A stretch of DNA of 64,000 nt. Origin: Torpedo marmorata (Eukaryota). The notes under the pieces were generated by a model that saw nothing but the letters and a program-made list of their open reading frames with translations, did no database searches and had not been told where the DNA came from. Location of the stretch: assembly GCA_977017645.1 (NCBI GenBank), contig OZ360220.1, forward strand, positions 282,410,001-282,474,000, given 5' to 3'. Shown here in pieces: positions 1-64,000 of this stretch; the stretch's first letter is position 1; the number at the start of each line of letters is the position of its first letter. The position numbers were made by a program, and so were the translations under genes.

Positions 1-1960
1 TCAATCATATTATGATCACTACTTCCTAAGGGTTCCATTACCTTTAATTCCCTAATCACCTCAGGTTCATTACACATCACCCAATCCAAAACCGCCGATC
101 CCCTGGTGGGCTTATTGATAAGCTGTTCCAAAAAGCCATTCCGTAGCCATTCTACAAACTCTCTTTCCTGAGATCCAGTACCTTCATTACTTTCCCAATC
201 CCCTTTCATGTTAAAATCCCCATAATTATTTTGACATTTTCCTTCTGACACGCTTTTTCTATTTCCAGCTGTGACTCGTGGTCCACTTCCCGGCTGCTGT
301 TTGGGTGCCTGTATATAACTGCTAATAGGGTCCTTTAACCCTTGCCATTTCTTAACTCAACCCATAAGGATTCTACCACTTCTAACCCTATGTCCCTTTT
401 TTCTAGTGATTTAATATCATTGCTTACCATCAGGGCCACGCCACCCCCTCTACCTACCTGCCTATCTTTCCTATTCACTGTGTACCCTTGGACATTCAGC
501 TCCCAATCACATCCATCATTAAGCCATGTCTCGGTGATGGCCACAATGTCATATCTTTTCATATGTATCTGCACAACAAGGTCATCTACTTTATTCCTAA
601 TGCTCTGTGCAGTACACTTAGACCAGTATCTGTTACCGATTTTGCTGTATTTCTATTGTACTGCAAATTACCCTGTCTTTTCACCTGCCTGTCCTTTTTG
701 TCATCTTTGCTGCACATTATTTTTGACTTTTTTCCATTTTCCTCTTTCTCGACCCTAACACCCTGTTAGGGTCTACCCTTCTACCCTAATCTCGGCACTC
801 ACATTTTGATTCCCACCCCCTGCCAGACTAGTTTAAGCCCTCCTCAACAGCTCTAGCAAACCTGTCCTCCAGGATATTGGTCCCCCTCCAGTTCAGGTGC
901 AGCCCGTCCTTTTTGTAGAGATCAGACCTTCCCCAGAAGAGATCCCAATGATCCAGAAATCTGAACCCCTGCCCCCTGCACCAACTCTTCAGCCACGCAT
1001 TCATCTGCCATAACTTCCTGTTCCTACCCTCTCTAGCACGTGGCACAGGCAGCAATCCTGAGATTACCACCCTTGAGGTCCTGCTTTTTAACTTCTTTCC
1101 TAACTCCCAAAATTCTCTCTTCAGGACCTCATCCCTACTCCTATCTATGTCATTGGTCCCCACGTGGACCACGACATCCGGCTGCTCACCCTCCCCCTCC
1201 AGAATGCTATGAACTCGATCAGAGACATCCTTGACCCTGGCACCTGGGAGGCAACATACCATCCTGGAGTCTCGATCTCGTTCACAGAACTCCCTATCCA
1301 CTTGTCTAACCAACGAGTACCCAATCACCATCGCTCTCCTCTTCTCCCCTCCTTCCCTTCTGAGCCGGGGGGCCAGCCTCTGTGCCGGAGACGTGACCAC
1401 CTCGACTTGTCCCTGGTAGGTCGTCCCCACCAACAGTATCCAAAATGGTATACCTATTGTTGATGGGAACGGCCACAGGGGTACTCTGCATTGTCTGTAT
1501 CTTCCCCTTCCCTCTCCTTACAGTCACCCAGCTACCTGCCTCCTGAATTTTAGGGGTGACTGCCTCCCTGAAACTCCTGTCTACAACTGCCTCTGCCTCC
1601 CTCAAGATCCGCAGTTCATCCAACTCCAGCTCCAGTTCCCTAACTCGGTTTGTAAGGAGCTGCAGCTGGATGCACCTTTTGCAGGTGTAGTCATCAGGGA
1701 CAAGTACACTGTCCCAGATTTCCCATATCCCGCAACCGGAGCAATCCACTGCCCTAGCTGACTCCATTATATAAATTTAATTAAAGGATTAAACGAACTA
1801 ACCTGGCCTTACCTCTCTGGTAGCAAGCAAGCTCTTTCTCAGACTCTGCTCGCCAAAGCCTCTTGAGCCAAAGCCTCAAAGCTCCATCCTTCCCTGTGCC
1901 ACTCACTCCAGTCTCCCATAACAACAACCCTGTAATTTCTGCACCGTTACAAAATCTGCC
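1..1960 (-). mobile_element. CR1-type LINE, 5' part: ORF1 (zinc finger + SGNH esterase, frameshifted, 1767-828) and start of ORF2 AP endonuclease; runs off the window
   Basis: ORF 1306-1767 has CSGC..CKRC plus a coiled coil. ORF 828-1433 has esterase motifs (CLPGA, VHVGTND, DGLHLN). ORF 335-574 has AITETWL..RKDR..GGGVAL, typical of APE. The 1960 boundary is approximate. Confidence 0.85.
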
Positions 1961-1964
1961 TACT

Positions 1965-3390
1965 TATCTGTTCCTCAGTATCCAGAGGAAGATTTGGGGG
2001 CCTATAGACTACTCCCAGTACAGTGATTGCTTCCTTCCTATTTCTGACTTCCACCCACACTGACTCGGTAAACACTCCCTCTACAGCTTCCTCCCTTTCT
2101 ACAGCCGTGATACAATCCCTAACTAGTAATGCTACTCCCCCACCCCCTTTTACCTTCCATCCTATCCCTTTTAAAACATCTGAACCCCGGTACCTGCGTC
2201 AGCCAATCCTGTCCTTCCATCAGCCAAGTCTCTGTAACGGCCACAACAACACAATTCCACATACTGATCCATGCTCTAAGTTTATTTCCTTTATTGCTAA
2301 TACTCCTTGCATTGAAATGGATACATTTCAAACTTTCCAACTGACCACATTTATGCTTCCTCCCCTGCCCGTCCTTCCTCACGAACCCTCAACACATTGC
2401 ATCATTCTTTCCACCTTCTGCCCTATTCTCTACACTCACACTTTGGTTTCCATCTCCCTGCCAAACTAGTTTAAACTCTCCCCAACAGCTCTAGCAAACC
2501 TGCCCGCCAAGATATTGCTCCCTCTCCAGTTCAGGTGCAGCCTGTCCTTTTTGTACAGGTCAGACCTTCCCCAGAAGAGATCCACAAATCTGAACCCCTG
2601 TCTCCTGCACCAACTATTCAGCCACACATTCATTTGCCACAACTTCCTATTCCTACCCTCACTGGCGCATGGCACAGGCAGCAATCCTGACATTACCACC
2701 CTTGAGGTCCTGCTTTTCAGCTTCCTTCGTAATTTCCTATATTCCCTCTTCAGGACCTCATCACTACTGTTGTCTATGTAACTGGTACCAATGTGGACCA
2801 CGACATCTGGCTGCTCACCCTCCTGCTTGAGAATACAGTGGACTCGATCTGAGACATCCCTGACCCTAGCACCTTGGAGGCAACGTACCATCTGGCGTTC
2901 TCGATCTTGATCACAGAACCTCCTATCTGTTCGCCTAATGATTGAATCCCCAATCACTATCGCTCTCCTCCTCTCCCCCTTCCCATCTTAGCTGATGAGC
3001 CAGACTCTGCGCCAGAAACCTGACAACTATGACTTGTCCCTGGTAGATTGTCCCGCCACTCCCCCCACCACCCAAAACGGTATACTTATTGTTGAGCGGA
3101 ACGGCCATAGGGGTGCTCTGCACTGATTGCATCTTCCCCTTCCCTCTCCTAACAGTCACCCAGCTACCTGCCTCTTGCCTGTGGGGAAGGGGGGGGGGGG
3201 GCGCAGGGGGAGGTGACTGTCTCCCTGAAGCTCCTCTCTATCACTGCATCTGCCTCCCGAATAATCCAGAGTTCATTCAGCTCCAGTTCCCTAACTGGAT
3301 GCATCTCCTGCAGGTATAGTCATCACGGACAATTGTGCTGTCCCAGATTTCCCACCTCCTGCATTTGGAGCATTCCACTGCCCTAGTTGC
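1965..3390 (-). mobile_element. Second, degraded CR1-type LINE 5' fragment (ORF1 esterase + APE start)
   Basis: ORF 2466-2957 (IGDSII, HIGT, DRLHLN) and ORF 2119-2382 (HFNARSI, VTETWL) are paralogous to the 1-1960 element. Boundaries approximate. Confidence 0.8.
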
Positions 3391-3629
3391 TGGTGGAGGA
3401 AACTGCAACACCCGAGGAAAACAGGGGGGGGGGGGTCACTGGGAGAACATGCATTCTCCTTACATACAGCGGCGGACTTGAACACAGGTTGAACAAAAGA
3501 GTTGGTTGTCGACTTCAGGAGGGCCCGGAGGGATCACTCTCCACTTTTTTTTTACTTACTTGCTTAATTTACAGCTTTGTTACTTGGCGATTGGGGTGTT
3601 GTAACAAATTTTGGGTTGTTGCTGGGAGC

Positions 3630-3736
3630 CCGGACAGCCTGAAAATTGGGGGTCGACTTATACGCCGGATATACAATAAAACCATTAAAATTAGGCTGAA
3701 AAAGGGGGGTCGACTTATACGCCGAAATATACGGTA
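3630..3736. mobile_element. End of a Tc1/mariner (pogo/Tc2-like) element: one TIR with subterminal repeat
   Basis: GGGGGTCGACTTATACGCCG occurs twice (~3648, ~3705) and the region ends AAATATACGG|TA. No partner TIR found in the window. Confidence 0.55.
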
Positions 3737-4564
3737 CGTGTATTAGCATGTCATAGTTTTTTTATTATCGTATTATGCTATTTATGTAAATTTGCTCATG
3801 GTCCTGGAGAAACGCTATCTCGTCTTTACTGTGTATATGGAATGAACGACAAATAAAGGTGACTTGACTTGGCTATGTAATAGCGTTACCCTACTCGATA
3901 CACTAAACGTGCTGCCTAGACCGATTACTGAGATAGTCCGGTTAGCTTTTCTGTTTAGCCATTTTCGTATCACTTCCTTTCGGCAACTAAAAATGTCACT
4001 CAGATTGTTTTTAAATCTATTTAATATCTGAAAGTATGTTAAATGTATTGGATTAGTAGTTGACATATTAACTAATTTGTAATTTGCTTTTATTTTGCAT
4101 TTTCTTCATGTTTTTCATATTGCTTCTGATTCCACAATGATAATGAATGGTTTTTTTCTTGCAATTTTTGGAGACCACATCCAATATAATGAGATCTGGC
4201 ATGTACTTGTTATGTATAATGTTCAGAGCATTTGCATCTTTTGAGTGTGTAGAATGGCATGTAATTTGAATGTTTAGCGGTTAAAAAAAAATAAATCTGA
4301 AAACAAGGTCATGAGGTAGGCAAAATTTTGTGCCATTGCCCTAAGTGCTCATCCGTTATATACTGGATAATCACTTTGGCTGCTTGGAATCTGAGCAAAT
4401 ATGTGACATCAAGAAAATTCAAATTGAACAAATTAAACATAACAATTTATAATCTTATGAATGTCAACATGGTGCATGAAGTGACTAGATTAGTATTTAA
4501 ATGTTCCATTCAAGTTTAAATAGTTTTTGTTGCAATATTATTCAAAAATATATTTTGTTTTTAG

Positions 4565-4608
4565 TTAACCAGGAAGAATTCATTGCTATTATGACTGGAG
4601 ACATCTAA
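4565..4608 (+). CDS. CETN3: Centrin-3, last coding exon (xNQEEFIAIMTGDI*)
   Basis: Pyrimidine-rich acceptor tattttgtttttAG ends at 4564. The translation NQEEFIAIMTGDI-stop matches the vertebrate centrin-3 C-terminus (end of EF-hand 4) as I recall it. Upstream exons lie outside the window. Confidence 0.9.
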
Positions 4609-4910
4609 TATTTTTATGGGTAAAAAGGACTGCGGAACTTTGGAGTTTTTCCTATCCACGTGTGGCCGAAGGGGAAAAAGTACATTCAGCATCTTCGATT
4701 TAAAAAAAAAAACACACATTTGTATTGAATTTTGATTCTGAAAGACAAATCTCTGAAATTGTTTTGTATATTTGTTAGCAGTTTGTATTTATAAATTATT
4801 TAGGTCAAAAAAAGCAACTTTTATGTCACTTCTTGGTCATAGCATAAACATGTTGCACTGGGTCCATTCCTATTAATATTTTGATACATTTTTCTGTTGT
4901 AAGTATTCTT

Positions 4911-4916
4911 AATAAA
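4911..4916 (+). terminator. Probable CETN3 polyadenylation signal AATAAA
   Basis: First AATAAA about 300 nt after the stop, followed by T-rich sequence. Confidence 0.55.
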
Positions 4917-6367
4917 ATTTATAATTCATGTGCCAAAGTTTTATTTCATTTTAAATTTTGTATTCTTAAAGTAAGGGAAGTTTGTTAAAATTATGCATTC
5001 TGTTGTGTGCCAAATATTGTCTTTGTCAAAACCTATGCCTGGCTTGCAAAATATTCTTTTAACTCTTATTCAATAATATGCCTAGTGGCAGGATTCAGGA
5101 ACACAGACTCTGAAGGGACTTTCTTTTGCTTCTATTCTCTTGGTAGGGGTGCTGGCCGAGTAAGTGCTTCTTCATGTGTCTACATGGGCATACAAAATAA
5201 AACAAATGTTGTACATTTGTGTATATGACAATAAATCCATCAATGATCACATATACCTTTTTTAATTTGGAGAGTAAAATAACCAAATTAATGCCCATTA
5301 AGAACCAAACTGAGAACTCTTGAATGGCAGTATTAGTCGAGATGTGCAAGGACATTTAACCCATCTTTCATCATGCAAGCAGATTTGGAACTGGAAAAAT
5401 TCAAGGCAAAAATTATATGTGATGGTACATGGATATCAGGATGCATAATACTTAATTAAAATGTTCTCTTACATCAGCCTAGCCCTTGAAGCTGACAGTA
5501 AGCTACTGCCTTGTGCCATTGGTTTGTAAAGTGAAAACAATTCTACAAAACAGTTTGGAAAATACCGGATCCTAACCTGGAGATACAGTAAAATCATGTA
5601 CAAAATCGAACAAGAGGGCGCCTTGGTATTTTTGTGCATTTGCTGTCCAAATTTTTCAAAGCAGAAATTATGGGCTTTGAACATTTAAACCTTGATGTGT
5701 TGCTGCTTTGCTTCCTATTAGTACAGTAATATACATAAGCCACCCAGCCATGGTTATGAATGTAAATGGCTGTAAGTTCAGTGCTGATATGTAATAAACT
5801 TTTGTATAGCTTTTAGACTGAATTATACAACTCACCCATTCATTTGCAGCCTGTGCATATGTTATTGGATTATTTTTAAATGATGTTGGTGAAATGATAG
5901 GATCTGCCTTTTTAAGATAGAAAACCCCCTTTAAAACTGATGAGGACAGTTTCATTTAAACTGAATCCATGACATAGATTTTCTGTAGAATGAGCAGAGA
6001 ATTTGCAAATGAATTCTAACACTTGCCAAAGAGAAAAGCAGCATGCTTGGCCGAATGATCACAATGCTATGTAGATGCTGAGGGGTTGCCTTGCTTGTAT
6101 TCAAAGGTAGCGTAACATCCTTGGCTTGTAGTGTTTCATTCTACTGAAGTCCTTGGGTTTCATTGTGTTTGATTATATAAATTTTCATCAGGTCCAGAGT
6201 CCATTTAAAACCTTTTGGGGCCACTCCTTTCCATTCCTATCACTATGCCACTGCCACATGGGGGAGGAAAACAGGTTCTGATGAAGTCTTGGATGTTGGT
6301 TGAAAAGCATGATTGTGTGAAGTTGCAAATCAGCATAACATCTATCCTAATTACTGGAAGGATTTTT

Positions 6368-6875
6368 AAAAAAAAAAATATTTTATTTAAATTTTTAAAT
6401 CACAAAATACATAAAATAATTTTGCATATATTTCAAAAATACATGTGATCTACATTTTCTCCCCCCCTTCCCACCCTCCCCTCCCCTCCCTAACCCCTAT
6501 ATCCCCACTACTCTAAAAATAAAATAAAATATAGTAAAAGAGAAAAAGAAAAAGGAAAGATAGAAAAATAGAATGAGGAGACAACAAACTTAAAACTAAT
6601 TTACCTTAGAGGGTATTTTCGCCAGTGGATCCGATATCTAGAGAATTTAAATTGTTAAACCCATAATCCTCATATATGGGCCCCAAATTTTCAAGAAAGA
6701 ATGATATTTATTTCGTAAGTTATGTAATTTTTTCTAATGGTATACATGAGCGTAACTCTGCATGCCATCGTTCTAAACTTAAATCCACATCTGACTTCCA
6801 AGTAATAGCTATACACTTTTTTGAAACTGCTAATACTATACGTAGAAATTCTACTTGGTACATATTTAATCTATT
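6368..6875 (-). mobile_element. L1-clade LINE, 5'-truncated 3' end
   Basis: 14-bp TSD CTGGAAGGATTTTT at 6354-6367 and 6876-6889. ORF2 C-terminus and 3' UTR are homologous to the other L1 copies here. Confidence 0.85.
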
Positions 6876-7049
6876 CTGGAAGGATTTTTTGACATCAAAT
6901 GATCCATCTGATCACATCAATGTTTAGCTATCCTGCACCAAATCATGAATGATGGTGGATGATGAAATAACTAATGAAAAGAGCAGTATTGGGGAAGAGC
7001 CTGGCATTTGAGTGCAAAAGAGAATGCTCGATAATTATAATTTCCAGCC

Positions 7050-7685
7050 CTCTTCACCGTCCACAGGAATCAATCCCAGGACTCCCTTGTCCATTCATCC
7101 CTCCTTGCACTCGCCTCTCTGTCATGTCTGGCATTTCCCCAATGCAATTGCAGGAGGGGCAAAATTTGCTCTTACACCTCCTCCCTTACCTCCAGCTAGG
7201 GACCTAAACAGCCCTTGCAGGTGATGCTGATTTACATTCACCTCCTCCATTTGGTGTTCCAGATGTGACTGCCTCCTCACCCAAAAGACAAAGGGCAGAA
7301 AGGGCAACCAATCTGCAGAGCACATGCCATTTCAATTTCCCAATCTATTCCCACATCAACCTCTCCATTCTTGGCCTCCACTGACAGGGTGAGGCCTTGT
7401 GCAAACTTGAGGACCAACACCTCATATTCTGCCTGTGAAGTCTGCATCCCAATGGTATGAACATTGAATTTTCCAATGTAGGTAACCCACACCCTCTATG
7501 TTCCCCACCTTTTCCAATCCACATTTGGTCTTTCCCACCCCCGTTCCATCCACCCACTTCTACCAACACATTTCACTCACTGAATCCCCAACCTTCTGGT
7601 TACCTTTCTCCTAATGGATCCCTTTATTACCTCATCAGACTCCCAATACCTTGTTTTTTCTGTCTGTCTCTCTATGCTGAATAAG
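7050..7685 (+). mobile_element. Degraded Penelope-like element 3' fragment
   Basis: Diverged similarity to the 23206-24210 copy (…GCAAACTTGAGGACCAACACCTCATATTCTG…ATGAACATTGAATTTTCC). Boundaries approximate. Confidence 0.65.
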
Positions 7686-9111
7686 CGTTGATACCTGGGG
7701 AGCTCTTGCCCATGGCCGATCAAAGTGGAGAATGGGCATTAGGATAGTACTGAGACTCGAGTCCCTTCAGTGGAGTGCACCACCTATACTTCCTATTCGC
7801 CTGTCTCATCAAGCATCTTTTTCCCCACCTATGGTAATGTCTACGGTCCAATGTTGGCCTCATCAGTCTACTGTAGACTACAGGGATACACAAATTCCTT
7901 TGAATTCCAGCATTGATCAGTTAAAAAAGTACCCTGCAGTTATGTTCTTCCTTTTAAATTGAATAACTTCATACTTATTATTACCCCAAGGAAATTAGCT
8001 GGATGAGCACGAAGGTCTCCTTTTAAATAAATTGCAAACATTCAAAATGTTCACCAGTTTTTATTTTTTATCCACCACTTGATGGCACTATTTCTCCTTA
8101 TCCAAACTTAGCTCTCAACGCTATTGAACTATTAAAAGATTTCTCTCTATTAGTATTTCTATTAATATTTGACAATGTATCAATTTATTATCTTAAAATA
8201 CTTCTATTGTTACATTGTCTCAGATCATCACAATTTAGTTGCTGAAATTCATAAGCACAAATCACAATTTAAAAGCTTTATAACTTACTCAAAATTAGAA
8301 TAATAACCAATCAGAGACTATTTAACATAATATCAAATCAACATAATTCGTCAACAAACTCTGCCAAATGAGCAAAAACGCTTCCAATCAAATTACCCCG
8401 GTTAGTTTTGGGGATGAGAATTGATGAATTTTTGACGCTGGTTGATTATGACTAATTTTGAACATACAATAATCCTGATACTGTATTTAGCAATCACCTG
8501 GAAATGTAACGTTTCCTCTGTGAGTGTGGACGGATGAGAGGGAAGCACACTGAAGGAGAAACATTGAACAAAGAAGCAATGCAGAAATTTACCATCAAAA
8601 TCTGTTGATCTACATGGATACTGATCAACCGCAGGTGACCTGCAGTTAAATGTTAAATGCTTTGTCCTAACCCTCATGCGTTAATAACGTGGACCATTGG
8701 GGATACTAAATTATTGCCAACAGGTGTCAGTATTGGGGGAAGGGCCTCACATTTGATAAACAGCACTTACATTTGAAAAGTTTCTGCAACTTGATACAAA
8801 TAGACAGGGCCAGTAGGAATAAAAATTGAAAGCTGCTGTGAACAATAAAGATATTGGCATTATTTTAATTCATTATCCTCTAAATGTGCACAGCTGAGAA
8901 GCTGGAGATTACTCATCTGTATTCATAAAACCAGGGACAGCAAAAGGAAACATACCATTGTACAAAATCTTTCTTTGGTTCCTTTTGGAATCTTGAGTCC
9001 ATTTCTTTTCTATTTTGGTGGCTTTATAAAATTCAGAGGAGGGTGACAAGAAGGATTCACAGCTTACACCCCCATTGTTATTCAAAAACTGAGGTTCTAT
9101 ATAGTTTAGAG

Positions 9112-9475
9112 CAGTGGTTTTCAAACTGACCCCCCCCCCCCAACTCACATTCCACCTTAAGCCAAAAATGCTCTGTGATTAGTAAGGGATTGCTTAAGGT
9201 GGTATGTGAGTGGAAAGAAAAAGTTTGAAAACCACTGTTTTAATCATACCTAATTGACTCGTTATGTGCTCGGTTTCGTAATTCCAAAGGAAATGGGCCA
9301 ATGACAATTTTTCTCAAGCAAAATATTTCAGTAACAATTGGGTCTAGAGCAGTGGTTCTCAACCTTCCCACTCACATACCACCTTAAACAATCCCTTACC
9401 AATCACAGAGCACTTATGGCATAGGGATTCCTTAGGGTGGAATGTGAGCTTAGGGGGGCAGTTTGAAAATCACTG
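9112..9475. mobile_element. Non-autonomous hAT (Charlie-like) MITE, composite
   Basis: 16-bp TIRs CAGTG(G/A)TTTTCAAACT and a perfect 8-bp TSD GTTTAGAG (9104-9111, 9476-9483). Confidence 0.85.
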
Positions 9476-9641
9476 GTTTAGAGGAAAGGGGATGGGAAAT
9501 TTTGCAGAATTCCTTAAAATAATGAAGAGGCAAGATTAAATGCATACTGAGAAATTATTTTCATTTAATAGTTTGCCAAAGACCAGTGTTCATGTGCACA
9601 GAAGCAAGGAACAGTATAAAAATTCTTTGGCTGTTCTTCAC

Positions 9642-10065
9642 TGTTAGGAAAAAGTTAATGTTCTGCTGTTAGAATGTGCTTTTAAAATGCTCTTTGAAAT
9701 AGCAGCTGCATGCCTGTGCAGACATATGAAACCAAAAACCAGACAGGGGGAGTGTTTTGCAATTAATGCTAGAATTGAAATAGGGTAGTGGCAAAAGCTT
9801 GCGATAGGGGCGAACGTATGGTACTGCAAACAAAGAAACAGTGATGGGGGATGAAATGCCTAAGAAGTACATGATGATAAGGGGTAGAACAGAATGTGAA
9901 CTCATGTAACCTGTGAGTAAAATAAATGTATAAAAGGCTGCTACACTGATGGAAAGGCACTCAACTGCTCTGACAGCAAGTTGAGTCCAAATCTGCAGAC
10001 TTGTAACTATTAAAAGTCAACCGCTGCTGCTTTTGCTGAGACTCCGTGTGAGTTCTTTTCTGACA
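9642..10065 (+). repeat. ERV 5' LTR (TATAAAA 9929-9935, ATTAAA 10009-10014)
   Basis: Starts TGTTAG and ends TGACA. Direct repeat of 17075-17498 at offset 7433, with no differences seen. Confidence 0.95.
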
Positions 10066-10068
10066 ACT

Positions 10069-10087
10069 TGGGGGACTCGTCCGGGAT
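10069..10087 (+). promoter_or_regulatory. Primer binding site, tRNA-Pro-like
   Basis: TGGGGGACTCGTCCGGGAT versus the MLV tRNA-Pro PBS TGGGGGCTCGTCCGGGAT (one extra A), 3 nt after the LTR. Confidence 0.85.
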
Positions 10088-10329
10088 CCCCACTCCGGTC
10101 GTGAGGGTCGAGAGAAGGGACATCGGAGAGGGTGCACCCCGCCGAGTTCGGCGGTCCCCGACTCCTTGCTCGTCGTACCCACGCGGCTTGAGCGAGTGAT
10201 ATCCGGACAGCGCAGAGCGGAAGACTGGGAAGAAGTAGAAGGACGGTCCAGGGCGGCACACCGGGTGAGTACGACGGTACTAGGATAAGGTGTGACCGGG
10301 TAAAAGGGGACCAAGCCGGGAAGGTAACG

Positions 10330-11895
10330 ATGGGAGGGGGAGGCTCAAAGAAAAGGGAGCCAAAGGAGAGTTCGGGTGTAATCCCGAAGGTTCCTCCAGA
10401 TAGTCCCCTCGGGAGAATGTTAGCAAATTGGGATTTGGGACGGACGAGAGGAAAGCAGAAAATGAAAATGATCGGGTTTAGTAGTTTATGGTCAAAGCAA
10501 CCGATAAAAGGGCAGTCAGTTTGGTGGCCACCATTCGGGTCAGATGAGGGATGGGTAAGGCAGGTTCTGAATGTGTATGTAAATTCTAAGCCTCATCCGC
10601 AGCCGGATGAAAGGGAATATGCCTCCTGTTGGGTCCCAGGGCCCGGGGATTCAACAAGAAGTTTTAAAATGCAAACGAAGAAGGACGAAGGAGAAGCCCC
10701 CTGGGAAGTATTAAACCATCTACCTCCTCCCTATACTCCTCCGCCGCTGAATAACCCACAGGCTGCCTCTGCCCCAGAGCCCGAACACTCCGAGGGGGAA
10801 GGCGAGGAGTCCAATGAAGGGCAAGAGGAGAATAGAAGGGGACCGAGAGAGCAAGAGAGGAGGACTCCAGCGGAGGGTCGTCCAGAACAGGTAGTGACAA
10901 GATCCGTGGCAAAACGTGAACAGAAGGGCAAGGAGGAGGTAAAGGTATGTCCGCTGAGAGAAGTACCCATGGGCGGTCCCGACGGAGGAACTGGGTATGT
11001 GAATGTGCCTCTAACAAGTACAGAGGTGCGAGCCTTCAAGAAGGAAACTAAAAATTTACTTGAAGACCCAATGGGCCTGGCGGAACAACTAGATCAGTTT
11101 CTGGGTCCAAACATTTATACATGGGATGAAATGTATGCCATAATGGGAACGTTATTCTCCGCCCAAGAAAGGCAGATGATCAGACAGGCGGCCATCGTGG
11201 TATGGGAAAGGGAGAGGCCGCAAGGGGCAGCAGTAAACGGAGAGCAGAAATTTCCCCTAGTGGATCCAAGATGGGATAAGCAGACCGAAGCAGGACGGAG
11301 GAACATGGGGGAACATCGGGAATATATGATAAAAGGAATAAGGCAGTCCGTTCCGAAGGGGCAGAATTTTGCTAAGGCATTCGGTAGTCATCAGAATCCG
11401 GACGAAAGTCCCACTGATTTTTTAGAAAGAATACAGAAAAACATGCAGCAATATGCAGGAGTGGATCCCGAAACTGGAGTGGGACAGCAATTAATACGGG
11501 TGGAATTCGTCTCTAAAGCATGGCCAGACATAAGAAAGAAACTGGAAAAATTAGAAGACTGGAACTCTAAGCCACTCAGTGAGTTGTTGAGGGAAGCCCA
11601 GAAGGTGTTTGTAAGGAGAGATGAGGAGAAGCAAAAGAAGACAGCTAAAATAATGGTCCAGACGGTACGGCAGGTTACAGCTGATAGCCGAGACCGACCC
11701 ACCCCTTGGTCTGACCGAGGTCGACCTCCGAAAAATAGGGGATGGTCTGACCGAAATCGATCACAGGAGCAAGGAAGAAGTGATCGCCGTATCTCCCGCT
11801 GTTTCCATTGTAATGAGGAGGGACATTTTAAGAGGGAATGTCCCAGGTACCGGCGGGAAGTGAGATCTTATGCGATGATGGAAGACGAAGAATAG
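10330..11895 (+). CDS. gag: Retroviral Gag, 521 aa, intact
   Basis: MGGGGS myristoylation motif, PPDSPLG matrix motif, PPPY late domain, MHR-like QNPDESPTDFLERI, one CCHC knuckle (CFHCNEEGHFKREC), UAG stop. Confidence 0.95.
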   Translation: MGGGGSKKREPKESSGVIPKVPPDSPLGRMLANWDLGRTRGKQKMKMIGFSSLWSKQPIKGQSVWWPPFGSDEGWVRQVLNVYVNSKPHPQPDEREYASCWVPGPGDSTRSFKMQTKKDEGEAPWEVLNHLPPPYTPPPLNNPQAASAPEPEHSEGEGEESNEGQEENRRGPREQERRTPAEGRPEQVVTRSVAKREQKGKEEVKVCPLREVPMGGPDGGTGYVNVPLTSTEVRAFKKETKNLLEDPMGLAEQLDQFLGPNIYTWDEMYAIMGTLFSAQERQMIRQAAIVVWERERPQGAAVNGEQKFPLVDPRWDKQTEAGRRNMGEHREYMIKGIRQSVPKGQNFAKAFGSHQNPDESPTDFLERIQKNMQQYAGVDPETGVGQQLIRVEFVSKAWPDIRKKLEKLEDWNSKPLSELLREAQKVFVRRDEEKQKKTAKIMVQTVRQVTADSRDRPTPWSDRGRPPKNRGWSDRNRSQEQGRSDRRISRCFHCNEEGHFKRECPRYRREVRSYAMMEDEE

Positions 11896-14800
11896 GGGGG
11901 TCAGGGGTTCCCACCCTTGGGGACGGATTATCGGCAGGAACCCCTGGTAAATCTTAAATTGGGTCCCCAAGGGGTAGAAACCACCTTCATGGTGGATTCA
12001 GGAGCTGAACGCTCTAGCGTTATAAGTTTACCGCCAGGAAGACAGGCTGGAAATAAAACAATTGGAATATCCGGCATTGGAGGAAAAACTATCCAAGTAC
12101 CCATAGTGGATAATGTGGAGGTTCAATACAAACAAAGAACCACACAGCAGGACCTGCTCTTGTTGCCGTCAGCGGGGTTTAATTTGTTGGGCCGGGACAT
12201 ACAGGTACGGTTGGGGATAGGTACAATACCTAAGGGGGGAAAAGTAGTAGTCCGGATGCTCCAACTGAGGGAAGAAGATGGTAGGAAGATCTCCCCTGAA
12301 GTTTGGTACAAAGAGGGAAATAGAGGCGGACTAAATGTGCCACCCCTTCGCATTACCCTGTTACCGGGAAGCCGTCCCGTGAGAAGAAAGCAATACCCCA
12401 TCGCTTTAGACGGAAGAAAGGGGCTTCAACCTGTAATTGAAGGTTTGATTAAGGACGGTTTGCTAGAAGAATGCATGTCGCCCTTTAACACCCCTATATT
12501 GCCAGTGCGAAAGCCGGATGGAACCTATCGGATGGTACAAGATTTACGAGGTTTAAACGCAGTGGTCCAAACAAGATACCCGGTAGTACCGAATCCTTAC
12601 ACCTTAATGAGTAAAATATCCCCTGATCACGAGTGGTTCAGCGTTATCGACCTAAAGGATGCCTTCTGGAGCTGCCCCTTAGAGGAGAACAGTCGTGATA
12701 TGTTCGCCTTCGAATGGGAAAATCCGTTCACTGGAAGAAGACGACAGCTTAGGTGGACAGTGTTACCTCAAGGTTTTACTGAATCACCAAACTTGTTTGG
12801 ACAAATATTGGAACAAGTATTGGTAGAGTTCCAATGTGATCCTACAAACCAGTTATTGCAGTATGTAGATGATTTACTTCTTTCCGGACCTGAGGAGGGT
12901 GAAATCAGAGAAGACACTATCAGACTGCTAAATTTCTTAGGGGGGCAAGGTCTCAGGGTCTCCAAGACAAAGTTACAATTTGTGGAAAAAGAAGTCCGAT
13001 ATTTGGGCCATGTATTAACTAAGGGAAATCGCTGCATCACGTCCGAAAGAGTGGCTGGAATTATTAAACTACCCATACCACAAAGTAAAAAGGAAATACG
13101 CCAATTTTTGGGACTAGTGGGCTATTGCCGAATATGGATCGAAAATTACACACCACTGGTTAAGTTCCTATATGAAAAACTAGGAGAAGAAGAAAGGAAG
13201 GTTCGATGGACAGAAGAGGAGGAAAGATTGTTTGAAAAGATAAAAGGACAGTTGATAAGAGCACCAGTATTGGCTCTCCCCGCCTTGGAAAAGCCATTTC
13301 AACTATATGTCAATAATGCTGAGGGAATCGCGTCTGGAGTCTTGACCCAAGAGAAGGGGGGAAAGCGCCAGCCAGTAGCCTTTTTATCTAAAATGCTGGA
13401 TCCGGTATCCAGAGGATGGCCAACCTGCATCCAAGCCGTGGCCGCCACTGCAGTACTAGTGGAGGAAGCACGGAAACTGACGTTTGGAGGAAAAATCACC
13501 GTGTACTCACCACACTCAGTGAGTGCCCTGTTGGCACAAAAGGCCCACCGGTGGCTAACAGATTCCAGGATCTTGAAATATGAGATCATTCTGATGACCG
13601 GCGAAGACCTGAATTTCACGAAGGATCCCAACCTCAATCCGGCCCAGTTCCTATACAGGACGGGAGGAGAGGAAGGGCCAGAGCATGATTGCCTTGAGTT
13701 GGTGGACCTGCAGACCAAGAGTCGTGAAGACCTACAGGAGGTGCCCCTGGAAGAGGGACAGGAGTTATATATTGATGGCTCCTCCAGGTGCATTGATGGA
13801 ATACGACATAGCGGATATGCTATCATTGACGGGAAAACTGGAAAAAGGGTGGAATCAGGCAGGCTCCCTGCCAGCTGGTCGGCTCAGTCATGTGAACTGT
13901 ATGCCCTCCAGAGGGCACTGAAATGTCTGGAGGAGGAAGTCGGAACGATATATACGGATTCTAAGTATGCCTATGGCATTGTCCATACGTTTGGGAAGAT
14001 ATGGAAGGAGCGAGGATTGATTACAGCACGAGGAAAAGGTCTCGCACACGAGCAGATGGTGGGTCTGACCCTAGAAGCCCTGGCATTACCCACAGAAATT
14101 GCAGTGGTACATGTTCCGGGTCATCAGAAGGGACACTCTCCAGAGGCCGTAGGAAATCGACTAGCTGATGAAGAAGCTAAGCGGGCAGCCATTGAAGAAT
14201 CGGTACAACTTTTAACTCTGATACCGGTGAGAGAAAAGCCGACGAAACTACCGGTCTTTACGCAAATGGAGATCGATAAAATGAACCAACTAGGAGCCCA
14301 GAAGGATGCCGATGGTAAATGGATGATCTCCGACGGAAGACAAGTACTGAACAGGGAAGTTACCCGCAACATTCTTCAGCAGCTACATCAGCAAACCCAC
14401 TGGGGAGTCCAAGCCCTATGTGATACGGTGCTCAGGGAATATGCATGTAAAGGAATCTACACCCTGGCTCAGCAGGAAGTGGTGGGATGCCCCATATGCC
14501 AAAAGGTAAATAGGAAGGTGATGCGAGCTACTCCCGGAGGAGGACAGCCCCTGGCCCTGAGACCATTTCACCGAGTCCAGATCGACTTCACCGAATTGCC
14601 CCCGGTACAAAGGTGGCGGTACTTGTTGGTAATTGTGGACCACTTCACAAGATGGGTAGAGGCATATCCAACCACCAAGGCAGATGCTCCAACAGTAGCT
14701 CGAATATTGTTGGAAAACATTATTCCAAGGTATGGGATAATGGGTTCTATAGACTCTGACCGTGGGACCCACTTTGCGTCTAAAACCCATCAGCTTATAT

Positions 14801-15409
14801 GTGTGGCTTTAGGGATAGAATGGAAATTGCACACCCCTTGGCACCCTCAAAGCTCAGGTCGAGTCGAGCGAATGAACAGCACTCTAAAAACTCAGCTTAC
14901 TAAACTGATGACTGAGACTAAGTTACCCTGGACAAAGTGCCTCCCAATAGCCCTGCTGAGAATCCGAACGGCACCACGGAAGGATATCGGGGTCTCTCCC
15001 TATGAGATGTTGTTCGGACTACCATATTGGAGCCAAGTAGAGGGATATCCTACGTTGCAAGGGGGGGGATATCTTTATAAGGGACTATTTACTGGCATTG
15101 TCTCGTTCCTTTGCAGAGTTGCGGAAAAAGGGGCTTTTGGCCCAGACTCCCCCATTGGATTTCGCTCTACACCAGATTGTGTCCGGAGATTGGGTCCTTG
15201 TGAAAACTTGGAAACCAGAAAAACTCCAGCCGCAGTGGGAGGGGCCTTTTCAGGTCCTATTGACTACCGAGGCCGCAGTACGAACAAAAGAAAAAGGGTG
15301 GACTCACGTCTCCCGGGTGAAAGGACCCGTGTCTAAGAGGGACAGTGAATGGACTTGTGAACCTACTGAGCGTCCCTTACACGTGAAACTGAAGAGACTT
15401 TCGAAATGA
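11896..15409 (+). CDS. pol: Pro-Pol (protease, RT, RNase H, integrase), in frame with gag via UAG readthrough; one +1 frameshift at the G8 run 15061-15068
   Basis: VDSGA protease, LPQG/YVDD RT, YIDGS and YTDS RNase H, HHCC and D,D(35)E integrase. Removing one G joins ORF 11917 to ORF 15098-15409, which carries the integrase C-terminus (WEGPFQVLLTT). Confidence 0.92.
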
Positions 15410-17046
15410 ATTGGAGTTGTATTGCTGTGTTGTTAGCATTGCTTGCTTTTCTCTCTGTACCAACCAATGGGGAAAGAAAGAAAGTGAGGGGAAGGAGGGG
15501 GGCCGTCCTCTCCGGGGTAGTCCCCTCCAGGTGTTATGATGGTGAAATATTATGCTGGAATACATCTAATGGCAATCGCAACCCATATTGGTTAGTTAAG
15601 AATGCATGGCCAAATGATCCTACCCAGGATTCTGCGCCTTGTCCGCAAGAAACATCATTCTGCGCTACACGAAATTGGGAACGGATAACATGTCCCGATC
15701 TCCCTTTACAATGTGAAGGAAGATTGGAGAAGAGGCGAGAGGATCGTATAGTGCAGGGTCGCGGGGCCCCAAAACGGAAAGAAAATCTTTTTATAGACTT
15801 GGCTACGCGTATAGCCACCAGTCTAAATGTGAGTGGTTGTTGGGTTTGTGGAGGACCTTATATGAGTGAGCAATGGCCCTGGGTGGGTGAGCCGGTAAAT
15901 GTATGGCAGCTCCTGGAAAAGAATTGGACAAACAGACGGGATCCGGGAGAAGAAAGTTGGAAATTGACCAACTTTCCAGAGGGACAAGTATGTGTTGAAG
16001 GTGGTGGAAGTGTAAAGGTGGGAGTAAGCCCTTGCAAACATGTTAAGTTGGCAAAAAGCGATGGCTACCGGACATGGAGGCCAGAGGCCCCTATGTGGTA
16101 TATATCAGGGAAGGGGAAAGATAATTGTACCCGACTCTCTGGGAAAGGGGAATTATGGAATTGCAGTGGATCGAGTCCTTTTGAGGGAGTGCCTATAGTA
16201 CGGAATGTGTGGAGAAATGCAAGGGAAGGGGGACCTGCCCCTGAGGGTCTTTTCTGGATATGTGGTACTCAAGCATACACTAGGTTACCCTCCGGCTGGG
16301 CTGGTGTTTGTTTTTTAGGTATTATTCGACCAGAATTCTTTCTTCTTCCTGAGGAGGATGGGAAAGATTTAGGGATAAAGTTGTTCGATTCCCTACAACG
16401 AGAGACCCGTGGCATAAAGGTGGGGGAATGGGGTGATGAGTGGCCCCCGGCCCGAATTATTGAATATTATGGACCTGCGACATGGGCACAGGATGGGTCC
16501 TGGGGTTATCGCACACCCATCTATATGTTAAATCGAATTATTCGACTCCAGGCGGTGGTTGAGATAATTACGAATCAGACCGCACTGGCATTAGAGTTAT
16601 TGGCCAACCAACAGACCCAGATGAGAACAGCCATTTACCAGAACAGGTTAGCTCTTGATTACCTTTTGGCCTCAGAAGGGGGTGTTTGTGGAAAATTTAA
16701 CTTGACCAATTGTTGCCTAAAGATAGACGACAACGGTAAAGCGGTGCTGAAAATTTCGGACAAGATCCGAAGGCTAGCTCATGTGCCCGTCCAGCGTTGG
16801 AATTCTTTGGGTAAACTGAGTTGGCTCGATGACCTCTTTGGAGGGACATGGTGGAAAACAGCATTGCTAATGGTAGGGGGCATATTGTTCGTGCTCCTCT
16901 TGTTACCCTGCATTATTCCCTGTTTCCGCATCCTTATAACTCGAATTGTGATGCAAGTGATGCAACCAGGGGAACCTGCTGACCCTGTGAAAATGTTGCT
17001 CCAAAGAACCCCAGAGGGAGGGGGTTGGACCCCCTGGAACCCTTAG
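15406..17046 (+). CDS. env: Envelope glycoprotein, 546 aa, intact, ERV3/HERV-R-type
   Basis: Signal peptide, CWVC motif, RETR furin-type site, YGPATWAQDGSWGYRTPIYMLNRIIRLQAV, ISD QNRLALDYLLASEGGVC, CX7CC, TM helix. The ATG overlaps the pol stop (ATGA). Confidence 0.95.
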   Translation: MNWSCIAVLLALLAFLSVPTNGERKKVRGRRGAVLSGVVPSRCYDGEILCWNTSNGNRNPYWLVKNAWPNDPTQDSAPCPQETSFCATRNWERITCPDLPLQCEGRLEKRREDRIVQGRGAPKRKENLFIDLATRIATSLNVSGCWVCGGPYMSEQWPWVGEPVNVWQLLEKNWTNRRDPGEESWKLTNFPEGQVCVEGGGSVKVGVSPCKHVKLAKSDGYRTWRPEAPMWYISGKGKDNCTRLSGKGELWNCSGSSPFEGVPIVRNVWRNAREGGPAPEGLFWICGTQAYTRLPSGWAGVCFLGIIRPEFFLLPEEDGKDLGIKLFDSLQRETRGIKVGEWGDEWPPARIIEYYGPATWAQDGSWGYRTPIYMLNRIIRLQAVVEIITNQTALALELLANQQTQMRTAIYQNRLALDYLLASEGGVCGKFNLTNCCLKIDDNGKAVLKISDKIRRLAHVPVQRWNSLGKLSWLDDLFGGTWWKTALLMVGGILFVLLLLPCIIPCFRILITRIVMQVMQPGEPADPVKMLLQRTPEGGGWTPWNP

Positions 17047-17054
17047 CACATTCT

Positions 17055-17074
17055 AAAAAGAAAAAGGGTGGAAT
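17055..17074 (+). promoter_or_regulatory. Polypurine tract
   Basis: AAAAAGAAAAAGGGTGGAAT immediately before the 3' LTR. Confidence 0.85.
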
Positions 17075-17498
17075 TGTTAGGAAAAAGTTAATGTTCTGCT
17101 GTTAGAATGTGCTTTTAAAATGCTCTTTGAAATAGCAGCTGCATGCCTGTGCAGACATATGAAACCAAAAACCAGACAGGGGGAGTGTTTTGCAATTAAT
17201 GCTAGAATTGAAATAGGGTAGTGGCAAAAGCTTGCGATAGGGGCGAACGTATGGTACTGCAAACAAAGAAACAGTGATGGGGGATGAAATGCCTAAGAAG
17301 TACATGATGATAAGGGGTAGAACAGAATGTGAACTCATGTAACCTGTGAGTAAAATAAATGTATAAAAGGCTGCTACACTGATGGAAAGGCACTCAACTG
17401 CTCTGACAGCAAGTTGAGTCCAAATCTGCAGACTTGTAACTATTAAAAGTCAACCGCTGCTGCTTTTGCTGAGACTCCGTGTGAGTTCTTTTCTGACA
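17075..17498 (+). repeat. ERV 3' LTR
   Basis: Identical by eye to 9642-10065. The ORF track gives identical antisense translations in both copies. Confidence 0.95.
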
Positions 17499-18509
17499 CC
17501 CTTCAGCAGTAATCGCGTGGAGCAGGCATCTAATTTAATGCTGATTCTTTGAGTTCGTCCAAAAGGTAGGTGGACCTCTGCTTAGGGTGAAGGCCATAAT
17601 CATAAAATTAGATGGTACCAATGAATATAAATCAGATTTAATTTCCCAACCAATTAAAACATTGGACATTTCAAGGAATCAGAGAGGAATTCTTCAGTTT
17701 TTTTTCCCAATTGCCTTTTGTATTTTTTCTCTTTTCCAGAAGACTATCTAACATGGGGTGGGGTGGGCAGCTGCATGATAGGGAGAAGATGGAGAGCCAG
17801 TTTGGGCATTTGGGGTCAATGCAGTGAGGATTTAGCTGCATAGTTTGTTTGTACACTGGTCCCCCTGTTTGGTGTTTTAGAATTCAGAACGTGTCCCAGG
17901 AGAGCTCAAAGACAGGGTCCCCCTGGACCTCCTGGTTCAAATTTTGCTGCAATGCAACTTTCAAAAGGAGCGTTGCACAGGGAATGACATAATCACATGC
18001 AGTTCTATTGCAGAAATTGCCTTAGAGTCACATGGTTGGCCTTAAATGGAATCAAATACAATTTCCTCCCGGTTGTTAGGCTGAGAAAACAGATCAAATT
18101 TCAATGAAATGCAATTTTCTAAATGTGATACATTGAGAATGGTTTTTTTTTTCCAAATCACCTCCATTACCTTAAGATTTTAGACAAAGTCCCTTTCCTT
18201 CAATCAATGAGCACTCTCACCTCTGCACTCTCAAGTGTTCACTAAGTTCACTCTAAGTGTTATGTACTCACACTTTTGCTGTCAACATTAATTTCAATTA
18301 CTCTCTTTTACATGTTCATAGACTTTATTTACCTTGGCCCCACCCTTCCAAAATATTCTCCTCTCGCCCCATCCACCACCCATCTGCACTAATAGACGTA
18401 TTGGCATTTTATTCTCTCTGATTGGTAGCATTAAAACACTGAGCCTCCTGTTCAAGTTCTCAATATTTTCCCCCTCTTTACTTCCCTCATCCTTCTTCTA
18501 CCATTGTCA

Positions 18510-19030
18510 GAGATTCATAGAGCTATGCAGCACAGAAATAGCCCATGCCAACCAAGACGCCTATCTATCCAAATCTCATTTGCCTGCTTTTGGCCTCTAT
18601 ACCTCTAAACCTTTCCTCTCCATTAAACTATCCAAATGTGTTTTTTTTAAATTCTGTAATTGTTCCTGCCTCGACCAACTCCTCTGGCAAATTGCTCAAT
18701 GTACCCACCACCGTCTGTGTGAAATATTGCCTCTCAAATCCCCTTTAAATCTTTCACTTTAAAGCTCTGTCCAATTTTAGACTCCCTTACTCTTGGAAAA
18801 AGACTGTGACTATCTACGCTAACTATGCCTATCTATATCACACGTCAGCCTCCTTCACTCCAGAAGAAACGGTTCTAGTTTATCCAGTCTCTCCTTGTAA
18901 CTCAAGACCTCCAGCCTGTGAATCTTTTCTTTACCTTCTCTTGCTTAATCACGTTCTTCCAATAGCATAGCAAACAGAACTGCACACGATACTCAAACTG
19001 CGGTCTTACAAGTGATTTGGACATAATGTC
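18510..19030 (-). mobile_element. Degraded CR1 3' end
   Basis: Similar to the CR1 3' region at 48830-49440. Boundaries approximate. Confidence 0.6.
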
Positions 19031-19507
19031 CTTTACATTATTTCCTGATCCTCTTTGTTCCTGGGGTGAAAGAATGGTCAGATGAATTTCACAACCACAC
19101 CTCTGCTTCTGCCTGTTCCCAGGGCAGCAACTTAGTGCCTGTTTTATAAATCATATTATTTCCTTTTGCTTTCAAGGAAAAGAAAATTAGTAGATCTAAT
19201 ATCGTGAAGTGGTTGGCCATCGTTCCCCAATGCCGAGCCGAATAAGTTAAAGATGACTTCCTGGGTGTGTAATCAGGAGGAAGGTGTTGCCCAATGTGAG
19301 TGTGTCTCTATAATTTGTGGGACAGGGAAAACAAAATATCCAGAAAATGTGGCCTGTGGCACACTTGGCTGGGGATCAGAAAATGCAGACAGGGAGCGTC
19401 TCCTGAAAGACTGCATATAGCCATTATAGTGGAAGTTGTGGTAGGGACAGAAAGCCTAAATTACACAGTAGCACAATGGGAATATTCTCCCTTTGATGTT
19501 GATGATG

Positions 19508-20885
19508 CTGCTTCAAAAGGGCATCAATCATCCCGGTACCCAAGAAGAGTAGTGTGGGCTGCCTCAACGACTACCGCCCAGTAGCACTAACTTCTACTGT
19601 GATGAAATGCTTTGAGAGGCTGGTCATGGCCAGAATTAACACGTACCTAAGCAAAGATCTGGACCCACTGCAATTCGCCTATCGTCACAATCGCTCCACA
19701 GCAGATGCAATATCGCTGGCTCTCCACTCAGCTCTGGATCACCTCGAAAACAGCAATTCATACATACGGCTGCTCTTCATCGACTACAGCTCGGCCTTCA
19801 ATACCATTATTCCCTCAGTGCTGGTCAAAGAGCTACAAACTCTAGGCCTCTGTACCCCACTCTGCAACTGGATCCTTGACTTTCTCATCTGAAGACCACA
19901 GTCAGTACGAATTGGAATCAACATCTCCTCCTCACTGATTATTTACACAGGTGCACCCCAAGGATGCGTGCTTAGTTCACTGCTCTACTCGTTACACACC
20001 CATGACTGTGTGGCCAGGCACAATTCCAATGCCATCTACAAGTTTGCCGATGACACCACAGTTGTCGGCAGAATCACAAACGGCAATGAGGAAGCGTACA
20101 GGAGGGAGATAGATCAGCTCGTTGAATGGTGTAACAACAACAACCTTGAGCTCAACGTCAGCAAAACCAAGGAGATGATTGTGGACTTCAGGAGGAAGTC
20201 AGGGGAACACAACCCAGTCCTCATCGAGGGCTCAGTAGTGGAGAGTGTCAAGAACTTCAAATTCCTGGGTGTCAACATCTCCGAGGATCTGTCCTGGAGC
20301 CTCCATGTTGATGCAATCACGAAGAAGGCCCGCCAGCAGCTATAGTTTGTGAGGTGCTTGAGGAGATTCGGTATGTCACTGAAGACTCCAGAAGACTTCT
20401 ACAGGTGTACCATGGAGAGCATTCTGGCTGGTTGCATCACTGCCTGGTATGGAGGCGCCAACTCCCAGGACAAGAGTAAACTCCAGAAGGTTGTTAACTC
20501 GGCTTGTGACATCACAGGCACCAGACTTCACTCCATCGAGGACATCCACATGAGGTGGTGTCTTAAAAAAGCAGCCTCTATCCTCAAGGACCCCCACCAC
20601 CCAAGCCGTGCCCTCTTCACTCTGCTTCCATCGGGAAAAAGTACAGGAGCCTAAAGACGAGCACTCAGCGGCACAAGGACAGCTTCTTCCCCGCTGCCAT
20701 CAGATTCCTGAATAATCAATGAACAAAAGATACTGCCTTACTTTTCGTGCACTACTATTTTTATTTTTATTTTTTATATTATTGTTGTAAGATTGTGCAT
20801 AATATGAATGTTTGCACTATGATGCTGTTGCAAAACACCGAATTTCGTGACTTGTTCATGACAATAAATTCTGATTCTGATTCTG
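19508..20885 (+). mobile_element. Rex1/Babar-type LINE, 5'-truncated (RT, C-terminus, (ATTCTG)n tail)
   Basis: ORFs carry [27 protein letters not shown] and KFADDTT. Near-identical to 35500-36852. Confidence 0.85.
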
Positions 20886-21009
20886 AATATCATAGTCCTA
20901 AACAAACACATCCCCAATCTCCAGGACCTTGGTCTCAGCAGCCCCCTCTGCAACTGGATCCTGTCCGGCAGACTGTAAGCAGCGAGGAATGGAGACAGCA
21001 CCACCTCCA

Positions 21010-21728
21010 CGTCACATACAACCCTGAGATTATTTTTCCTGCAGGCGAATCAGAATTACAACTTATTTGTAGTGCAAAAAACAAACTGTACACAATGTAA
21101 ACATGTAAACAAATAAAGAAATGTAAACAGATAATGAATGTAAACAAACTGACTGTACAATACAGAGAGAATAAAATATCAATAAAGTGGACAAGTAAAA
21201 GTCGTTAAATGAGTCCCTGATTGACTTTGTTGTTGAGGAGTCTGATAGTGGAGGGGTAGCAGCTGTTCCTGAACCTGGTGGTACGAGTCTTGTGGCACCT
21301 ATACCTCTTTCCTGATGGCATCAGCGAGAACAGAGCGTGTGCTGGGTGGTGTGGATCTTTGATGATTGCTGCTGCTCTCTGACGGCAGCGTTCCCTGAAG
21401 ATGTTCTCGATAGTGGGGAGGGTTTTGCCTGTGATGTCCTGGACTGTGTCCACTACCTTTTGGAGGGCTTTACGCTCAGGGGTATTGGTGTCCCCAACCC
21501 AGACAGTGATGTAGCCAGCCAGCAGTTTCCACCACACATCTATAGAAATTTTCCAGGGTTTCTGGTGTCATACTAAACCTCCGCAAACTCCTGAGGAAGT
21601 AGAGGCGCTGACGTGCTTTCTTCACGATGCCATTGGTGTGTTGGGTCCAGGAAACGTCCTCCGAGATAGTGACTCCCAAGAACTTAAATTTGCTCACCCT
21701 CTCCACCTCTGATCCTCGAATGAGCACT
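21010..21728 (-). mobile_element. Rex1/Babar-type LINE 3' fragment
   Basis: ORFs 21476-21727 and 21205-21537 ([26 protein letters not shown]). Confidence 0.8.
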
Positions 21729-21789
21729 GGAAGTTGCTTGGGAAGCTGAGAGGTCTAAAGGTAGATAAGTCTCACGGACCAGATGGACG

Positions 21790-24700
21790 CGGCAGAATTA
21801 CCACTAATTGGTAGTGCAAAAAAAAAACTGTACACAGCGTAAACATGTAAACAAACAAAGAACTGTAAACAGATAACGAAAGTAAACAAACTGACTGTGC
21901 AATACGCAGCTGATGAGCAATAAAGTACACAAGGAAGTCCTTAAATGAGTCTCTGATTGAGTCGTTGACGAGTCTGATGGTGGAGGGGTAGCAGCTGTTC
22001 CTGAACCTGCTGGTGCGAGTCTTGTGGCACCTATACCTCTTTCCTGATGGCAGCAGCGAGAACGGAACGTGTGCTGAGTGGTGTGGGTCTTTGATGATTG
22101 CTGCTGTTCTCCGACGGCAGCGTTCCCTGTAGATGTACTCAATGGTGGGGAGGGTTTTGCCTGTGATGTCCTGGGCTGTGACCACCACCTTTTGGAGTGC
22201 TTTACGCTCAGGGGTATTGGTGTCCCAAAACCAGACCGTGATGCCACCAGTCAGCACACTTTCCACCACACCATCTTTAGAAATTTGCCAGGGTTTCTGG
22301 TGTCATACCAAACCTCTGCAAACTCCTGAGGAAGTAGAGGCACTGACGTGCTTTCTTCATGATGCCATTGGTGTGTTGGGTCCAGGACAGATCCTCCGAG
22401 ATAGTGACTCCCAAGAACTTAAATTTGCTCACCCTCTCCATCTCTGATCCCCCAATGATCACTGGATTGTATACCTCTGGCCTTCCCTTCCTGAGGTCAA
22501 CAATCAGCTCCTTAGTTTTGGAGACATTGAGTGCAAGGTTGTTGTTGGTGCACCATTCGGCCAAGTTTTCAATCTCCCTCCTGTATGCTGACTCATCACC
22601 TTTCTTTATACAACCCACTACAGTGGTATCGTCAAATTTGTAGATGGTGTTATTGTCGTACCGAGCCACACAGTCATAGGTGTAAAGTGAGTAGAGCAGG
22701 GGGCTAAAAGCGCAGCCCTGTGGTGCTCCGGTACTGATGGAGATTGTGAAGTAGATGTGCTTACCAATCCTCACTGATTGTGGTCTGGAGGTGAGGAAAT
22801 CCATGATCCAATTACACAGTGGCGTGTTGATTCCCAGGACTTGGAGTTTGATGATCAGTTTTGAGGGGATGATGGTGTTAAATGCCGAACTGTAGTTGAT
22901 AAAGAGCATCCTGATTAATGCATCTTTACTGTCCAGGTGTTCCAGGGCTTTGTGTAGAGTCAGTGAGATGACATCCGCCGTAGACCTGTTGCTTCGATAG
23001 GCGAACTGGAATGAATCCATGTCACCGCTCAGACAGGAGCTGATATGCATCATCACCAGCCTTTCAAAACACTTCATCACTGTTGATGTAAGTGCTACTG
23101 GTCGATAGTCATTAAGGCAGGTTACTACACTCTTCTTGATGCCTGTTTGAAACAGGTGGGTACCACACCCTGCTGGAGTGAGATATTGAAGATATTCATG
23201 AGTACCCGCATCTCCTCCATTTCCCGCTCATCTGCCCTGGCCCCCTCTGCCCCCAGACACAACAAACATAGAATACCCCTCATCCTCACCTACCACCCCA
23301 CCAGCCTCCGCATCCAACACATTATCCGCCGGAATTTCCGGCACTTGCTGCAGGATCCCACCACCAGACACATTTTTCCTTCTCCTCCCCTCTCGGCCTT
23401 CCGTAGGGACCGCTCCCTCCGCGATTCACTCGTGCACTCGTCCCTCCCCACCCATCGCACCCCCCGGAACCTTCCCCTGTGCCAGCAGGAGGTGCAACAC
23501 CTGCGCCCACACCTCCCCCCTCACCATGGTCCAGGGCCCCAAACAGGCCTTCCAAGTGAAGCAACACTTCACTTGTACATCCAGAGGACTTATTTACTGC
23601 ATCCGGTGCTCCCTTTGTGGCTTTCTATACATTGGAGAGACCGGTCGTAGATTGGGAGATCGCTTCGCTCAGCACCTCCGCTCGGTTCGCAACAACAGCG
23701 ACCTCCCAGTGGCCAACCATTTCAATTCTGGGTCACACTCCCACACTCACATGTCTGTCCATGGCCTCATGTACTATCCCACCCAGACTACCCGCAAACT
23801 GGAGGAACAACATCTCATATTCCGTCTGGGCACTCTCCAGCCAGATGGAATTAACATTGACTTTTCTGCTTTCCACTAAACCTGCTTGTTGTTCCCTTCC
23901 CCTCCCCCCTCACCTGTCCTTCCTGTGTTTCTCCAGCTACCCAGCCATCCCTCCTCCCCCTCTTTGCTACTGTCCCCTCCCTCCTTTCTCCACCTATTAT
24001 CTCCTGCCTTTCCCACCCCCCTTCCCTCCTCACTCCTTTGTTCGGACGTCTGCCGGCATTTTCTCATACTTTGAAGAAGGGCTCAAGCCTGAAACGTCGG
24101 TTATGTATTTCTACCTTTGCTACATACAAGACACTGTTTGACCTGCTGAGTTCTCCAGCTTTTGTGTTTTTTACTCTAACCACGGTGTCTACAGATTTTC
24201 GTGTTTACTTTTCATGAGTACATTGGTAAGTTGGTCATCACAGATTTTTTAATACTCGGCAGGTACTCCGTCTGGGCCGGATACTTTCCTCGGATTCACT
24301 CTCCTGAAGGCAGCACGCACGTCATCCTCAGATACGGACAGGATGGGATCATCAGGGGACGTGGGGGTGCAGAGGCGTGGTTCTTCGCTGTTACTGTCAT
24401 CAAATTGGGCGTAGAAGGCGTTGAGGTCCTTCTGGGAGAGAAGCTTTGCCGTCTGCTACTTTACCGGATTTGGTTTTGTAGCAGATTATTGCATTGAGGC
24501 CCAGCCACAGCTGTCGGGTCTCCCTTGTCGTTTCCATTTTCTTCCAGAATCTCCACTTCGCTCGGCAGATGGCTTTCCGCAGGTCATACCTGCTTCTTCT
24601 GTATTGATCTGGATCTCTGGACTTAAATTCCTGTGATCTGGCTCTCAGCAGGTTTGAGTTTCATTGTTCATCCAGGGTTTCTGGTTGGAGAAAACCCTGA

Positions 24701-25385
24701 ACAATTTGATGGGGATACACTCATCCACAGCTGTTTTGATAAAGTCCGTGACAGCCCTGGTGTAATCGTTCAGATTTTCAGCTGAGCCCTTGAACACCGC
24801 CCAGTCCGCTGACTCGAGGAAGTCCTGTAACCGTTCTTCAGCCTCCTGTGACCACCTTCTAGCTGTCTTGACCTCCAGAGCCTCTCTTTTTAGGCTCTGT
24901 CTGTATGAATACAGAAGGAGCACAGCCAGGTGATCTGATTTGCCAAAATGTGGTCTCGGGAAAGAACGGTAGGCCTTCCTTATATTGGTGTAGCAGTGAT
25001 CGAGTGTGCAGGGACCACTGGTGCAGCAGGTTACATGCTGGTGGTAGTTGGGCCTGGTTAAAGTCGCCAACTAAGATTTGTAGTGCGTCGGGCTGGGCCG
25101 ACATCATGCACCTCCGCAAATGCCTGTTTGTAATCGGCATCGGGAGGGATATAAACTCCGGTGAGAATCACTGACGAGAACTCTCGGGGTATATAGAACG
25201 ATCTACGTTTAATCGAGATTTGCTCTAAGGCAGTAGAGCAGGAGGTCGAAATAACCCCAATGTCCGTGCACCACCCGAGCACACACCGCCCCCTCTCCCT
25301 TTTCCATAATCTGAGTTCCGATCCAGTCTGTGAATGGTGCAACCCTCTGGTTGGATAGCGGTGACCCGAAACCTTTCTTCCCTCC
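21790..25385 (-). mobile_element. Rex1/Babar-type LINE (APE + RT), degraded, interrupted by a Penelope insertion
   Basis: APE remnants at 24645-25396 (TLDHCY, SDHLAVLL), RT at 22277-23080. Sequence is continuous across the TSD at 23195/24211. Confidence 0.85.
23206..24210 (+). mobile_element. Penelope-like element, 5'-truncated, with GIY-YIG endonuclease end and hammerhead-like tail
   Basis: ORF 23526-23879 (LIYCIRCSLC..YIGETGRRLGDRFAQH). 11-bp TSD TTCATGAGTAC at 23195-23205 and 24211-24221. Confidence 0.9.
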
Positions 25386-28099
25386 ATCGACTCCATCTAC
25401 ACCTCCTTATGCCTTGGAAAAGTGGATAATGTACCAAAGGACTCATCCTAACTCGGCCACATTCTCTTCTCCCTTCTCTTATGGGGAAGAAGATTCAGTG
25501 TGAAATCATGCACCGCCAGATTCAAGGACAGTTTCATTCCCACTACTATCAGAATACTGAATGAACCTCACACTGGTAAAATAATGTTGCCCTTACTTTT
25601 TTAAACTGATCTCTCATTGTAACCCGACTGTCTGCAGTGTGTTTTATTCTGCTGTACTTATGTATTGATAGACTTGCTAGATAACATGTAAAACAAACCT
25701 TTTTGCTGTACTTTGTCACCTGTGACAATGTGAACTTGAACTTGATTCACAGCAAGTAATGCATTAGCTGTGCCTGAGTCATATCATATCACTTTACACA
25801 AGTAAGTTGTTTCTAATCACATCTTGGAAATTCCTTCAGTGATTCTCTTCCGTTTGCCTCACTAAAACTGGGTAAAGTGTAAGACTTCCACACAGTTGAA
25901 ACCAACTGCAGTGTGAACACTTTTAGCAGCTAATGAACACATGATGAGCATGTGAGCATGGGGTAGGACAGCAGTCACCAGTCCTCACCACTCCTGATCT
26001 GCAGTGCAACCAATGCTGGAGTATGCATGCTCTCCTTGCGGGTTTTCCCTTGGTGCTTTTGTTTCCTCCTACCTCATGAAGATGCGCTGGTAGGTTGATT
26101 GGGCACTGTAACTTACTCCTTATTGTAGGTATGTAGTAAAAGAATGAAAAGGGAGTTGATGGGCACAAGAAAGAAAAGGATGTAGGTTCACCGTAAAATA
26201 AGGAGAGCGTCAATGAGATTGATGATATTGCCCTGCTGTGGGCGGAACAGGATTTGATAATCTGAATGTCTTCCTTCTACAGTGTAATAAGTAAGAGGCT
26301 ATTGCTTGGGTAAGCAACATAAAATTGCTTTGTGCCTGTTTGACATGTGCACAAGGAGACTGTCATATGGGCTCAGGCTACTCAGTAAGCACTGGGTTGT
26401 ACAAAAACAGAAATTATAAAATAACTTTTTAATGAATTTGGTTTCCAAACACCTAACCTTCACATCATTAACTCACCAAGCTGCTAACCGAGCCGTTCTA
26501 AGACAATAAGGAAAATCCTGAAGAGTATTATTTAAAAGGTTCATTGACTCCATACAGATTAGTTGCTCTTGGCCATTTAAGCAGCTGGTTAACTTAGGAT
26601 GTTTCTTTTTGCAAACCCTAATGAATCCTGACTTCTGGGAACAGGTTTATTTTATTGTTATATTGATTTTGTCAATTTTGGAAATCATTATGTCAGTCGT
26701 AGTGGCCCAATGTGTCTGCCTTTGTAGGTTGAGAGGGAGCAGTGAAGTAAATAGAACACCCAGCTGACTGAAGAGTGCAAGGGCGTTCACTTCTGGCTTC
26801 CCAGGGGTCAACGGTAGATTAAATATGGTCTTGTCTGTTCACTGTCACCAGCCTTTATATCTCTCCTTGAATGTTTAGCTTGTTTGAGATCATAAGTAAC
26901 TCATCATTCAGGACGATGGCTGCTTTCCTATGGCAGCCATGATTCATTGATCCTGTTCTCCTTCATGCTTCTTATACACCAACCTATCCCTCACATCATT
27001 GTCTGACATTGAACAACTGTCATCCCCTCCAGCAGTGGCACATCTCCTGTTGGGGAGCTCAGGCACAGCCACAAGACCTGCTTTGCAGCAACTAGAAACA
27101 TCAAGCATTAAATTGAGTGAGAAGAACATTTCTTTGCTGAGATAAAAGACATAATGATCCTTGTATTCAATCATGAATGAAGCCCATGGATGGCAGTAGT
27201 GCAACTCTATTTTTGCTTTGAAAGTATGTTATTAGGAAATTGAGGATAGTACAAGTCAGGCATATTTTGTTCTGGGCATATTTCCTTAGTCACTGCCTCA
27301 TGTTGAACTTGGGGAAAATGCATCCTCTCATCTTTACTGAATCCTCATCAGCAAGGTTTGAATACTGTTGTCATAATAATTTTTCATGCAATTAACAATT
27401 TCCTGAAAAGGCGAGCCATTTTGTTTCCTCAGAAAAGCATCTTGGATGCAAAATGAAGGCCTCAATATTTGTCTGAATTTGAAAGCCTGCATAAAAATAG
27501 GGATGGTTCTGTTCAGGGCCACAGGGCAGTGATTTCCTACATGAAGTGAATTATGATGAAAACATCTTGATTCCCAGACTTTCTGCAATTTCTGGTGTAG
27601 GATCAGAATATTTGCTATATGAGTGTGAGAAAAGTGCAATATTCCTAGCTTTGGAGCTCTTAAAGAGGCACGGAGACCATTGCTTCTGGTAACCTGACTG
27701 ATTTGGCACAGTTTTGGGTTTGAGTGGAAGTGGATGATTCGAGTGGAGACCATAACGTACTGATATTGATGTGACCTATTTTTGAAGATGGGCACTGTGG
27801 TAAATGAGCTCTGTTGTCCATTTCCAATCCAAAGAAATGCAATTTTAAATGTGAGGTGAAAGACATTTGAAACATCTTTAAGGGTTATAAGAGTGCTTCA
27901 CTGATGTGTACTCTTCAATAAGGGCTTGGTAGGTCTGACCCTTTAACATACTCTGGTTGACACCTACTCTTGTATTCCAAGCTCTCTCTTTTGCTGAAAT
28001 GCAGATCTATGCCCCTTCATAATCTCAATTGTGCAACTGTACATAAACACTTCGAGCGCAGTGCACGATACAATATGCTTTGTTAAATGATGTGCTAAC

Positions 28100-28378
28100 T
28101 GGGCAGCACGGTTAGCGTAACAGTTAGTGCAACGCCTTTACAGCGCCAGCGATCAGGACGGGGGTTCGAATCTGTAAGGAGTTTGTACGTTCTCCCCGGA
28201 TCTGCGTGGGTTTTCCCCGGGGGCTTTGGTTTCCTCCCACCGTTTGAAACATACTTGGGGTGTAGGTTAATTGGGTGTAAATTGGGCGGCACGGACTCGT
28301 GGGCCGAAATGGCCTGTTACTGTGCTGTATGACTACATTTAATTTAATTTAAATTTAAAATTTAATTTAAAATTTAAC
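28100..28378 (+). mobile_element. tRNA-derived SINE with V-domain-like core
   Basis: tRNA-like head with GGTTCGAAT B-box, core GGAGTTTGTACGTTCTCCCC..TGCGTGGGTTTTCC..GGTTTCCTCCCAC, and an (AATTTA)n tail. Confidence 0.8.
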
Positions 28379-29960
28379 TGCTTCTGCCAATCACTTTTAA
28401 GTTCTAAAACTATTGTGTAACACATAAAATTGTCATGTTGCACAATAAAATTTTCATCCAAGTCCTTTATCTCTGGTCAGCAACATAGCTTCAATCCCTA
28501 CTTTGTAGTCCACAAAGAGATTCAGTTCAGTTAAATTTGAAAGATCTTTGGCTGACTAAGAAATGGCTAAGTGATTCTTTGGTCAACCAATTAATGGTTA
28601 CATTTATTCAGTAAATGCTATTTTTGTATATACTTTATGTCATCATTGTGGCAGGAGAGAAATGTTATAATTCATACAAAGTCTCAGTATGGCATGCGCC
28701 CAGTGTGGTCTATGTAATCTTATTGTGTAATATCGTCTTGAGTTTACACCAGAACTGTATACAATGAGTATTTAATTTCATCCCACATAACTATATATCG
28801 ATCTATTTCAAGTAGTTATTGTTTTATTAATTTTCTTCCAGTGTCACAAATATTACTCAAATTCCATTCCATCATTTCTTTTGATTTTGTCACCAGCAAA
28901 CAAGTTTTATCTTTGCAATTGCAGTATGTAATGCAATATACAATGTCTCTCCTTTTAATCAAATTTATCTTATGTTAACATTCAGCTCCCATTTGCTTTA
29001 TTTCAGTTTCTTGTTGGACAATGTAATTTTCTTAAAATTAGTAGGAGTAAATTGGAAAAGCTAATCTGAATGTGTACAAGAAAGAAGCCAGCACTGAAGA
29101 CTTTCTTGTTTAACAACATTGAAATTTTACCGACATTTTAATATAGGTACATTCCATATTTTCAGCAAATGTTTTCTTATGTACATGAGGAATACTATAT
29201 AATTTAAATTGCTACTGATTATAAAACCATCTATGTGAGGATTGTTAAGGAAACGTATTGAGTGGCAGGACAGATGGAGGTAGCCTGTATTGAAATTGAG
29301 GCTGATGTAGTAAGGGCCAATTTGGGGTTGGGAAGTCAATGGGCCCACAGAATAAAAGGGAAGATTGGAAACTAGAAATGGCTGCTTTATCACTTCAGTC
29401 TCAATAGGCTGTAAAAATAAGAACTATCGCTCAATCTAACTTTTAGGCCAAAACAATTAAAATTATAATAGCTCCAAGTGTAGTTCAGGATGGGGTAAAT
29501 GATTTGGTAGAGAGTTATCAGACAAAGAGACATAGATGTAAGCTCAAAATGTGTAGTTTAAAGTGGGATATAAGCAGCACACTATTTAATCAGAAGATGG
29601 TTGGCTTTTGGCAAGCATGTTGTTGAGTTAGTGGAAGATATTTTCAAGGTTACATTGGACATGGATCCTGCAGAAAAAGAAACATTATTGATACAAGTGC
29701 TCGAGTGATATGTTGGTGCCCAATAGAACCCGTGAGGTTGGATTCCTTTCTAGTTTATGTTGCTTTCCCAGCAATAATAAGCGAGAAGGTAGAGAATACG
29801 TTTCGGCATGTGCTTATTAATCCAAGACATGTACAATGGCTTGGATTACTTAGACTGAACCATTTTGTTATCATTTTAAATTTTGAAGGCCAATAAAATA
29901 CTGTTATGACTAATATCCTAAATCGATAAACAAGTGAATGCCAAACTTTTGTTGGTAATA

Positions 29961-31905
29961 TCAGATCTGATACTATTTATTGTCATGTAATAAAATAGAA
30001 ATGTAATATAACAGAAAATTGCCTTTAGCCTGCCATGAACAGACAAAGATTCGCCATTAGCAATGCCCGGCGCCCCTTTGAATCAGAGAAAGAGAAGCAA
30101 AAAAAGAGTCCCCTCAGAATCAGAGTGTCCGTGGATTTGCCTCCAATATTCCCACAGCCTCTGCAGCCGCACAAGATTCCAGTTCAGTAAATTAAGAAGA
30201 TTAATGATTGCTTTGAAGCTGGAAAATGTATTACTTTTCAAAGAATGAAAGATAAATTTAATATATTAGATAACACACTTTTTGCTTATTATCAAATTAG
30301 AGCTTTTTTGATTGAGAAATTGGGAAATGCTTTGATTTTGCCAAGACAAAATGAATTAGAATTATTAGTTACTAAAGGAGAAGTTAATACATTTATTTCT
30401 CAAATGTATAAATTGTTTCAGAGAAAATTGCCTAAAGTAGGAATGCATAAATCAAGATTAAAATGGGAATTAGACCTGAATGTAAGAATAGATGAAAATC
30501 ATTGGAAAGAATTATCTAAATTAAGTATGACAAAGATTATTAATGTTAGATATAGATTAGTTCAATACAATTTTTTTCATCAATTATATTTAACACCTAA
30601 AAAATTAAAGAAATTTAATCCGACATTATCAGGTTTATGTTTTAGATGTAATAAGGAAGAAGGATCTTTTGTACATTGTACATGGTTTTGTCCAAAAGTT
30701 TATGATTTTTGGTTGAAAGTTAAAAAATTCTTAGATAAAGTATTTAAAATTACGTTTCCAATGGATCCTATGATATTTCTGTTTGGCGATATTAGAAAAT
30801 TTGGTATTAAGATGAAATTAAATATGTATCAAATAGAATTTTTGCGAATTGCTTTAGCTGTTTCAAAGAAATGCATTGCTATTACTTGGAAATCTGATTT
30901 AGATTTAGGATTAGAAAGATGGCATGCAGAATTTCGTTCATGTATACCACTTGAGAAAATTACTTATAATTTACGTAATAAATATCATTTTTTCTTAAAA
31001 ATTTGGAGCCCATATATGAAAGTTGTTGGCTTAAGAATTTGAGGATCTCTGGGTATTGGGTCTACTGGCATACTTGACCTCCATAATAGAAGTAGTTTAT
31101 AGATTGGCATTCCCCTAACTCTATTTTTCTCTTTCTTTTTCTTTCTTCTTTTTTTATTTTTATTTTATTTTATATTTTTATTAGATTAGTGGGGTTGGGG
31201 AGGGGAGGGAGGGAGGGGGGGGGTGAAAATGTATCACAAATAATTTCATAATTGTATATTTTACTTTATGTATTTCGTGATTTAAAAATTTTAAATAAAA
31301 TATTTTAAAAAAAAGACTCCAGTTCAGTTCAAACCATCGGCAACCTGATCCCAGATCCAAACCTCCACCACGATGAGGAAGCTTCAGTGACCAGGGCCCT
31401 TCAGGAGCCCTTCTTGCCCTCAGCACCTTCTCGAATCCCGGTTCCGATACCTGGTTCCCATGAGCCAGTCTCCAGCAGCCTGCAGTCTGGTGTGAGTCCT
31501 TTGACCTCAGGTCGCCTGCAGCCCGCAGCCTGTGTGGGTTCCTCAGCTGCTTAGCCCTTCGCTGAATTTGCTGCCATGGTCACCGTCCTACAGGATTGTC
31601 TCCTATGCTCCTCCTCAACGGGGGTGTTCTACCCGTTACTCGTGCTTTGCACCGGTCCGCTGCTCCCCCGGAGTCTGCAACCCGTCGTGGCTGCTGCCAA
31701 ACACAGGTGCTGCCATCTTGGGTCTGGACCACGCAGTTGCAGGATTTTAAATAAAACCGATGGCTCATTCAACAGGCTTTTTAAAGCCTGTGCGGAGCTG
31801 TCGGCAGTACGACTGGGTGGTAGGACCCTTCAGGGGAGCGCTATGTCTCCGCTCCCTGCTCTCCCCATGTACGCACCAGCATTACAGCCCCTCCGGAAGC
31901 GCCAC
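29961..31905 (-). mobile_element. Non-coding, non-autonomous retroposon with Rex1/Babar-like 3' tail, split by an L1
   Basis: Related to 47165-47500. Minus-strand end reads CATGACAATAAA. Continuous across the L1 TSD. The 5' limit is approximate. Confidence 0.55.
30189..31312 (+). mobile_element. L1-clade LINE 3' fragment (ORF2 C-terminal zinc-binding region, ORF 30245-31042)
   Basis: CFRC..H..W.C motif. TSD AAGA(T/C)TCCAGTTCAGT at 30173-30188 and 31313-31328. AATAAA and A-tail. Confidence 0.9.
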
Positions 31906-32211
31906 CATTTTTTGAATATAAATGATCATACAGGTGCTTCCAATATTTATCAGAATTAATGCCCAGAAGGCAAGTGTATTTGTAGAAATGTGCACTACCT
32001 CCCAATACCAAACTTGCTACCTTCCCAATTGCTGAGAACCCAACATAACCCAATAAAAAGTCCTATCTCATGAGCCCAGTTAAATGCCTACTCACTGCCA
32101 CACTGCTGCAATTGCAATGCACACTATCTTCTCTTTCTGTGGAAACTGCATTTATAAACTGAGTTTGACAACAGCAGGAATTTTCTGACAGATTCCATGA
32201 CACAATCAGAG

Positions 32212-32751
32212 ACAGCGGCTATACTTTGTGAGGTGTTTGAGGAGATTCGGAATGTCACTGAAGACTCTCAAAAACTTCTACAGGTGTACCGTGGAGAGCA
32301 TTCTGGCTGGTTACATCACTGCCTGGTATGGAGGCGCCAACGCTCAGGACAAGAAAAAACTCCAGAGGGTTGTTAACTCGGCCTGCGACATCATGGGCAC
32401 TAGACATCACTCCATCAAGGACATCTACAAGAGGCGGTGTCTTAAGAAAGCAGCCTCTATCCTCAAGGACCCCCACCACTCAGGCCATGCCCTCTTTACT
32501 CTGCTACCATCAGGAAAAGGGTACAGGAGCCTGAAGATGAGCACTCAGTGGCACAAGGACAGCTTCTTCCCCGCTGCCATCAGATTCCTGAATGATCAAT
32601 GAACCAAAGACACTGCCTTACTTTGACTTTTCGTGCACTATTTTTATTTATTGTTGTAAGGTGGTTTATATGAATGTTTGCACTGTGATGCTGCCGCAAA
32701 ACAATGAATTTCATGACTGGATCATGATAATAAATTCTGATTCTGATTCTG
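32212..32751 (+). mobile_element. Rex1/Babar-type LINE 3' fragment
   Basis: ORF 32228-32602 and (ATTCTG)n tail. Confidence 0.85.
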
Positions 32752-33212
32752 AAAATAATCCATTGACCATAGGAAATGCCCTGGGCAGCAATGGAACTGA
32801 AAGTTGTCCTGAACTTCCAACCTCCCAGATGTCTTGCTGCTGGAACTGCTTTCACTGTCTTGAGTTTTTCTTCATTTCAAGACCATGTTCAATACCATGA
32901 CCTGTTGCAAATAAAGAAAGACAAAATATAGAATACATGTACCACCCTTTAATTTGTCAAGCAGATGAGAGGTTGTGGCAGGACTGCCTCATCCATTGTG
33001 GCTCGAAATCTTCAGCTTGTAATCTTTATATTGGTCTCCTGTTGAAGTTGTCAGATTGCAAATTTTCTGCATGCCAATTCATTTTCTTTCTTTTGCACAG
33101 TCCATCCAAGCAGACTATATAATCTATCCTCTTCTGTTAGTAACGCCCAAGTGAAATGAATGAATTTTCAATTGAGATCAAAATTGTGGATGATCTTGGA
33201 GACATTCAGCAG

Positions 33213-33450
33213 GTAACGATAAAGGTAAAGGTTCCATTATTGTCATGTAATATTACATTTAGAATGTAACATACATGAAATTCTTTAATTTTTGTCTACC
33301 GTAAGGCAGACAGAGAGTCGCTACTTTGTCCAGCGCCCCTCACAGAAACCTACAGCACCTGGTGTTCCTAGGCAGTCTCCCCTCCAAGTGCTGACCAGTC
33401 CTCTGCCTGCTTAGCTTCCGAGATCAGACAATCCCAGTCGTATTCAGGCA
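33213..33450 (-). mobile_element. 5S rRNA-derived SINE (SINE3-type)
   Basis: 33346-33450 is the reverse complement of most of 5S rRNA (…TCTGATCTCGGAAGCTAAGCAGG…CTTGGAGGGGAGACTGCCTAGGAACACCAGGTGCTGTAGGTTT), followed by a non-5S body ending CATGACAATAATGGAACC(TTTACC)n. Confidence 0.85.
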
Positions 33451-33645
33451 GCACCTACAGAGAAAGGAAAAGTTTTCCTTCAGGATGATTTATCAGGCTC
33501 GGAAAATGTTTGAGGTTCAAACAAATTTTTTAAGCCATAGATAAAGAAGGGAAGAGAGAACAAAGAGGAAGCTTTGTGATAGGGTGAAGACCAGGAGAGA
33601 TTGAATGGCACAAATGTTGTTGGTGTCCTCAGAGGGGTGGTAAAG

Positions 33646-36600
33646 GGAAATAAGATGGCGCCTTACAGCGGCGACTCTTTGCGTGCAGCTCTGAAGGGAA
33701 TAATCAAATATTCCTGTTCAGAACTTCTAAAAATCAAACAAAAAATAAGAAACATAAAATCAAACTTACCCGACAACATGGATGTACAAAGATCGCTGGC
33801 AGACCTTGGAATCGGCAGAAGAAGTAGTCTCCGTCGGGCCGCGGGACCTTTAAACAGCTCACGCAAGTACTACAACAACACCGCGGGAGTTTTAAACAGC
33901 GAGAGAACGGGCTATTTAAACTTCGCGGGAGTCGCAAACAGCAGGCACTCAGCACAGTTAAACATCGCGGAGGATTTAAAGGGACAGCGCAAGGACCGGT
34001 TAAACACTGCGGGAACTACCAGCAGTGGACCCACGGGCCAGGTAAAGAAGACCCGACCACGTGGATGCAGAGTGGGGCTACAGGTCAAGCTGAAACGAGG
34101 GGACCTGAAGCTTCCGCTCGCTACCATCCTCCTGGCCAACCTACAATCCTTGGAGAACAAACATGATGAACTCCAAGCCAGACTTCAACATCAGAGAGTT
34201 ATCAGGGAGTGCTGCGTGATGTGCTTTACAGAAACGTGGCTAAACGTGGACATTCCGGACACGGCGCTGCAGCCCAAGCGCTACACCCTCCATCGCGCTG
34301 ACCGAACACCGGCGTCTGGAAAAACCAGGGGAGGCGGCGTTTGTGTCATCATCAATTCATCGTAGTGCACAGACGTGACGGTCATGTCCCAGTCCTGCTC
34401 CCCTGACCTGGAACATCTGGCGATCAGGTGTCGCCCATTCTATCTGCCGAGGGAGTTCTCCGCCATCATCCTGGTCGCAGTGTACATTCCGCCCCAGGCT
34501 AACGTCAGGCTGGCACTGGAGGGACTGAGCACTGTGATAAACAGCCATGAGACAGCACATCCTGATGCCTTCCCGATCATTGTGGGAGACTTCAATCAGG
34601 TCAATCTGAAGAAGTCACTGACAAACTACCACCAACATGTCACATGCGAGACCAGGGGAACCAACACACTCGACCACTGCTACACTACCGTGAAGAACGC
34701 ATACCGAGCCATACCACGACCGCACTTCGGCAAGTCTGATCACCTGGCTGTACTTCTACTCCCGGCGTACAAGCAGAGACTGAAGACCACAGCACCAGTG
34801 GTGAGGACGGCGAAAGTATGGTCGAGGGGGGCGGAGGAGCGTCTGCAGGACTGCTTTGAATCGGTGGACTGGAACATATTCAAGCACTCAGCCATAGACC
34901 TAAATTAATATGCAACAGGTGTCACCGACTTCATCAAGACCTGCGTGGATGAGTGTGTGCCCACGTGCAAATACCGGGAGTTCCCCAACCAGAAGCCCTG
35001 GATGAATCAGAGAATTCGAAACCTGCTGAGGATGAGAACAAGGGCATTTAAGGCCAGGGACAGGGATCTTTACAAGAAGTCCAGGCACGACCTGCGGAAG
35101 GCCATCTCTGAAGCAAAGTGGCAATTGCGGAGGAAGCTAGAGACAGAGACAGATACACGCCAGCTATGGCAGGGAGTGCAGGCCATTACAGCCTACAAAG
35201 CGAGGGCGAACACTATAGACGGCTGTGATGCTTCACTACCCGATGAGCTGAACACCTTCTATGCCCGCTTTGAGAAGAAGAACAAAACAGTGCCTAATAG
35301 AATCCCTGAAAAGGCTGAGGACCCTGTGATATCTGTCTCTGAGGGCGACGTCAGAACATCATTCAAGAGGGTGAACCCTCGCAAGGCGTCAGGCCCTGAC
35401 AGCGTACCTGGCAGGGTACTGAAAATCTGCACCAACCAACTAGCCGGAGTGTTCACGGACATTTTCAACCTCTCATTGCGGCAGTCAGAGGTTCCCACCT
35501 GCTTCAAAAGGGCATCAATCATCCCGGTGCCCAAGAAAAGTAGTGTGGGCTGCCTCAACGACTACCGCCTAGTAGCACTAACTTCTACTGTGATGAAATG
35601 CTTTGAGAGGCTGGTCATGGCCACAATTAACACATACCTAAGCAAAGATCTGGACCCACTGCAATTCGCCTATCGTCACAATCGCTCCACAGCAGATGCA
35701 ATATCGCTGGCTCTCCACTCAGCTCTGGATCACCTCGAAAACAGCAATTCATACATACGGCTGCTCTTCATCGACTACAGCTCGGCCTTCAATACCATTA
35801 TTCCCTCAGTGCTGGTCAAGAAGCTACAAACTCTAGGCCTCTGTACCCCCCTTTGCAACTGGATCCTTGACTTTCTCATCGGAAGACCACAGTCAGTACT
35901 AATTGGAAACAACGTCTCCTCCTCACTGATTATCAACACAGGCGCACCCCAAGGATGCATGCTTAGTCCACTGCTCTACCCATGACTGTGTGGCCAGGCA
36001 CAATTCCAATGCCATCTACAAGTTTGCCGATGACACCACAGTTGTCGGCAGAATCACAAACGGCAATGAAGAAGCGTACAGGAGGTAGATTAGCAGCTCG
36101 TTGAATGGTGTAATGGCAACAACCTTGAGCTCAACGTCAGCAAAACCAAGGAGATGATTGTGGACTTCAGGAGGAAGTCAGGGGAACACGACCCAGTCAT
36201 CATCGAGGGCTCAGTAGTGGAGAGGGTCAAGAACTTCAAATTCCTGGGTGTCAACATCTCCGAGGATCTGTCCTGGAGCATCCACGTTGATGCAATCACA
36301 AAGATGGCTCGTCAGCGGCTATACTTTGTGAGGTGTCTGCGGAGATTCGGTATGTCACCAAAGACTCTCGTAAACTTCTACAGGTGTACTGTGGAGAGCA
36401 TTCTGGCTGGTTGCATCACTGCCTGGTATGGAGGCGCCAACTCCCAGGTCAAGAGTAAACTCCAGAGGGTTGTTAACTCGGCCTGTGACATCACAGGCAC
36501 CAAACTTCACTCCATCGAGGACATCTACATGAGGCGGTGTCTTAAAAAAGCAACCTCTATCCTCAAAGACCCCCACCACCCAGGCCATGCCCTCTTCACT

Positions 36601-36852
36601 CTGCTTCCATTGGGAAAAAGGTACAGGAGCCTAAAGACGAGCACTCAACGGCACAAGGACAGCTTTTTCCCCGCTGCCATCAGATTACTGAATAATCAAT
36701 GAACCAAAGACACTGCCTTACTTTTCGTGCACTATTGTTTATAATTTTTTATAGTAATGTCGTAAGATTAATATGAATGTTAATTGCACTATGATGCTGC
36801 CGCAAAACACCGAATTTCATGACTTGTTCATGACAATAAATTCTGATTCTGT
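33646..36852 (+). mobile_element. Near full-length Rex1/Babar-type LINE, single APE-RT frame with stops and a frameshift
   Basis: Starts AAGATGGCG. Collinear ORFs 33601-34365, 34375-34908, 34945-35985 and 36154-36702 (FTETWL, GDFN, SDH, RT motifs). Ends with an ATTCTG tail. Confidence 0.9.
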
Positions 36853-37382
36853 GAATTAGAATCATATAAATAGGAGGAGATGAATGAAATCTTAAATGTC
36901 ACTGGAACCAATGTAAAAGGCAAGAACTGCAGAGATACTAGATGAATGGGAAGATATACATTGGGATATACAGTATGTGGAAGAGCTCGAGTTATGGAGA
37001 GTGGAAAGTGAAGCCAGTGGATATGATCCTGGATGATTTAATTGGTGTTCAATCCGCATGCAGATCCCTAATCTGCATATTAAGTTTTGGTGATGGAGAT
37101 ATTCAAACCACATAACTGACAGGAGATCTTGAGTTATGAGCAAAGGACTTGATAGATAAGGCAAAGTGATGACAAAGAAAATGAGAAACACAAGAAAAAA
37201 TGATAACAGCTCACCCTGAAGAGATAGAGGGTAGGTAGGAAGTAAAGTTATTGGTTGAAGCAGGCAACTGAGGGTATTGGATAGAGCTGAAAGTAAGAGA
37301 ATATAGAAAGTAACTTGAAGCTGTCTGCATCATTCATTGCTGTTCAATTTCTCTTTGTAAGCTTCATTGGAAAATGCTGATA

Positions 37383-37595
37383 TAGTAAAACCCCTGTTAT
37401 CCGGAATTAAAGCAACTCAAGCAATTGGCAAAAAAAATCGCGGAAAATAAATAGGTAAAAAATACAGAAATTTAAAATTGACACATCTCGCTGTTAGTTC
37501 GCCAATCACACAACATGCAATCTCAAGCAACCGGAAAATTCACTTATCTAGCATCTACCAATCCCCATAGGTGCCGGATACCAGGGGTTTTACTG
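37383..37595. mobile_element. Tigger/pogo-like MITE
   Basis: TIRs AGTAAAACCCCTGTTATCCGG / CCGGATACCAGGGGTTTTACTG, flanked by TA on both sides. Confidence 0.8.
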
Positions 37596-37934
37596 TACTT
37601 CTGTGCATGTAAATATTGTTTCATTATTGGGCCAAATCATGCTGGCTGATGCAACATTTGTATCTCTGCAAGTCCCCACCACAAATGCAGTGGAAGTCTG
37701 AAACATCTGGAAGGTCAGATTCCAATTCATCCAAATGTCAGCTCTATTTGCTAGAGCAATGCTGAAGAGAAGATCGAGATGCACTTTGCATCCAGCCCTC
37801 CGTTAAATACAACGGGGTGCTGATGTATTTAAACCTAACGAAATGTAAGTAAATGACTTTATTGGCTTTACTTTTAGTTATTCATTAGTGCTTTAATTTA
37901 CTTTAATTACATTACATTTTTTAATCTTTTAAAA

Positions 37935-38187
37935 GCGGCACGGTTGGCGTAGTGGTTAGTGCAACACCTTTACAGTGCCAGCGATCGGGGCCGGGATCGA
38001 ATCCCACGCTGTCTGTAAGGAGTTGGTATGTTCTCCCCGTGTCTGCAAGGGTTTTCCCCGGGGGCTCCGGTTTCCTCCCACCATTCAAAATGTACCGGGG
38101 GTGTAGATTAATTGGGTAAATTGGGTGGCACGTACTCGTGAGCCGAAATGGCCTGTTACCATGCTGTATGTCTAAATTTAAAAATTA
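37935..38187 (+). mobile_element. tRNA-derived V-SINE-like copy
   Basis: Same family as 28100-28378. Confidence 0.8.
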
Positions 38188-38783
38188 AACAACAATAAAT
38201 TATTTATTTATTTTTTACATTATCTAAATTAATTTAAAGACTAAAGAAAAGCCTTTTACAGACTTTGAACGAGCTGTCAAGGCCATCAGGGTATGTGTGG
38301 GTGACTTCAGTGCATGATCTTGAAGCCAGTGTATTTCGCTGCCAGATGCTTGCTAGGTGCGGATGGTTGGCTTGTTCAGCTCCCCACATCTGGAAACGTA
38401 ACAGTGGGTGGCTGGGTCTCCGGGAGCTGAGTCCAGGCAGTAGATTTGGTTTGTGTTTCTGCCTCATTCAGGTACCTTACTCAGCATATTATGTCCCACT
38501 GTGCACTTTAAGGGTATGTGTACTATCGACAGTGTGAGAGGCCTTTAATCTACCAGAAATGAGTTCAGGTCGTCTGCCATCGACCATGGGCCCCCATCAG
38601 ACTGGCAGTGTTATGGACCCCACATCACAGCCGGCATGTTAGAGTGCTCTTGTGTTTTTTATTATTTTCTCCACAATTTGAATATTTTTTGAATATAACA
38701 TTAGTAACAAGATAAATTAGAAATAAACAAAGGTGTACAAAGTAAAAATTTGAATTTTGAGTTTGATTGACACCCATAATCTT

Positions 38784-41005
38784 TTTAAAAAAAATTATTT
38801 TATTTAAAATTTTAAATCACAAAATACATAGAATAAAATATAAAAATATAAAATTATCAAAAATACTTGTGATACATTTTCACCCCCCCACCCTCCCCTC
38901 CCCAACCCTCCCAACCCCACTAATCTAATAAAATAATTAAAAAAAAGAAAGAAATAGAAAAGAAAAAGATAAGGTAAGGAGAATGTCAATCTAATAAATA
39001 CATCTACAAACGAATTCTATTATGGAGGTTAGGTAGCCAATAGATCCAATGTCCAGAGATCTTCAAATCCTTAAACCCACAGCTTTCATATAAGGGCTCC
39101 ATATTTTTAAAAAGAAATGATATTTATTCCATAAGTTATAAGTAATTTTTTCAAGTGGTATACATGAACGAAGTTCTACATGCCATCTTTCTAACCCTAA
39201 ATCAACATCAGATTTCCAAGTAATAGCAATGCATTTCTTTGAAACAGCTAAAGCAATTCGCAAAAATTCTATTTGATACATATTTAATTTCATCTTAATA
39301 CTAAATTTTTTAATATCGCCAAACAAAAATATCATAGGATCCATTGGGAATATAATCTTAAATACTTTATCTAAAAATTTTTTAACTTTGAACCAAAAAT
39401 CGTAGACTTTTGGACAAAACCATGTAGAATGTACAAAAGAACCTTCCTCTTTATTACATCTAAAACATAAACCTGATAATGTCGGGTTAAATTTCTTTAA
39501 TTTTTTAGGTGTTAAATATAATTGATGAAAAAAATTGTATTGTACTAATCTATATCTAACATTAATAATCTTCGTCATACTTAATTTACATAATTCTTTC
39601 CAATGATTTTCATCTATTGTTACGTTCAAATCTAATTCCCATTTTAATCTTGATTTATGAATTCCTACTTTAGGAATTTTCCTCTGAAACAATTTATACA
39701 TTTGAGAAATAAATTTGTTTACATCTCCTTTATTAACTAATAATTCTAATTCATTTTGTCTTGGTAAAATCAAAGCATAACCTAATTTCTCAATCAGAAA
39801 AGCTCTAATTTGATAATAAGCAAAAAGTGTTTATCTAATATATTAAATTTATCTTTCATTCTTTGAAAAGTAATAAATTTCCCAGCTTCAAAACAATCAT
39901 TAATCTTCTTAATTCCTTTTTGAAACCAAATTTTAAATAATTGATTATTAATAGTAAATGGAATAAGTCCACTTTGATATAAACGCATCTTTGAAATAGT
40001 CAATCCTTTTCCTCCTATTTCCTTATCCGTCTTATTCCATATTTCTAACAAATGTTTAAAAATAGGTGAATTTTTCTTTCTTGTTGATATTAATTTAGAA
40101 TCCCATTTATAAATAATTTCTTCTTTGGAATCTTCTCCTATATTATTTAATTCTATTTTAATCCAAGCAGAAGATTTAGTTGAATCAAAAAATTCATTAA
40201 CAAATTTTAATTGAGCTGCTTTGTAATAATTTTGGAAATTAGGAAGTTGTAAACCACCCATTTCATAATTCCAAGTTAATTTTTCCATACCTACTCTTGC
40301 TGACTTTCCTTTCCATAAAAACTTTCTAATAATTGAATTTAAATCTTTGAAAAAATTTTGAGGAATTTCATAAGGAATTGATTGAAAAAGATATTGAATT
40401 CTTGGAAAAACATTCATTTTAATACAATTTACTCTTCCCATTAAAGTTATAGGTAAATCTTTCCAATTTTCTAAATCCTTTTTTATTTTCACAAATAATG
40501 GTAAATAATTTAATTTATATAAATTAGCCAATTTTGTGTCAATCCTTATTCCCAAATATTTAATTCCTTCCTTTGCCCATTTAAATTGTGTAATTTCTTT
40601 ACATTTACTATAATCCCCTTGTGATAATGCCATAATTTCACTTTTATCAGAATTAATTTTATATCCAGATATTTCCCCATATTCTCTCAATAACGCAGAC
40701 AGTTGTACTAAAGATGTAGTAGATTTTGTCATATATATCAATACATCATCTGCAAATAAACTAATTTTATGTTCTTCCGTTCCAACTTTAATACCAACTA
40801 TTTTAGGATCTTTTCTAACTAATTCTGCCAAAGGTTCTATCGCCAAAATAAATAACGCTGGTGACAAATGGACATCCTTGTCTAGTAGATCGAGTCAAAG
40901 GAAATCTTGAAGAAATCTGTCCATTTGTAACCACTTTAGCAGATGGTTCTTTATATATAGTTTTAATCCAATTAATAAACGTAATTCCAAAACCAAATAA
41001 CCTTA
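38784..41005 (-). mobile_element. L1-clade LINE 3' fragment with RT C-terminal half
   Basis: ORF 39794-40867 (LFADD, KYLG) and ORF 39063-39773. TSD ATAATCTT at 38776-38783 and 41006-41013. Confidence 0.9.
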
Positions 41006-41654
41006 ATAATCTTGTGCAAAGGTTGAATTGGCGTCAATTGCCTCATTCAACATGCCATTTGCAAAATCTTCATGTGCATCATGGTACCTTACTAGGAAAT
41101 GTAAAATAAAACGAGAGGAACACTCAATATGTTATATTTTTTATACATGAATAAACCCTAATCAAAAATATTACATATAACAATTAAAATGTTTTGATCT
41201 TGCAACAGATCAGTTTTTGAACTTTAGGGCTCAATATTAAATTTATTTACTTGGCTTAATATTTGCTTAATATTCTTTAATGTTCTTACTGAATAATACA
41301 TCCATCTTTGTCCAGAAAATCCAGCATCCACGCCTGTTTGATTCTGTCAGACATGGGTGCCTGCTTTGCAGCATTGTAGCATTGTCGCAGACTGTCTGGA
41401 ACATTCAATATGTTAATAGTTAAATATGGCATCAAACAAATAAACCATTCTCTGTTTTGGATGATACTAACGTACTTACATGTATAAATGCATGCATGAA
41501 GACACTAGGCCTTTTGTGCTCCTCGGTTTGCCTGCTAAATGCCCTTTCTCTAATTGAAGAATATATTCACCGTTCAAAACGTACCGGGGGGTAGGTTAAT
41601 GGGGTGTAAATTTGGCGGCACGGACTCGTGGGCCGAAATTGCCTGTTACCGTAT

Positions 41655-42842
41655 TGTGACGGAATTGTTATTATTAATCTTTAGTTATAAAATATATTAT
41701 CTTAGTAGTTATTTTGTGGGTTGGATTCAGGGGTACACTGACACTTACACACAGAAACCATTTTGAGAGAAGGAGAGTCTGCTAATTCATTGTTCTGCTG
41801 AAAGCCTGTTTGTTCAAAGAGACTGTTTGATTGCTAATTCAGAGAAGTAAGCAATTGTCCATTGAAATGTTGAAGACAATGAATGTTTACTCAGTGAAAC
41901 ACCTGAGTACACAAGAAGACAATTGCTGGTTAGCTGGGCAGACAGCCCGGAAGCATTTGCTCGTAATTGCTTTTGGAAGAGAGGAACTTCAAACAAAAAC
42001 AGATATGAGGTGTGGAGGGTTATTGGCCGGGTGCGGGTCAGTGGGACTAGGTAGGAGAAGGTGTTCGGCATGGACTAGAAGGGCCGAACTGGCCTGTTTC
42101 TGTGCTGTAATTGTTATATGGTTATATGTCATGTCACGTGATTAAAGACATTTGAAAAACTGCATTTTAATATTGCACCAAGATTCATCTGAAGTCAGAA
42201 ATGCCGTAACATTCTGTGAGTAACACAGGCTTACAGTGGCTCCAGAAGGGATGACCACTTTGCTGCTTCTCTTTGTCAAAAGAGAGAGCAGTGCTGCGGT
42301 GGCCATTTTAAATGGTCACTTGTGACTGACCCAATTCTGGGTAAAAGAAATCAAGATCATTCTTGTTTCTGGATCATAACCATTTTGATGGTTACTTCGT
42401 TTAACCCTTGCCTGGGTTTGTGAAATCATCGTGGAAGAAAACACAAGTTCTGAAACCTTCAGGCAAGAGAAGGAGATCATTCATATGAAGAAACAATTCT
42501 CTGAAAACAACTCTACAAGAATTTCGTGAGTTTTGAGAAGTCTGATGCCTCACACCTACTCCATAATTGCTTTTGAACAGCAGTAAAGACTTTGAGTTTC
42601 AACACAAAAGCTTTCTGAGACTGAACTTTAAAATCTTCTCTTCAGAATTATACCTAAACTGTAATAGTTTGGGTTTTGCCACACACACACATATATACAT
42701 TTGCGCATAGTGGGGTTAAGTTAGAGTTAAGTTTAGAGTTAAGTAAGAAGTGTTATGTTATTAATAGTTATTAATAAAATTATTGTTTTGAAGATACCAT
42801 TGTCTTGGTGAATTTCTATTGCTGCTGGTCTAGGTCGTAACA
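41655..42842 (+). mobile_element. Solo LTR (1188 bp) inserted in a SINE fragment; contains a small CR1 3' end (~42007-42128)
   Basis: TGTGACG…CGTAACA termini, 4-bp TSD GTAT (41651-41654, 42843-42846), AATAAA near 42773. Strand inferred from the polyA signal. Confidence 0.75.
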
Positions 42843-43483
42843 GTATGTATGTCTCTTGTTCTGGAACGTTCACTGGATGAACGATCTTTTTCTGTTGCTA
42901 CGTGATCAACAATCTTCAATATTTTAAACACCTTAATTACATTACCTTCAATCTTTAAAACTAAAAAGAATACAGCTACATTTATGCAACTTGTTTTTAT
43001 AACGTAATCCTTTCAAGACTCAGATGCTATAAAAACTGAGCTGTACGTCCTCCAAAATGAATGCACCTTTCACAAGAAGCTGCACACATAAGTAAATGCA
43101 ATAATCCATACATTGTCCAGGCAGTGCCTGACCAAGTAAACATGCTTGTGATGCACCACTTCCTTACTTTAGCAACGATCCAGATAGATTTTATTGGGAG
43201 GGCTAAGCCTGATATTCAAAAGAATTTGAAGCTAGAAATCCTAAAAGACCTTTGTAACTGATGGCAGTGGTGTCCCCCATAAGCAGAACACCATTCTCCA
43301 ATAATGGTAAACATATTGTTGCATTTTCTACAGATGAAAATAAGTTGTGTGATCAATGAAGCCCAACATCAGGTTTGCATTTCTTTCTGTAATGTGCTGA
43401 CAAGGGTGTTAATCACTAAATACAGATGTGTTATGAGGAGCTGAGAGGAAGGGCACTCAGTACTTTTCCACAAAAAAAGAAGA

Positions 43484-43732
43484 GGCGGCACGGTTGGCGT
43501 AGCGGTTACCGCAACACCTTTACAACGCCAGCAATCGGGACCAGGGTTCATATCTGTAAAGGAGTTTGTATGTTCTCCCCGTGTCTGCGTGCATTTTTCC
43601 CGGGGGCTCCGGTTTCCTCCCACCGTTCAAAAGTTACTGAGGGTGTAGGTTAATTGGGTGTAAATTGGGTGGCACGGACTTGTGGGCCGAAATGGCCTGT
43701 TACCGTGCTGTATGTCTAAATTAAAAAATTTA
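43484..43732 (+). mobile_element. tRNA-derived V-SINE-like copy
   Basis: Same family as 28100-28378. Confidence 0.8.
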
Positions 43733-44821
43733 AGATATACACTCAAACATATCTGCTTGCCACTCAACAAAGGCATATTATAGAATGGGGGAGTTAGAGA
43801 AAACAGAAAAAAATATCTTAGCCAAAATATTTTTAGCCAGTTATTGTGTTTTTTGGTGCTCAAATTTATTAAAACAATCCCACCTTATTTAATAAAACAA
43901 CCATTTTATAGATTGCAGAATTTTGGTGTCTTCATACTGTAACCTAACACCAAAGGGCAAATCCACACTTCAGAACCATCCAGGCTGAGAAGAGAAGCAA
44001 CGCAAGACACCTCTTGGAAGTCAATTCAATGAAGTGTTAATCCTGACTTAAAGAATGATCAGTTGTATCCCTGAGTACTTTATAAATTTTGGAGCCAATT
44101 TTCCCAATGTTTGCTCCTGGCAAATAACCATTGAAAATACAGAGAATATGGGGAGAGCAGTAATGGTGGGTCAAAATTCCTTTTCATTTACCTAACACTT
44201 CCAGGGATTCTACCAATGAGAAGAGCAAGATTGCACTTTGAATGGGATCAGGCCTGGAGATGCCATGGAAATTCTGAACTCTCATAGGCCAGTTCCTGTG
44301 TTTATGGCTTAGAACCATTCGGAGGCACTCGTGAATGCAGCATCTTCTATTCATTTGAATAAAAAGAATCTGGCAGTAAGGTATGAAGGAAATGATCATT
44401 ACCATGAATAAATTGTTTTCAGATCTGGAGATCTGACTGCTATTCTCCAAAGCCTTGAAGTTGGTGGCCATTCACAAGTTGTAATACTACCAGGCTTCAG
44501 TTTCCTTGTGTTTTGGTTTGTAGGTGAAGATTGCACCCAAGCCATGCTCTGTATCCAGTGGCAATGTAATTTGTACAGATCCACTACATTTCAAACAGCA
44601 GCCCCTCAGTAGCAGTGAGGCAGAGGAAATGGGTTTCTGCTTTTCAACAATTTACAAACATCTAACTAGATGAGAGCTGCATGTTTTAGGCTGAATTGCA
44701 AGCAGTAAAATATATCCCCGAACTGGCTGCAAAGAGTAATCTAACTAAAGCTGCATCCTTTTCCTTTATAGAAAGAATAATATTTTTATTAAATGGAAAC
44801 ATTTTGCTGCTAAAGCAATAT

Positions 44822-45400
44822 TTTATTTTCAAATTTCATCGAGATACAGCACGGTAACTGGCCCCTCTGGCCCACGAGCCTGTGCCGCCTAATTATACCC
44901 ATGTGTCCAATTAACCTAGAACATTACAGCTCAATACAGGCCCTTTCAGCCCATAATGTGGTGCCGATCTATGTAAACCTACTCCACAACAGTTGAATTT
45001 TTCCTTTCTTCACACCCACAACCCTCTATTTTTCTTACATCCATGTGCCTATCTAAGAGTCTTTTGCATGTCCCAATCACGCCAGCCTCCACCTCTACGC
45101 CCAGCAATTCATTCCAGGACTTACCACTCTCTGTGTAAAAAAAACAAACTTACCTTTGACATCTCCCCTTTATTTTCCTCCACTTACCTTAAATAGATGC
45201 CTCTGGTACTTGTTATTGTCGCCCCAAGAAAAAGGTGCCTGTTAAACCTGTACGTCTTTGGTTCAAAGGAACAACCGGAGTAACTGAAGGAAACCCACCT
45301 GGTCACAGGGACAAATTACAAACTCTTCACAGACAGCGCCAGATTTGAACCCGTGTTGCTGGCGCTGTGATAGCATTGTGCTGACCGCTACACTCCCGTG
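44822..45400 (-). mobile_element. Diverged SINE with an embedded CR1 3'-end fragment
   Basis: SINE tail at 44822-44915 and head at 45245-45400 flank a CR1-like 3' segment. Boundaries approximate. Confidence 0.55.
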
Positions 45401-45654
45401 TTTTTTCTTAATAAACTGAAATTAATCATTCTATGAGGATGTTGATCCAAACTCCAAAAATCCAATCTGCTTAAATATATTACAATTAATAAGTGAGTGT
45501 TTTATATCACACAGAATATGTAACTACAGTCAGTTAGCAGGCATTTGTCAAATCCATTGTGAGTGAAATTTGATTGGGCACCAGCGTCCTCCAAGAGAAA
45601 AGTGGGATAGTTGATGCATGTCTACTCTTAACACTTGAGTATACGCTACATTAC

Positions 45655-45880
45655 CATGAGCCGATAAGACGTAGGAACAATTAGGCCATTCAGCCCATCG
45701 AGTCTTCTCACTATTCAAATCATGGCTGATGTATTTTTCCTCTCAACCCCATTTTCCTGGCTTCTCGCCATAACCTTTGAAACCCTTACTAATCAAGAAC
45801 CTATCAACCTCTGCTTTAAATATACCTAATGACCTGGCCTCCGCAGCCGTCTGTAACAACAAATTCATCAGTTTAACCAC
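45655..45880 (-). mobile_element. CR1 3' end fragment
   Basis: ORF 45743-45982 ends EARSLGIFKAEVDRFL..KGYG, a CR1 ORF2 C-terminus. Confidence 0.7.
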
Positions 45881-46506
45881 CAACTTCTTTTTGATCGATA
45901 ATGTATGATTTTGATCAATGGGGTCAGTTTCCAAGAAATACTGACAAAGTGGTTGATATAGATATAGTTCCGTACATGACAATATTTATTTGGATATAAT
46001 TGTGGAATAGAGTAGCACAATGTATCAGCCAATTTCATTTATAATCTTTATCATATTCTTAGGTGTTGCCCCATTTTTGTACATACATGCAGACAGTCAC
46101 AGAGTAAGCATGTTTTTTTGACTAAATCCACAACAAGTCTTTGAAAGGAGATACCGAGAACCCAATCAGAGGAGTTGGATCAGCACCCTCTCACAAAATG
46201 AAACCTGTTAAAAATTAGCATTAATGCCATTTACTTTATTTTTTTGTCTCTTCATTTAATTCCTTGGAGTATCTTTTTTCTAAAAAAGGGGTAGCATTCA
46301 CTAATGGTCCCATTAGTTTGCTTTACTGTACCTCATCATACATTGGAGATTTAAATGTTGTGGAGGAAGTATTCAGCAAGTCAAGCAGCATCTATGAACA
46401 TTTTCTTTCACAGTTGCTGCCAGTCCTGCTGAGTACATCAAGCATTCTCTGTTTTTATTTTGGATATCCAGCATTGCAATGTTTTGCTTTTGGTCTGATG
46501 GAGATA

Positions 46507-46772
46507 AATTAAATTTTATTTTAAATTTAGACATACAACACGGTAACAGGCCATTTCGGCCCTTGAGCCCGTGCCGCCCAATTACACCAAATTGACCTAC
46601 AACCCCCGGCACATTTCGAATGGTGGGAGGAAACCGGAGCACCTGGGGAAAACCCACGCAGACACGGGGAGAACGTACAAACTCCTTACAGACAGCACGG
46701 GATTCGAACCCTGGCCCCGATCGCTGGCGCTGTAAAGGCGTTGCGCTAACCGCTACGCCAACCGTGCTGCCC
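46507..46772 (-). mobile_element. tRNA-derived V-SINE-like copy
   Basis: Reverse complement of the 28100 family, well conserved. Confidence 0.85.
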
Positions 46773-47164
46773 TAAGATGACTTGTATTTCAGAAATGACA
46801 GCAAATTGAAATATCCTTAGCAGACTATGTTAACTCTCAGTCTTAATATAAAGCAGAATACTATAATGCTAGAAATCTGACACAAGAACAATAAATGCTG
46901 GAAATATTCAGCAGGTCAGGCGGCATCTGTGGCAGAACTGAAAAGACAATGTTTCAGTTTGGATGCTGACTTCTTATGCAGGGTCCGCATCCGATAATGG
47001 CTTCTCTCTTTTTATCCTGTGGCACATTTCATACTTGTTCAAGCTTGATTTGTCTAAAGGTAATATCAAAACCTTTAAAATACTTGGAATTCTCCTAAAA
47101 AACTATATTACTTTTCCTGTGGCCCTGCATTGATATTGAGATGGGCCATTCCCTGCTCCCTTTT

Positions 47165-47500
47165 CAAGATTCAAGATTCAAGATTCAAGATTCAATTTAT
47201 TGTCATAGTAATAAGACAGTGTCATATTCCAAGGCAGACAGATTCGCCACCGGCAGAAATTGCCTAAGCGCCTCTAACATTCCTTACAGTCAGAGAAAGA
47301 GAAGCAAAAGAGAGTTCTCCCAGAGTCACCAAGTGTCCATAGATTCGCCTCCAGCACTTCCGCAGCCAACGCAGCCACACAGAGTCCGGTCCAAACCATC
47401 GGCATCCCGAGCTCCAGATCCGAACCTCCAACACGGTCAGGTCGCCCTCTGCACCCCATCGCATCCTGGTTCCGATACCTGGTACTCCTCCAGCCAATTT
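47165..47500 (-). mobile_element. Non-autonomous retroposon 3' fragment with (TCTTGAA)n tail
   Basis: (CAAGATT)4 repeat, with a body similar to 29961-30188 and 31320-31470. Confidence 0.6.
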
Positions 47501-49453
47501 ATCAGTCAATTAGTAGTTCTCACTGCAGTTTTGTGTTTTGCTGTTGTTAACCCATTGAGTCCTGAGGGACAATTTCACTTTTCATAATCAGCACAGATGC
47601 GTTGGATGTTTAAAAAAAATGTGCTAAATTATTTTCAGAAGACGGCATTGGTTTTGAACACTAGCAGCAATTCTGAAGGAAAGATAAGTCCTTTACTGAT
47701 CCCTATTGAAACAGGAAAGAGGAATGAAGAGAAATCTAAATAGTTTTCATACTTGATTCCAGCACATTACAAAGTGCACCTGGTTCAATGCCTTGCTGGC
47801 CTGTGTTAAAGTTGGCTAATACCCGATAAATGTAGGAGCCAGCAGTGATCAAAGGATTCAGCACATACTGTACTTCCGTGGGAGTGTTGACAGAATAAAT
47901 TTTCTGCACATCAAGGCAAAATTGTTAAGCTGTGAGAACCAGAAAGCTGAACATCATAAGAAGATAGAAAGGAGCAAATGCCATTCATTTCATCTGGCTT
48001 GTTTAATCCAAATCATTGCTGAGGAGCTTCTCAGAAAATATTTAGATAGGGAACGAAATCAAGGGAGGCAATCTCACCTCTTGTCCAGCTGAGAGAAAGC
48101 ATTCAAATTACTTGCATACTTCCCTGGAGCTGATCGGTTTTGATTTCCATCTGTTTATTTTATTCATTTGCACATAACAGGTATCACTGTCAAGGCAACA
48201 ATTAGTCTCATCCCTAATTGACCTTAAGAGTCAGAGTGCTGGTGAGTCATCTTCTTGACTCCTTGCCATCCATGTGGCACAGCTACAGCCACAGTGGCTT
48301 TCCATTGAGGGTTCCCGGTTTTTAACCCAATAATGATAAAAGATGCCACTGCCTCCAATAGCATTCAGTGGTATTGCTATTGATGAATCCTGCAGCAGAG
48401 TTTGAAAGTAAACACGAAAATCTGTAGACACCGTGGTTGAAGTAAAAAATTGGCTCATCCAGAAGCAAAGTCAGAATGCTCAAAATAGCCTTTAATCAGC
48501 ATAGCACCCACATTCTGGTAAAACCCTTCAAAAATTTAACTTTTGTAATGTTATTTGGGTTTTATGATTGGAAGCAAAATAAAATAGCACATTAGACAGA
48601 TATGATGTTCCATATTTTGGTTTCTTATTCTCAAGGATTTGCCTGTGTTTATTTTCCAGACATTATCATTGAAGTGAAGGTTAAAATAGAAAGAAAATTA
48701 CTGGTTGAAAATTGTTTGTAAATACACAGCTAACTTTCCTGGTTATTTTTTCCTACCTTCTCGGCCACCTTTTTCCTAAACCTGCTATGTCTGATGAACA
48801 TCTCTAATCATGAAATTGAGATTTTAATTAGAGTCTTAGAGTCAAAGAGTCATGCAATGTGGAAATACTCCCTTCGGCCCAACTTGCCTACACAGATTAA
48901 AAAGCCTTGCCTACACTCGTCCCTAAACTAGCCGGTGTTTGGCTCATATCCCCCTAAACCTATCCGATCCATGTATCTGCTCAAATATTTCTTGAATGTT
49001 TGAACAGTACCAGCCTCAACCGCCTCCTCCAGCAGCTTGTTCCATACATCTACCACCCTCTGTGGGGAAAAAAAGTTACCCCTCACTTTCCTATTAACTC
49101 TCTCCCCCCTCACCTTAAACCTATGTCGTCTGGATCTCGATTCCCCTACTCTGGGCAAAAGACTCTGTGCATTCACCTGATCTATTACTCTCACGATTTT
49201 GTATATCTCTATGAGATCACCCCTCATCCTCCTGTGCTCCAAGAAATAAAGCTTTATCCTGCACAACCTCTCCTGATAGCTCAGGTCTGTGAGTCCATGC
49301 AGCATCCTCATAAATCTTCCCTGAACTCTCTTCAGCTTGACAACATCTTTTCTATAGCATGGTGACCAAAACTGAACGCAAACCTCCAAATGTTGCCTTA
49401 TCAATGTTTTGTACAACTGCAACATAACCTCCCAACTTCATACTCAATACTTT

Positions 49454-49959
49454 TTTAAAAAAAAATATTTTATTTAAAATTTTTAAATCACAAAATACAT
49501 AAGGCAAAATATAAAATTACCAAAATACATGTGATACATTTTCTCCCCCCAACCACCCTCCCCACCCTAACCCTCCCACCCCTACTAATCTATAAAGTAA
49601 AAGAAAAAAAAAGATAGATTAAGGAGAAAGTCAATCTACAAGAAAAAAACACTATAATCTAAATCTATTGTGGAAAATAGGTTTACCAGTCTGATCCGAT
49701 ATCAGGAGATCTTCAAATTTTTAGACCAACTGCTTTTATATATGGGCTCCACATTTTCAAAAAGAAATGATATTTATTACGTATATTATAAGTAATTTTT
49801 TCAAGTGGTATACATGAACGAAGTTCTGCATGCCATCTTTCTAAACCTAAATCTACATCAGATTTCCAATAATAGCAATGCATTTCTTAGCAACAGCTAA
49901 AGCAATTCTCAAAAACTCTATCTGATACATATTTAATTTCGTCATAATACTAAATTTGC
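49454..49959 (-). mobile_element. L1-clade LINE 3' end
   Basis: 15-bp TSD CATACTCAATACTTT at 49439-49453 and 49960-49974. Confidence 0.9.
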
Positions 49960-50562
49960 CATACTCAATACTTTGACCGATGGCCCATTTGCCAAAAGTG
50001 TTTTTGACTACCCTATCTAGTTGTAATTCCACTTTGTAGAAACTATGTACCTACAGAATATTCATAGATCCCTCTGCTCTACAAACTCCCCAAATCCCTA
50101 CCATTCACTGTGTAGGTCCTATCCATGTTAGACTTCCCAAAATGTAACACGCCACATTTCTCTGTATTAAATTCCATCAACCATTCTTCTGCCCACCCGA
50201 TCAGGTCCCCAAAGGCTCATCCATGAACACTTCATCCATTTGCCCTTCCCGATTTCCCAAGGCTAGATCAAGCGTTGCCTTCTCCCATGTGGGACCCTCT
50301 ACATATTTCCAGAGGAAACTTTCCTGACTGCATCTGACAAATTCTACCCTGTCTTAACCTTTCACACTATGACTTTCCCATTGAATATTTGGAAAGTTAA
50401 AATCCCTACCATGACGACCATATTTGACCTACAGCTGGCAGCAACTTCCTGGCATACTTACTCCTCTAATTCCCGTTGACTATTTGGGGACTTGTACTAC
50501 ACTCTCAACAAGGTGATCCTGCCTTTCTTGTTCCTCAGCTCCACCCATATAGCCTCACTAGC

Positions 50563-51140
50563 TGTAATTACTTACCTTGGTCGCGGCGCTCTGATGTCTC
50601 GGCGGGTTACGGAGGAGTCGTGGTGTTTGTAGGCCGTGTTCGGCCTATTTGGTACTCTGCGCATGCGCTAGAGTGCCGACGGGCGCATGCGCAGTTGGGA
50701 ATGACGGCAGTGTGCGCGGTGGAGTGTGCGCGGTGGAACGTGCGCGGTGGAGTATGCGCGGTGAAATAGGCGCATTGAGCTTGCGCGAATGGGGAAGAAG
50801 AATAGGAAAAAGATGGCGACGTAGGAGGGTGAGTGAGATCGCCATATCTTTTATTGACCGTTTCATTGAGCGTTTCATTGAACATTTAAACTAGCTTTAT
50901 TATGGTTTAAAGTAATTTAATTGAACATCTAAATACAGTCAAAGGAATCGTTTAAAGGAACTCATTAAACATCGTTATCAAGAACTGTTTATATTTAAGT
51001 CATTGAAGATTGCTGCAAGTCACGTGTGTAAATAAAGTTTTTGAACATATCGGACTTTGTTAGTAAATTAATTGAAACACGTCAAAGACAAGTATCTCAC
51101 TTAGCCTCCAAGTGACTATTGTTGGATCAAAGTCACTATA
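50563..51140 (+). repeat. BEL 5' LTR
   Basis: Starts TGTAA and ends CACTATA. Aligns to 61768-62330 at offset 11190 with about 14 substitutions counted by eye. Confidence 0.9.
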
Positions 51141-51255
51141 TTATTAGTCAATAAAAGAGGTTGTTTGGAACAGAAAATTGAAGGAAAGAAGATAGAATAA
51201 TCTCTCTGTGCTTTGGACTGATATTTAAAATAAAATGGTGGCCATCTTGGAGATG

Positions 51256-51476
51256 AAAAGTAAACACGAAAATCTGTAGACACCGTGGATGAAGTAAAAA
51301 ACACAAAAGCTGGAGAACTCAGCAGGTCAGTGTCTTTTATGTAGCAAAGGTAGAAATACATAACCGACGTTTCGGGCTTGAGCCCTTCATCATTGATGAA
51401 GGGCTCAAGCCCGAAACGTCGGTTATATATTTCTACCTTTGCTACATAAAAGACACTGTTTGACCTGCTGAGTTCT
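51256..51476. mobile_element. Penelope tail insertion forming a palindrome
   Basis: 14-bp TSD CCATCTTGGAGATG (51242-51255, 51477-51490). Arms are inverted around 51393. Confidence 0.85.
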
Positions 51477-51835
51477 CCATCTTGGAGATGCCTCGAGTTG
51501 GGGGCAGTTTGTAATCCACATCCATCTGCCATGAGTAACAGCCAGAGAGGGATTTAAAGCTTCAAATCTTATAGTAAAGTGTACTATAAATACGTTGGAG
51601 AAACCATTTTTGGAAAATCAGCGATATTATTGACGGATGTTGTGGTTGAAACTCGTTTGTGAATAGCAGCACATTACAGTCATCTGAAGTGGTAGGCATA
51701 TAAGTCTGTGGACTCCTTCTGTGTATCTTTGGCAAGTTAGAACACAGATTGGATTTGCTTCCGCAAGTCCATTGGGGACTGTTGATTTGGCTAGTGTTGT
51801 GTAGGCTTGAAGGACAGTGGAACAAGACGAGTAAA

Positions 51836-54800
51836 ATGACCACAGCAGCCTCTGATGCAGCAGCCACTGATGTATCAGCAGCTGACGCAGCAACCGCTGA
51901 TGTTGCTGTTAAGGACCAATGTATGGAAGACATGAAGGTTGCGGATATTAAAGAAGAATTGAAGCGACTGAAAAAGGACATAAGTGGAAATAAAAAGGTT
52001 CTCATCGCAAGATTGAAGCTGGCAAAGGAAAAAAAGGCAGCTTCGTTAGATGAACAAGAAGATAACGTGGAAATGGCTGAAATTGTGTCACCAAATGAAG
52101 AGGATGAAGATGCAAAGGATATACAATTTGAATTGGAGAAAGAGGTACGTATGAAGACAACATATGACGTGCAGGATGAAATACAAGCAAGTGACAGTGT
52201 CTCAAATGCTGAAAGCAGGAGAAGCAAACAAAGTTCTGGTTTGAGCTCCAGAGTTTCTCGTACTTCAAGTTCTGCATCGTCACGTACAAAGATTGACGTT
52301 GACTTGGCCGCTCTTCTTACACAACAAAAAACGCTTAAGGATAAACATATTTTAGAACAAAAGGAGGAGCAGATAAGACAAAAGGAGGAGCAGATAAGAC
52401 AAGAGAAGGAGCAGCTAAAGCAGCAACAACAGCGACCTCCCAGTAGCCAACCATTTCAATTCCGGGTCACACTCCCACACTCACATGTCTGTCCATGGCC
52501 TCATGTACTATCCCACCCAGACTACCCGCAAATTGGAGGGACAACATCTCATATTCCGTCTCGGCACTCTCCAGCCAGATGGCATTAACATTGACTTTTC
52601 TGCTTTCCACTAAACCTGCTTGTCGTTCCCTTCCCCTCCCCCCTCACCTGTCCTTCCTGTTTTTCTCCAGCTACCTAGCCATCCCTCCTCCCCCTCTTTG
52701 CTGCTGTCCCCTCCCTCCTTTCTCCACCTATCATCTCCTGCCTTTGCCATCCCCCTTCCCCCCTCACCCTTTTGTTCGGACGCCTACCGGCATTTTCTCA
52801 TACTTTGATGAAGGGCTCAAGCCCGAAACGTCGGTTATGTATTTCTACCTTTGCTACATAAAAGACACTGTTTGACCTGCTGAGTTTCTCCAGCATTTGT
52901 GTTTTTTACCTAAAGCAGAGAAAGGAACAGCAGGAGCTGGAAGCAAACATTACTATTGCCAAGGCAAAAAAGAAAGCAATAGAAGGCTCAATGGTATCTG
53001 GTGCTAGAAGTAAATTATCTAAAGTGTCTGATAATAAAAGGTCATATTTTAAAAATGAGTCACAGGAAAAGAAACCAACCAAAAGGGTAGATATTTTAGA
53101 ACCAAGGATACAAGACTTGCATATACAAGGACAAATCTTACAAGAGCATATTGGTATCAAGTCACATGTACCAGTTGTAACATCTGCAGACAAAGCTGCG
53201 GCTTGGGTTCAGTCGAATGATGCAGCTTCCTTGTTATTTGAGTCAAGTATCAGAAATATGGAAGAAACTACACCAGTGAGGTTTCCAGATACATTACCTG
53301 CAACAAGAGACGGTGAACAGAGCAATGTATTGTCATCCAAGGAAAGACAAAATGAAATCGCTGCATCATTGATTCAGTTACAGTCTCTCTCTTCTTTACC
53401 CAAGAAAGAGATACAAATTTTTGATGGAGATCCACTTCAGTATCAATCATTTATCAGATCTTTTAAACGCAATATTGAAAATAAATGCCAAGATCGTGAT
53501 GAATGTCTTTATTATTTGGAAATGTTCACAAAGGGACATCCAAAAGAACTGGTAAAGAGTTGTCAACATATGTCCTCAGAAAGAAGATTAGACAGATCTA
53601 AGGCTTTACTGGAACAACATTTTGGCAACATGTATCGAATTGCTTTAGTTTATATGGATAAAGCTCTTAAATGGACATCAATAATGGACAAAATGATGTA
53701 AAGGATCTACAAGAATATACTCTATTTTTAAGAGGATGTTGTAATGCCATGGAAGATATCAATAATATTCGTGAGCTTGAAGTGCCTGGTAATATGAGAA
53801 TCATCTTAGAAAAATTACCTTACAAGTTATGGAATAGATGGAGAAATTTGGCTTGTGATTTACAAGGAAATTACGGTCGAAGAGCTACCTTAAAGGATTT
53901 GGTAAATTTTCTTGAACGACAGGTGTACATTGAAACAGATCAAATATATGGAAATACCAGAGACAATTCAATGGGTAAAGATGTAAGGAGGTCTAACTCA
54001 CAGCCTAGTCCGAAATTGAAAAGGAGTACTTTTGCTACTAATGTGTCAGTTATAAATAAAGAAAAGGACAAAGTAAATAAGGAAAAGGAAAGTTTGCCTG
54101 ACGAAAACAGTTGTTTGTTCTGTAAAGGTGGACATTCTTTGGAAATGTGTTTACGATTGGAAAAGAAGGAACATAATGAAAAGATTGCTTTCTTAAAGGA
54201 AAATGGAATATGTTTTAGCTGTCTGTGTAAAGGGCACATCAGTAAAAACTGCGAGAAGCGAATTAATTGTAACATATGCAATTTGAAACATCCTAGAATT
54301 TTGCATATCCATCACAGAAACAAGAAATTGGAAAAGGAACAAACAGAAACAAAGGAAACAACAGAAAACAATGTTATAACCTCGGTTCAGACAAGTGGTC
54401 TTACCGGGGCCGGTGTGGATAACTGCAAACTTTCGATCGTGCCTGTACAAGTCAAGACCAAGAAAGGGGATGCAACAGTACAAACATATGCATTTCTAGA
54501 CCCAGGCAGCACTGCAGCTTTTTGCATGGAAGGACTAATGAATAAACTTAATATTCAAGGAAGAAGATCAAGAATTATGTTAAAAACCATGGGACAAGAA
54601 AGGGTCGTTGAAACCAGCATTGTTTCAGGCTTAGAGGTTGCTGGATTGGATGACAAAAAATTTTGTGATCTTCCAAGTTTATATACTCAGAAGACTATGC
54701 CTGTGCATGAAAGAAATATTCCTCATCAAAAAGATATCCATCATTTAGCTTATCTGTGGAAGGTTTATTTACCTGAAATTAATTCTGAGATAGAAATGCT

Positions 54801-54949
54801 GATTGGTTTAGATGTGCCAAAGTTTTTGGAACCACTAGAAGTAATACAGAGTAGAAGGAATGGACCTTACGCTATTAGAACCAAGCTTGGTTGGACAATC
54901 AATGGACCATTGGAAAGAAATAATGATATTGCTCAGGAACAGTTAGCGA
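51836..54949 (+). pseudogene. BEL gag-protease (SAP-like N-terminus, coiled coil, DUF1759-like region, 3 zinc knuckles, aspartic protease); interrupted by Penelope, with one frameshift near 53685
   Basis: The frame is restored when 52424-52918 is removed. Motifs: FDGDPLQY, CLFCKGGHSLEMC, CFSCLCKGHISKNC, CNICNLKHPRILH, AFLDPGST, GPYAIRTKLGWTINGPL. Confidence 0.85.
52424..52909 (+). mobile_element. Penelope-like 3' fragment inside BEL gag
   Basis: Near-identical to 23690-24172. 9-bp TSD CTAAAGCAG (52415-52423, 52910-52918). Confidence 0.9.
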
Positions 54950-56335
54950 AAAAGGTACCAGAAGAATTTATATACAAATGGAATTCAAAACTATTGACAG
55001 GTGTTAAAGAAACGCCGCTATTAAAACATTTGATTAATGCTTGGAATAAGGTTAATGATGAGATAGGGTTGAAAAGAAATATATCACCCAAAGTGCCTTT
55101 GATACAGAATAATCTTATACCATTTACAAAAGATAATCAATTTTTAAACATTTGGTCACTGAATGGAATAAAAAATATAGAAGATTGCTATGAAGGAAAC
55201 CAATTGATGTCATTTATACAACTACGGAATAAATATGGAATACCTAATAATGCTCTTTTTTGCTATTTTCAATTAAGAGGTTATTTAAGAGAAAAATTAG
55301 GTCCAGATATGTTGCTACAAGATTGTAGTGAGGTAGAAACCCTTATTAGGAAAGGAAATATTAAGAAATTTACTTCTATAGTGTATTCTTTGCTACAAAG
55401 GGGAGCTTTAAAACGAGGACTTCATAAATCTAGACAAAGATGGGAACAAGATCTTAATGTTACAATTGATGAAAAAAGATGGTCAGATTTATGTTTAGAT
55501 AGTATGACTAATACTGTTAATGTAAGATATAGATTGGTACAATATAATTTTTTACATCAATTATATCTTACACCACAAAAATTGAATAAGATCAAAGTTA
55601 CGCTATCAAATAGATGTTTTAGATGTGGCGAAGAAGAGGGAACTTTTTTACACTCAACGTGGTTATGTCCAAAAGTTAAAGGTTTTTGGATAGAGTTAGG
55701 AAACCGGCTAAAACAAATTACAGGTGTTACATTTCCACAGAATCCTGACTTATTTTTATTGGGAAATGTGGAAGGAACTAGACCAAAATTGAAATTATCT
55801 ACATGGCAATTGAAATTTGTAAAAATTGCAATAGCAGTAGCAAGGAAATGTATAGCAGTAACTTGGAAATCAGATATAAATTTAAGTATGGACAGATGGA
55901 ATTCAGAGATGCGGAAAGAATAACATATAATATGAGGAATAAATATGGGGTATTTTTGCAAATTTGGCGTCCATTCATCCAATTATTAGGTATGAATATT
56001 TAAATGTGTTGCCCTACATCCTAGACCCTGCTGACTCTCTTAAATTTAAAGAATAAATATTGTTGAATGTCTCGCACCGACCGAGCCGTGGACCCGTACG
56101 GGTGTTTTCGATAAATATCAATGTCTTCTCCTCTTTTTTCTTTTCTTTATTTTTAGTAAGGGGAGGGAGTAAGGGATGGGAAGGGTGGAGGGTGGTTTGT
56201 TTTAGCGAGGGTGGGTTGAGATGGGGTTAGAACCACTGTAATACAAATTTTGTTTGTATTGGATTTGTTAATATTTACTATATATTTTGTATTATTGTGA
56301 AAAATTTGAAAAGTTAAAATAAAATATATAAAAAA
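54950..56335 (+). mobile_element. L1-clade LINE 3' fragment (second subfamily) inside BEL
   Basis: 15-bp TSD AGGAACAGTTAGCGA (54935-54949, 56336-56350), ORF2 C-terminus (CFRC..H..W.C), A-tail. Confidence 0.92.
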
Positions 56336-56486
56336 AGGAACAGTTAGCGATAAATATTAATAGAATTTTGGTTGTGAAAGTTGATGAGTTAAGCAAAGAG
56401 CAAAAAACTGTGAATAAGAAAATCACTTTTGAAGAAAAGAAAACAGATCAATGTGAAAATAAATCAAGGGTATTTAAAACAATATT

Positions 56487-59400
56487 TTAAAAAAAAATAT
56501 TTTATTTAAAATTTTTAAATCACAAAATACATAAAATAAAATATAAAATTATCAAAGTATTTGTGATACATTTTCACCCCCCTCCCCCCTCCCCTCCCCA
56601 ACCCGCCCAACTCCACTAATCTAATAAAAATAAAAATATAAAATAAAAATAGAAAAAGAAGAAGAAAAAAGAAAGAAAAAGATAGAGTAAGGAGAATGCC
56701 AATCTATAAACTAATTCTATTATGGAAGTCAAGTATGCCAGTAGATCCGATATCCAGAGATCTTCAAATCCTTAAACCAACAACTTTCATATATGGGCTC
56801 CAAATTTTTAAGAAAAAATGATATTTGTTACGTAAACTATATGTAATTTTTTCAAGTGGTATACACGAACGAAGTTCTGCATGCCATATTTCTAATCCTA
56901 AATCTAAATCAGATTTCCAAGTAATAGCAATACATTTCTTTGAAACAGCTAAAGCAATTCGCAAAAATTCTATTTGATACATATCTAATTTCATCTTAAT
57001 ACTAAATTTTCTAATATCTCCAAACAAAAAATATCATAGGATCCATTGGAAATGTAATCTTAAATACTTTATCTAAAATTTTTTTAACTTTCAACCAAAA
57101 ATCATAAACTTTTGGACAAAACCATGTAGAATGTACAAAAGACCCTTCCTCTTTATTACATCTAAAACATAAACCTGATAATGTCAGATTAAATTTCTTT
57201 AGTTTTTTAGGTGTTAAATATAATTGATGAAAAAAATTGTATTGTACTAATCTATATCTAACATTAATAATCTTCATCATACTTAATTTACATAATTCTT
57301 TCCAATTCAAATAATAATCTTTAAAAGAATCATTTATTTCTCGAGGTTTATAAGTTATTTCTCTAGAGTTCTTTTCCTTATAGCATTTATAGTTCTAGAA
57401 ATTTGATCTTTTTTTAATTGCCATGCCAAGACTTTATGAGCTCTTTCCCCTAACTCATAGTATCTTTGTTTAGTTCTTTCAATTAATTTTTCCATTTTAT
57501 ATGTTTGTAATAAATTGTAATGTAATTTCTTCCCAATTAAATGGTTCCTTTTTTGAATTGATCTGATTTTTTGTAAATCTTTTTCCAAACATTCAATCTA
57601 CTTCTCTAAATTTTCCACTTCCCTAAGATAATCTTTCTTAATTTTTGCTGAATAACTTATTATTTGACCTCTTAAATAAGCTTTTAAAGCTTCCCAAATA
57701 ATAAATTTATTATCAATAGAATTAGAATTTATTTGTAAAAATTCCTGAATTTCCCTTCTCATATAATCACAAAAATCTTTTCTTTTTAATAAAGAAGAAT
57801 TGAATCTCCAGCTATATACAGTTTTTTCTTTTTCCGGAATTATACAAGATATTAATAAAGGTGAATGATCAGAAATTATTCTCACTTTATAAGATGCTTG
57901 TGTTATTCTATCTTGAACCTGTGAAGACAATAAAAATAAATCTATCCTAGAATATGAATCATGTCTGAAAGAATAAAAAGAATAATCTTTTTCTCTAGGA
58001 TTCAATTTCCTCCAAATATCTATTAAATTTAAATCTTTCATCAAAGTAAGAACTCTTTTAGCAATTTTAGTTTTAGCAAGTGATCTTGAAGTTTTATCCA
58101 TTATTGTATCTAGACAACAGTTGAAATCTCCCCCAATTAAAATATTCTCATTAGCTTCTGACAAATGTAAAAAAGAATCTTGAATAAACTGTTCGTCATC
58201 TGCATTTGGCACATACATATTCATATGTGTCCAGAGTTCTGAATAAATCTGGCAATGTATCAAAACATATCTACCTGCCACATCTATAACTACTGATTGT
58301 ATCTTAAAAGGTAACTTTTTATTAATTAATATAGCTACCCCTCTTGCTTTAGAATTAAATGAAGAAGGCACCACTTGACCAACCCATTGTCTTTTTAACT
58401 TTTGATGTTCCGAATCTATCAAATGCGTCTCTTGTAAAAAAGCTATATCTACATTCAACTTTTTAATATATGCTAAAGTTCTCTTTCTTTTAATCGGATT
58501 GTTAAGCCCATTTATATTAATACTTACTACATTTATTTTCTTACTATCCATCGTAACTAAATTTTATCAAATCTCTTTCGATCAAATCTACCCGCTTTTT
58601 CCTCCAAAATTGTAAACTATTTGGCATCTCCTTAAAGAAATTGAAGAAAAATAAAAAAGAAAAGAAAAAAGAAAACCCCGATGAATAAAATACTGGTACA
58701 ATTACCCCAGTATTACCCCCCTCCATTGCTCGAGAAGTGGCTCTCGCCACTAAAGTGGTGTATGGCTAGGAAGAAGTGACAAAAAGTCCACCTCCCCCCA
58801 ACAGATTTTACAAAACATTATTAATCATAACTTCATTTAACTGTTCCAATGTCCACATTATCTTGATCTTCTTCAATCTGGACTTGAATCCTCTCCTCTT
58901 TTCGTGAAGAACTTGGCGAAGAAATTCGTAGTGGTGAACTCTCTTGACCTTGTTGATAAACCATCTCATCTTGATCTTTGATCAAATAAGGAAGAGTTTG
59001 TGCATGCCTTAGCGCTTGTTGGCGATCCATAAACGTAGTGAAATGATTTCCTTCAATTTGAATACTCAAAGCCGCAGGATATTTAAAGGAAAACTTATAT
59101 CCTTTTTGCCAAAGAAGTGCTTTGTTGGATTAAATTCTTTCCGACTTTTAACTACCATAGAGCTCAAATCTGGATAAAAGAGCACTCTATTTCCATTAAT
59201 CATCAGTGGAGATCCATCCATTCTTACATTTTGAATGGCTGCTCTTAATATTTTTTCTCTATCTTGATATCTGAGACATTTAATCAAAACTGGACGTGGA
59301 CTTTGGTCCATCTGTTGATTTCGTCTCCCAATTCTGTGTGCTCTTTCCAACTCCACTGGCTTATCCAAAGACAGAACCTGCAGAAGCCAATCTTGAAAAA

Positions 59401-60355
59401 ATTCAGTTATATCTTGTTTTTCAAAATTTTCAGGAAGTCCTAATATTTTAATGTTATTTCTCCGGCTTTGATTCTCCAATTGATCCAATTTTTGTAGAAG
59501 TTGATTTCTTTGTTGTTCCCAACCTGTAAATGAATCTTCTATTTTATCAACTCTATCCTTATGATCCACCAATTCATCATAATTATTTTTAACATCTTGC
59601 TCAATTTTTTGAACTTTAATTTTCACTGTACTCACAGTATTTTTTCAAACTTATCATATCTTGCTTCACCTCTTTAATTTCTACTTCCATTGAATTAAAT
59701 CTAAATTCCATATGTGATTCTAACTTTGCAATGGTCTGAAGTATTTGTTGTTGATTTGTTTTTATTGACATGAATTCTTTAGCTGGGTCCTCAGGGTACT
59801 CCTCAAATTCTTCCATCTCTTGTTCCAGGATTTGTTGCATTTTCTTATCTTTTCCTTCTGATTCTGACGATGTTTCCTGCTCCACAGCGTATAGCAACGT
59901 CTGTGGAGCATCTCTTCTGCTGTCAGATTCGTCTGACAGTTCACGTTGTCTTTCGCGCATGCGCGTCGTTTCGCGCATGCGCGGCTGCTCCAACATCATT
60001 TTTGTAGTTTTTTTTTTAGTGCCGGCGCCATCTTCCCCAGCTCCCTGGGAGAGCAGCGCCGGCGCTACAGTCTCTCTCAGCGCCTTCGATCGTGCCGATT
60101 TCGGAGGAAGAAGTACCTGAGTCCCAGGCTCCAACAGACAGGTAGGCCGTTTTCCTTCTTGAAGTAAAGTTAATTGTAGCATAATTTTCTTTGTTTTTTG
60201 TTCTCTCGTTTTTATAGAGGCCATTGCTAAATAACTAATAATGACTTTTAATTTATTCTTAAACTGTATAAAGTTATTTATAAAGGCTTCTTAACTAAAT
60301 CTGTGGGGAGAGGTGTATTCTCACGTCCTCTACCTACGCCATCATGCCACGCCCC
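56487..60355 (-). mobile_element. L1-clade LINE with intact 5' end, frameshifted ORF1 (60224-58833), ORF2 APE (58551-57598), RT deleted, 3' end present
   Basis: 15-bp TSD ATTTAAAACAATATT (56472-56486, 60356-60370). ORF1 motifs ENQSRRNNIKILG and ERAHR. APE motifs LQETH, GDFN, SRIDL, SDH. Jumps to the ORF2 C-terminus near 57308. Confidence 0.92.
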
Positions 60356-60370
60356 ATTTAAAACAATATT

Positions 60371-61340
60371 GAATTAATTATTTTCATCAGAAATGGATGA
60401 AAGTGAAGTATTAGAAGATGTTGCAAATAATACTATTGATTATTCATGTGTAATTGAATCAGATACAGGAATAAAACAAGTGACTAAAAACAAATCTGAA
60501 TGTAAATTTTGTAGTTCAGAGGTTACAACAGACAAAGCTAATGAAGAAATATTGCAATGTGATGTAAAACTGGAGAACACAGAAAATTGTGCTGATGGAA
60601 TAAAGAATAATGTGAATGATAATTTAATGCAATTGAATTCAGAGAACAAAATGTTGAAAGGGGAATTGTAAATATTAGATAATCATGAAAACAGTAAACA
60701 GAAAGATTTCATTGTAAGTAAAATTCGCAAAGTCAGAAAGCGGAAGAAAAGAATAACTGCTGAAGAAATGAATACAGTTATTGAGGAAAGAGATTCAGCA
60801 TTATCAAAATGTAAATGGTTGGAGGAAGAGATTAATATTTTGAAAGAGAACAAGTTATTGGTTAATAACACAAAACAGTTGACTTTAAAAAACAATCAAG
60901 AATGTAAATTTAATGTTCAGCTATTAACGATGCAGAAAGAATGTGATATTGCATTGCAGAAATGTAACAAGCAAGATGAAGTAATTAAAAAATTTCAAGT
61001 TTACCGCAGCATGGTATTTTGACTTCAGATCAAATTATTAATTTCTCGGAAAGAAATGAGACTGAATTGAAAGTTGCAAAATTGGATTTGGAATTGCAGG
61101 AAAAGGCAATAGAAACCAGAGTGGTTAAAGAGACCTGTTTATTAAAATCGAAAGGATCAGATAAATATTCAAATTCTAGTTCTAAGAGTTTAAATTCTTC
61201 ACCTGAGAAGTGAAATGCTGAAGAAAAGAATAAAGTGAAACGACATGCTGAAGAAGTGCCTCGTGTTAAATTCAAAAGAAAAACTGTATCTATTTTGTCT
61301 GAGGAAGATTTGAGGTTTACTGGTCGACATTTTAACTCAG
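60371..61340 (+). pseudogene. Coiled-coil coding cargo inside BEL, partly MIPOL1-like (60708-61010; probably also 61050-61140)
   Basis: RITAEEMNTVIEERDSALSKCKWLEEE..NNTKQLTLKNNQE..LLTMQKECDIALQKCNKQDEVIKKFQVY resembles recalled MIPOL1 RITAEEMSALIEERDAALSKCKRLEQE..NNMRHLTAENNQE..LLSMQQARETAVQQYKKLEEEIQTLRVY. No introns. Identity is from memory, not a search. Confidence 0.75.
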
Positions 61341-61364
61341 ATTCTGGAGATAAAACAACTTTGA

Positions 61365-61548
61365 AGAGACATTGTAATTATTCTGGATAATTCAACTCCA
61401 AGAAACTCCTGGTAACTTGAAAAAAATTATTAAGACTATTCAGGACAAAAGGGGACTTGTGCGACAAGTGCGAATTAAAACTAAGACTGGCTTTCTAAAT
61501 AGACCTATTAACAAGGTCTGCTTTCTGTTGGAGACGGAGGAACTTTAA
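61365..61548 (+). pseudogene. BEL integrase C-terminal remnant (DUF5641-like)
   Basis: DIVIILDNSTPRNSW..IIKTIQDKRGLVRQVRIKTKTGFLNRPINKVCFLLETEEL*. Confidence 0.8.
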
Positions 61549-61746
61549 TAAATACAAACTAACTTTATTTGTTGTTGTATACTTTACAGGTTACAGACTT
61601 TTGTTGATTCAGAGTTATGTTAAACTCTGGTCTTATGAAGAAAGAAGATTTGTATATTGTTTGAATGTTATGGTTATTGTTATTTATAATTTATTGTGTA
61701 ATTATTATTCAAGATATTGCGTCTAATTATAATAATTAGGGGCCGG

Positions 61747-62330
61747 TATAAGAGCCGTAAGCTTAATTGGTCGCGGCGCTCCGATGTCTCGGCGGGTTAC
61801 GGAGGAGTCGCGGTGTTTGTAGGCCGTGCTCGGCCTATTTGGTACTCTCCGTATGCGCTAGAGTGCCGATGGGCGCATGCGCAGTTGGGAATGACGGCAG
61901 TGTGCGCGGTGGAGTGTGCGCGGTGGAATGTGCGCGGTGGAGTATGCACGGTGAAATAGGCGCATTGAGCTTGCGCGAATGGGGAAGAATAATAGGAAAA
62001 AGATGGCGACGTAGGAGGGTGAGTGAGATCGCCATATCTTTTATTGACCATTTCATTGAGTGTTTCATTGAACATTTAAACTAGCTTTATTATGGTTTAA
62101 AGTAATTTAATTGAACATCTAAATACAGTCAAAGGAATCGTTTAAAGGAACTCATTAAACATCGTTATCAAGAACTGTTTATATTTAAGTCATTGAAGAT
62201 TGCTGCAAGTCACGTGTGTAAATAAAGTTTTCGAACATATCGGACTTTGTTAGTAAATTAATTGAAACGCGTCAAAGACAAGTTTCTCACTTAGCCTCCA
62301 AGTGACTATTGTTGGATCAAAGTCACTATA
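61747..62330 (+). repeat. BEL 3' LTR, preceded by PPT-like AGGGGCCGG
   Basis: Direct repeat of the 5' LTR. The first ~20 nt differ (TATAAGAGCCGTAAGC vs TGTAATTACTTACC). Confidence 0.88.
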
Positions 62331-63244
62331 CTAGCCGACCCATCTGTAACGTCACCTCCAATCACTGCCGTGCCATCCTCCTTAACCAATAATGCAACAG
62401 CCCCTCCTCTTTTACCGTCACCTCTGTCCTCCTGAAGCACCTGTATGCTGGAATATTGAAGTTCCAGTCCCGCCCCTCTCTTAACCAGGATTCCATAATG
62501 GCCACACCATCCCAGTCACATGTGTTTATCCATACCCTAGGTTCATCTGCCTCACCTGACAAACCTCGAGCATTAAAATAGGCACAATTTAAACCAACAG
62601 TCCTTCCTCGTTCCCTGCCTTTCTCCTGCCCACTAATTTTCCTCTCATCATCCTCCATACCAACTTCTAACGTGTCACCAGACTCTGTCCTTCATAGGAT
62701 ACCACCCCCTGCCAATCTAGTTTAAACCCACCCGTGTAGCACTAGTGAACCTGCCTGCCAGGATGTTGGTCCCTCTCTGGTTCAAGTGCAGCCCGTTCCA
62801 CTTGAACAGGTCGCCTCTCCCCCAGAAGAGATCCCAAAATTTATAAGATAATTTCTGAGGTTTATTTTTTTGAGAGCTATAAGCAGAATAACTGAAATGA
62901 AAAGACAATGACAGATGGACTGTTAGGATTTTTTTAAATGCCTCAAATTTATTGTTAATTACCTGAAAACTGAAACTATACAAGTCACAATAATATTCTT
63001 ATCAACCATGATGTTTGAATAATCGTGCTTCTGTAAAGAAGTTTTACAGAACACCAGCTCTTGTTTTAAATGTTGTTTTGTAAAATTCCACAAAAGAGCC
63101 TTTTGGCAATAGGTTGAACAACTACAATTCATCTGCTCCTGATGGTGTATCTTATACAGTTAATTGCTCTTTGTTGTGCCCATTTTTAAAATTAATCTGT
63201 CCAGTATACTTGTCCCAAACTACTCCAAACGCACCTCTGATGAT

Positions 63245-64000
63245 GAAATGAAATTGGGAGTGCATAGAGGAGGGAGATTGAAAACTTGGCTGAATGGTGG
63301 ACCAACAACAACCTTACACTCAATGTCTTCAAAACTAAGGAGCTGATTGTTGACTTCAGGAAGGGAAAGCCAGAGGTATGCAATCCAGTGACCAATGGGG
63401 GATCATTATCTTGGAGGATCTTTCCTGGACCCAACACACTAATGGCATCGTGAAGAAAGCACGTCAGCACCTCTACGTCCTCAGGAGTTTGCAGAGGTTT
63501 GGTATGACACCAGAAACCCTGGCAAATTTCTACAGATGTGTGGTGGAAAGTGTGCTGACCGGCTGTATCACGGTCTGGTATGGGGACACCAATACCCTTG
63601 AGCGTAAAGCCCTCCAAAAGGTGGTGGACACAGCTCCAGGACATCACCGGCAAAACCCTCCCCACTATCGAGAACATCTACAGGGAACGCTGCTGTCGGA
63701 GAGCAGCAGCAATCATCACGGATCCATACCACCCAGCACACGCTCTGTTCTCACTGCTGCCATCAGGAAAGAGGTATAGGTGCCACAAGACTCACTTCTC
63801 CAGGTGCAGGAACAGCTGCTACCCCTCCACCTCAACAACAAACTCAATCAGGGACTCATTTAAAGACTCTTACTTGTGCACTTTATTGATTTTTTAAATT
63901 CTCTCTGTATTGCACAGTCAGTTTGTTTACATATGTTATCTGTTTACAGTTCTTTATTTGTTTACATGTATACGCTGTGTACAGTTTTTTTTGCACTGCC
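63245..64000 (+). mobile_element. Rex1/Babar-type LINE 3' fragment
   Basis: ORFs 63378-63779 and 63580-63897. Same family as 21790-23080. Confidence 0.85.

Follow-up and report, generated by a model that had tools for sequence, protein, structure and literature searches.

Does the retroviral element in this 64-kb window, the whole stretch of Torpedo marmorata DNA analyzed here, represent an intact virus that entered an elasmobranch germline very recently, and to which retroviral lineage does it belong? The element at 9642–17498 is a real provirus, nearly complete as assembled, and the one copy visible in the window. On balance, we favor the view that it is a gamma-like (class I) retrovirus from the HERVIPADP lineage, equipped with a syncytin-Mar1-like env, whose insertion into an elasmobranch germline is young.

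Anatomy and coding capacity of the provirus

What is read directly from the sequence is the provirus anatomy, with gag and env as open frames, one break in pol and no target-site duplication (TSD); the features are as follows.

9642–10065, + strand: 5' LTR, 424 bp, bounded by TG...CA, with a TATA box (9929), an ATTAAA candidate polyA signal (10009) and a hairpin in the R region
10069–10087, + strand: primer-binding site (PBS), tRNA-Pro type, imperfect match, by-eye comparison with the Pro-type PBS rows of the Vargiu supplements
10264–10270, + strand: candidate splice donor GGTGAGT, in a CpG-rich leader (CpG o/e 1.06)
10330–11895, + strand: gag, open, 521 aa; MGxxxS start, PPPY late motif, Gag_p30 capsid, one CCHC finger, TAG end
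11893–11973, + strand: gag UAG and candidate readthrough pseudoknot of two crossing helices
11896–15060, + strand: pro-pol in the gag frame, no stop; protease, RT, RNase H, integrase zinc domain and catalytic core
15041–15409, + strand: ORF with the integrase C-terminal domain (MLVIN_C, by Pfam), out of frame with the rest of pol
15061–15068, + strand: G8 run, pol frame switch, the only ORF break found
15097–15116, + strand: candidate env splice acceptor, the only strong polypyrimidine-AG within 14900–15405
15406–17046, + strand: env, open, 546 aa; signal peptide, divergent N-terminal domain, SU CWVC, RETR site, ISD, CX7CC, membrane anchor
about 17056–17073, + strand: polypurine tract, by sequence
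17075–17498, + strand: 3' LTR, same 424-bp sequence as the 5' LTR; provirus edges without a TSD

Much of what the initial annotation reported is borne out. The two 424-bp LTRs, said to be without differences, agree at 424/424 bases, and their identity does not extend past the LTR boundaries; gag and env are both open; the candidate splice donor and the polypurine tract are where the list places them; and the pol catalytic motifs are all located (PR DSG, RT D/YVDD, RNase H D-E-D-D and IN HHCC/D/D/E, the HHCC as a partial regex match with its zinc domain assigned from Pfam). The reported PBS is present and of the Pro type, yet it is imperfect, with no contiguous match to the printed Pro PBS, and the window holds no tRNA gene for comparison. 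About 6.7 kb of coding sequence contains no premature stop and one frameshift, and CpG o/e is 0.54–1.06 within the provirus versus 0.23–0.28 in the flanks. The description "essentially intact" does not survive as written, given the pol frameshift and the absent TSD.

As assembled, the frame switch in pol follows the integrase core and cuts off the integrase C-terminal domain. It appears against all eight named full-length Pol proteins that span the break (nine Pol tested) and against 4/4 spanning Hypanus models (five tested), with alignments in the first frame to about 15030–15160 and in the second from about 15059–15086. This frameshift may be a base-calling error. At the provirus edges, none of the six TSD lengths from 3 to 8 nt gives a match, where a canonical integrase-made provirus carries a duplication of 4–6 bp; this absence counts against a fresh integrase-made insertion, which should leave one. 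A self-BLAST returns no repeat crossing either junction, and Pfam finds no host gene in 106 near-flank ORFs or in a farther set of 136 to the right, made up of 125 out of 214 listed ORFs and 11 retroelement-like ones.

Gag and pro-pol share one frame with a stop between them, as in class I ERVs, and a candidate pseudoknot-like readthrough signal lies downstream of the gag UAG. With MLV readthrough geometry as the template (PMC4178896), helix 1 pairs 11902–11911 with 11937–11946 (10 bp, or 8 bp after an 8-nt spacer) and is crossed by helix 2, which pairs 11914–11924 with 11963–11973 (11 bp). The candidate shares with the Moloney MLV signal (PMC4178896) the UAG, the 8-nt spacer, two crossing stems and an 18-nt last loop, but its second stem is longer and its stems are separated by 12 nt. 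Such crossing helices occur in 1/311 provirus windows, the one at the UAG, and in 3/929 flank windows; the folding z-score of the post-UAG region is only -1.16, which is non-significant, and an Rfam scan of 9400–17800 gives four weak matches, none at the gathering score and none for the candidate pseudoknot.

By analogy with MLV, the 5' LTR would drive a full-length RNA from which Gag is translated, Gag-Pol would arise when ribosomes read through the gag UAG, with the pseudoknot 8 nt downstream as stimulator, Env would be translated from an RNA whose splice joins 10265 to 15116, and reverse transcription would be primed by tRNA-Pro. Gag, Env, protease and RT could all be produced from the copy as assembled, but its integrase would be incomplete, so that the copy could spread only with the help of an intact sibling. 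The family would most likely have spread by Env-dependent reinfection, and sister families in sharks and rays appear to have done likewise, recently.

Affinities of Gag, Pol and Env

The capsid had been likened to that of HERV-I/HERVIP10; the class I assignment and a HERV-IP-like Gag stand, but it is HERV-ADP whose capsid motifs come closest, and the Gag of the HERVI group is unlike. The HERVIPADP supergroup comprises HERV-IP and HERV-ADP, with avian ChiRV1-like ERVs (Vargiu et al. 2016, PMC4724089). Judged by eye, two capsid motifs of the provirus occur in Vargiu supplement 3 only within HERVIP and HERVADP Gag entries, and both only in HERVADP, whose printed Gag is identical at 52/76 positions of a capsid stretch (PMC4724089; counted by eye). 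The printed HERVIP Gag N-terminus aligns by eye with the provirus Gag, and that of the HERVI group (taxorder 10250, Vargiu) does not resemble it. HERV-IP elements are marked by a Pro or Ile PBS, one zinc finger and an integrase C-terminal GPY/F-type domain, and here we find an imperfect Pro-type PBS, one CCHC finger and an out-of-frame MLVIN_C; these features, together with gag and pol in one frame, are those of HERVIPADP (PMC4724089). The ISD matches the printed Hervip_d 23-mer at every position, whereas most human HERVIP/ADP have another ISD type. The provirus also differs in its elasmobranch host, its open gag and env and its identical LTRs, where human copies diverge by 10–19%. Gag, PBS and the Env ISD appear to fit the HERVIPADP supergroup and not HERV-I as Vargiu defines it. 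Among solved structures, the best matches to the RT/RNase H are full-length p80 chains (E 1e-162 to 1e-166), with MMLV RT fragments at E 1e-64 versus Pr125Pol at E 1e-49; by sequence this enzyme appears closest to those of gammaretroviruses, the mark of class I (gamma-like) elements.

The TM had been compared with ERV3/HERV-R. A TM of that type is indeed present, but the Env as a whole is syncytin-Mar1-like (EnvR group 3) and not ERV3-like (group 4). Both markers of the EnvR supergroup, CX7-9CC in TM and CXXC in SU, are found, with the SU CWVC at residue 145, the RETR cleavage site at 332–335 and CX7CC at 428–437. The SU CXXC lies ~123 residues from the mature N-terminus, taking a signal-peptide cleavage point set by eye, and ~190 from the SU–TM cleavage site; the corresponding group 3 distances are ~130 (N-terminus) and ~220 (SU end), and the Env is nearer to this group than to groups 1, 2 or 4. 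Group 3 consists of syncytin-Mar1 and avian Envs, and the supergroup was described from tetrapods only, in a paper whose main text contains none of the words shark, cartilaginous and ray (Hotzel, bioRxiv 10.1101/2024.03.17.585361). The Env resembles group 3 in CX7CC and CXXC spacing and departs from it in its elasmobranch host and in lacking the first N-terminal CxxC; its sequence fits group 3 with a seemingly remodelled N-terminal domain.

That first CxxC is present in 10/10 named relatives, while six cysteines of the domain are kept. Group 3 Envs are characterized by an RBD-R1 fold at the N-terminus, held by three disulfides. The Env family profile matches the Suppressyn receptor-binding domain (E 4.9e-18); the N-terminal domain searched alone does not match Suppressyn. 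The structure model is of low confidence (mean pLDDT 49.9), with three N-terminal strands at about 50–59 and residues 17–39 disordered, and Foldseek with this model returns nothing at E<=0.001 (best, the syncytin-2 SU at 6e-3, then filovirus GP1). Among 1.84 billion representatives the domain has no close relative; the sole match, repetitive and in eight stretches, was treated as spurious. The domain might be damaged. Hidden compensated frameshifts in the 5' part of env were considered and rejected, as the other two frames carry 8 and 6 stops and give no match better than E 0.7. An Atlas search with the domain returns generic TLV_coat clusters.

The nearest relatives are elasmobranch: "ERV3-1 Env-like" RefSeq entries from Hemitrygon akajei, Chiloscyllium, Hemiscyllium and Narcine, and gag/pol models from Hypanus sabinus. 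They support the elasmobranch host first proposed as probable; an L1 endonuclease is no more than suggestive as to the host, with top identities among named proteins of 56% across half its length (a Narcine model) and 36–52% (teleost, coelacanth and Mobula). Env is 70% identical to them over 83% of its length, rising to 84–87% with Hemitrygon and Chiloscyllium in a conserved SU–TM stretch; against the Hypanus models Pol is 76–77% identical and Gag 63% (residues 1–404, the first ~117 without gaps). In trees of named non-human matches, midpoint-rooted and without an outgroup, the Env falls in a clade with Hemitrygon, Chiloscyllium and Hemiscyllium (97/97), Pol groups with Hypanus (99/96), and the elasmobranch clade is placed among bird, reptile and mammal ERVs in both; the env neighbors include syncytin-Mar1, the closest mammalian relative in the set, and the grouping of all 11 elasmobranch envs has a support of 87/9, which neither establishes nor rejects their single origin. 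By its sequence (<90% identity, different N-terminal Env domain), the provirus represents a family distinct from these relatives. Neither its gag nor its env was found in the protein collection searched, and no earlier description of the lineage was found in the literature outside subscription journals.

Age and origin of the insertion

Identical LTRs, as here, are one criterion for an invading ERV (ERVi; Wang and Han 2023); the accompanying coding criterion is at odds with a pol that is frameshifted as assembled. At the shark rate of 2.2e-10 per site per year (Han 2015), 0/424 differences gives a 95% bound of 16 Myr (with 7e-10, about 5 million generations), and two LTRs would still be without differences with a probability of 0.83 after 1 Myr and 0.39 after 5 Myr. 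A mammalian rate would bound the age at <=1.6 Myr. In elasmobranchs, identity between LTRs makes a poor clock, and the insertion, previously called very recent, is only bounded by these two figures. The sister env clusters are large, with 41 members in Hemitrygon (nine full-length of 15 listed differ by 1–8 aa), 37 in Narcine (ten full-length of 15 listed, median 8 aa) and 27, 11 and 10 in Chiloscyllium, all counted as predicted gene models that may include isoforms or haplotigs. Because of these near-identical multicopy families, ongoing replication or polymorphism is more plausible at the family level than for the present copy.

It is conceivable, if rather doubtful, that the copy is fully intact, its frameshift a homopolymer consensus error, which would make it a candidate ERVi that is possibly polymorphic. 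Long-read errors concentrate at homopolymer runs, and the sole break falls on the longest run of an otherwise open provirus, G8 being its only homopolymer of at least 7 bases and one of 39 runs of at least 5 in the coding span. However, reverse transcriptase and host polymerases slip at such runs too, and four young repeat pairs in the window show 161 substitutions and seven single-base indels, one of them in a run of at least 5; indels are not overrepresented at homopolymers, which gives no impression of a noisy assembly. An intact copy would also leave the missing TSD and imperfect PBS unexplained. The former would be accounted for if the locus were chimeric, its flanks coming from two near-identical proviruses by ectopic recombination or assembly mis-join, in which case LTR identity would date the family and not the site. 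We regard this as unlikely: near-identical, multicopy sister families and flanks linked by no host gene or shared repeat agree with it, but a 5-mer shared 1 nt off the left edge and 2 nt off the right (chance 1.1% for offsets summing to <=3, post hoc) would fit a single target site whose junction was damaged, and a small deletion at one junction would equally erase a TSD.

Equally improbable is that the insertion is fixed and dates back several million years, its young appearance being due to slow elasmobranch mutation and possibly LTR gene conversion. The age estimates above leave room for it, and the frameshift, lost TSD and imperfect PBS could be accumulated damage; against this stand the lack of nonsense codons, the limited CpG decay and the near-identical copies in sister families. 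That the host co-opted env, as a syncytin-like or receptor-blocking protein kept open by selection, we consider very improbable. An open env beside a broken pol and the affinity to syncytin-Mar1 would suit such a role, but gag and both LTRs are preserved as well as env, and the relatives are multicopy and species-restricted.

Retroviruses of this type in cartilaginous fishes

Young, nearly intact ERVs are common in vertebrates (412 in 123 species; PMC10435555), so that one more is ordinary, and the value of a young germline insertion lies in its host group: 13 cartilaginous fishes were screened in that survey, and none is among the host clades or orders listed. In the elephant shark, only old epsilon-like and SnRV-like elements were found (Han 2015, PMC4422223). 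Taken together with its multicopy sisters, which come from four further elasmobranch genera, the present provirus suggests recent amplification of a tetrapod-type gamma-like lineage among sharks and rays; this lineage is of more interest than the present copy and has a bearing on retroviral health risk in threatened species. Much more tentatively, and with less expectation of being right, one may picture an infectious gamma-like lineage derived from land vertebrates (HERV-IP/ADP-type gag-pol, syncytin-Mar1-type env) that circulates in sharks and rays now or did so very recently, jumping between them, remodelling its receptor-binding domain and repeatedly invading germlines; the present provirus would then be a fresh insertion, its break an assembly error, and the first candidate invading ERV of cartilaginous fish relative to the 2023 survey. 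A HERV-related fragment from lemon shark, in the account cited in Han (2015, PMC4422223), is likewise a shark ERV near human ERVs and was attributed to cross-species transmission. That item is a single sequence, set beside ours by description only, whereas the element here is a near-complete provirus with env, and with whole proviruses the cross-transmission idea becomes testable.

Structure and condition of the provirus

The element is a real, young and nearly complete class I (gamma-like) provirus; it has a single break, and its junction is non-canonical. As the initial annotation had claimed, its two LTRs are identical (424/424 bases), gag and env are present at the lengths described, and the protease, reverse transcriptase, RNase H and integrase core motifs are all located. 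They sit in a pro-pol that lies in frame with gag, directly after the gag TAG. The polypurine tract and splice donor also agree in position, and we add a candidate splice acceptor.

Features of the provirus
9642–17498: whole element
9642–10065 and 17075–17498: LTRs, starting TG and ending CA
10330–11895: gag, 521 aa, with Gag_p30 and one CCHC finger
15115–15116: candidate splice acceptor, strong, single
15406–17046: env, 546 aa, with TLV_coat

The stretch from the candidate acceptor to the start codon of env holds an upstream ORF of three codons (15349–15360).

The description of the element as essentially intact is not supported for the sequence as assembled, as it missed both a broken pol frame and the lack of any target-site duplication of 3–8 nt at the provirus edges; the primer-binding site is Pro-type, and its imperfect match was also overlooked. 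The integrase C-terminal domain (MLVIN_C) sits in a different frame from the rest of pol, with the switch at ~15059–15086 in all eight named full-length Pol alignments spanning the region and in 4/4 spanning Hypanus sabinus models. The switch site is a G8 tract (15061–15068), the sole run of at least seven identical bases in the provirus, where the sequencer, reverse transcriptase or the host can have slipped; homopolymer indels show no excess across four young repeat pairs nearby. Integration requires the integrase C-terminal domain, and therefore this copy, as assembled, would depend on an intact sibling. At the junctions, a 5-mer is common to both edges (chance 1.1%, post hoc), and because it is slightly offset from them, the locus may be either one target site with a damaged junction or a chimera of two loci.

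The provirus is likely young, as it contains no nonsense codons and its CpG observed/expected ratio is 0.54–1.06, versus 0.23–0.28 in the flanks. The very recent insertion of the initial reading is not shown by the LTR identity. At the 95% upper bound, zero differences allow an age of 1.6 Myr under a rate of 2.2e-9 per site per year, or of 16 Myr under the rate that Han 2015 (PMC4422223) assumed for sharks, 2.2e-10 per site per year; under the epaulette shark's rate of 7e-10 per generation, the bound lies at ~5 million generations.

Expression and Env

Gag would be made from genomic RNA and Env from spliced RNA, and we infer that Gag-Pol may be made by readthrough of the gag UAG at a candidate pseudoknot. 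Two helices, of 10 and 11 bp, cross each other 3' of the UAG; such a pair occurs in 1/311 provirus windows (at the UAG itself) versus 3/929 flank windows. The spacer (8 nt) and the last loop (18 nt) match the layout of the MLV pseudoknot (PMC4178896). Counting against a pseudoknot are the folding z-score (−1.16) and the absence of an Rfam match.

The Env N-terminal domain appears remodelled. It lacks the first CxxC, which is present in 10/10 named relatives, and retains six cysteines; neither a hidden frameshift nor a close relative of this domain was found. This altered domain, seen in one copy with a weak Env structure model, may be a lesion or a family trait. RGRR at Env 28–31 is a possible second furin-type site.

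Relatives in sharks, rays and tetrapods

Gag was compared by eye with entries printed in the supplements of Vargiu et al. 2016 (PMC4724089), where HERVIP and HERVADP are the only Gag entries to carry two of the window's capsid motifs. HERVADP Gag shares 52/76 residues with the window; in the initial 36 positions of this stretch, HERVADP agrees at 29 and HERVIP at ~23. HERVIP markers from the same material (PBS P or I, one finger, integrase C-terminal domain) are present, and the 23-residue ISD of subgroup Hervip_d equals that of the window, whereas HERVI Gag is unlike the window's. The HERV-I/IP-like label first given to the capsid fits HERVIP/HERVADP and not HERVI as defined there. Env has the CX7CC and CXXC spacing described for EnvR group 3 (syncytin-Mar1-like Envs) in bioRxiv 10.1101/2024.03.17.585361, and a profile of the Env family matches the Suppressyn receptor-binding domain.

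The six best env matches are from Hemitrygon, Chiloscyllium and Narcine, and the top Pol identity among the matches listed is to Hypanus (77%). The host is probably a shark or ray; searching with an L1 endonuclease from the window gave a result that was no more than suggestive. We built an env tree from window residues 270–470 and 55 named proteins (54 of 120 listed matches plus one more), leaving out unnamed matches and hand-picked near-duplicates, and a Pol tree with 29 (28 of 120 plus one more). In the former, the window forms a 97/97 group together with Hemitrygon, Chiloscyllium and Hemiscyllium. The elasmobranch rows, 11 in all, fall on one side at only 87/9, adjoined, in an order that the tree leaves unresolved, by a bird and syncytin-Mar1 set (97/96; P0017 is syncytin-Mar1) and a monotreme-marsupial-bird-turtle set. 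In the latter, the window and Hypanus (99/96) nest among ERVs of birds and squamates, in a set supported at 100/100. As both trees are midpoint-rooted with no outgroup, we infer, rather than observe, a tetrapod origin for the lineage. Shark and ray envs are 84–87% identical to that of the window in the conserved stretch, which suggests that the lineage moved between elasmobranch hosts. The Pseudopipra pipra Env (P0013) has, at residue 112, a DGGGxxDxxR motif, absent in the other five proteins checked, which we take to be the motif used for receptor binding in the RD114/syncytin-1 group.

Most of the interest lies at the level of the lineage, in signs that gamma-like retroviruses have recently amplified in sharks and rays. 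The Hemitrygon env cluster (n = 41) differs by 1–8 residues among the 9 full-length of 15 listed, which lie on contigs differing in length; that of Narcine (n = 37) differs by a median of 8 (range 1–50) among 10 full-length of 15 listed, and three Chiloscyllium clusters have 27, 11 and 10 members. These members, predicted gene models of which several are truncated, point to families that amplified recently while their env stayed open. Neither gag nor env of the window itself is present in the protein collection searched. Five listed Hemitrygon akajei models (P0242–P0244, P0251, P0252; 304 aa) have the same start, residue 253 in the 556-aa Env, which may reflect a common lesion or an artefact of assembly or annotation that recurs. 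In the available text and 12 of 14 supplements of PMC10435555, cartilaginous genera appear only in a species list, and no earlier description of this elasmobranch lineage was found in the literature outside subscription journals.

Surrounding sequence

No host gene was found in the window regions searched for domains, and retroelements, LINEs among them, are abundant throughout the window.

Other elements in the window
828–1517 and 2466–2987 (−): GDSL/SGNH esterase ORFs, of a kind presumably typical of LINE ORF1
9112–9475: 364-bp palindromic, MITE-like element shortly outside the left edge of the provirus; fold z −13.65; ends presumably hAT-like
19508–20893, 22277–23227 and 33583–36851: endonuclease-RT LINE copies, two of them 93% identical
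23202–23879 (+): GIY-YIG ORF, presumably Penelope-like; copy near 52423
51704–55923 (+): ORFs with SAP domain and gag/protease motifs, the motifs presumably BEL/Pao-like; 3' end fused to an L1/Tx1-like zf-RVT fragment
56500–60290 (−): L1/Tx1-like LINE with ORF1 and endonuclease; fragments at 30191–31306 and 38775–40894; several 3' copies at 90–96% identity
28176–28342, 38017–38183, 41586–41657, 43559–43725 and 46602–46717: short interspersed repeat family, which we take to resemble the shark/ray HE1 SINE

Follow-up and report, generated by a model that had tools for sequence, protein, structure and literature searches.

Acutely transforming retroviruses are defective and helper-dependent, and carry spliced host sequence in place of pol, joined in frame to gag. 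Among transposons, LTR-mediated retrocopies (Tan et al. 2016, PMC5131818) have pieces of mRNA in place of part of the internal ORF and short stretches of shared bases at the switch points; the products are copied further as non-autonomous elements, and multi-gene chimeras arise, including a Pao BATUMI and a BEL18 case. According to the same source, the maize LTR element Bs1 carries exonic pieces of three host genes, again with shared switch points, but it exists in one to five copies and has one piece out of frame. Mouse circRFWD2 pseudogenes (Dong et al. 2016, PMC4897178) show a reversed exon-exon junction that marks a circle; 33 copies were reported, with no poly(A) and with flanks enriched in LTR sequence, and the main text of that paper describes no coding fusion and terms the mechanism mysterious. 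In cartilaginous fishes, MIPOL1 is the first of the five most retrocopied genes listed in a 2026 preprint (bioRxiv 10.64898/2026.06.26.734816), which links the number of retrocopies to non-LTR elements and to selective filtering and whose main text contains neither BRCA1 nor ELOA nor the word "circular."

The element described here lies in a 64,000-nucleotide stretch of the Torpedo marmorata genome (GCA_977017645.1, contig OZ360220.1, positions 282,410,001 to 282,474,000; the window). In contrast to the acutely transforming retroviruses, it has no env, gives no sign of a selected host function and is a germ-line transposon, not an infectious virus. Compared with Bs1, its three pieces are in frame, one of them is exon rotated, and the carrier is a vertebrate BEL/Pao element. 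Compared with circRFWD2, the piece that appears to be circle derived is part of a complete LTR element, shares the gag-pro frame and has two other genes beside it. The passages considered from PMC5131818 describe few copies, and "circular" does not occur in its text, whereas here we observed a junction of the back-splice type, ∼23,000 copies, intermediates and a long-kept frame. The initial annotation of the locus knew of no described example; this combination was indeed not found, but mRNA capture by BEL/Pao is known (PMC5131818). LTR gene capture, multi-gene chimeras and circRNA-derived pseudogenes are thus known singly, and their union, the preserved intermediates and the copy number were not found in the literature. 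Our literature search yielded no account of the element, nor of any circle taken up into the ORF of an LTR element; subscription papers, Repbase and Dfam lay outside its scope, and the family may therefore already be in a repeat library.

Alignment of the window to the pol-bearing relative L140 revealed a BEL/Pao element in which host sequence stands where the pol core would be. Its features are as follows, A being the subfamily of the window copy and B a second, more host-like subfamily.

50558..50562, no strand: left target-site duplication (TSD), 5 bp, CTAGC, repeated at 62331-62335
50563..51140, plus strand: 5' LTR, TG...TA, of the LTR family seen in A copies
51242..51490, no strand: later SINE-like insert (inverted pair) in the leader, 14-bp TSD
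51836..54420, plus strand: BEL gag with SAP domain (PF02037, E 3e-08), DUF1759-like region and zinc knuckles
52415..52918, no strand: later SINE-like insert in gag, 9-bp TSD
54421..54949, plus strand: BEL aspartic protease and start of linker, by L140 alignment and tree
54950..56350, plus strand: 5'-truncated L1 insert private to the window copy, zf-RVT match, 15-bp TSD at 54935/56336
56351..56398, plus strand: final BEL-derived linker ahead of the cargo (56336-56403 aligns with L140 4850-4917)
56399..56486, plus strand: first part of the BRCA1 piece, 89-92% to B copies; the A copy L042 aligns to BRCA1 (P0005) 234-379
56487..60370, minus strand: private L1 insert that retains ORF1 and endonuclease but lacks the RT region, 15-bp TSD at 56472/60356
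60371..60703, plus strand: second part of the BRCA1 piece, 65% to P0005 270-362; host exon at C61:25.488 Mb
60704..61009, plus strand: MIPOL1 exons Ee (from base 66), Ef and Eg, intronless, 90/79/83% to the host exons, ending at the Eg donor/exon end
61010..61132, plus strand: MIPOL1 exons Ea (remnant; its start is deleted in the window copy) and Eb, which lie upstream in the host gene
61123..61339, plus strand: shortened Elongin A piece, 78-90% to B copies, whose longer piece matches Elongin A
61366..61546, plus strand: BEL integrase C-terminal tail, outside the cargo frame, 84% to L140 from 8108, where L140 has DUF5641
61734..61746, plus strand: polypurine tract immediately 5' of the 3' LTR, likewise in L140
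61747..62330, plus strand: 3' LTR, pairing with the 5' LTR
62331..62335, no strand: right TSD, CTAGC, on the outer side of the 3' LTR

The BEL/Pao hallmarks (LTRs, polypurine tract, 5-bp TSD) are thus present, as initially annotated; the LTRs are identical at 563 of 581 positions over the aligned part, and their termini are TG...TA rather than TG...CA, as in the pol-bearing copies L139 and L140. The window gag is 90-93% identical to that of L139 and L140, and gag-pro and the integrase tail together range from 84 to 93%; a PF03564 match in gag was found on the natural copy L032. L140 has one ORF with PF05380 (Pao RNase H), RVT_1, rve and DUF5641. The alignment with the window stops at L140 position 4917 and resumes at 8108, so that positions 4918-8107, holding reverse transcriptase, RNase H and the integrase core, have no counterpart, in agreement with the earlier reading. 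The window element is therefore a non-autonomous BEL/Pao element.

Several later events broke this particular copy. Both L1s had been recognized before, and each of their sites is uninterrupted in 47 of 49 other loci, a total that counts 6 copies twice. The TAA stops at 60375 and 60669, within the BRCA1 piece, are also present, but they are not the only breaks, as had been claimed: the SINE-like inserts add to them, and gag is broken by an insert and by a frameshift near 53686. The frameshift postulated ahead of the integrase tail is real and is caused by a 31-base deletion near 61010, but the tail is not part of the fused frame. An aside on CETN3 has no bearing on the result; a simple pattern search found no EF-hand motif in the window and so did not confirm it.

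The host sequence comes from three genes. MIPOL1, the only source named initially, is present, but BRCA1 precedes it, and a second MIPOL1 piece and Elongin A follow. Positions 60672-61019 are 66% identical to MIPOL1 (E 1.8e-32); 107 candidates yielded 4 matches, each of them MIPOL1, and the homology thus goes beyond a generic coiled coil. The BRCA1 piece of the window shows 65% identity over 93 aa (pairwise E 2e-36); a BRCA1 protein search reached 79% (E 4.6e-93), with 8 of 9 matches bearing the name BRCA1 and the ninth, unnamed, containing RING/BRCT domains. The Elongin A match has an E value of 7.5e-37 (PF06881). Pfam gave nothing significant on the window cargo ORFs, the same Pfam set being without a match even for true MIPOL1, and an ESM Atlas search with the BRCA1 piece gave no usable match. 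Protein searches (lengths 204-2000, 393-2000 and 30-665) returned no annotated chimeric protein, which is weak evidence since annotation masks repeats.

The host genes are located on contigs C40, C61 and C41, and the window element is on C2. The MIPOL1 host exons span 206 kb and are contiguous in element copies, which consequently cross exon-exon junctions, as the initial annotation had anticipated; two ELOA exons, 10.7 kb apart in the host, are joined in the copies, and the BRCA1 piece extends upstream past the acceptor of the large exon. Judged from their sequence, all three captured pieces are derived from spliced RNA. The earlier proposal of an intronless mRNA captured in a BEL RNA holds for splicing and location, but a linear mRNA does not give the rotated exon order described below. 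The captured intronless pieces replace the internal ORF and bear no L1 hallmarks. They would have been picked up by reverse-transcriptase template switching; five joins share 3-6 bases, counted by eye (the ELOA upstream donor exon and the BRCA1 upstream exons are not included, and the outer BRCA1 and ELOA joins were mapped by protein only). A retrocopy inserted into one resident BEL copy, with pol deleted afterwards, has negligible probability. The window copy does contain L1 inserts with TSDs of their own, but the cargo has neither TSD nor poly(A), and its joins are repeated in tens of thousands of copies whose element TSDs differ, which for the window copy refutes this competing scenario of the initial annotation. 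Its view that the chimera moved as a unit was supported: among 20 wide copies, 12 were parsed, yielding 8 perfect and 3 near-perfect 5-bp TSDs, all different.

The MIPOL1 exons stand in the order Ee-Ef-Eg and then Ea-Eb, a donor being joined to an upstream acceptor. When the 40 bases past the end of Eg were compared with the start of Ea, all 47 A copies were scored and gave 28.0/40, with 45 of them at ≥26; in B, 27 of 37 loci were scored and gave 35.7/40, with 24 at ≥26. The linear next exon reached 9.0 (A) and 9.8 (B), and by chance the intron that follows Eg matches the start of Ea at 16.8-19.3/40. The exact Eg-Ea junction 22-mer was found at 490 places genome-wide (control, 0) and is base-perfect in the older subfamily. 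In the window copy itself the junction is unclear (14/40), the deletion having taken the start of Ea, and the case for back-splicing rests on its relatives. One of these, L053, has the order Ee48-Ef-Eg-Ea-Eb-Ec-Ed28, which is ∼727 of 780 nt, or 93%, of a circle, and no other MIPOL1 sequence. It is a single copy; of the other pattern matches, L167 was checked and rejected as unrelated, and a third was left out. Since the exons are rotated at exact splice sites, the MIPOL1 piece was likely copied from a back-spliced circular RNA. Back-splicing is the common source of such junctions. MIPOL1 circles have been reported in mouse and human (PMC9888537, PMC8783515), the comparison being by gene and not by exon content.

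A linear RNA, produced by intragenic trans-splicing or transcribed from a since-lost tandem duplication of Ea-Eg, would yield an identical splice-site junction, indistinguishable from that of a circle by sequence alone. Trans-spliced RNAs are often mistaken for circles (PMC10450196), and no copy examined made more than one turn. Even so, we regard a linear source as quite improbable, because flanking exons would be expected: the upstream large MIPOL1 exon was matched in 0 of 81 loci, the downstream exon in 1 of 81 by a weak 31-base match, and genome-wide, where exons outside the circle are single-copy, the latter matched the host gene alone, all 49 of 49 candidates having been scored. Moreover, L053 contains nothing beyond the circle, and each MIPOL1 exon occurs once in the 320-kb host locus. 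It is very improbable that two switches on an ordinary MIPOL1 mRNA template, or recombination of two chimeric RNAs, happened to land on exon ends. The element does have many template switches, and 3 bases are shared at the back-splice join, but the remaining capture joins all lie inside exons, the Eg-Ea join uses one of two NAGNAG acceptors exactly, and the odds that a switch departs from a donor and arrives at an acceptor are roughly 3e-5 to 3e-4.

Two other candidates were rejected. Weak matches to Ec 74-115 (∼40 A loci, 71-74%) were read as an internal repeat of MIPOL1 rather than an Ec piece, and the tandem cargo repeats of L129 (99.8-100% identical) are not rolling-circle copies, their unit differing from the circle.

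Altogether, we are fairly confident that the window element is a decayed copy from a BEL/Pao family of ∼23,000 copies, with a spliced three-gene cargo acquired by template switching, a contribution from circMIPOL1, and copying by helpers. The reverse transcriptase would have switched from the BEL RNA, at a point within the RT gene region, to BRCA1 mRNA and to circMIPOL1 (exons Ea-Eg, 780 nt). The first product would have resembled L053, although L053, being a single copy, may instead be a later recombinant. Elongin A would then have replaced the end of the circle, creating subfamily B, and five in-frame deletions would have led to the compact subfamily A, whose gag-pro presumably kept recombining with a pol-bearing lineage. 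The element would make its own Gag-protease-cargo polyprotein, which would co-assemble with helper Gag-Pol, and would be reverse-transcribed and integrated in trans.

In uninterrupted natural copies, gag-pro, BRCA1, MIPOL1 and Elongin A share one frame (1176 and 1211 aa) that ends within the Elongin A piece. The Gag-Pro-MIPOL1-like fusion predicted initially thus exists as an open frame, but MIPOL1-like function does not follow, residue constraint being undetectable. The B-to-A deletions measure 285, 24, 120, 81 and 195 bases. For every deletion, at least one of the three copy pairs compared shows a multiple of three, though some others do not, and two of the B copies carry frameshifts of their own. 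The chance of five frame-keeping deletions is 0.4% if they are independent, for copies chosen as best protein matches, a choice that favours open frames. Between host and A copies, dN/dS was 1.29 for MIPOL1 (p 0.56, 147 codons) and 0.68 for BRCA1 (p 0.28, 99 codons), neither different from 1 at this low power, and purifying selection on the captured coding part was thus not detected. Against L140, gag gave 0.30 (p 2e-5) and the protease 0.75 (p 0.48), the latter without significant constraint. Estimates of dN/dS by variant class within A (0.36-0.98 for private variants, uncorrected; 0.51-1.32 for shared ones, on few changes) were set aside because of the same choice of copies. Since its residues lack conservation, the cargo is likely a passenger, with the open frame rather than the residues being selected, for instance by keeping the RNA stable and Gag made.

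Genome-wide, the A-specific junction had 22,982 matches (control, 0), corresponding to ∼2% of the 6.2-Gb genome if copies are full length. The closest pol-bearing relatives had 1,182 matches to a pol 22-mer, a 19 to 1 excess of A, and A is ∼47 times commoner than B. Its cargo is shorter and more diverged from the host exons (73-90%, versus 91-98% in B). In a protease tree, A groups with five pol-bearing copies (support 100/99, bootstrap not yet settled), and the family is likely copied in trans by pol-bearing relatives. Contigs of four runs (3 studies, one guessed to be RNA) cover 29-30 of 30 bins, which has no bearing on expression.

The excess over pol-bearing relatives, the frame kept across three captures and five deletions, and the survival of parts of three genes in A would also fit a cargo that aids spread, as a coiled-coil stuffer replacing Pol in the particle or as host-like sequence blunting small-RNA silencing; a conflict model exists for plant gene capture (10.1101/777037). 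We consider this unlikely, given that the residues are not conserved, that the preponderance of diverged A over host-like B is the opposite of what mimicry predicts, and that non-autonomous LTR elements often outnumber their helpers (PMC5131818). Beyond a passenger role, it appears doubtful that the circMIPOL1 back-splice junction is translated in the polyprotein, that the cargo drove the family to its share of the genome, and that ∼23,000 sense-strand BRCA1 fragments could cross-talk with the host gene via small RNAs, all taken together.

The family would be a fossil record, at base resolution, of an LTR element copying back-spliced RNA, the step that Dong et al. left open for circRNA-derived pseudogenes. 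It would also document how three genes were taken up one step at a time, with the intermediates preserved in the genome. The family likely explains the top rank of MIPOL1 in the cartilaginous-fish retrocopy list (bioRxiv 10.64898/2026.06.26.734816) if, as we infer, the two sets of copies are the same. Per-gene retrocopy counts can thus stem from a single capture that an LTR family multiplied, rather than from many events or from selection, and in this lineage the copies will interfere with mapping reads to BRCA1, MIPOL1 and ELOA and with annotating these genes.

Median LTR divergence was 3.45% in 14 A copies and 7.7% in 4 B copies. In a comparison with Narcine bancroftii, 0 of 14 informative sites united the captured copy with the host alone, which, on this sequence comparison, dates the circle at or before the split from that species; 9 of the sites were host-only changes.

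The initial annotation described a BEL/Pao element with both LTRs, a purine tract and a target site duplication (TSD), carrying MIPOL1 homology, and both features were recovered:

50563-62330: BEL/Pao element; LTRs identical at 563/581 positions, purine tract, 5-bp TSD
60672-61019: MIPOL1 stretch; 66% to Narcine bancroftii, E 1.8e-32

The two L1s read as TSD-flanked inserts each carry a 15-bp TSD, and each site is uninterrupted in 47 of 49 other loci; together with two SINE-like inserts, they are later additions to the window copy. The L1 at 56487-60370 (minus strand) carries ORF1, an endonuclease and the C-terminus of ORF2 but no RT region; the sequences on either side of the gap are fused in one frame (57011-57394). 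Because its TSD and A-rich end are still present, it may be a member of a non-autonomous L1 family; 49446-49957 has a related 3' end. The element leader contains a SINE-like repeat (51242-51490) arranged as a head-to-head pair with a 14-bp TSD. LTR termini are TA in the compact subfamily that includes the window copy (A; window 50563-51140) and in its pol-bearing relatives L139 and L140, and CA in an older subfamily, B.

The proposed absence of a pol core was evident from comparison with L140, an own-genome element that has a single ORF with SAP, RT, Pao RNase H, integrase core and DUF5641. The gag-pro regions match at 90%, and the alignment ends at L140 base 4917 and restarts at 8108, an interval without counterpart in the window; about 3.2 kb of pol is missing, with about 1.1 kb of other sequence in its place.

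Subfamily B came up in a search with the N-terminal part of MIPOL1. Its cargo is longer and more host-like (91-98% to host exons), with BRCA1 residues about 201-412 upstream (79%, E 4.6e-93) and Elongin A downstream (E 7.5e-37; PF06881), pieces which the window cargo retains in shortened form. The host donor genes were located on contigs C61, C40 and C41 of the own-genome assembly (G000), whose MIPOL1 exon (91%) and BRCA1 (84%) have N. bancroftii as closest relative among database matches. The MIPOL1 exons, spread over 206 kb in the host, are contiguous in element copies, and exon-exon junctions are indeed crossed; two ELOA exons 10.7 kb apart in the host are joined; and the BRCA1 piece extends upstream past the large-exon acceptor, the extension matching protein, not intron. 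The element structure and the derivation of all three captured pieces from spliced RNA are established at the level of genomic sequence. The initial observation is real and richer than reported: intronless capture of MIPOL1 held, but not as MIPOL1 alone.

A second two-exon PF06881 locus besides that on C41 (G000:C25:175318134-175337048) may be a paralogue of Elongin A, or else a B copy that has been interrupted. In the annotated Narcine BRCA1 isoform X2 (P0005), residues 1-195, which we take to resemble retrotransposon Gag, replace the RING domain; its precomputed domains comprise BRCT only, and the Gag-like start is probably a gene-model error.

The captured MIPOL1 exons are rotated. Seven consecutive host exons, Ea to Eg (136, 106, 130, 34, 171, 108 and 95 bases, 780 in total), appear in the element as part of Ee, then Ef, Eg, Ea and Eb, and no exons outside Ea-Eg were found in the copies, bar a weak 31-base hit in one of 81 loci. 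The 40 bases past the Eg donor match the Ea start at 28.0 positions in 47 A copies and 35.7 in B (27 of 37 loci with the Eg end found), versus 9.0 and 9.8 for the linear next exon. B copies show a base-perfect join at the proximal of two NAGNAG acceptors. In the window copy the Ea start is deleted, leaving a match of 14/40. Closed into a circle, Ea-Eg reads round as 260 stop-free codons. In one copy, L053, the sequence goes on into Ec and then Ed (28 of its 34 bases), for 93% of the circle; the integrase tail comes next, with no Elongin A between. At the host locus every exon is present a single time, and the exon downstream of Eg is unique genome-wide. Trans-splicing as source of the Eg-Ea junction is compatible with the sequence; a back-spliced circle is the simplest template and a likely one. 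Mouse MIPOL1 circles are among those listed, by RT-qPCR with divergent primers, in PMC9888537, and human ones among those in PMC8783515.

The wide form of L053, L133 (G000:C59:59.656 Mb), a single copy with nearly the entire circle and more RT remnant, is a possible first stage of the capture series. Since L133 and L134 retain RT bits before BRCA1 (up to L140 base about 5822), the first capture would have switched out of the BEL RNA within RT. RT is lost back to base 5072 in L129, L131 and L136, and to 4917 in A. Joins share 3-6 bases, as judged by eye. From B to A there are five frame-keeping deletions of 285, 24, 120, 81 and 195 bases; for each, the length is divisible by three in one or more of the three copy pairs compared. 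A tree of 29 BRCA1-piece rows, restricted to loci with 240 aligned bases, puts the host and B close together and A 0.2 changes per site from them. The protease tree, with 42 rows and a bootstrap that had not converged, nests A among pol-bearing copies (five of them inside the A group at 100/99) and places B with a different pol-bearing group. Together, the trees suggest that the cargo was inherited once and gag-pro kept exchanging with helpers. Of 14 amino-acid sites at which B agrees with the host and differs from Narcine, none has a shared derived state (Pristis agrees with the host in all), and nine changes are host-only, pointing to capture no later than the N. bancroftii split.

As anticipated, there are more copies with different TSDs. 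Searched at the protein level, the own genome yields 33,853 candidates; the 150 that were scored are each 91-100% identical. A 22-base A-join pattern, present in 46/47 A and 0/27 B loci (one mismatch allowed), has 22,982 matches genome-wide (control, 0), or about 2.2% of the assembly at 5.85 kb per copy, which is a ceiling if many copies are incomplete; the B junction has 490. Twelve of 20 wide loci could be parsed, with eight perfect 5-bp TSDs, three with one mismatch and one with none, all different. LTR pairs differ by a median of 3.45% in A (14 copies) and by 7.7% in B (4 copies). The suspected fused frame is open in natural copies L031 (1176 residues) and L032 (1211 residues), where gag, protease and cargo share a single frame.

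Four A copies (L065, L072, L080 and L081; G000:C40:64.32-64.64 Mb) lie within 320 kb in host MIPOL1 introns, three on the gene strand. Five A-junction matches at 4,964-base spacing (G000:C1:1498244-1518121) form a tandem array of the element. L129:7713-9089 holds MIPOL1 cargo in near-identical tandem repeats with a 459-aa frame; the unit does not equal the circle, which suggests local duplication or an assembly artefact.

Because gag and pol form one ORF in L140, A RNA would yield Gag-protease-cargo, with Pol supplied by a co-assembled helper; we infer that the A family is copied in a helper-dependent way. The closest pol-bearing relatives have 1,182 matches, 19-fold below A, and include young copies with LTR divergence of 0-2.4%. 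Constraint is seen on gag (dN/dS 0.30, p 2e-5); for the protease (0.75, p 0.48) the comparison falls short of significance, and dN/dS revealed no constraint on the cargo (MIPOL1 1.29, BRCA1 0.68; kappa 1.99). The integrase tail, out of the cargo frame, is likely retained for RNA signals. We therefore take the cargo to be a likely passenger with its frame kept, for example against decay of RNA carrying an early stop. The main rival, in which the cargo peptide or mimicry of the host plays a part, appears improbable. Cargo function is not supported.

LTR-mediated capture by template switching, Pao/BEL multi-gene chimeras and secondary copying are already described in PMC5131818, which also covers Bs1, a carrier of three genes with a copy number of one to five; the present element likewise has three donors, but about 23,000 copies. 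For the circRFWD2 pseudogenes, PMC4897178 describes reversed junctions and flanks rich in LTR sequence and leaves the mechanism open. Our search of published papers found no description of a BRCA1-MIPOL1-Elongin A element; within LTR-mediated gene capture it is marked by its back-splice junction, its three donors, the intermediates that survive and its copy number. A 2026 preprint (bioRxiv 10.64898/2026.06.26.734816) places MIPOL1 first among cartilaginous-fish retrocopied genes and discusses non-LTR activity and selective filtering; its MIPOL1 retrocopies are presumably linked to the A/B family.

Over window 60355-62340, contigs from four sequencing runs (X1-X4) contain the A family under three organism labels, and X2 and X4, from one sample, carry variants missing from X1 and X3, faintly hinting at a family shared by more than one species.
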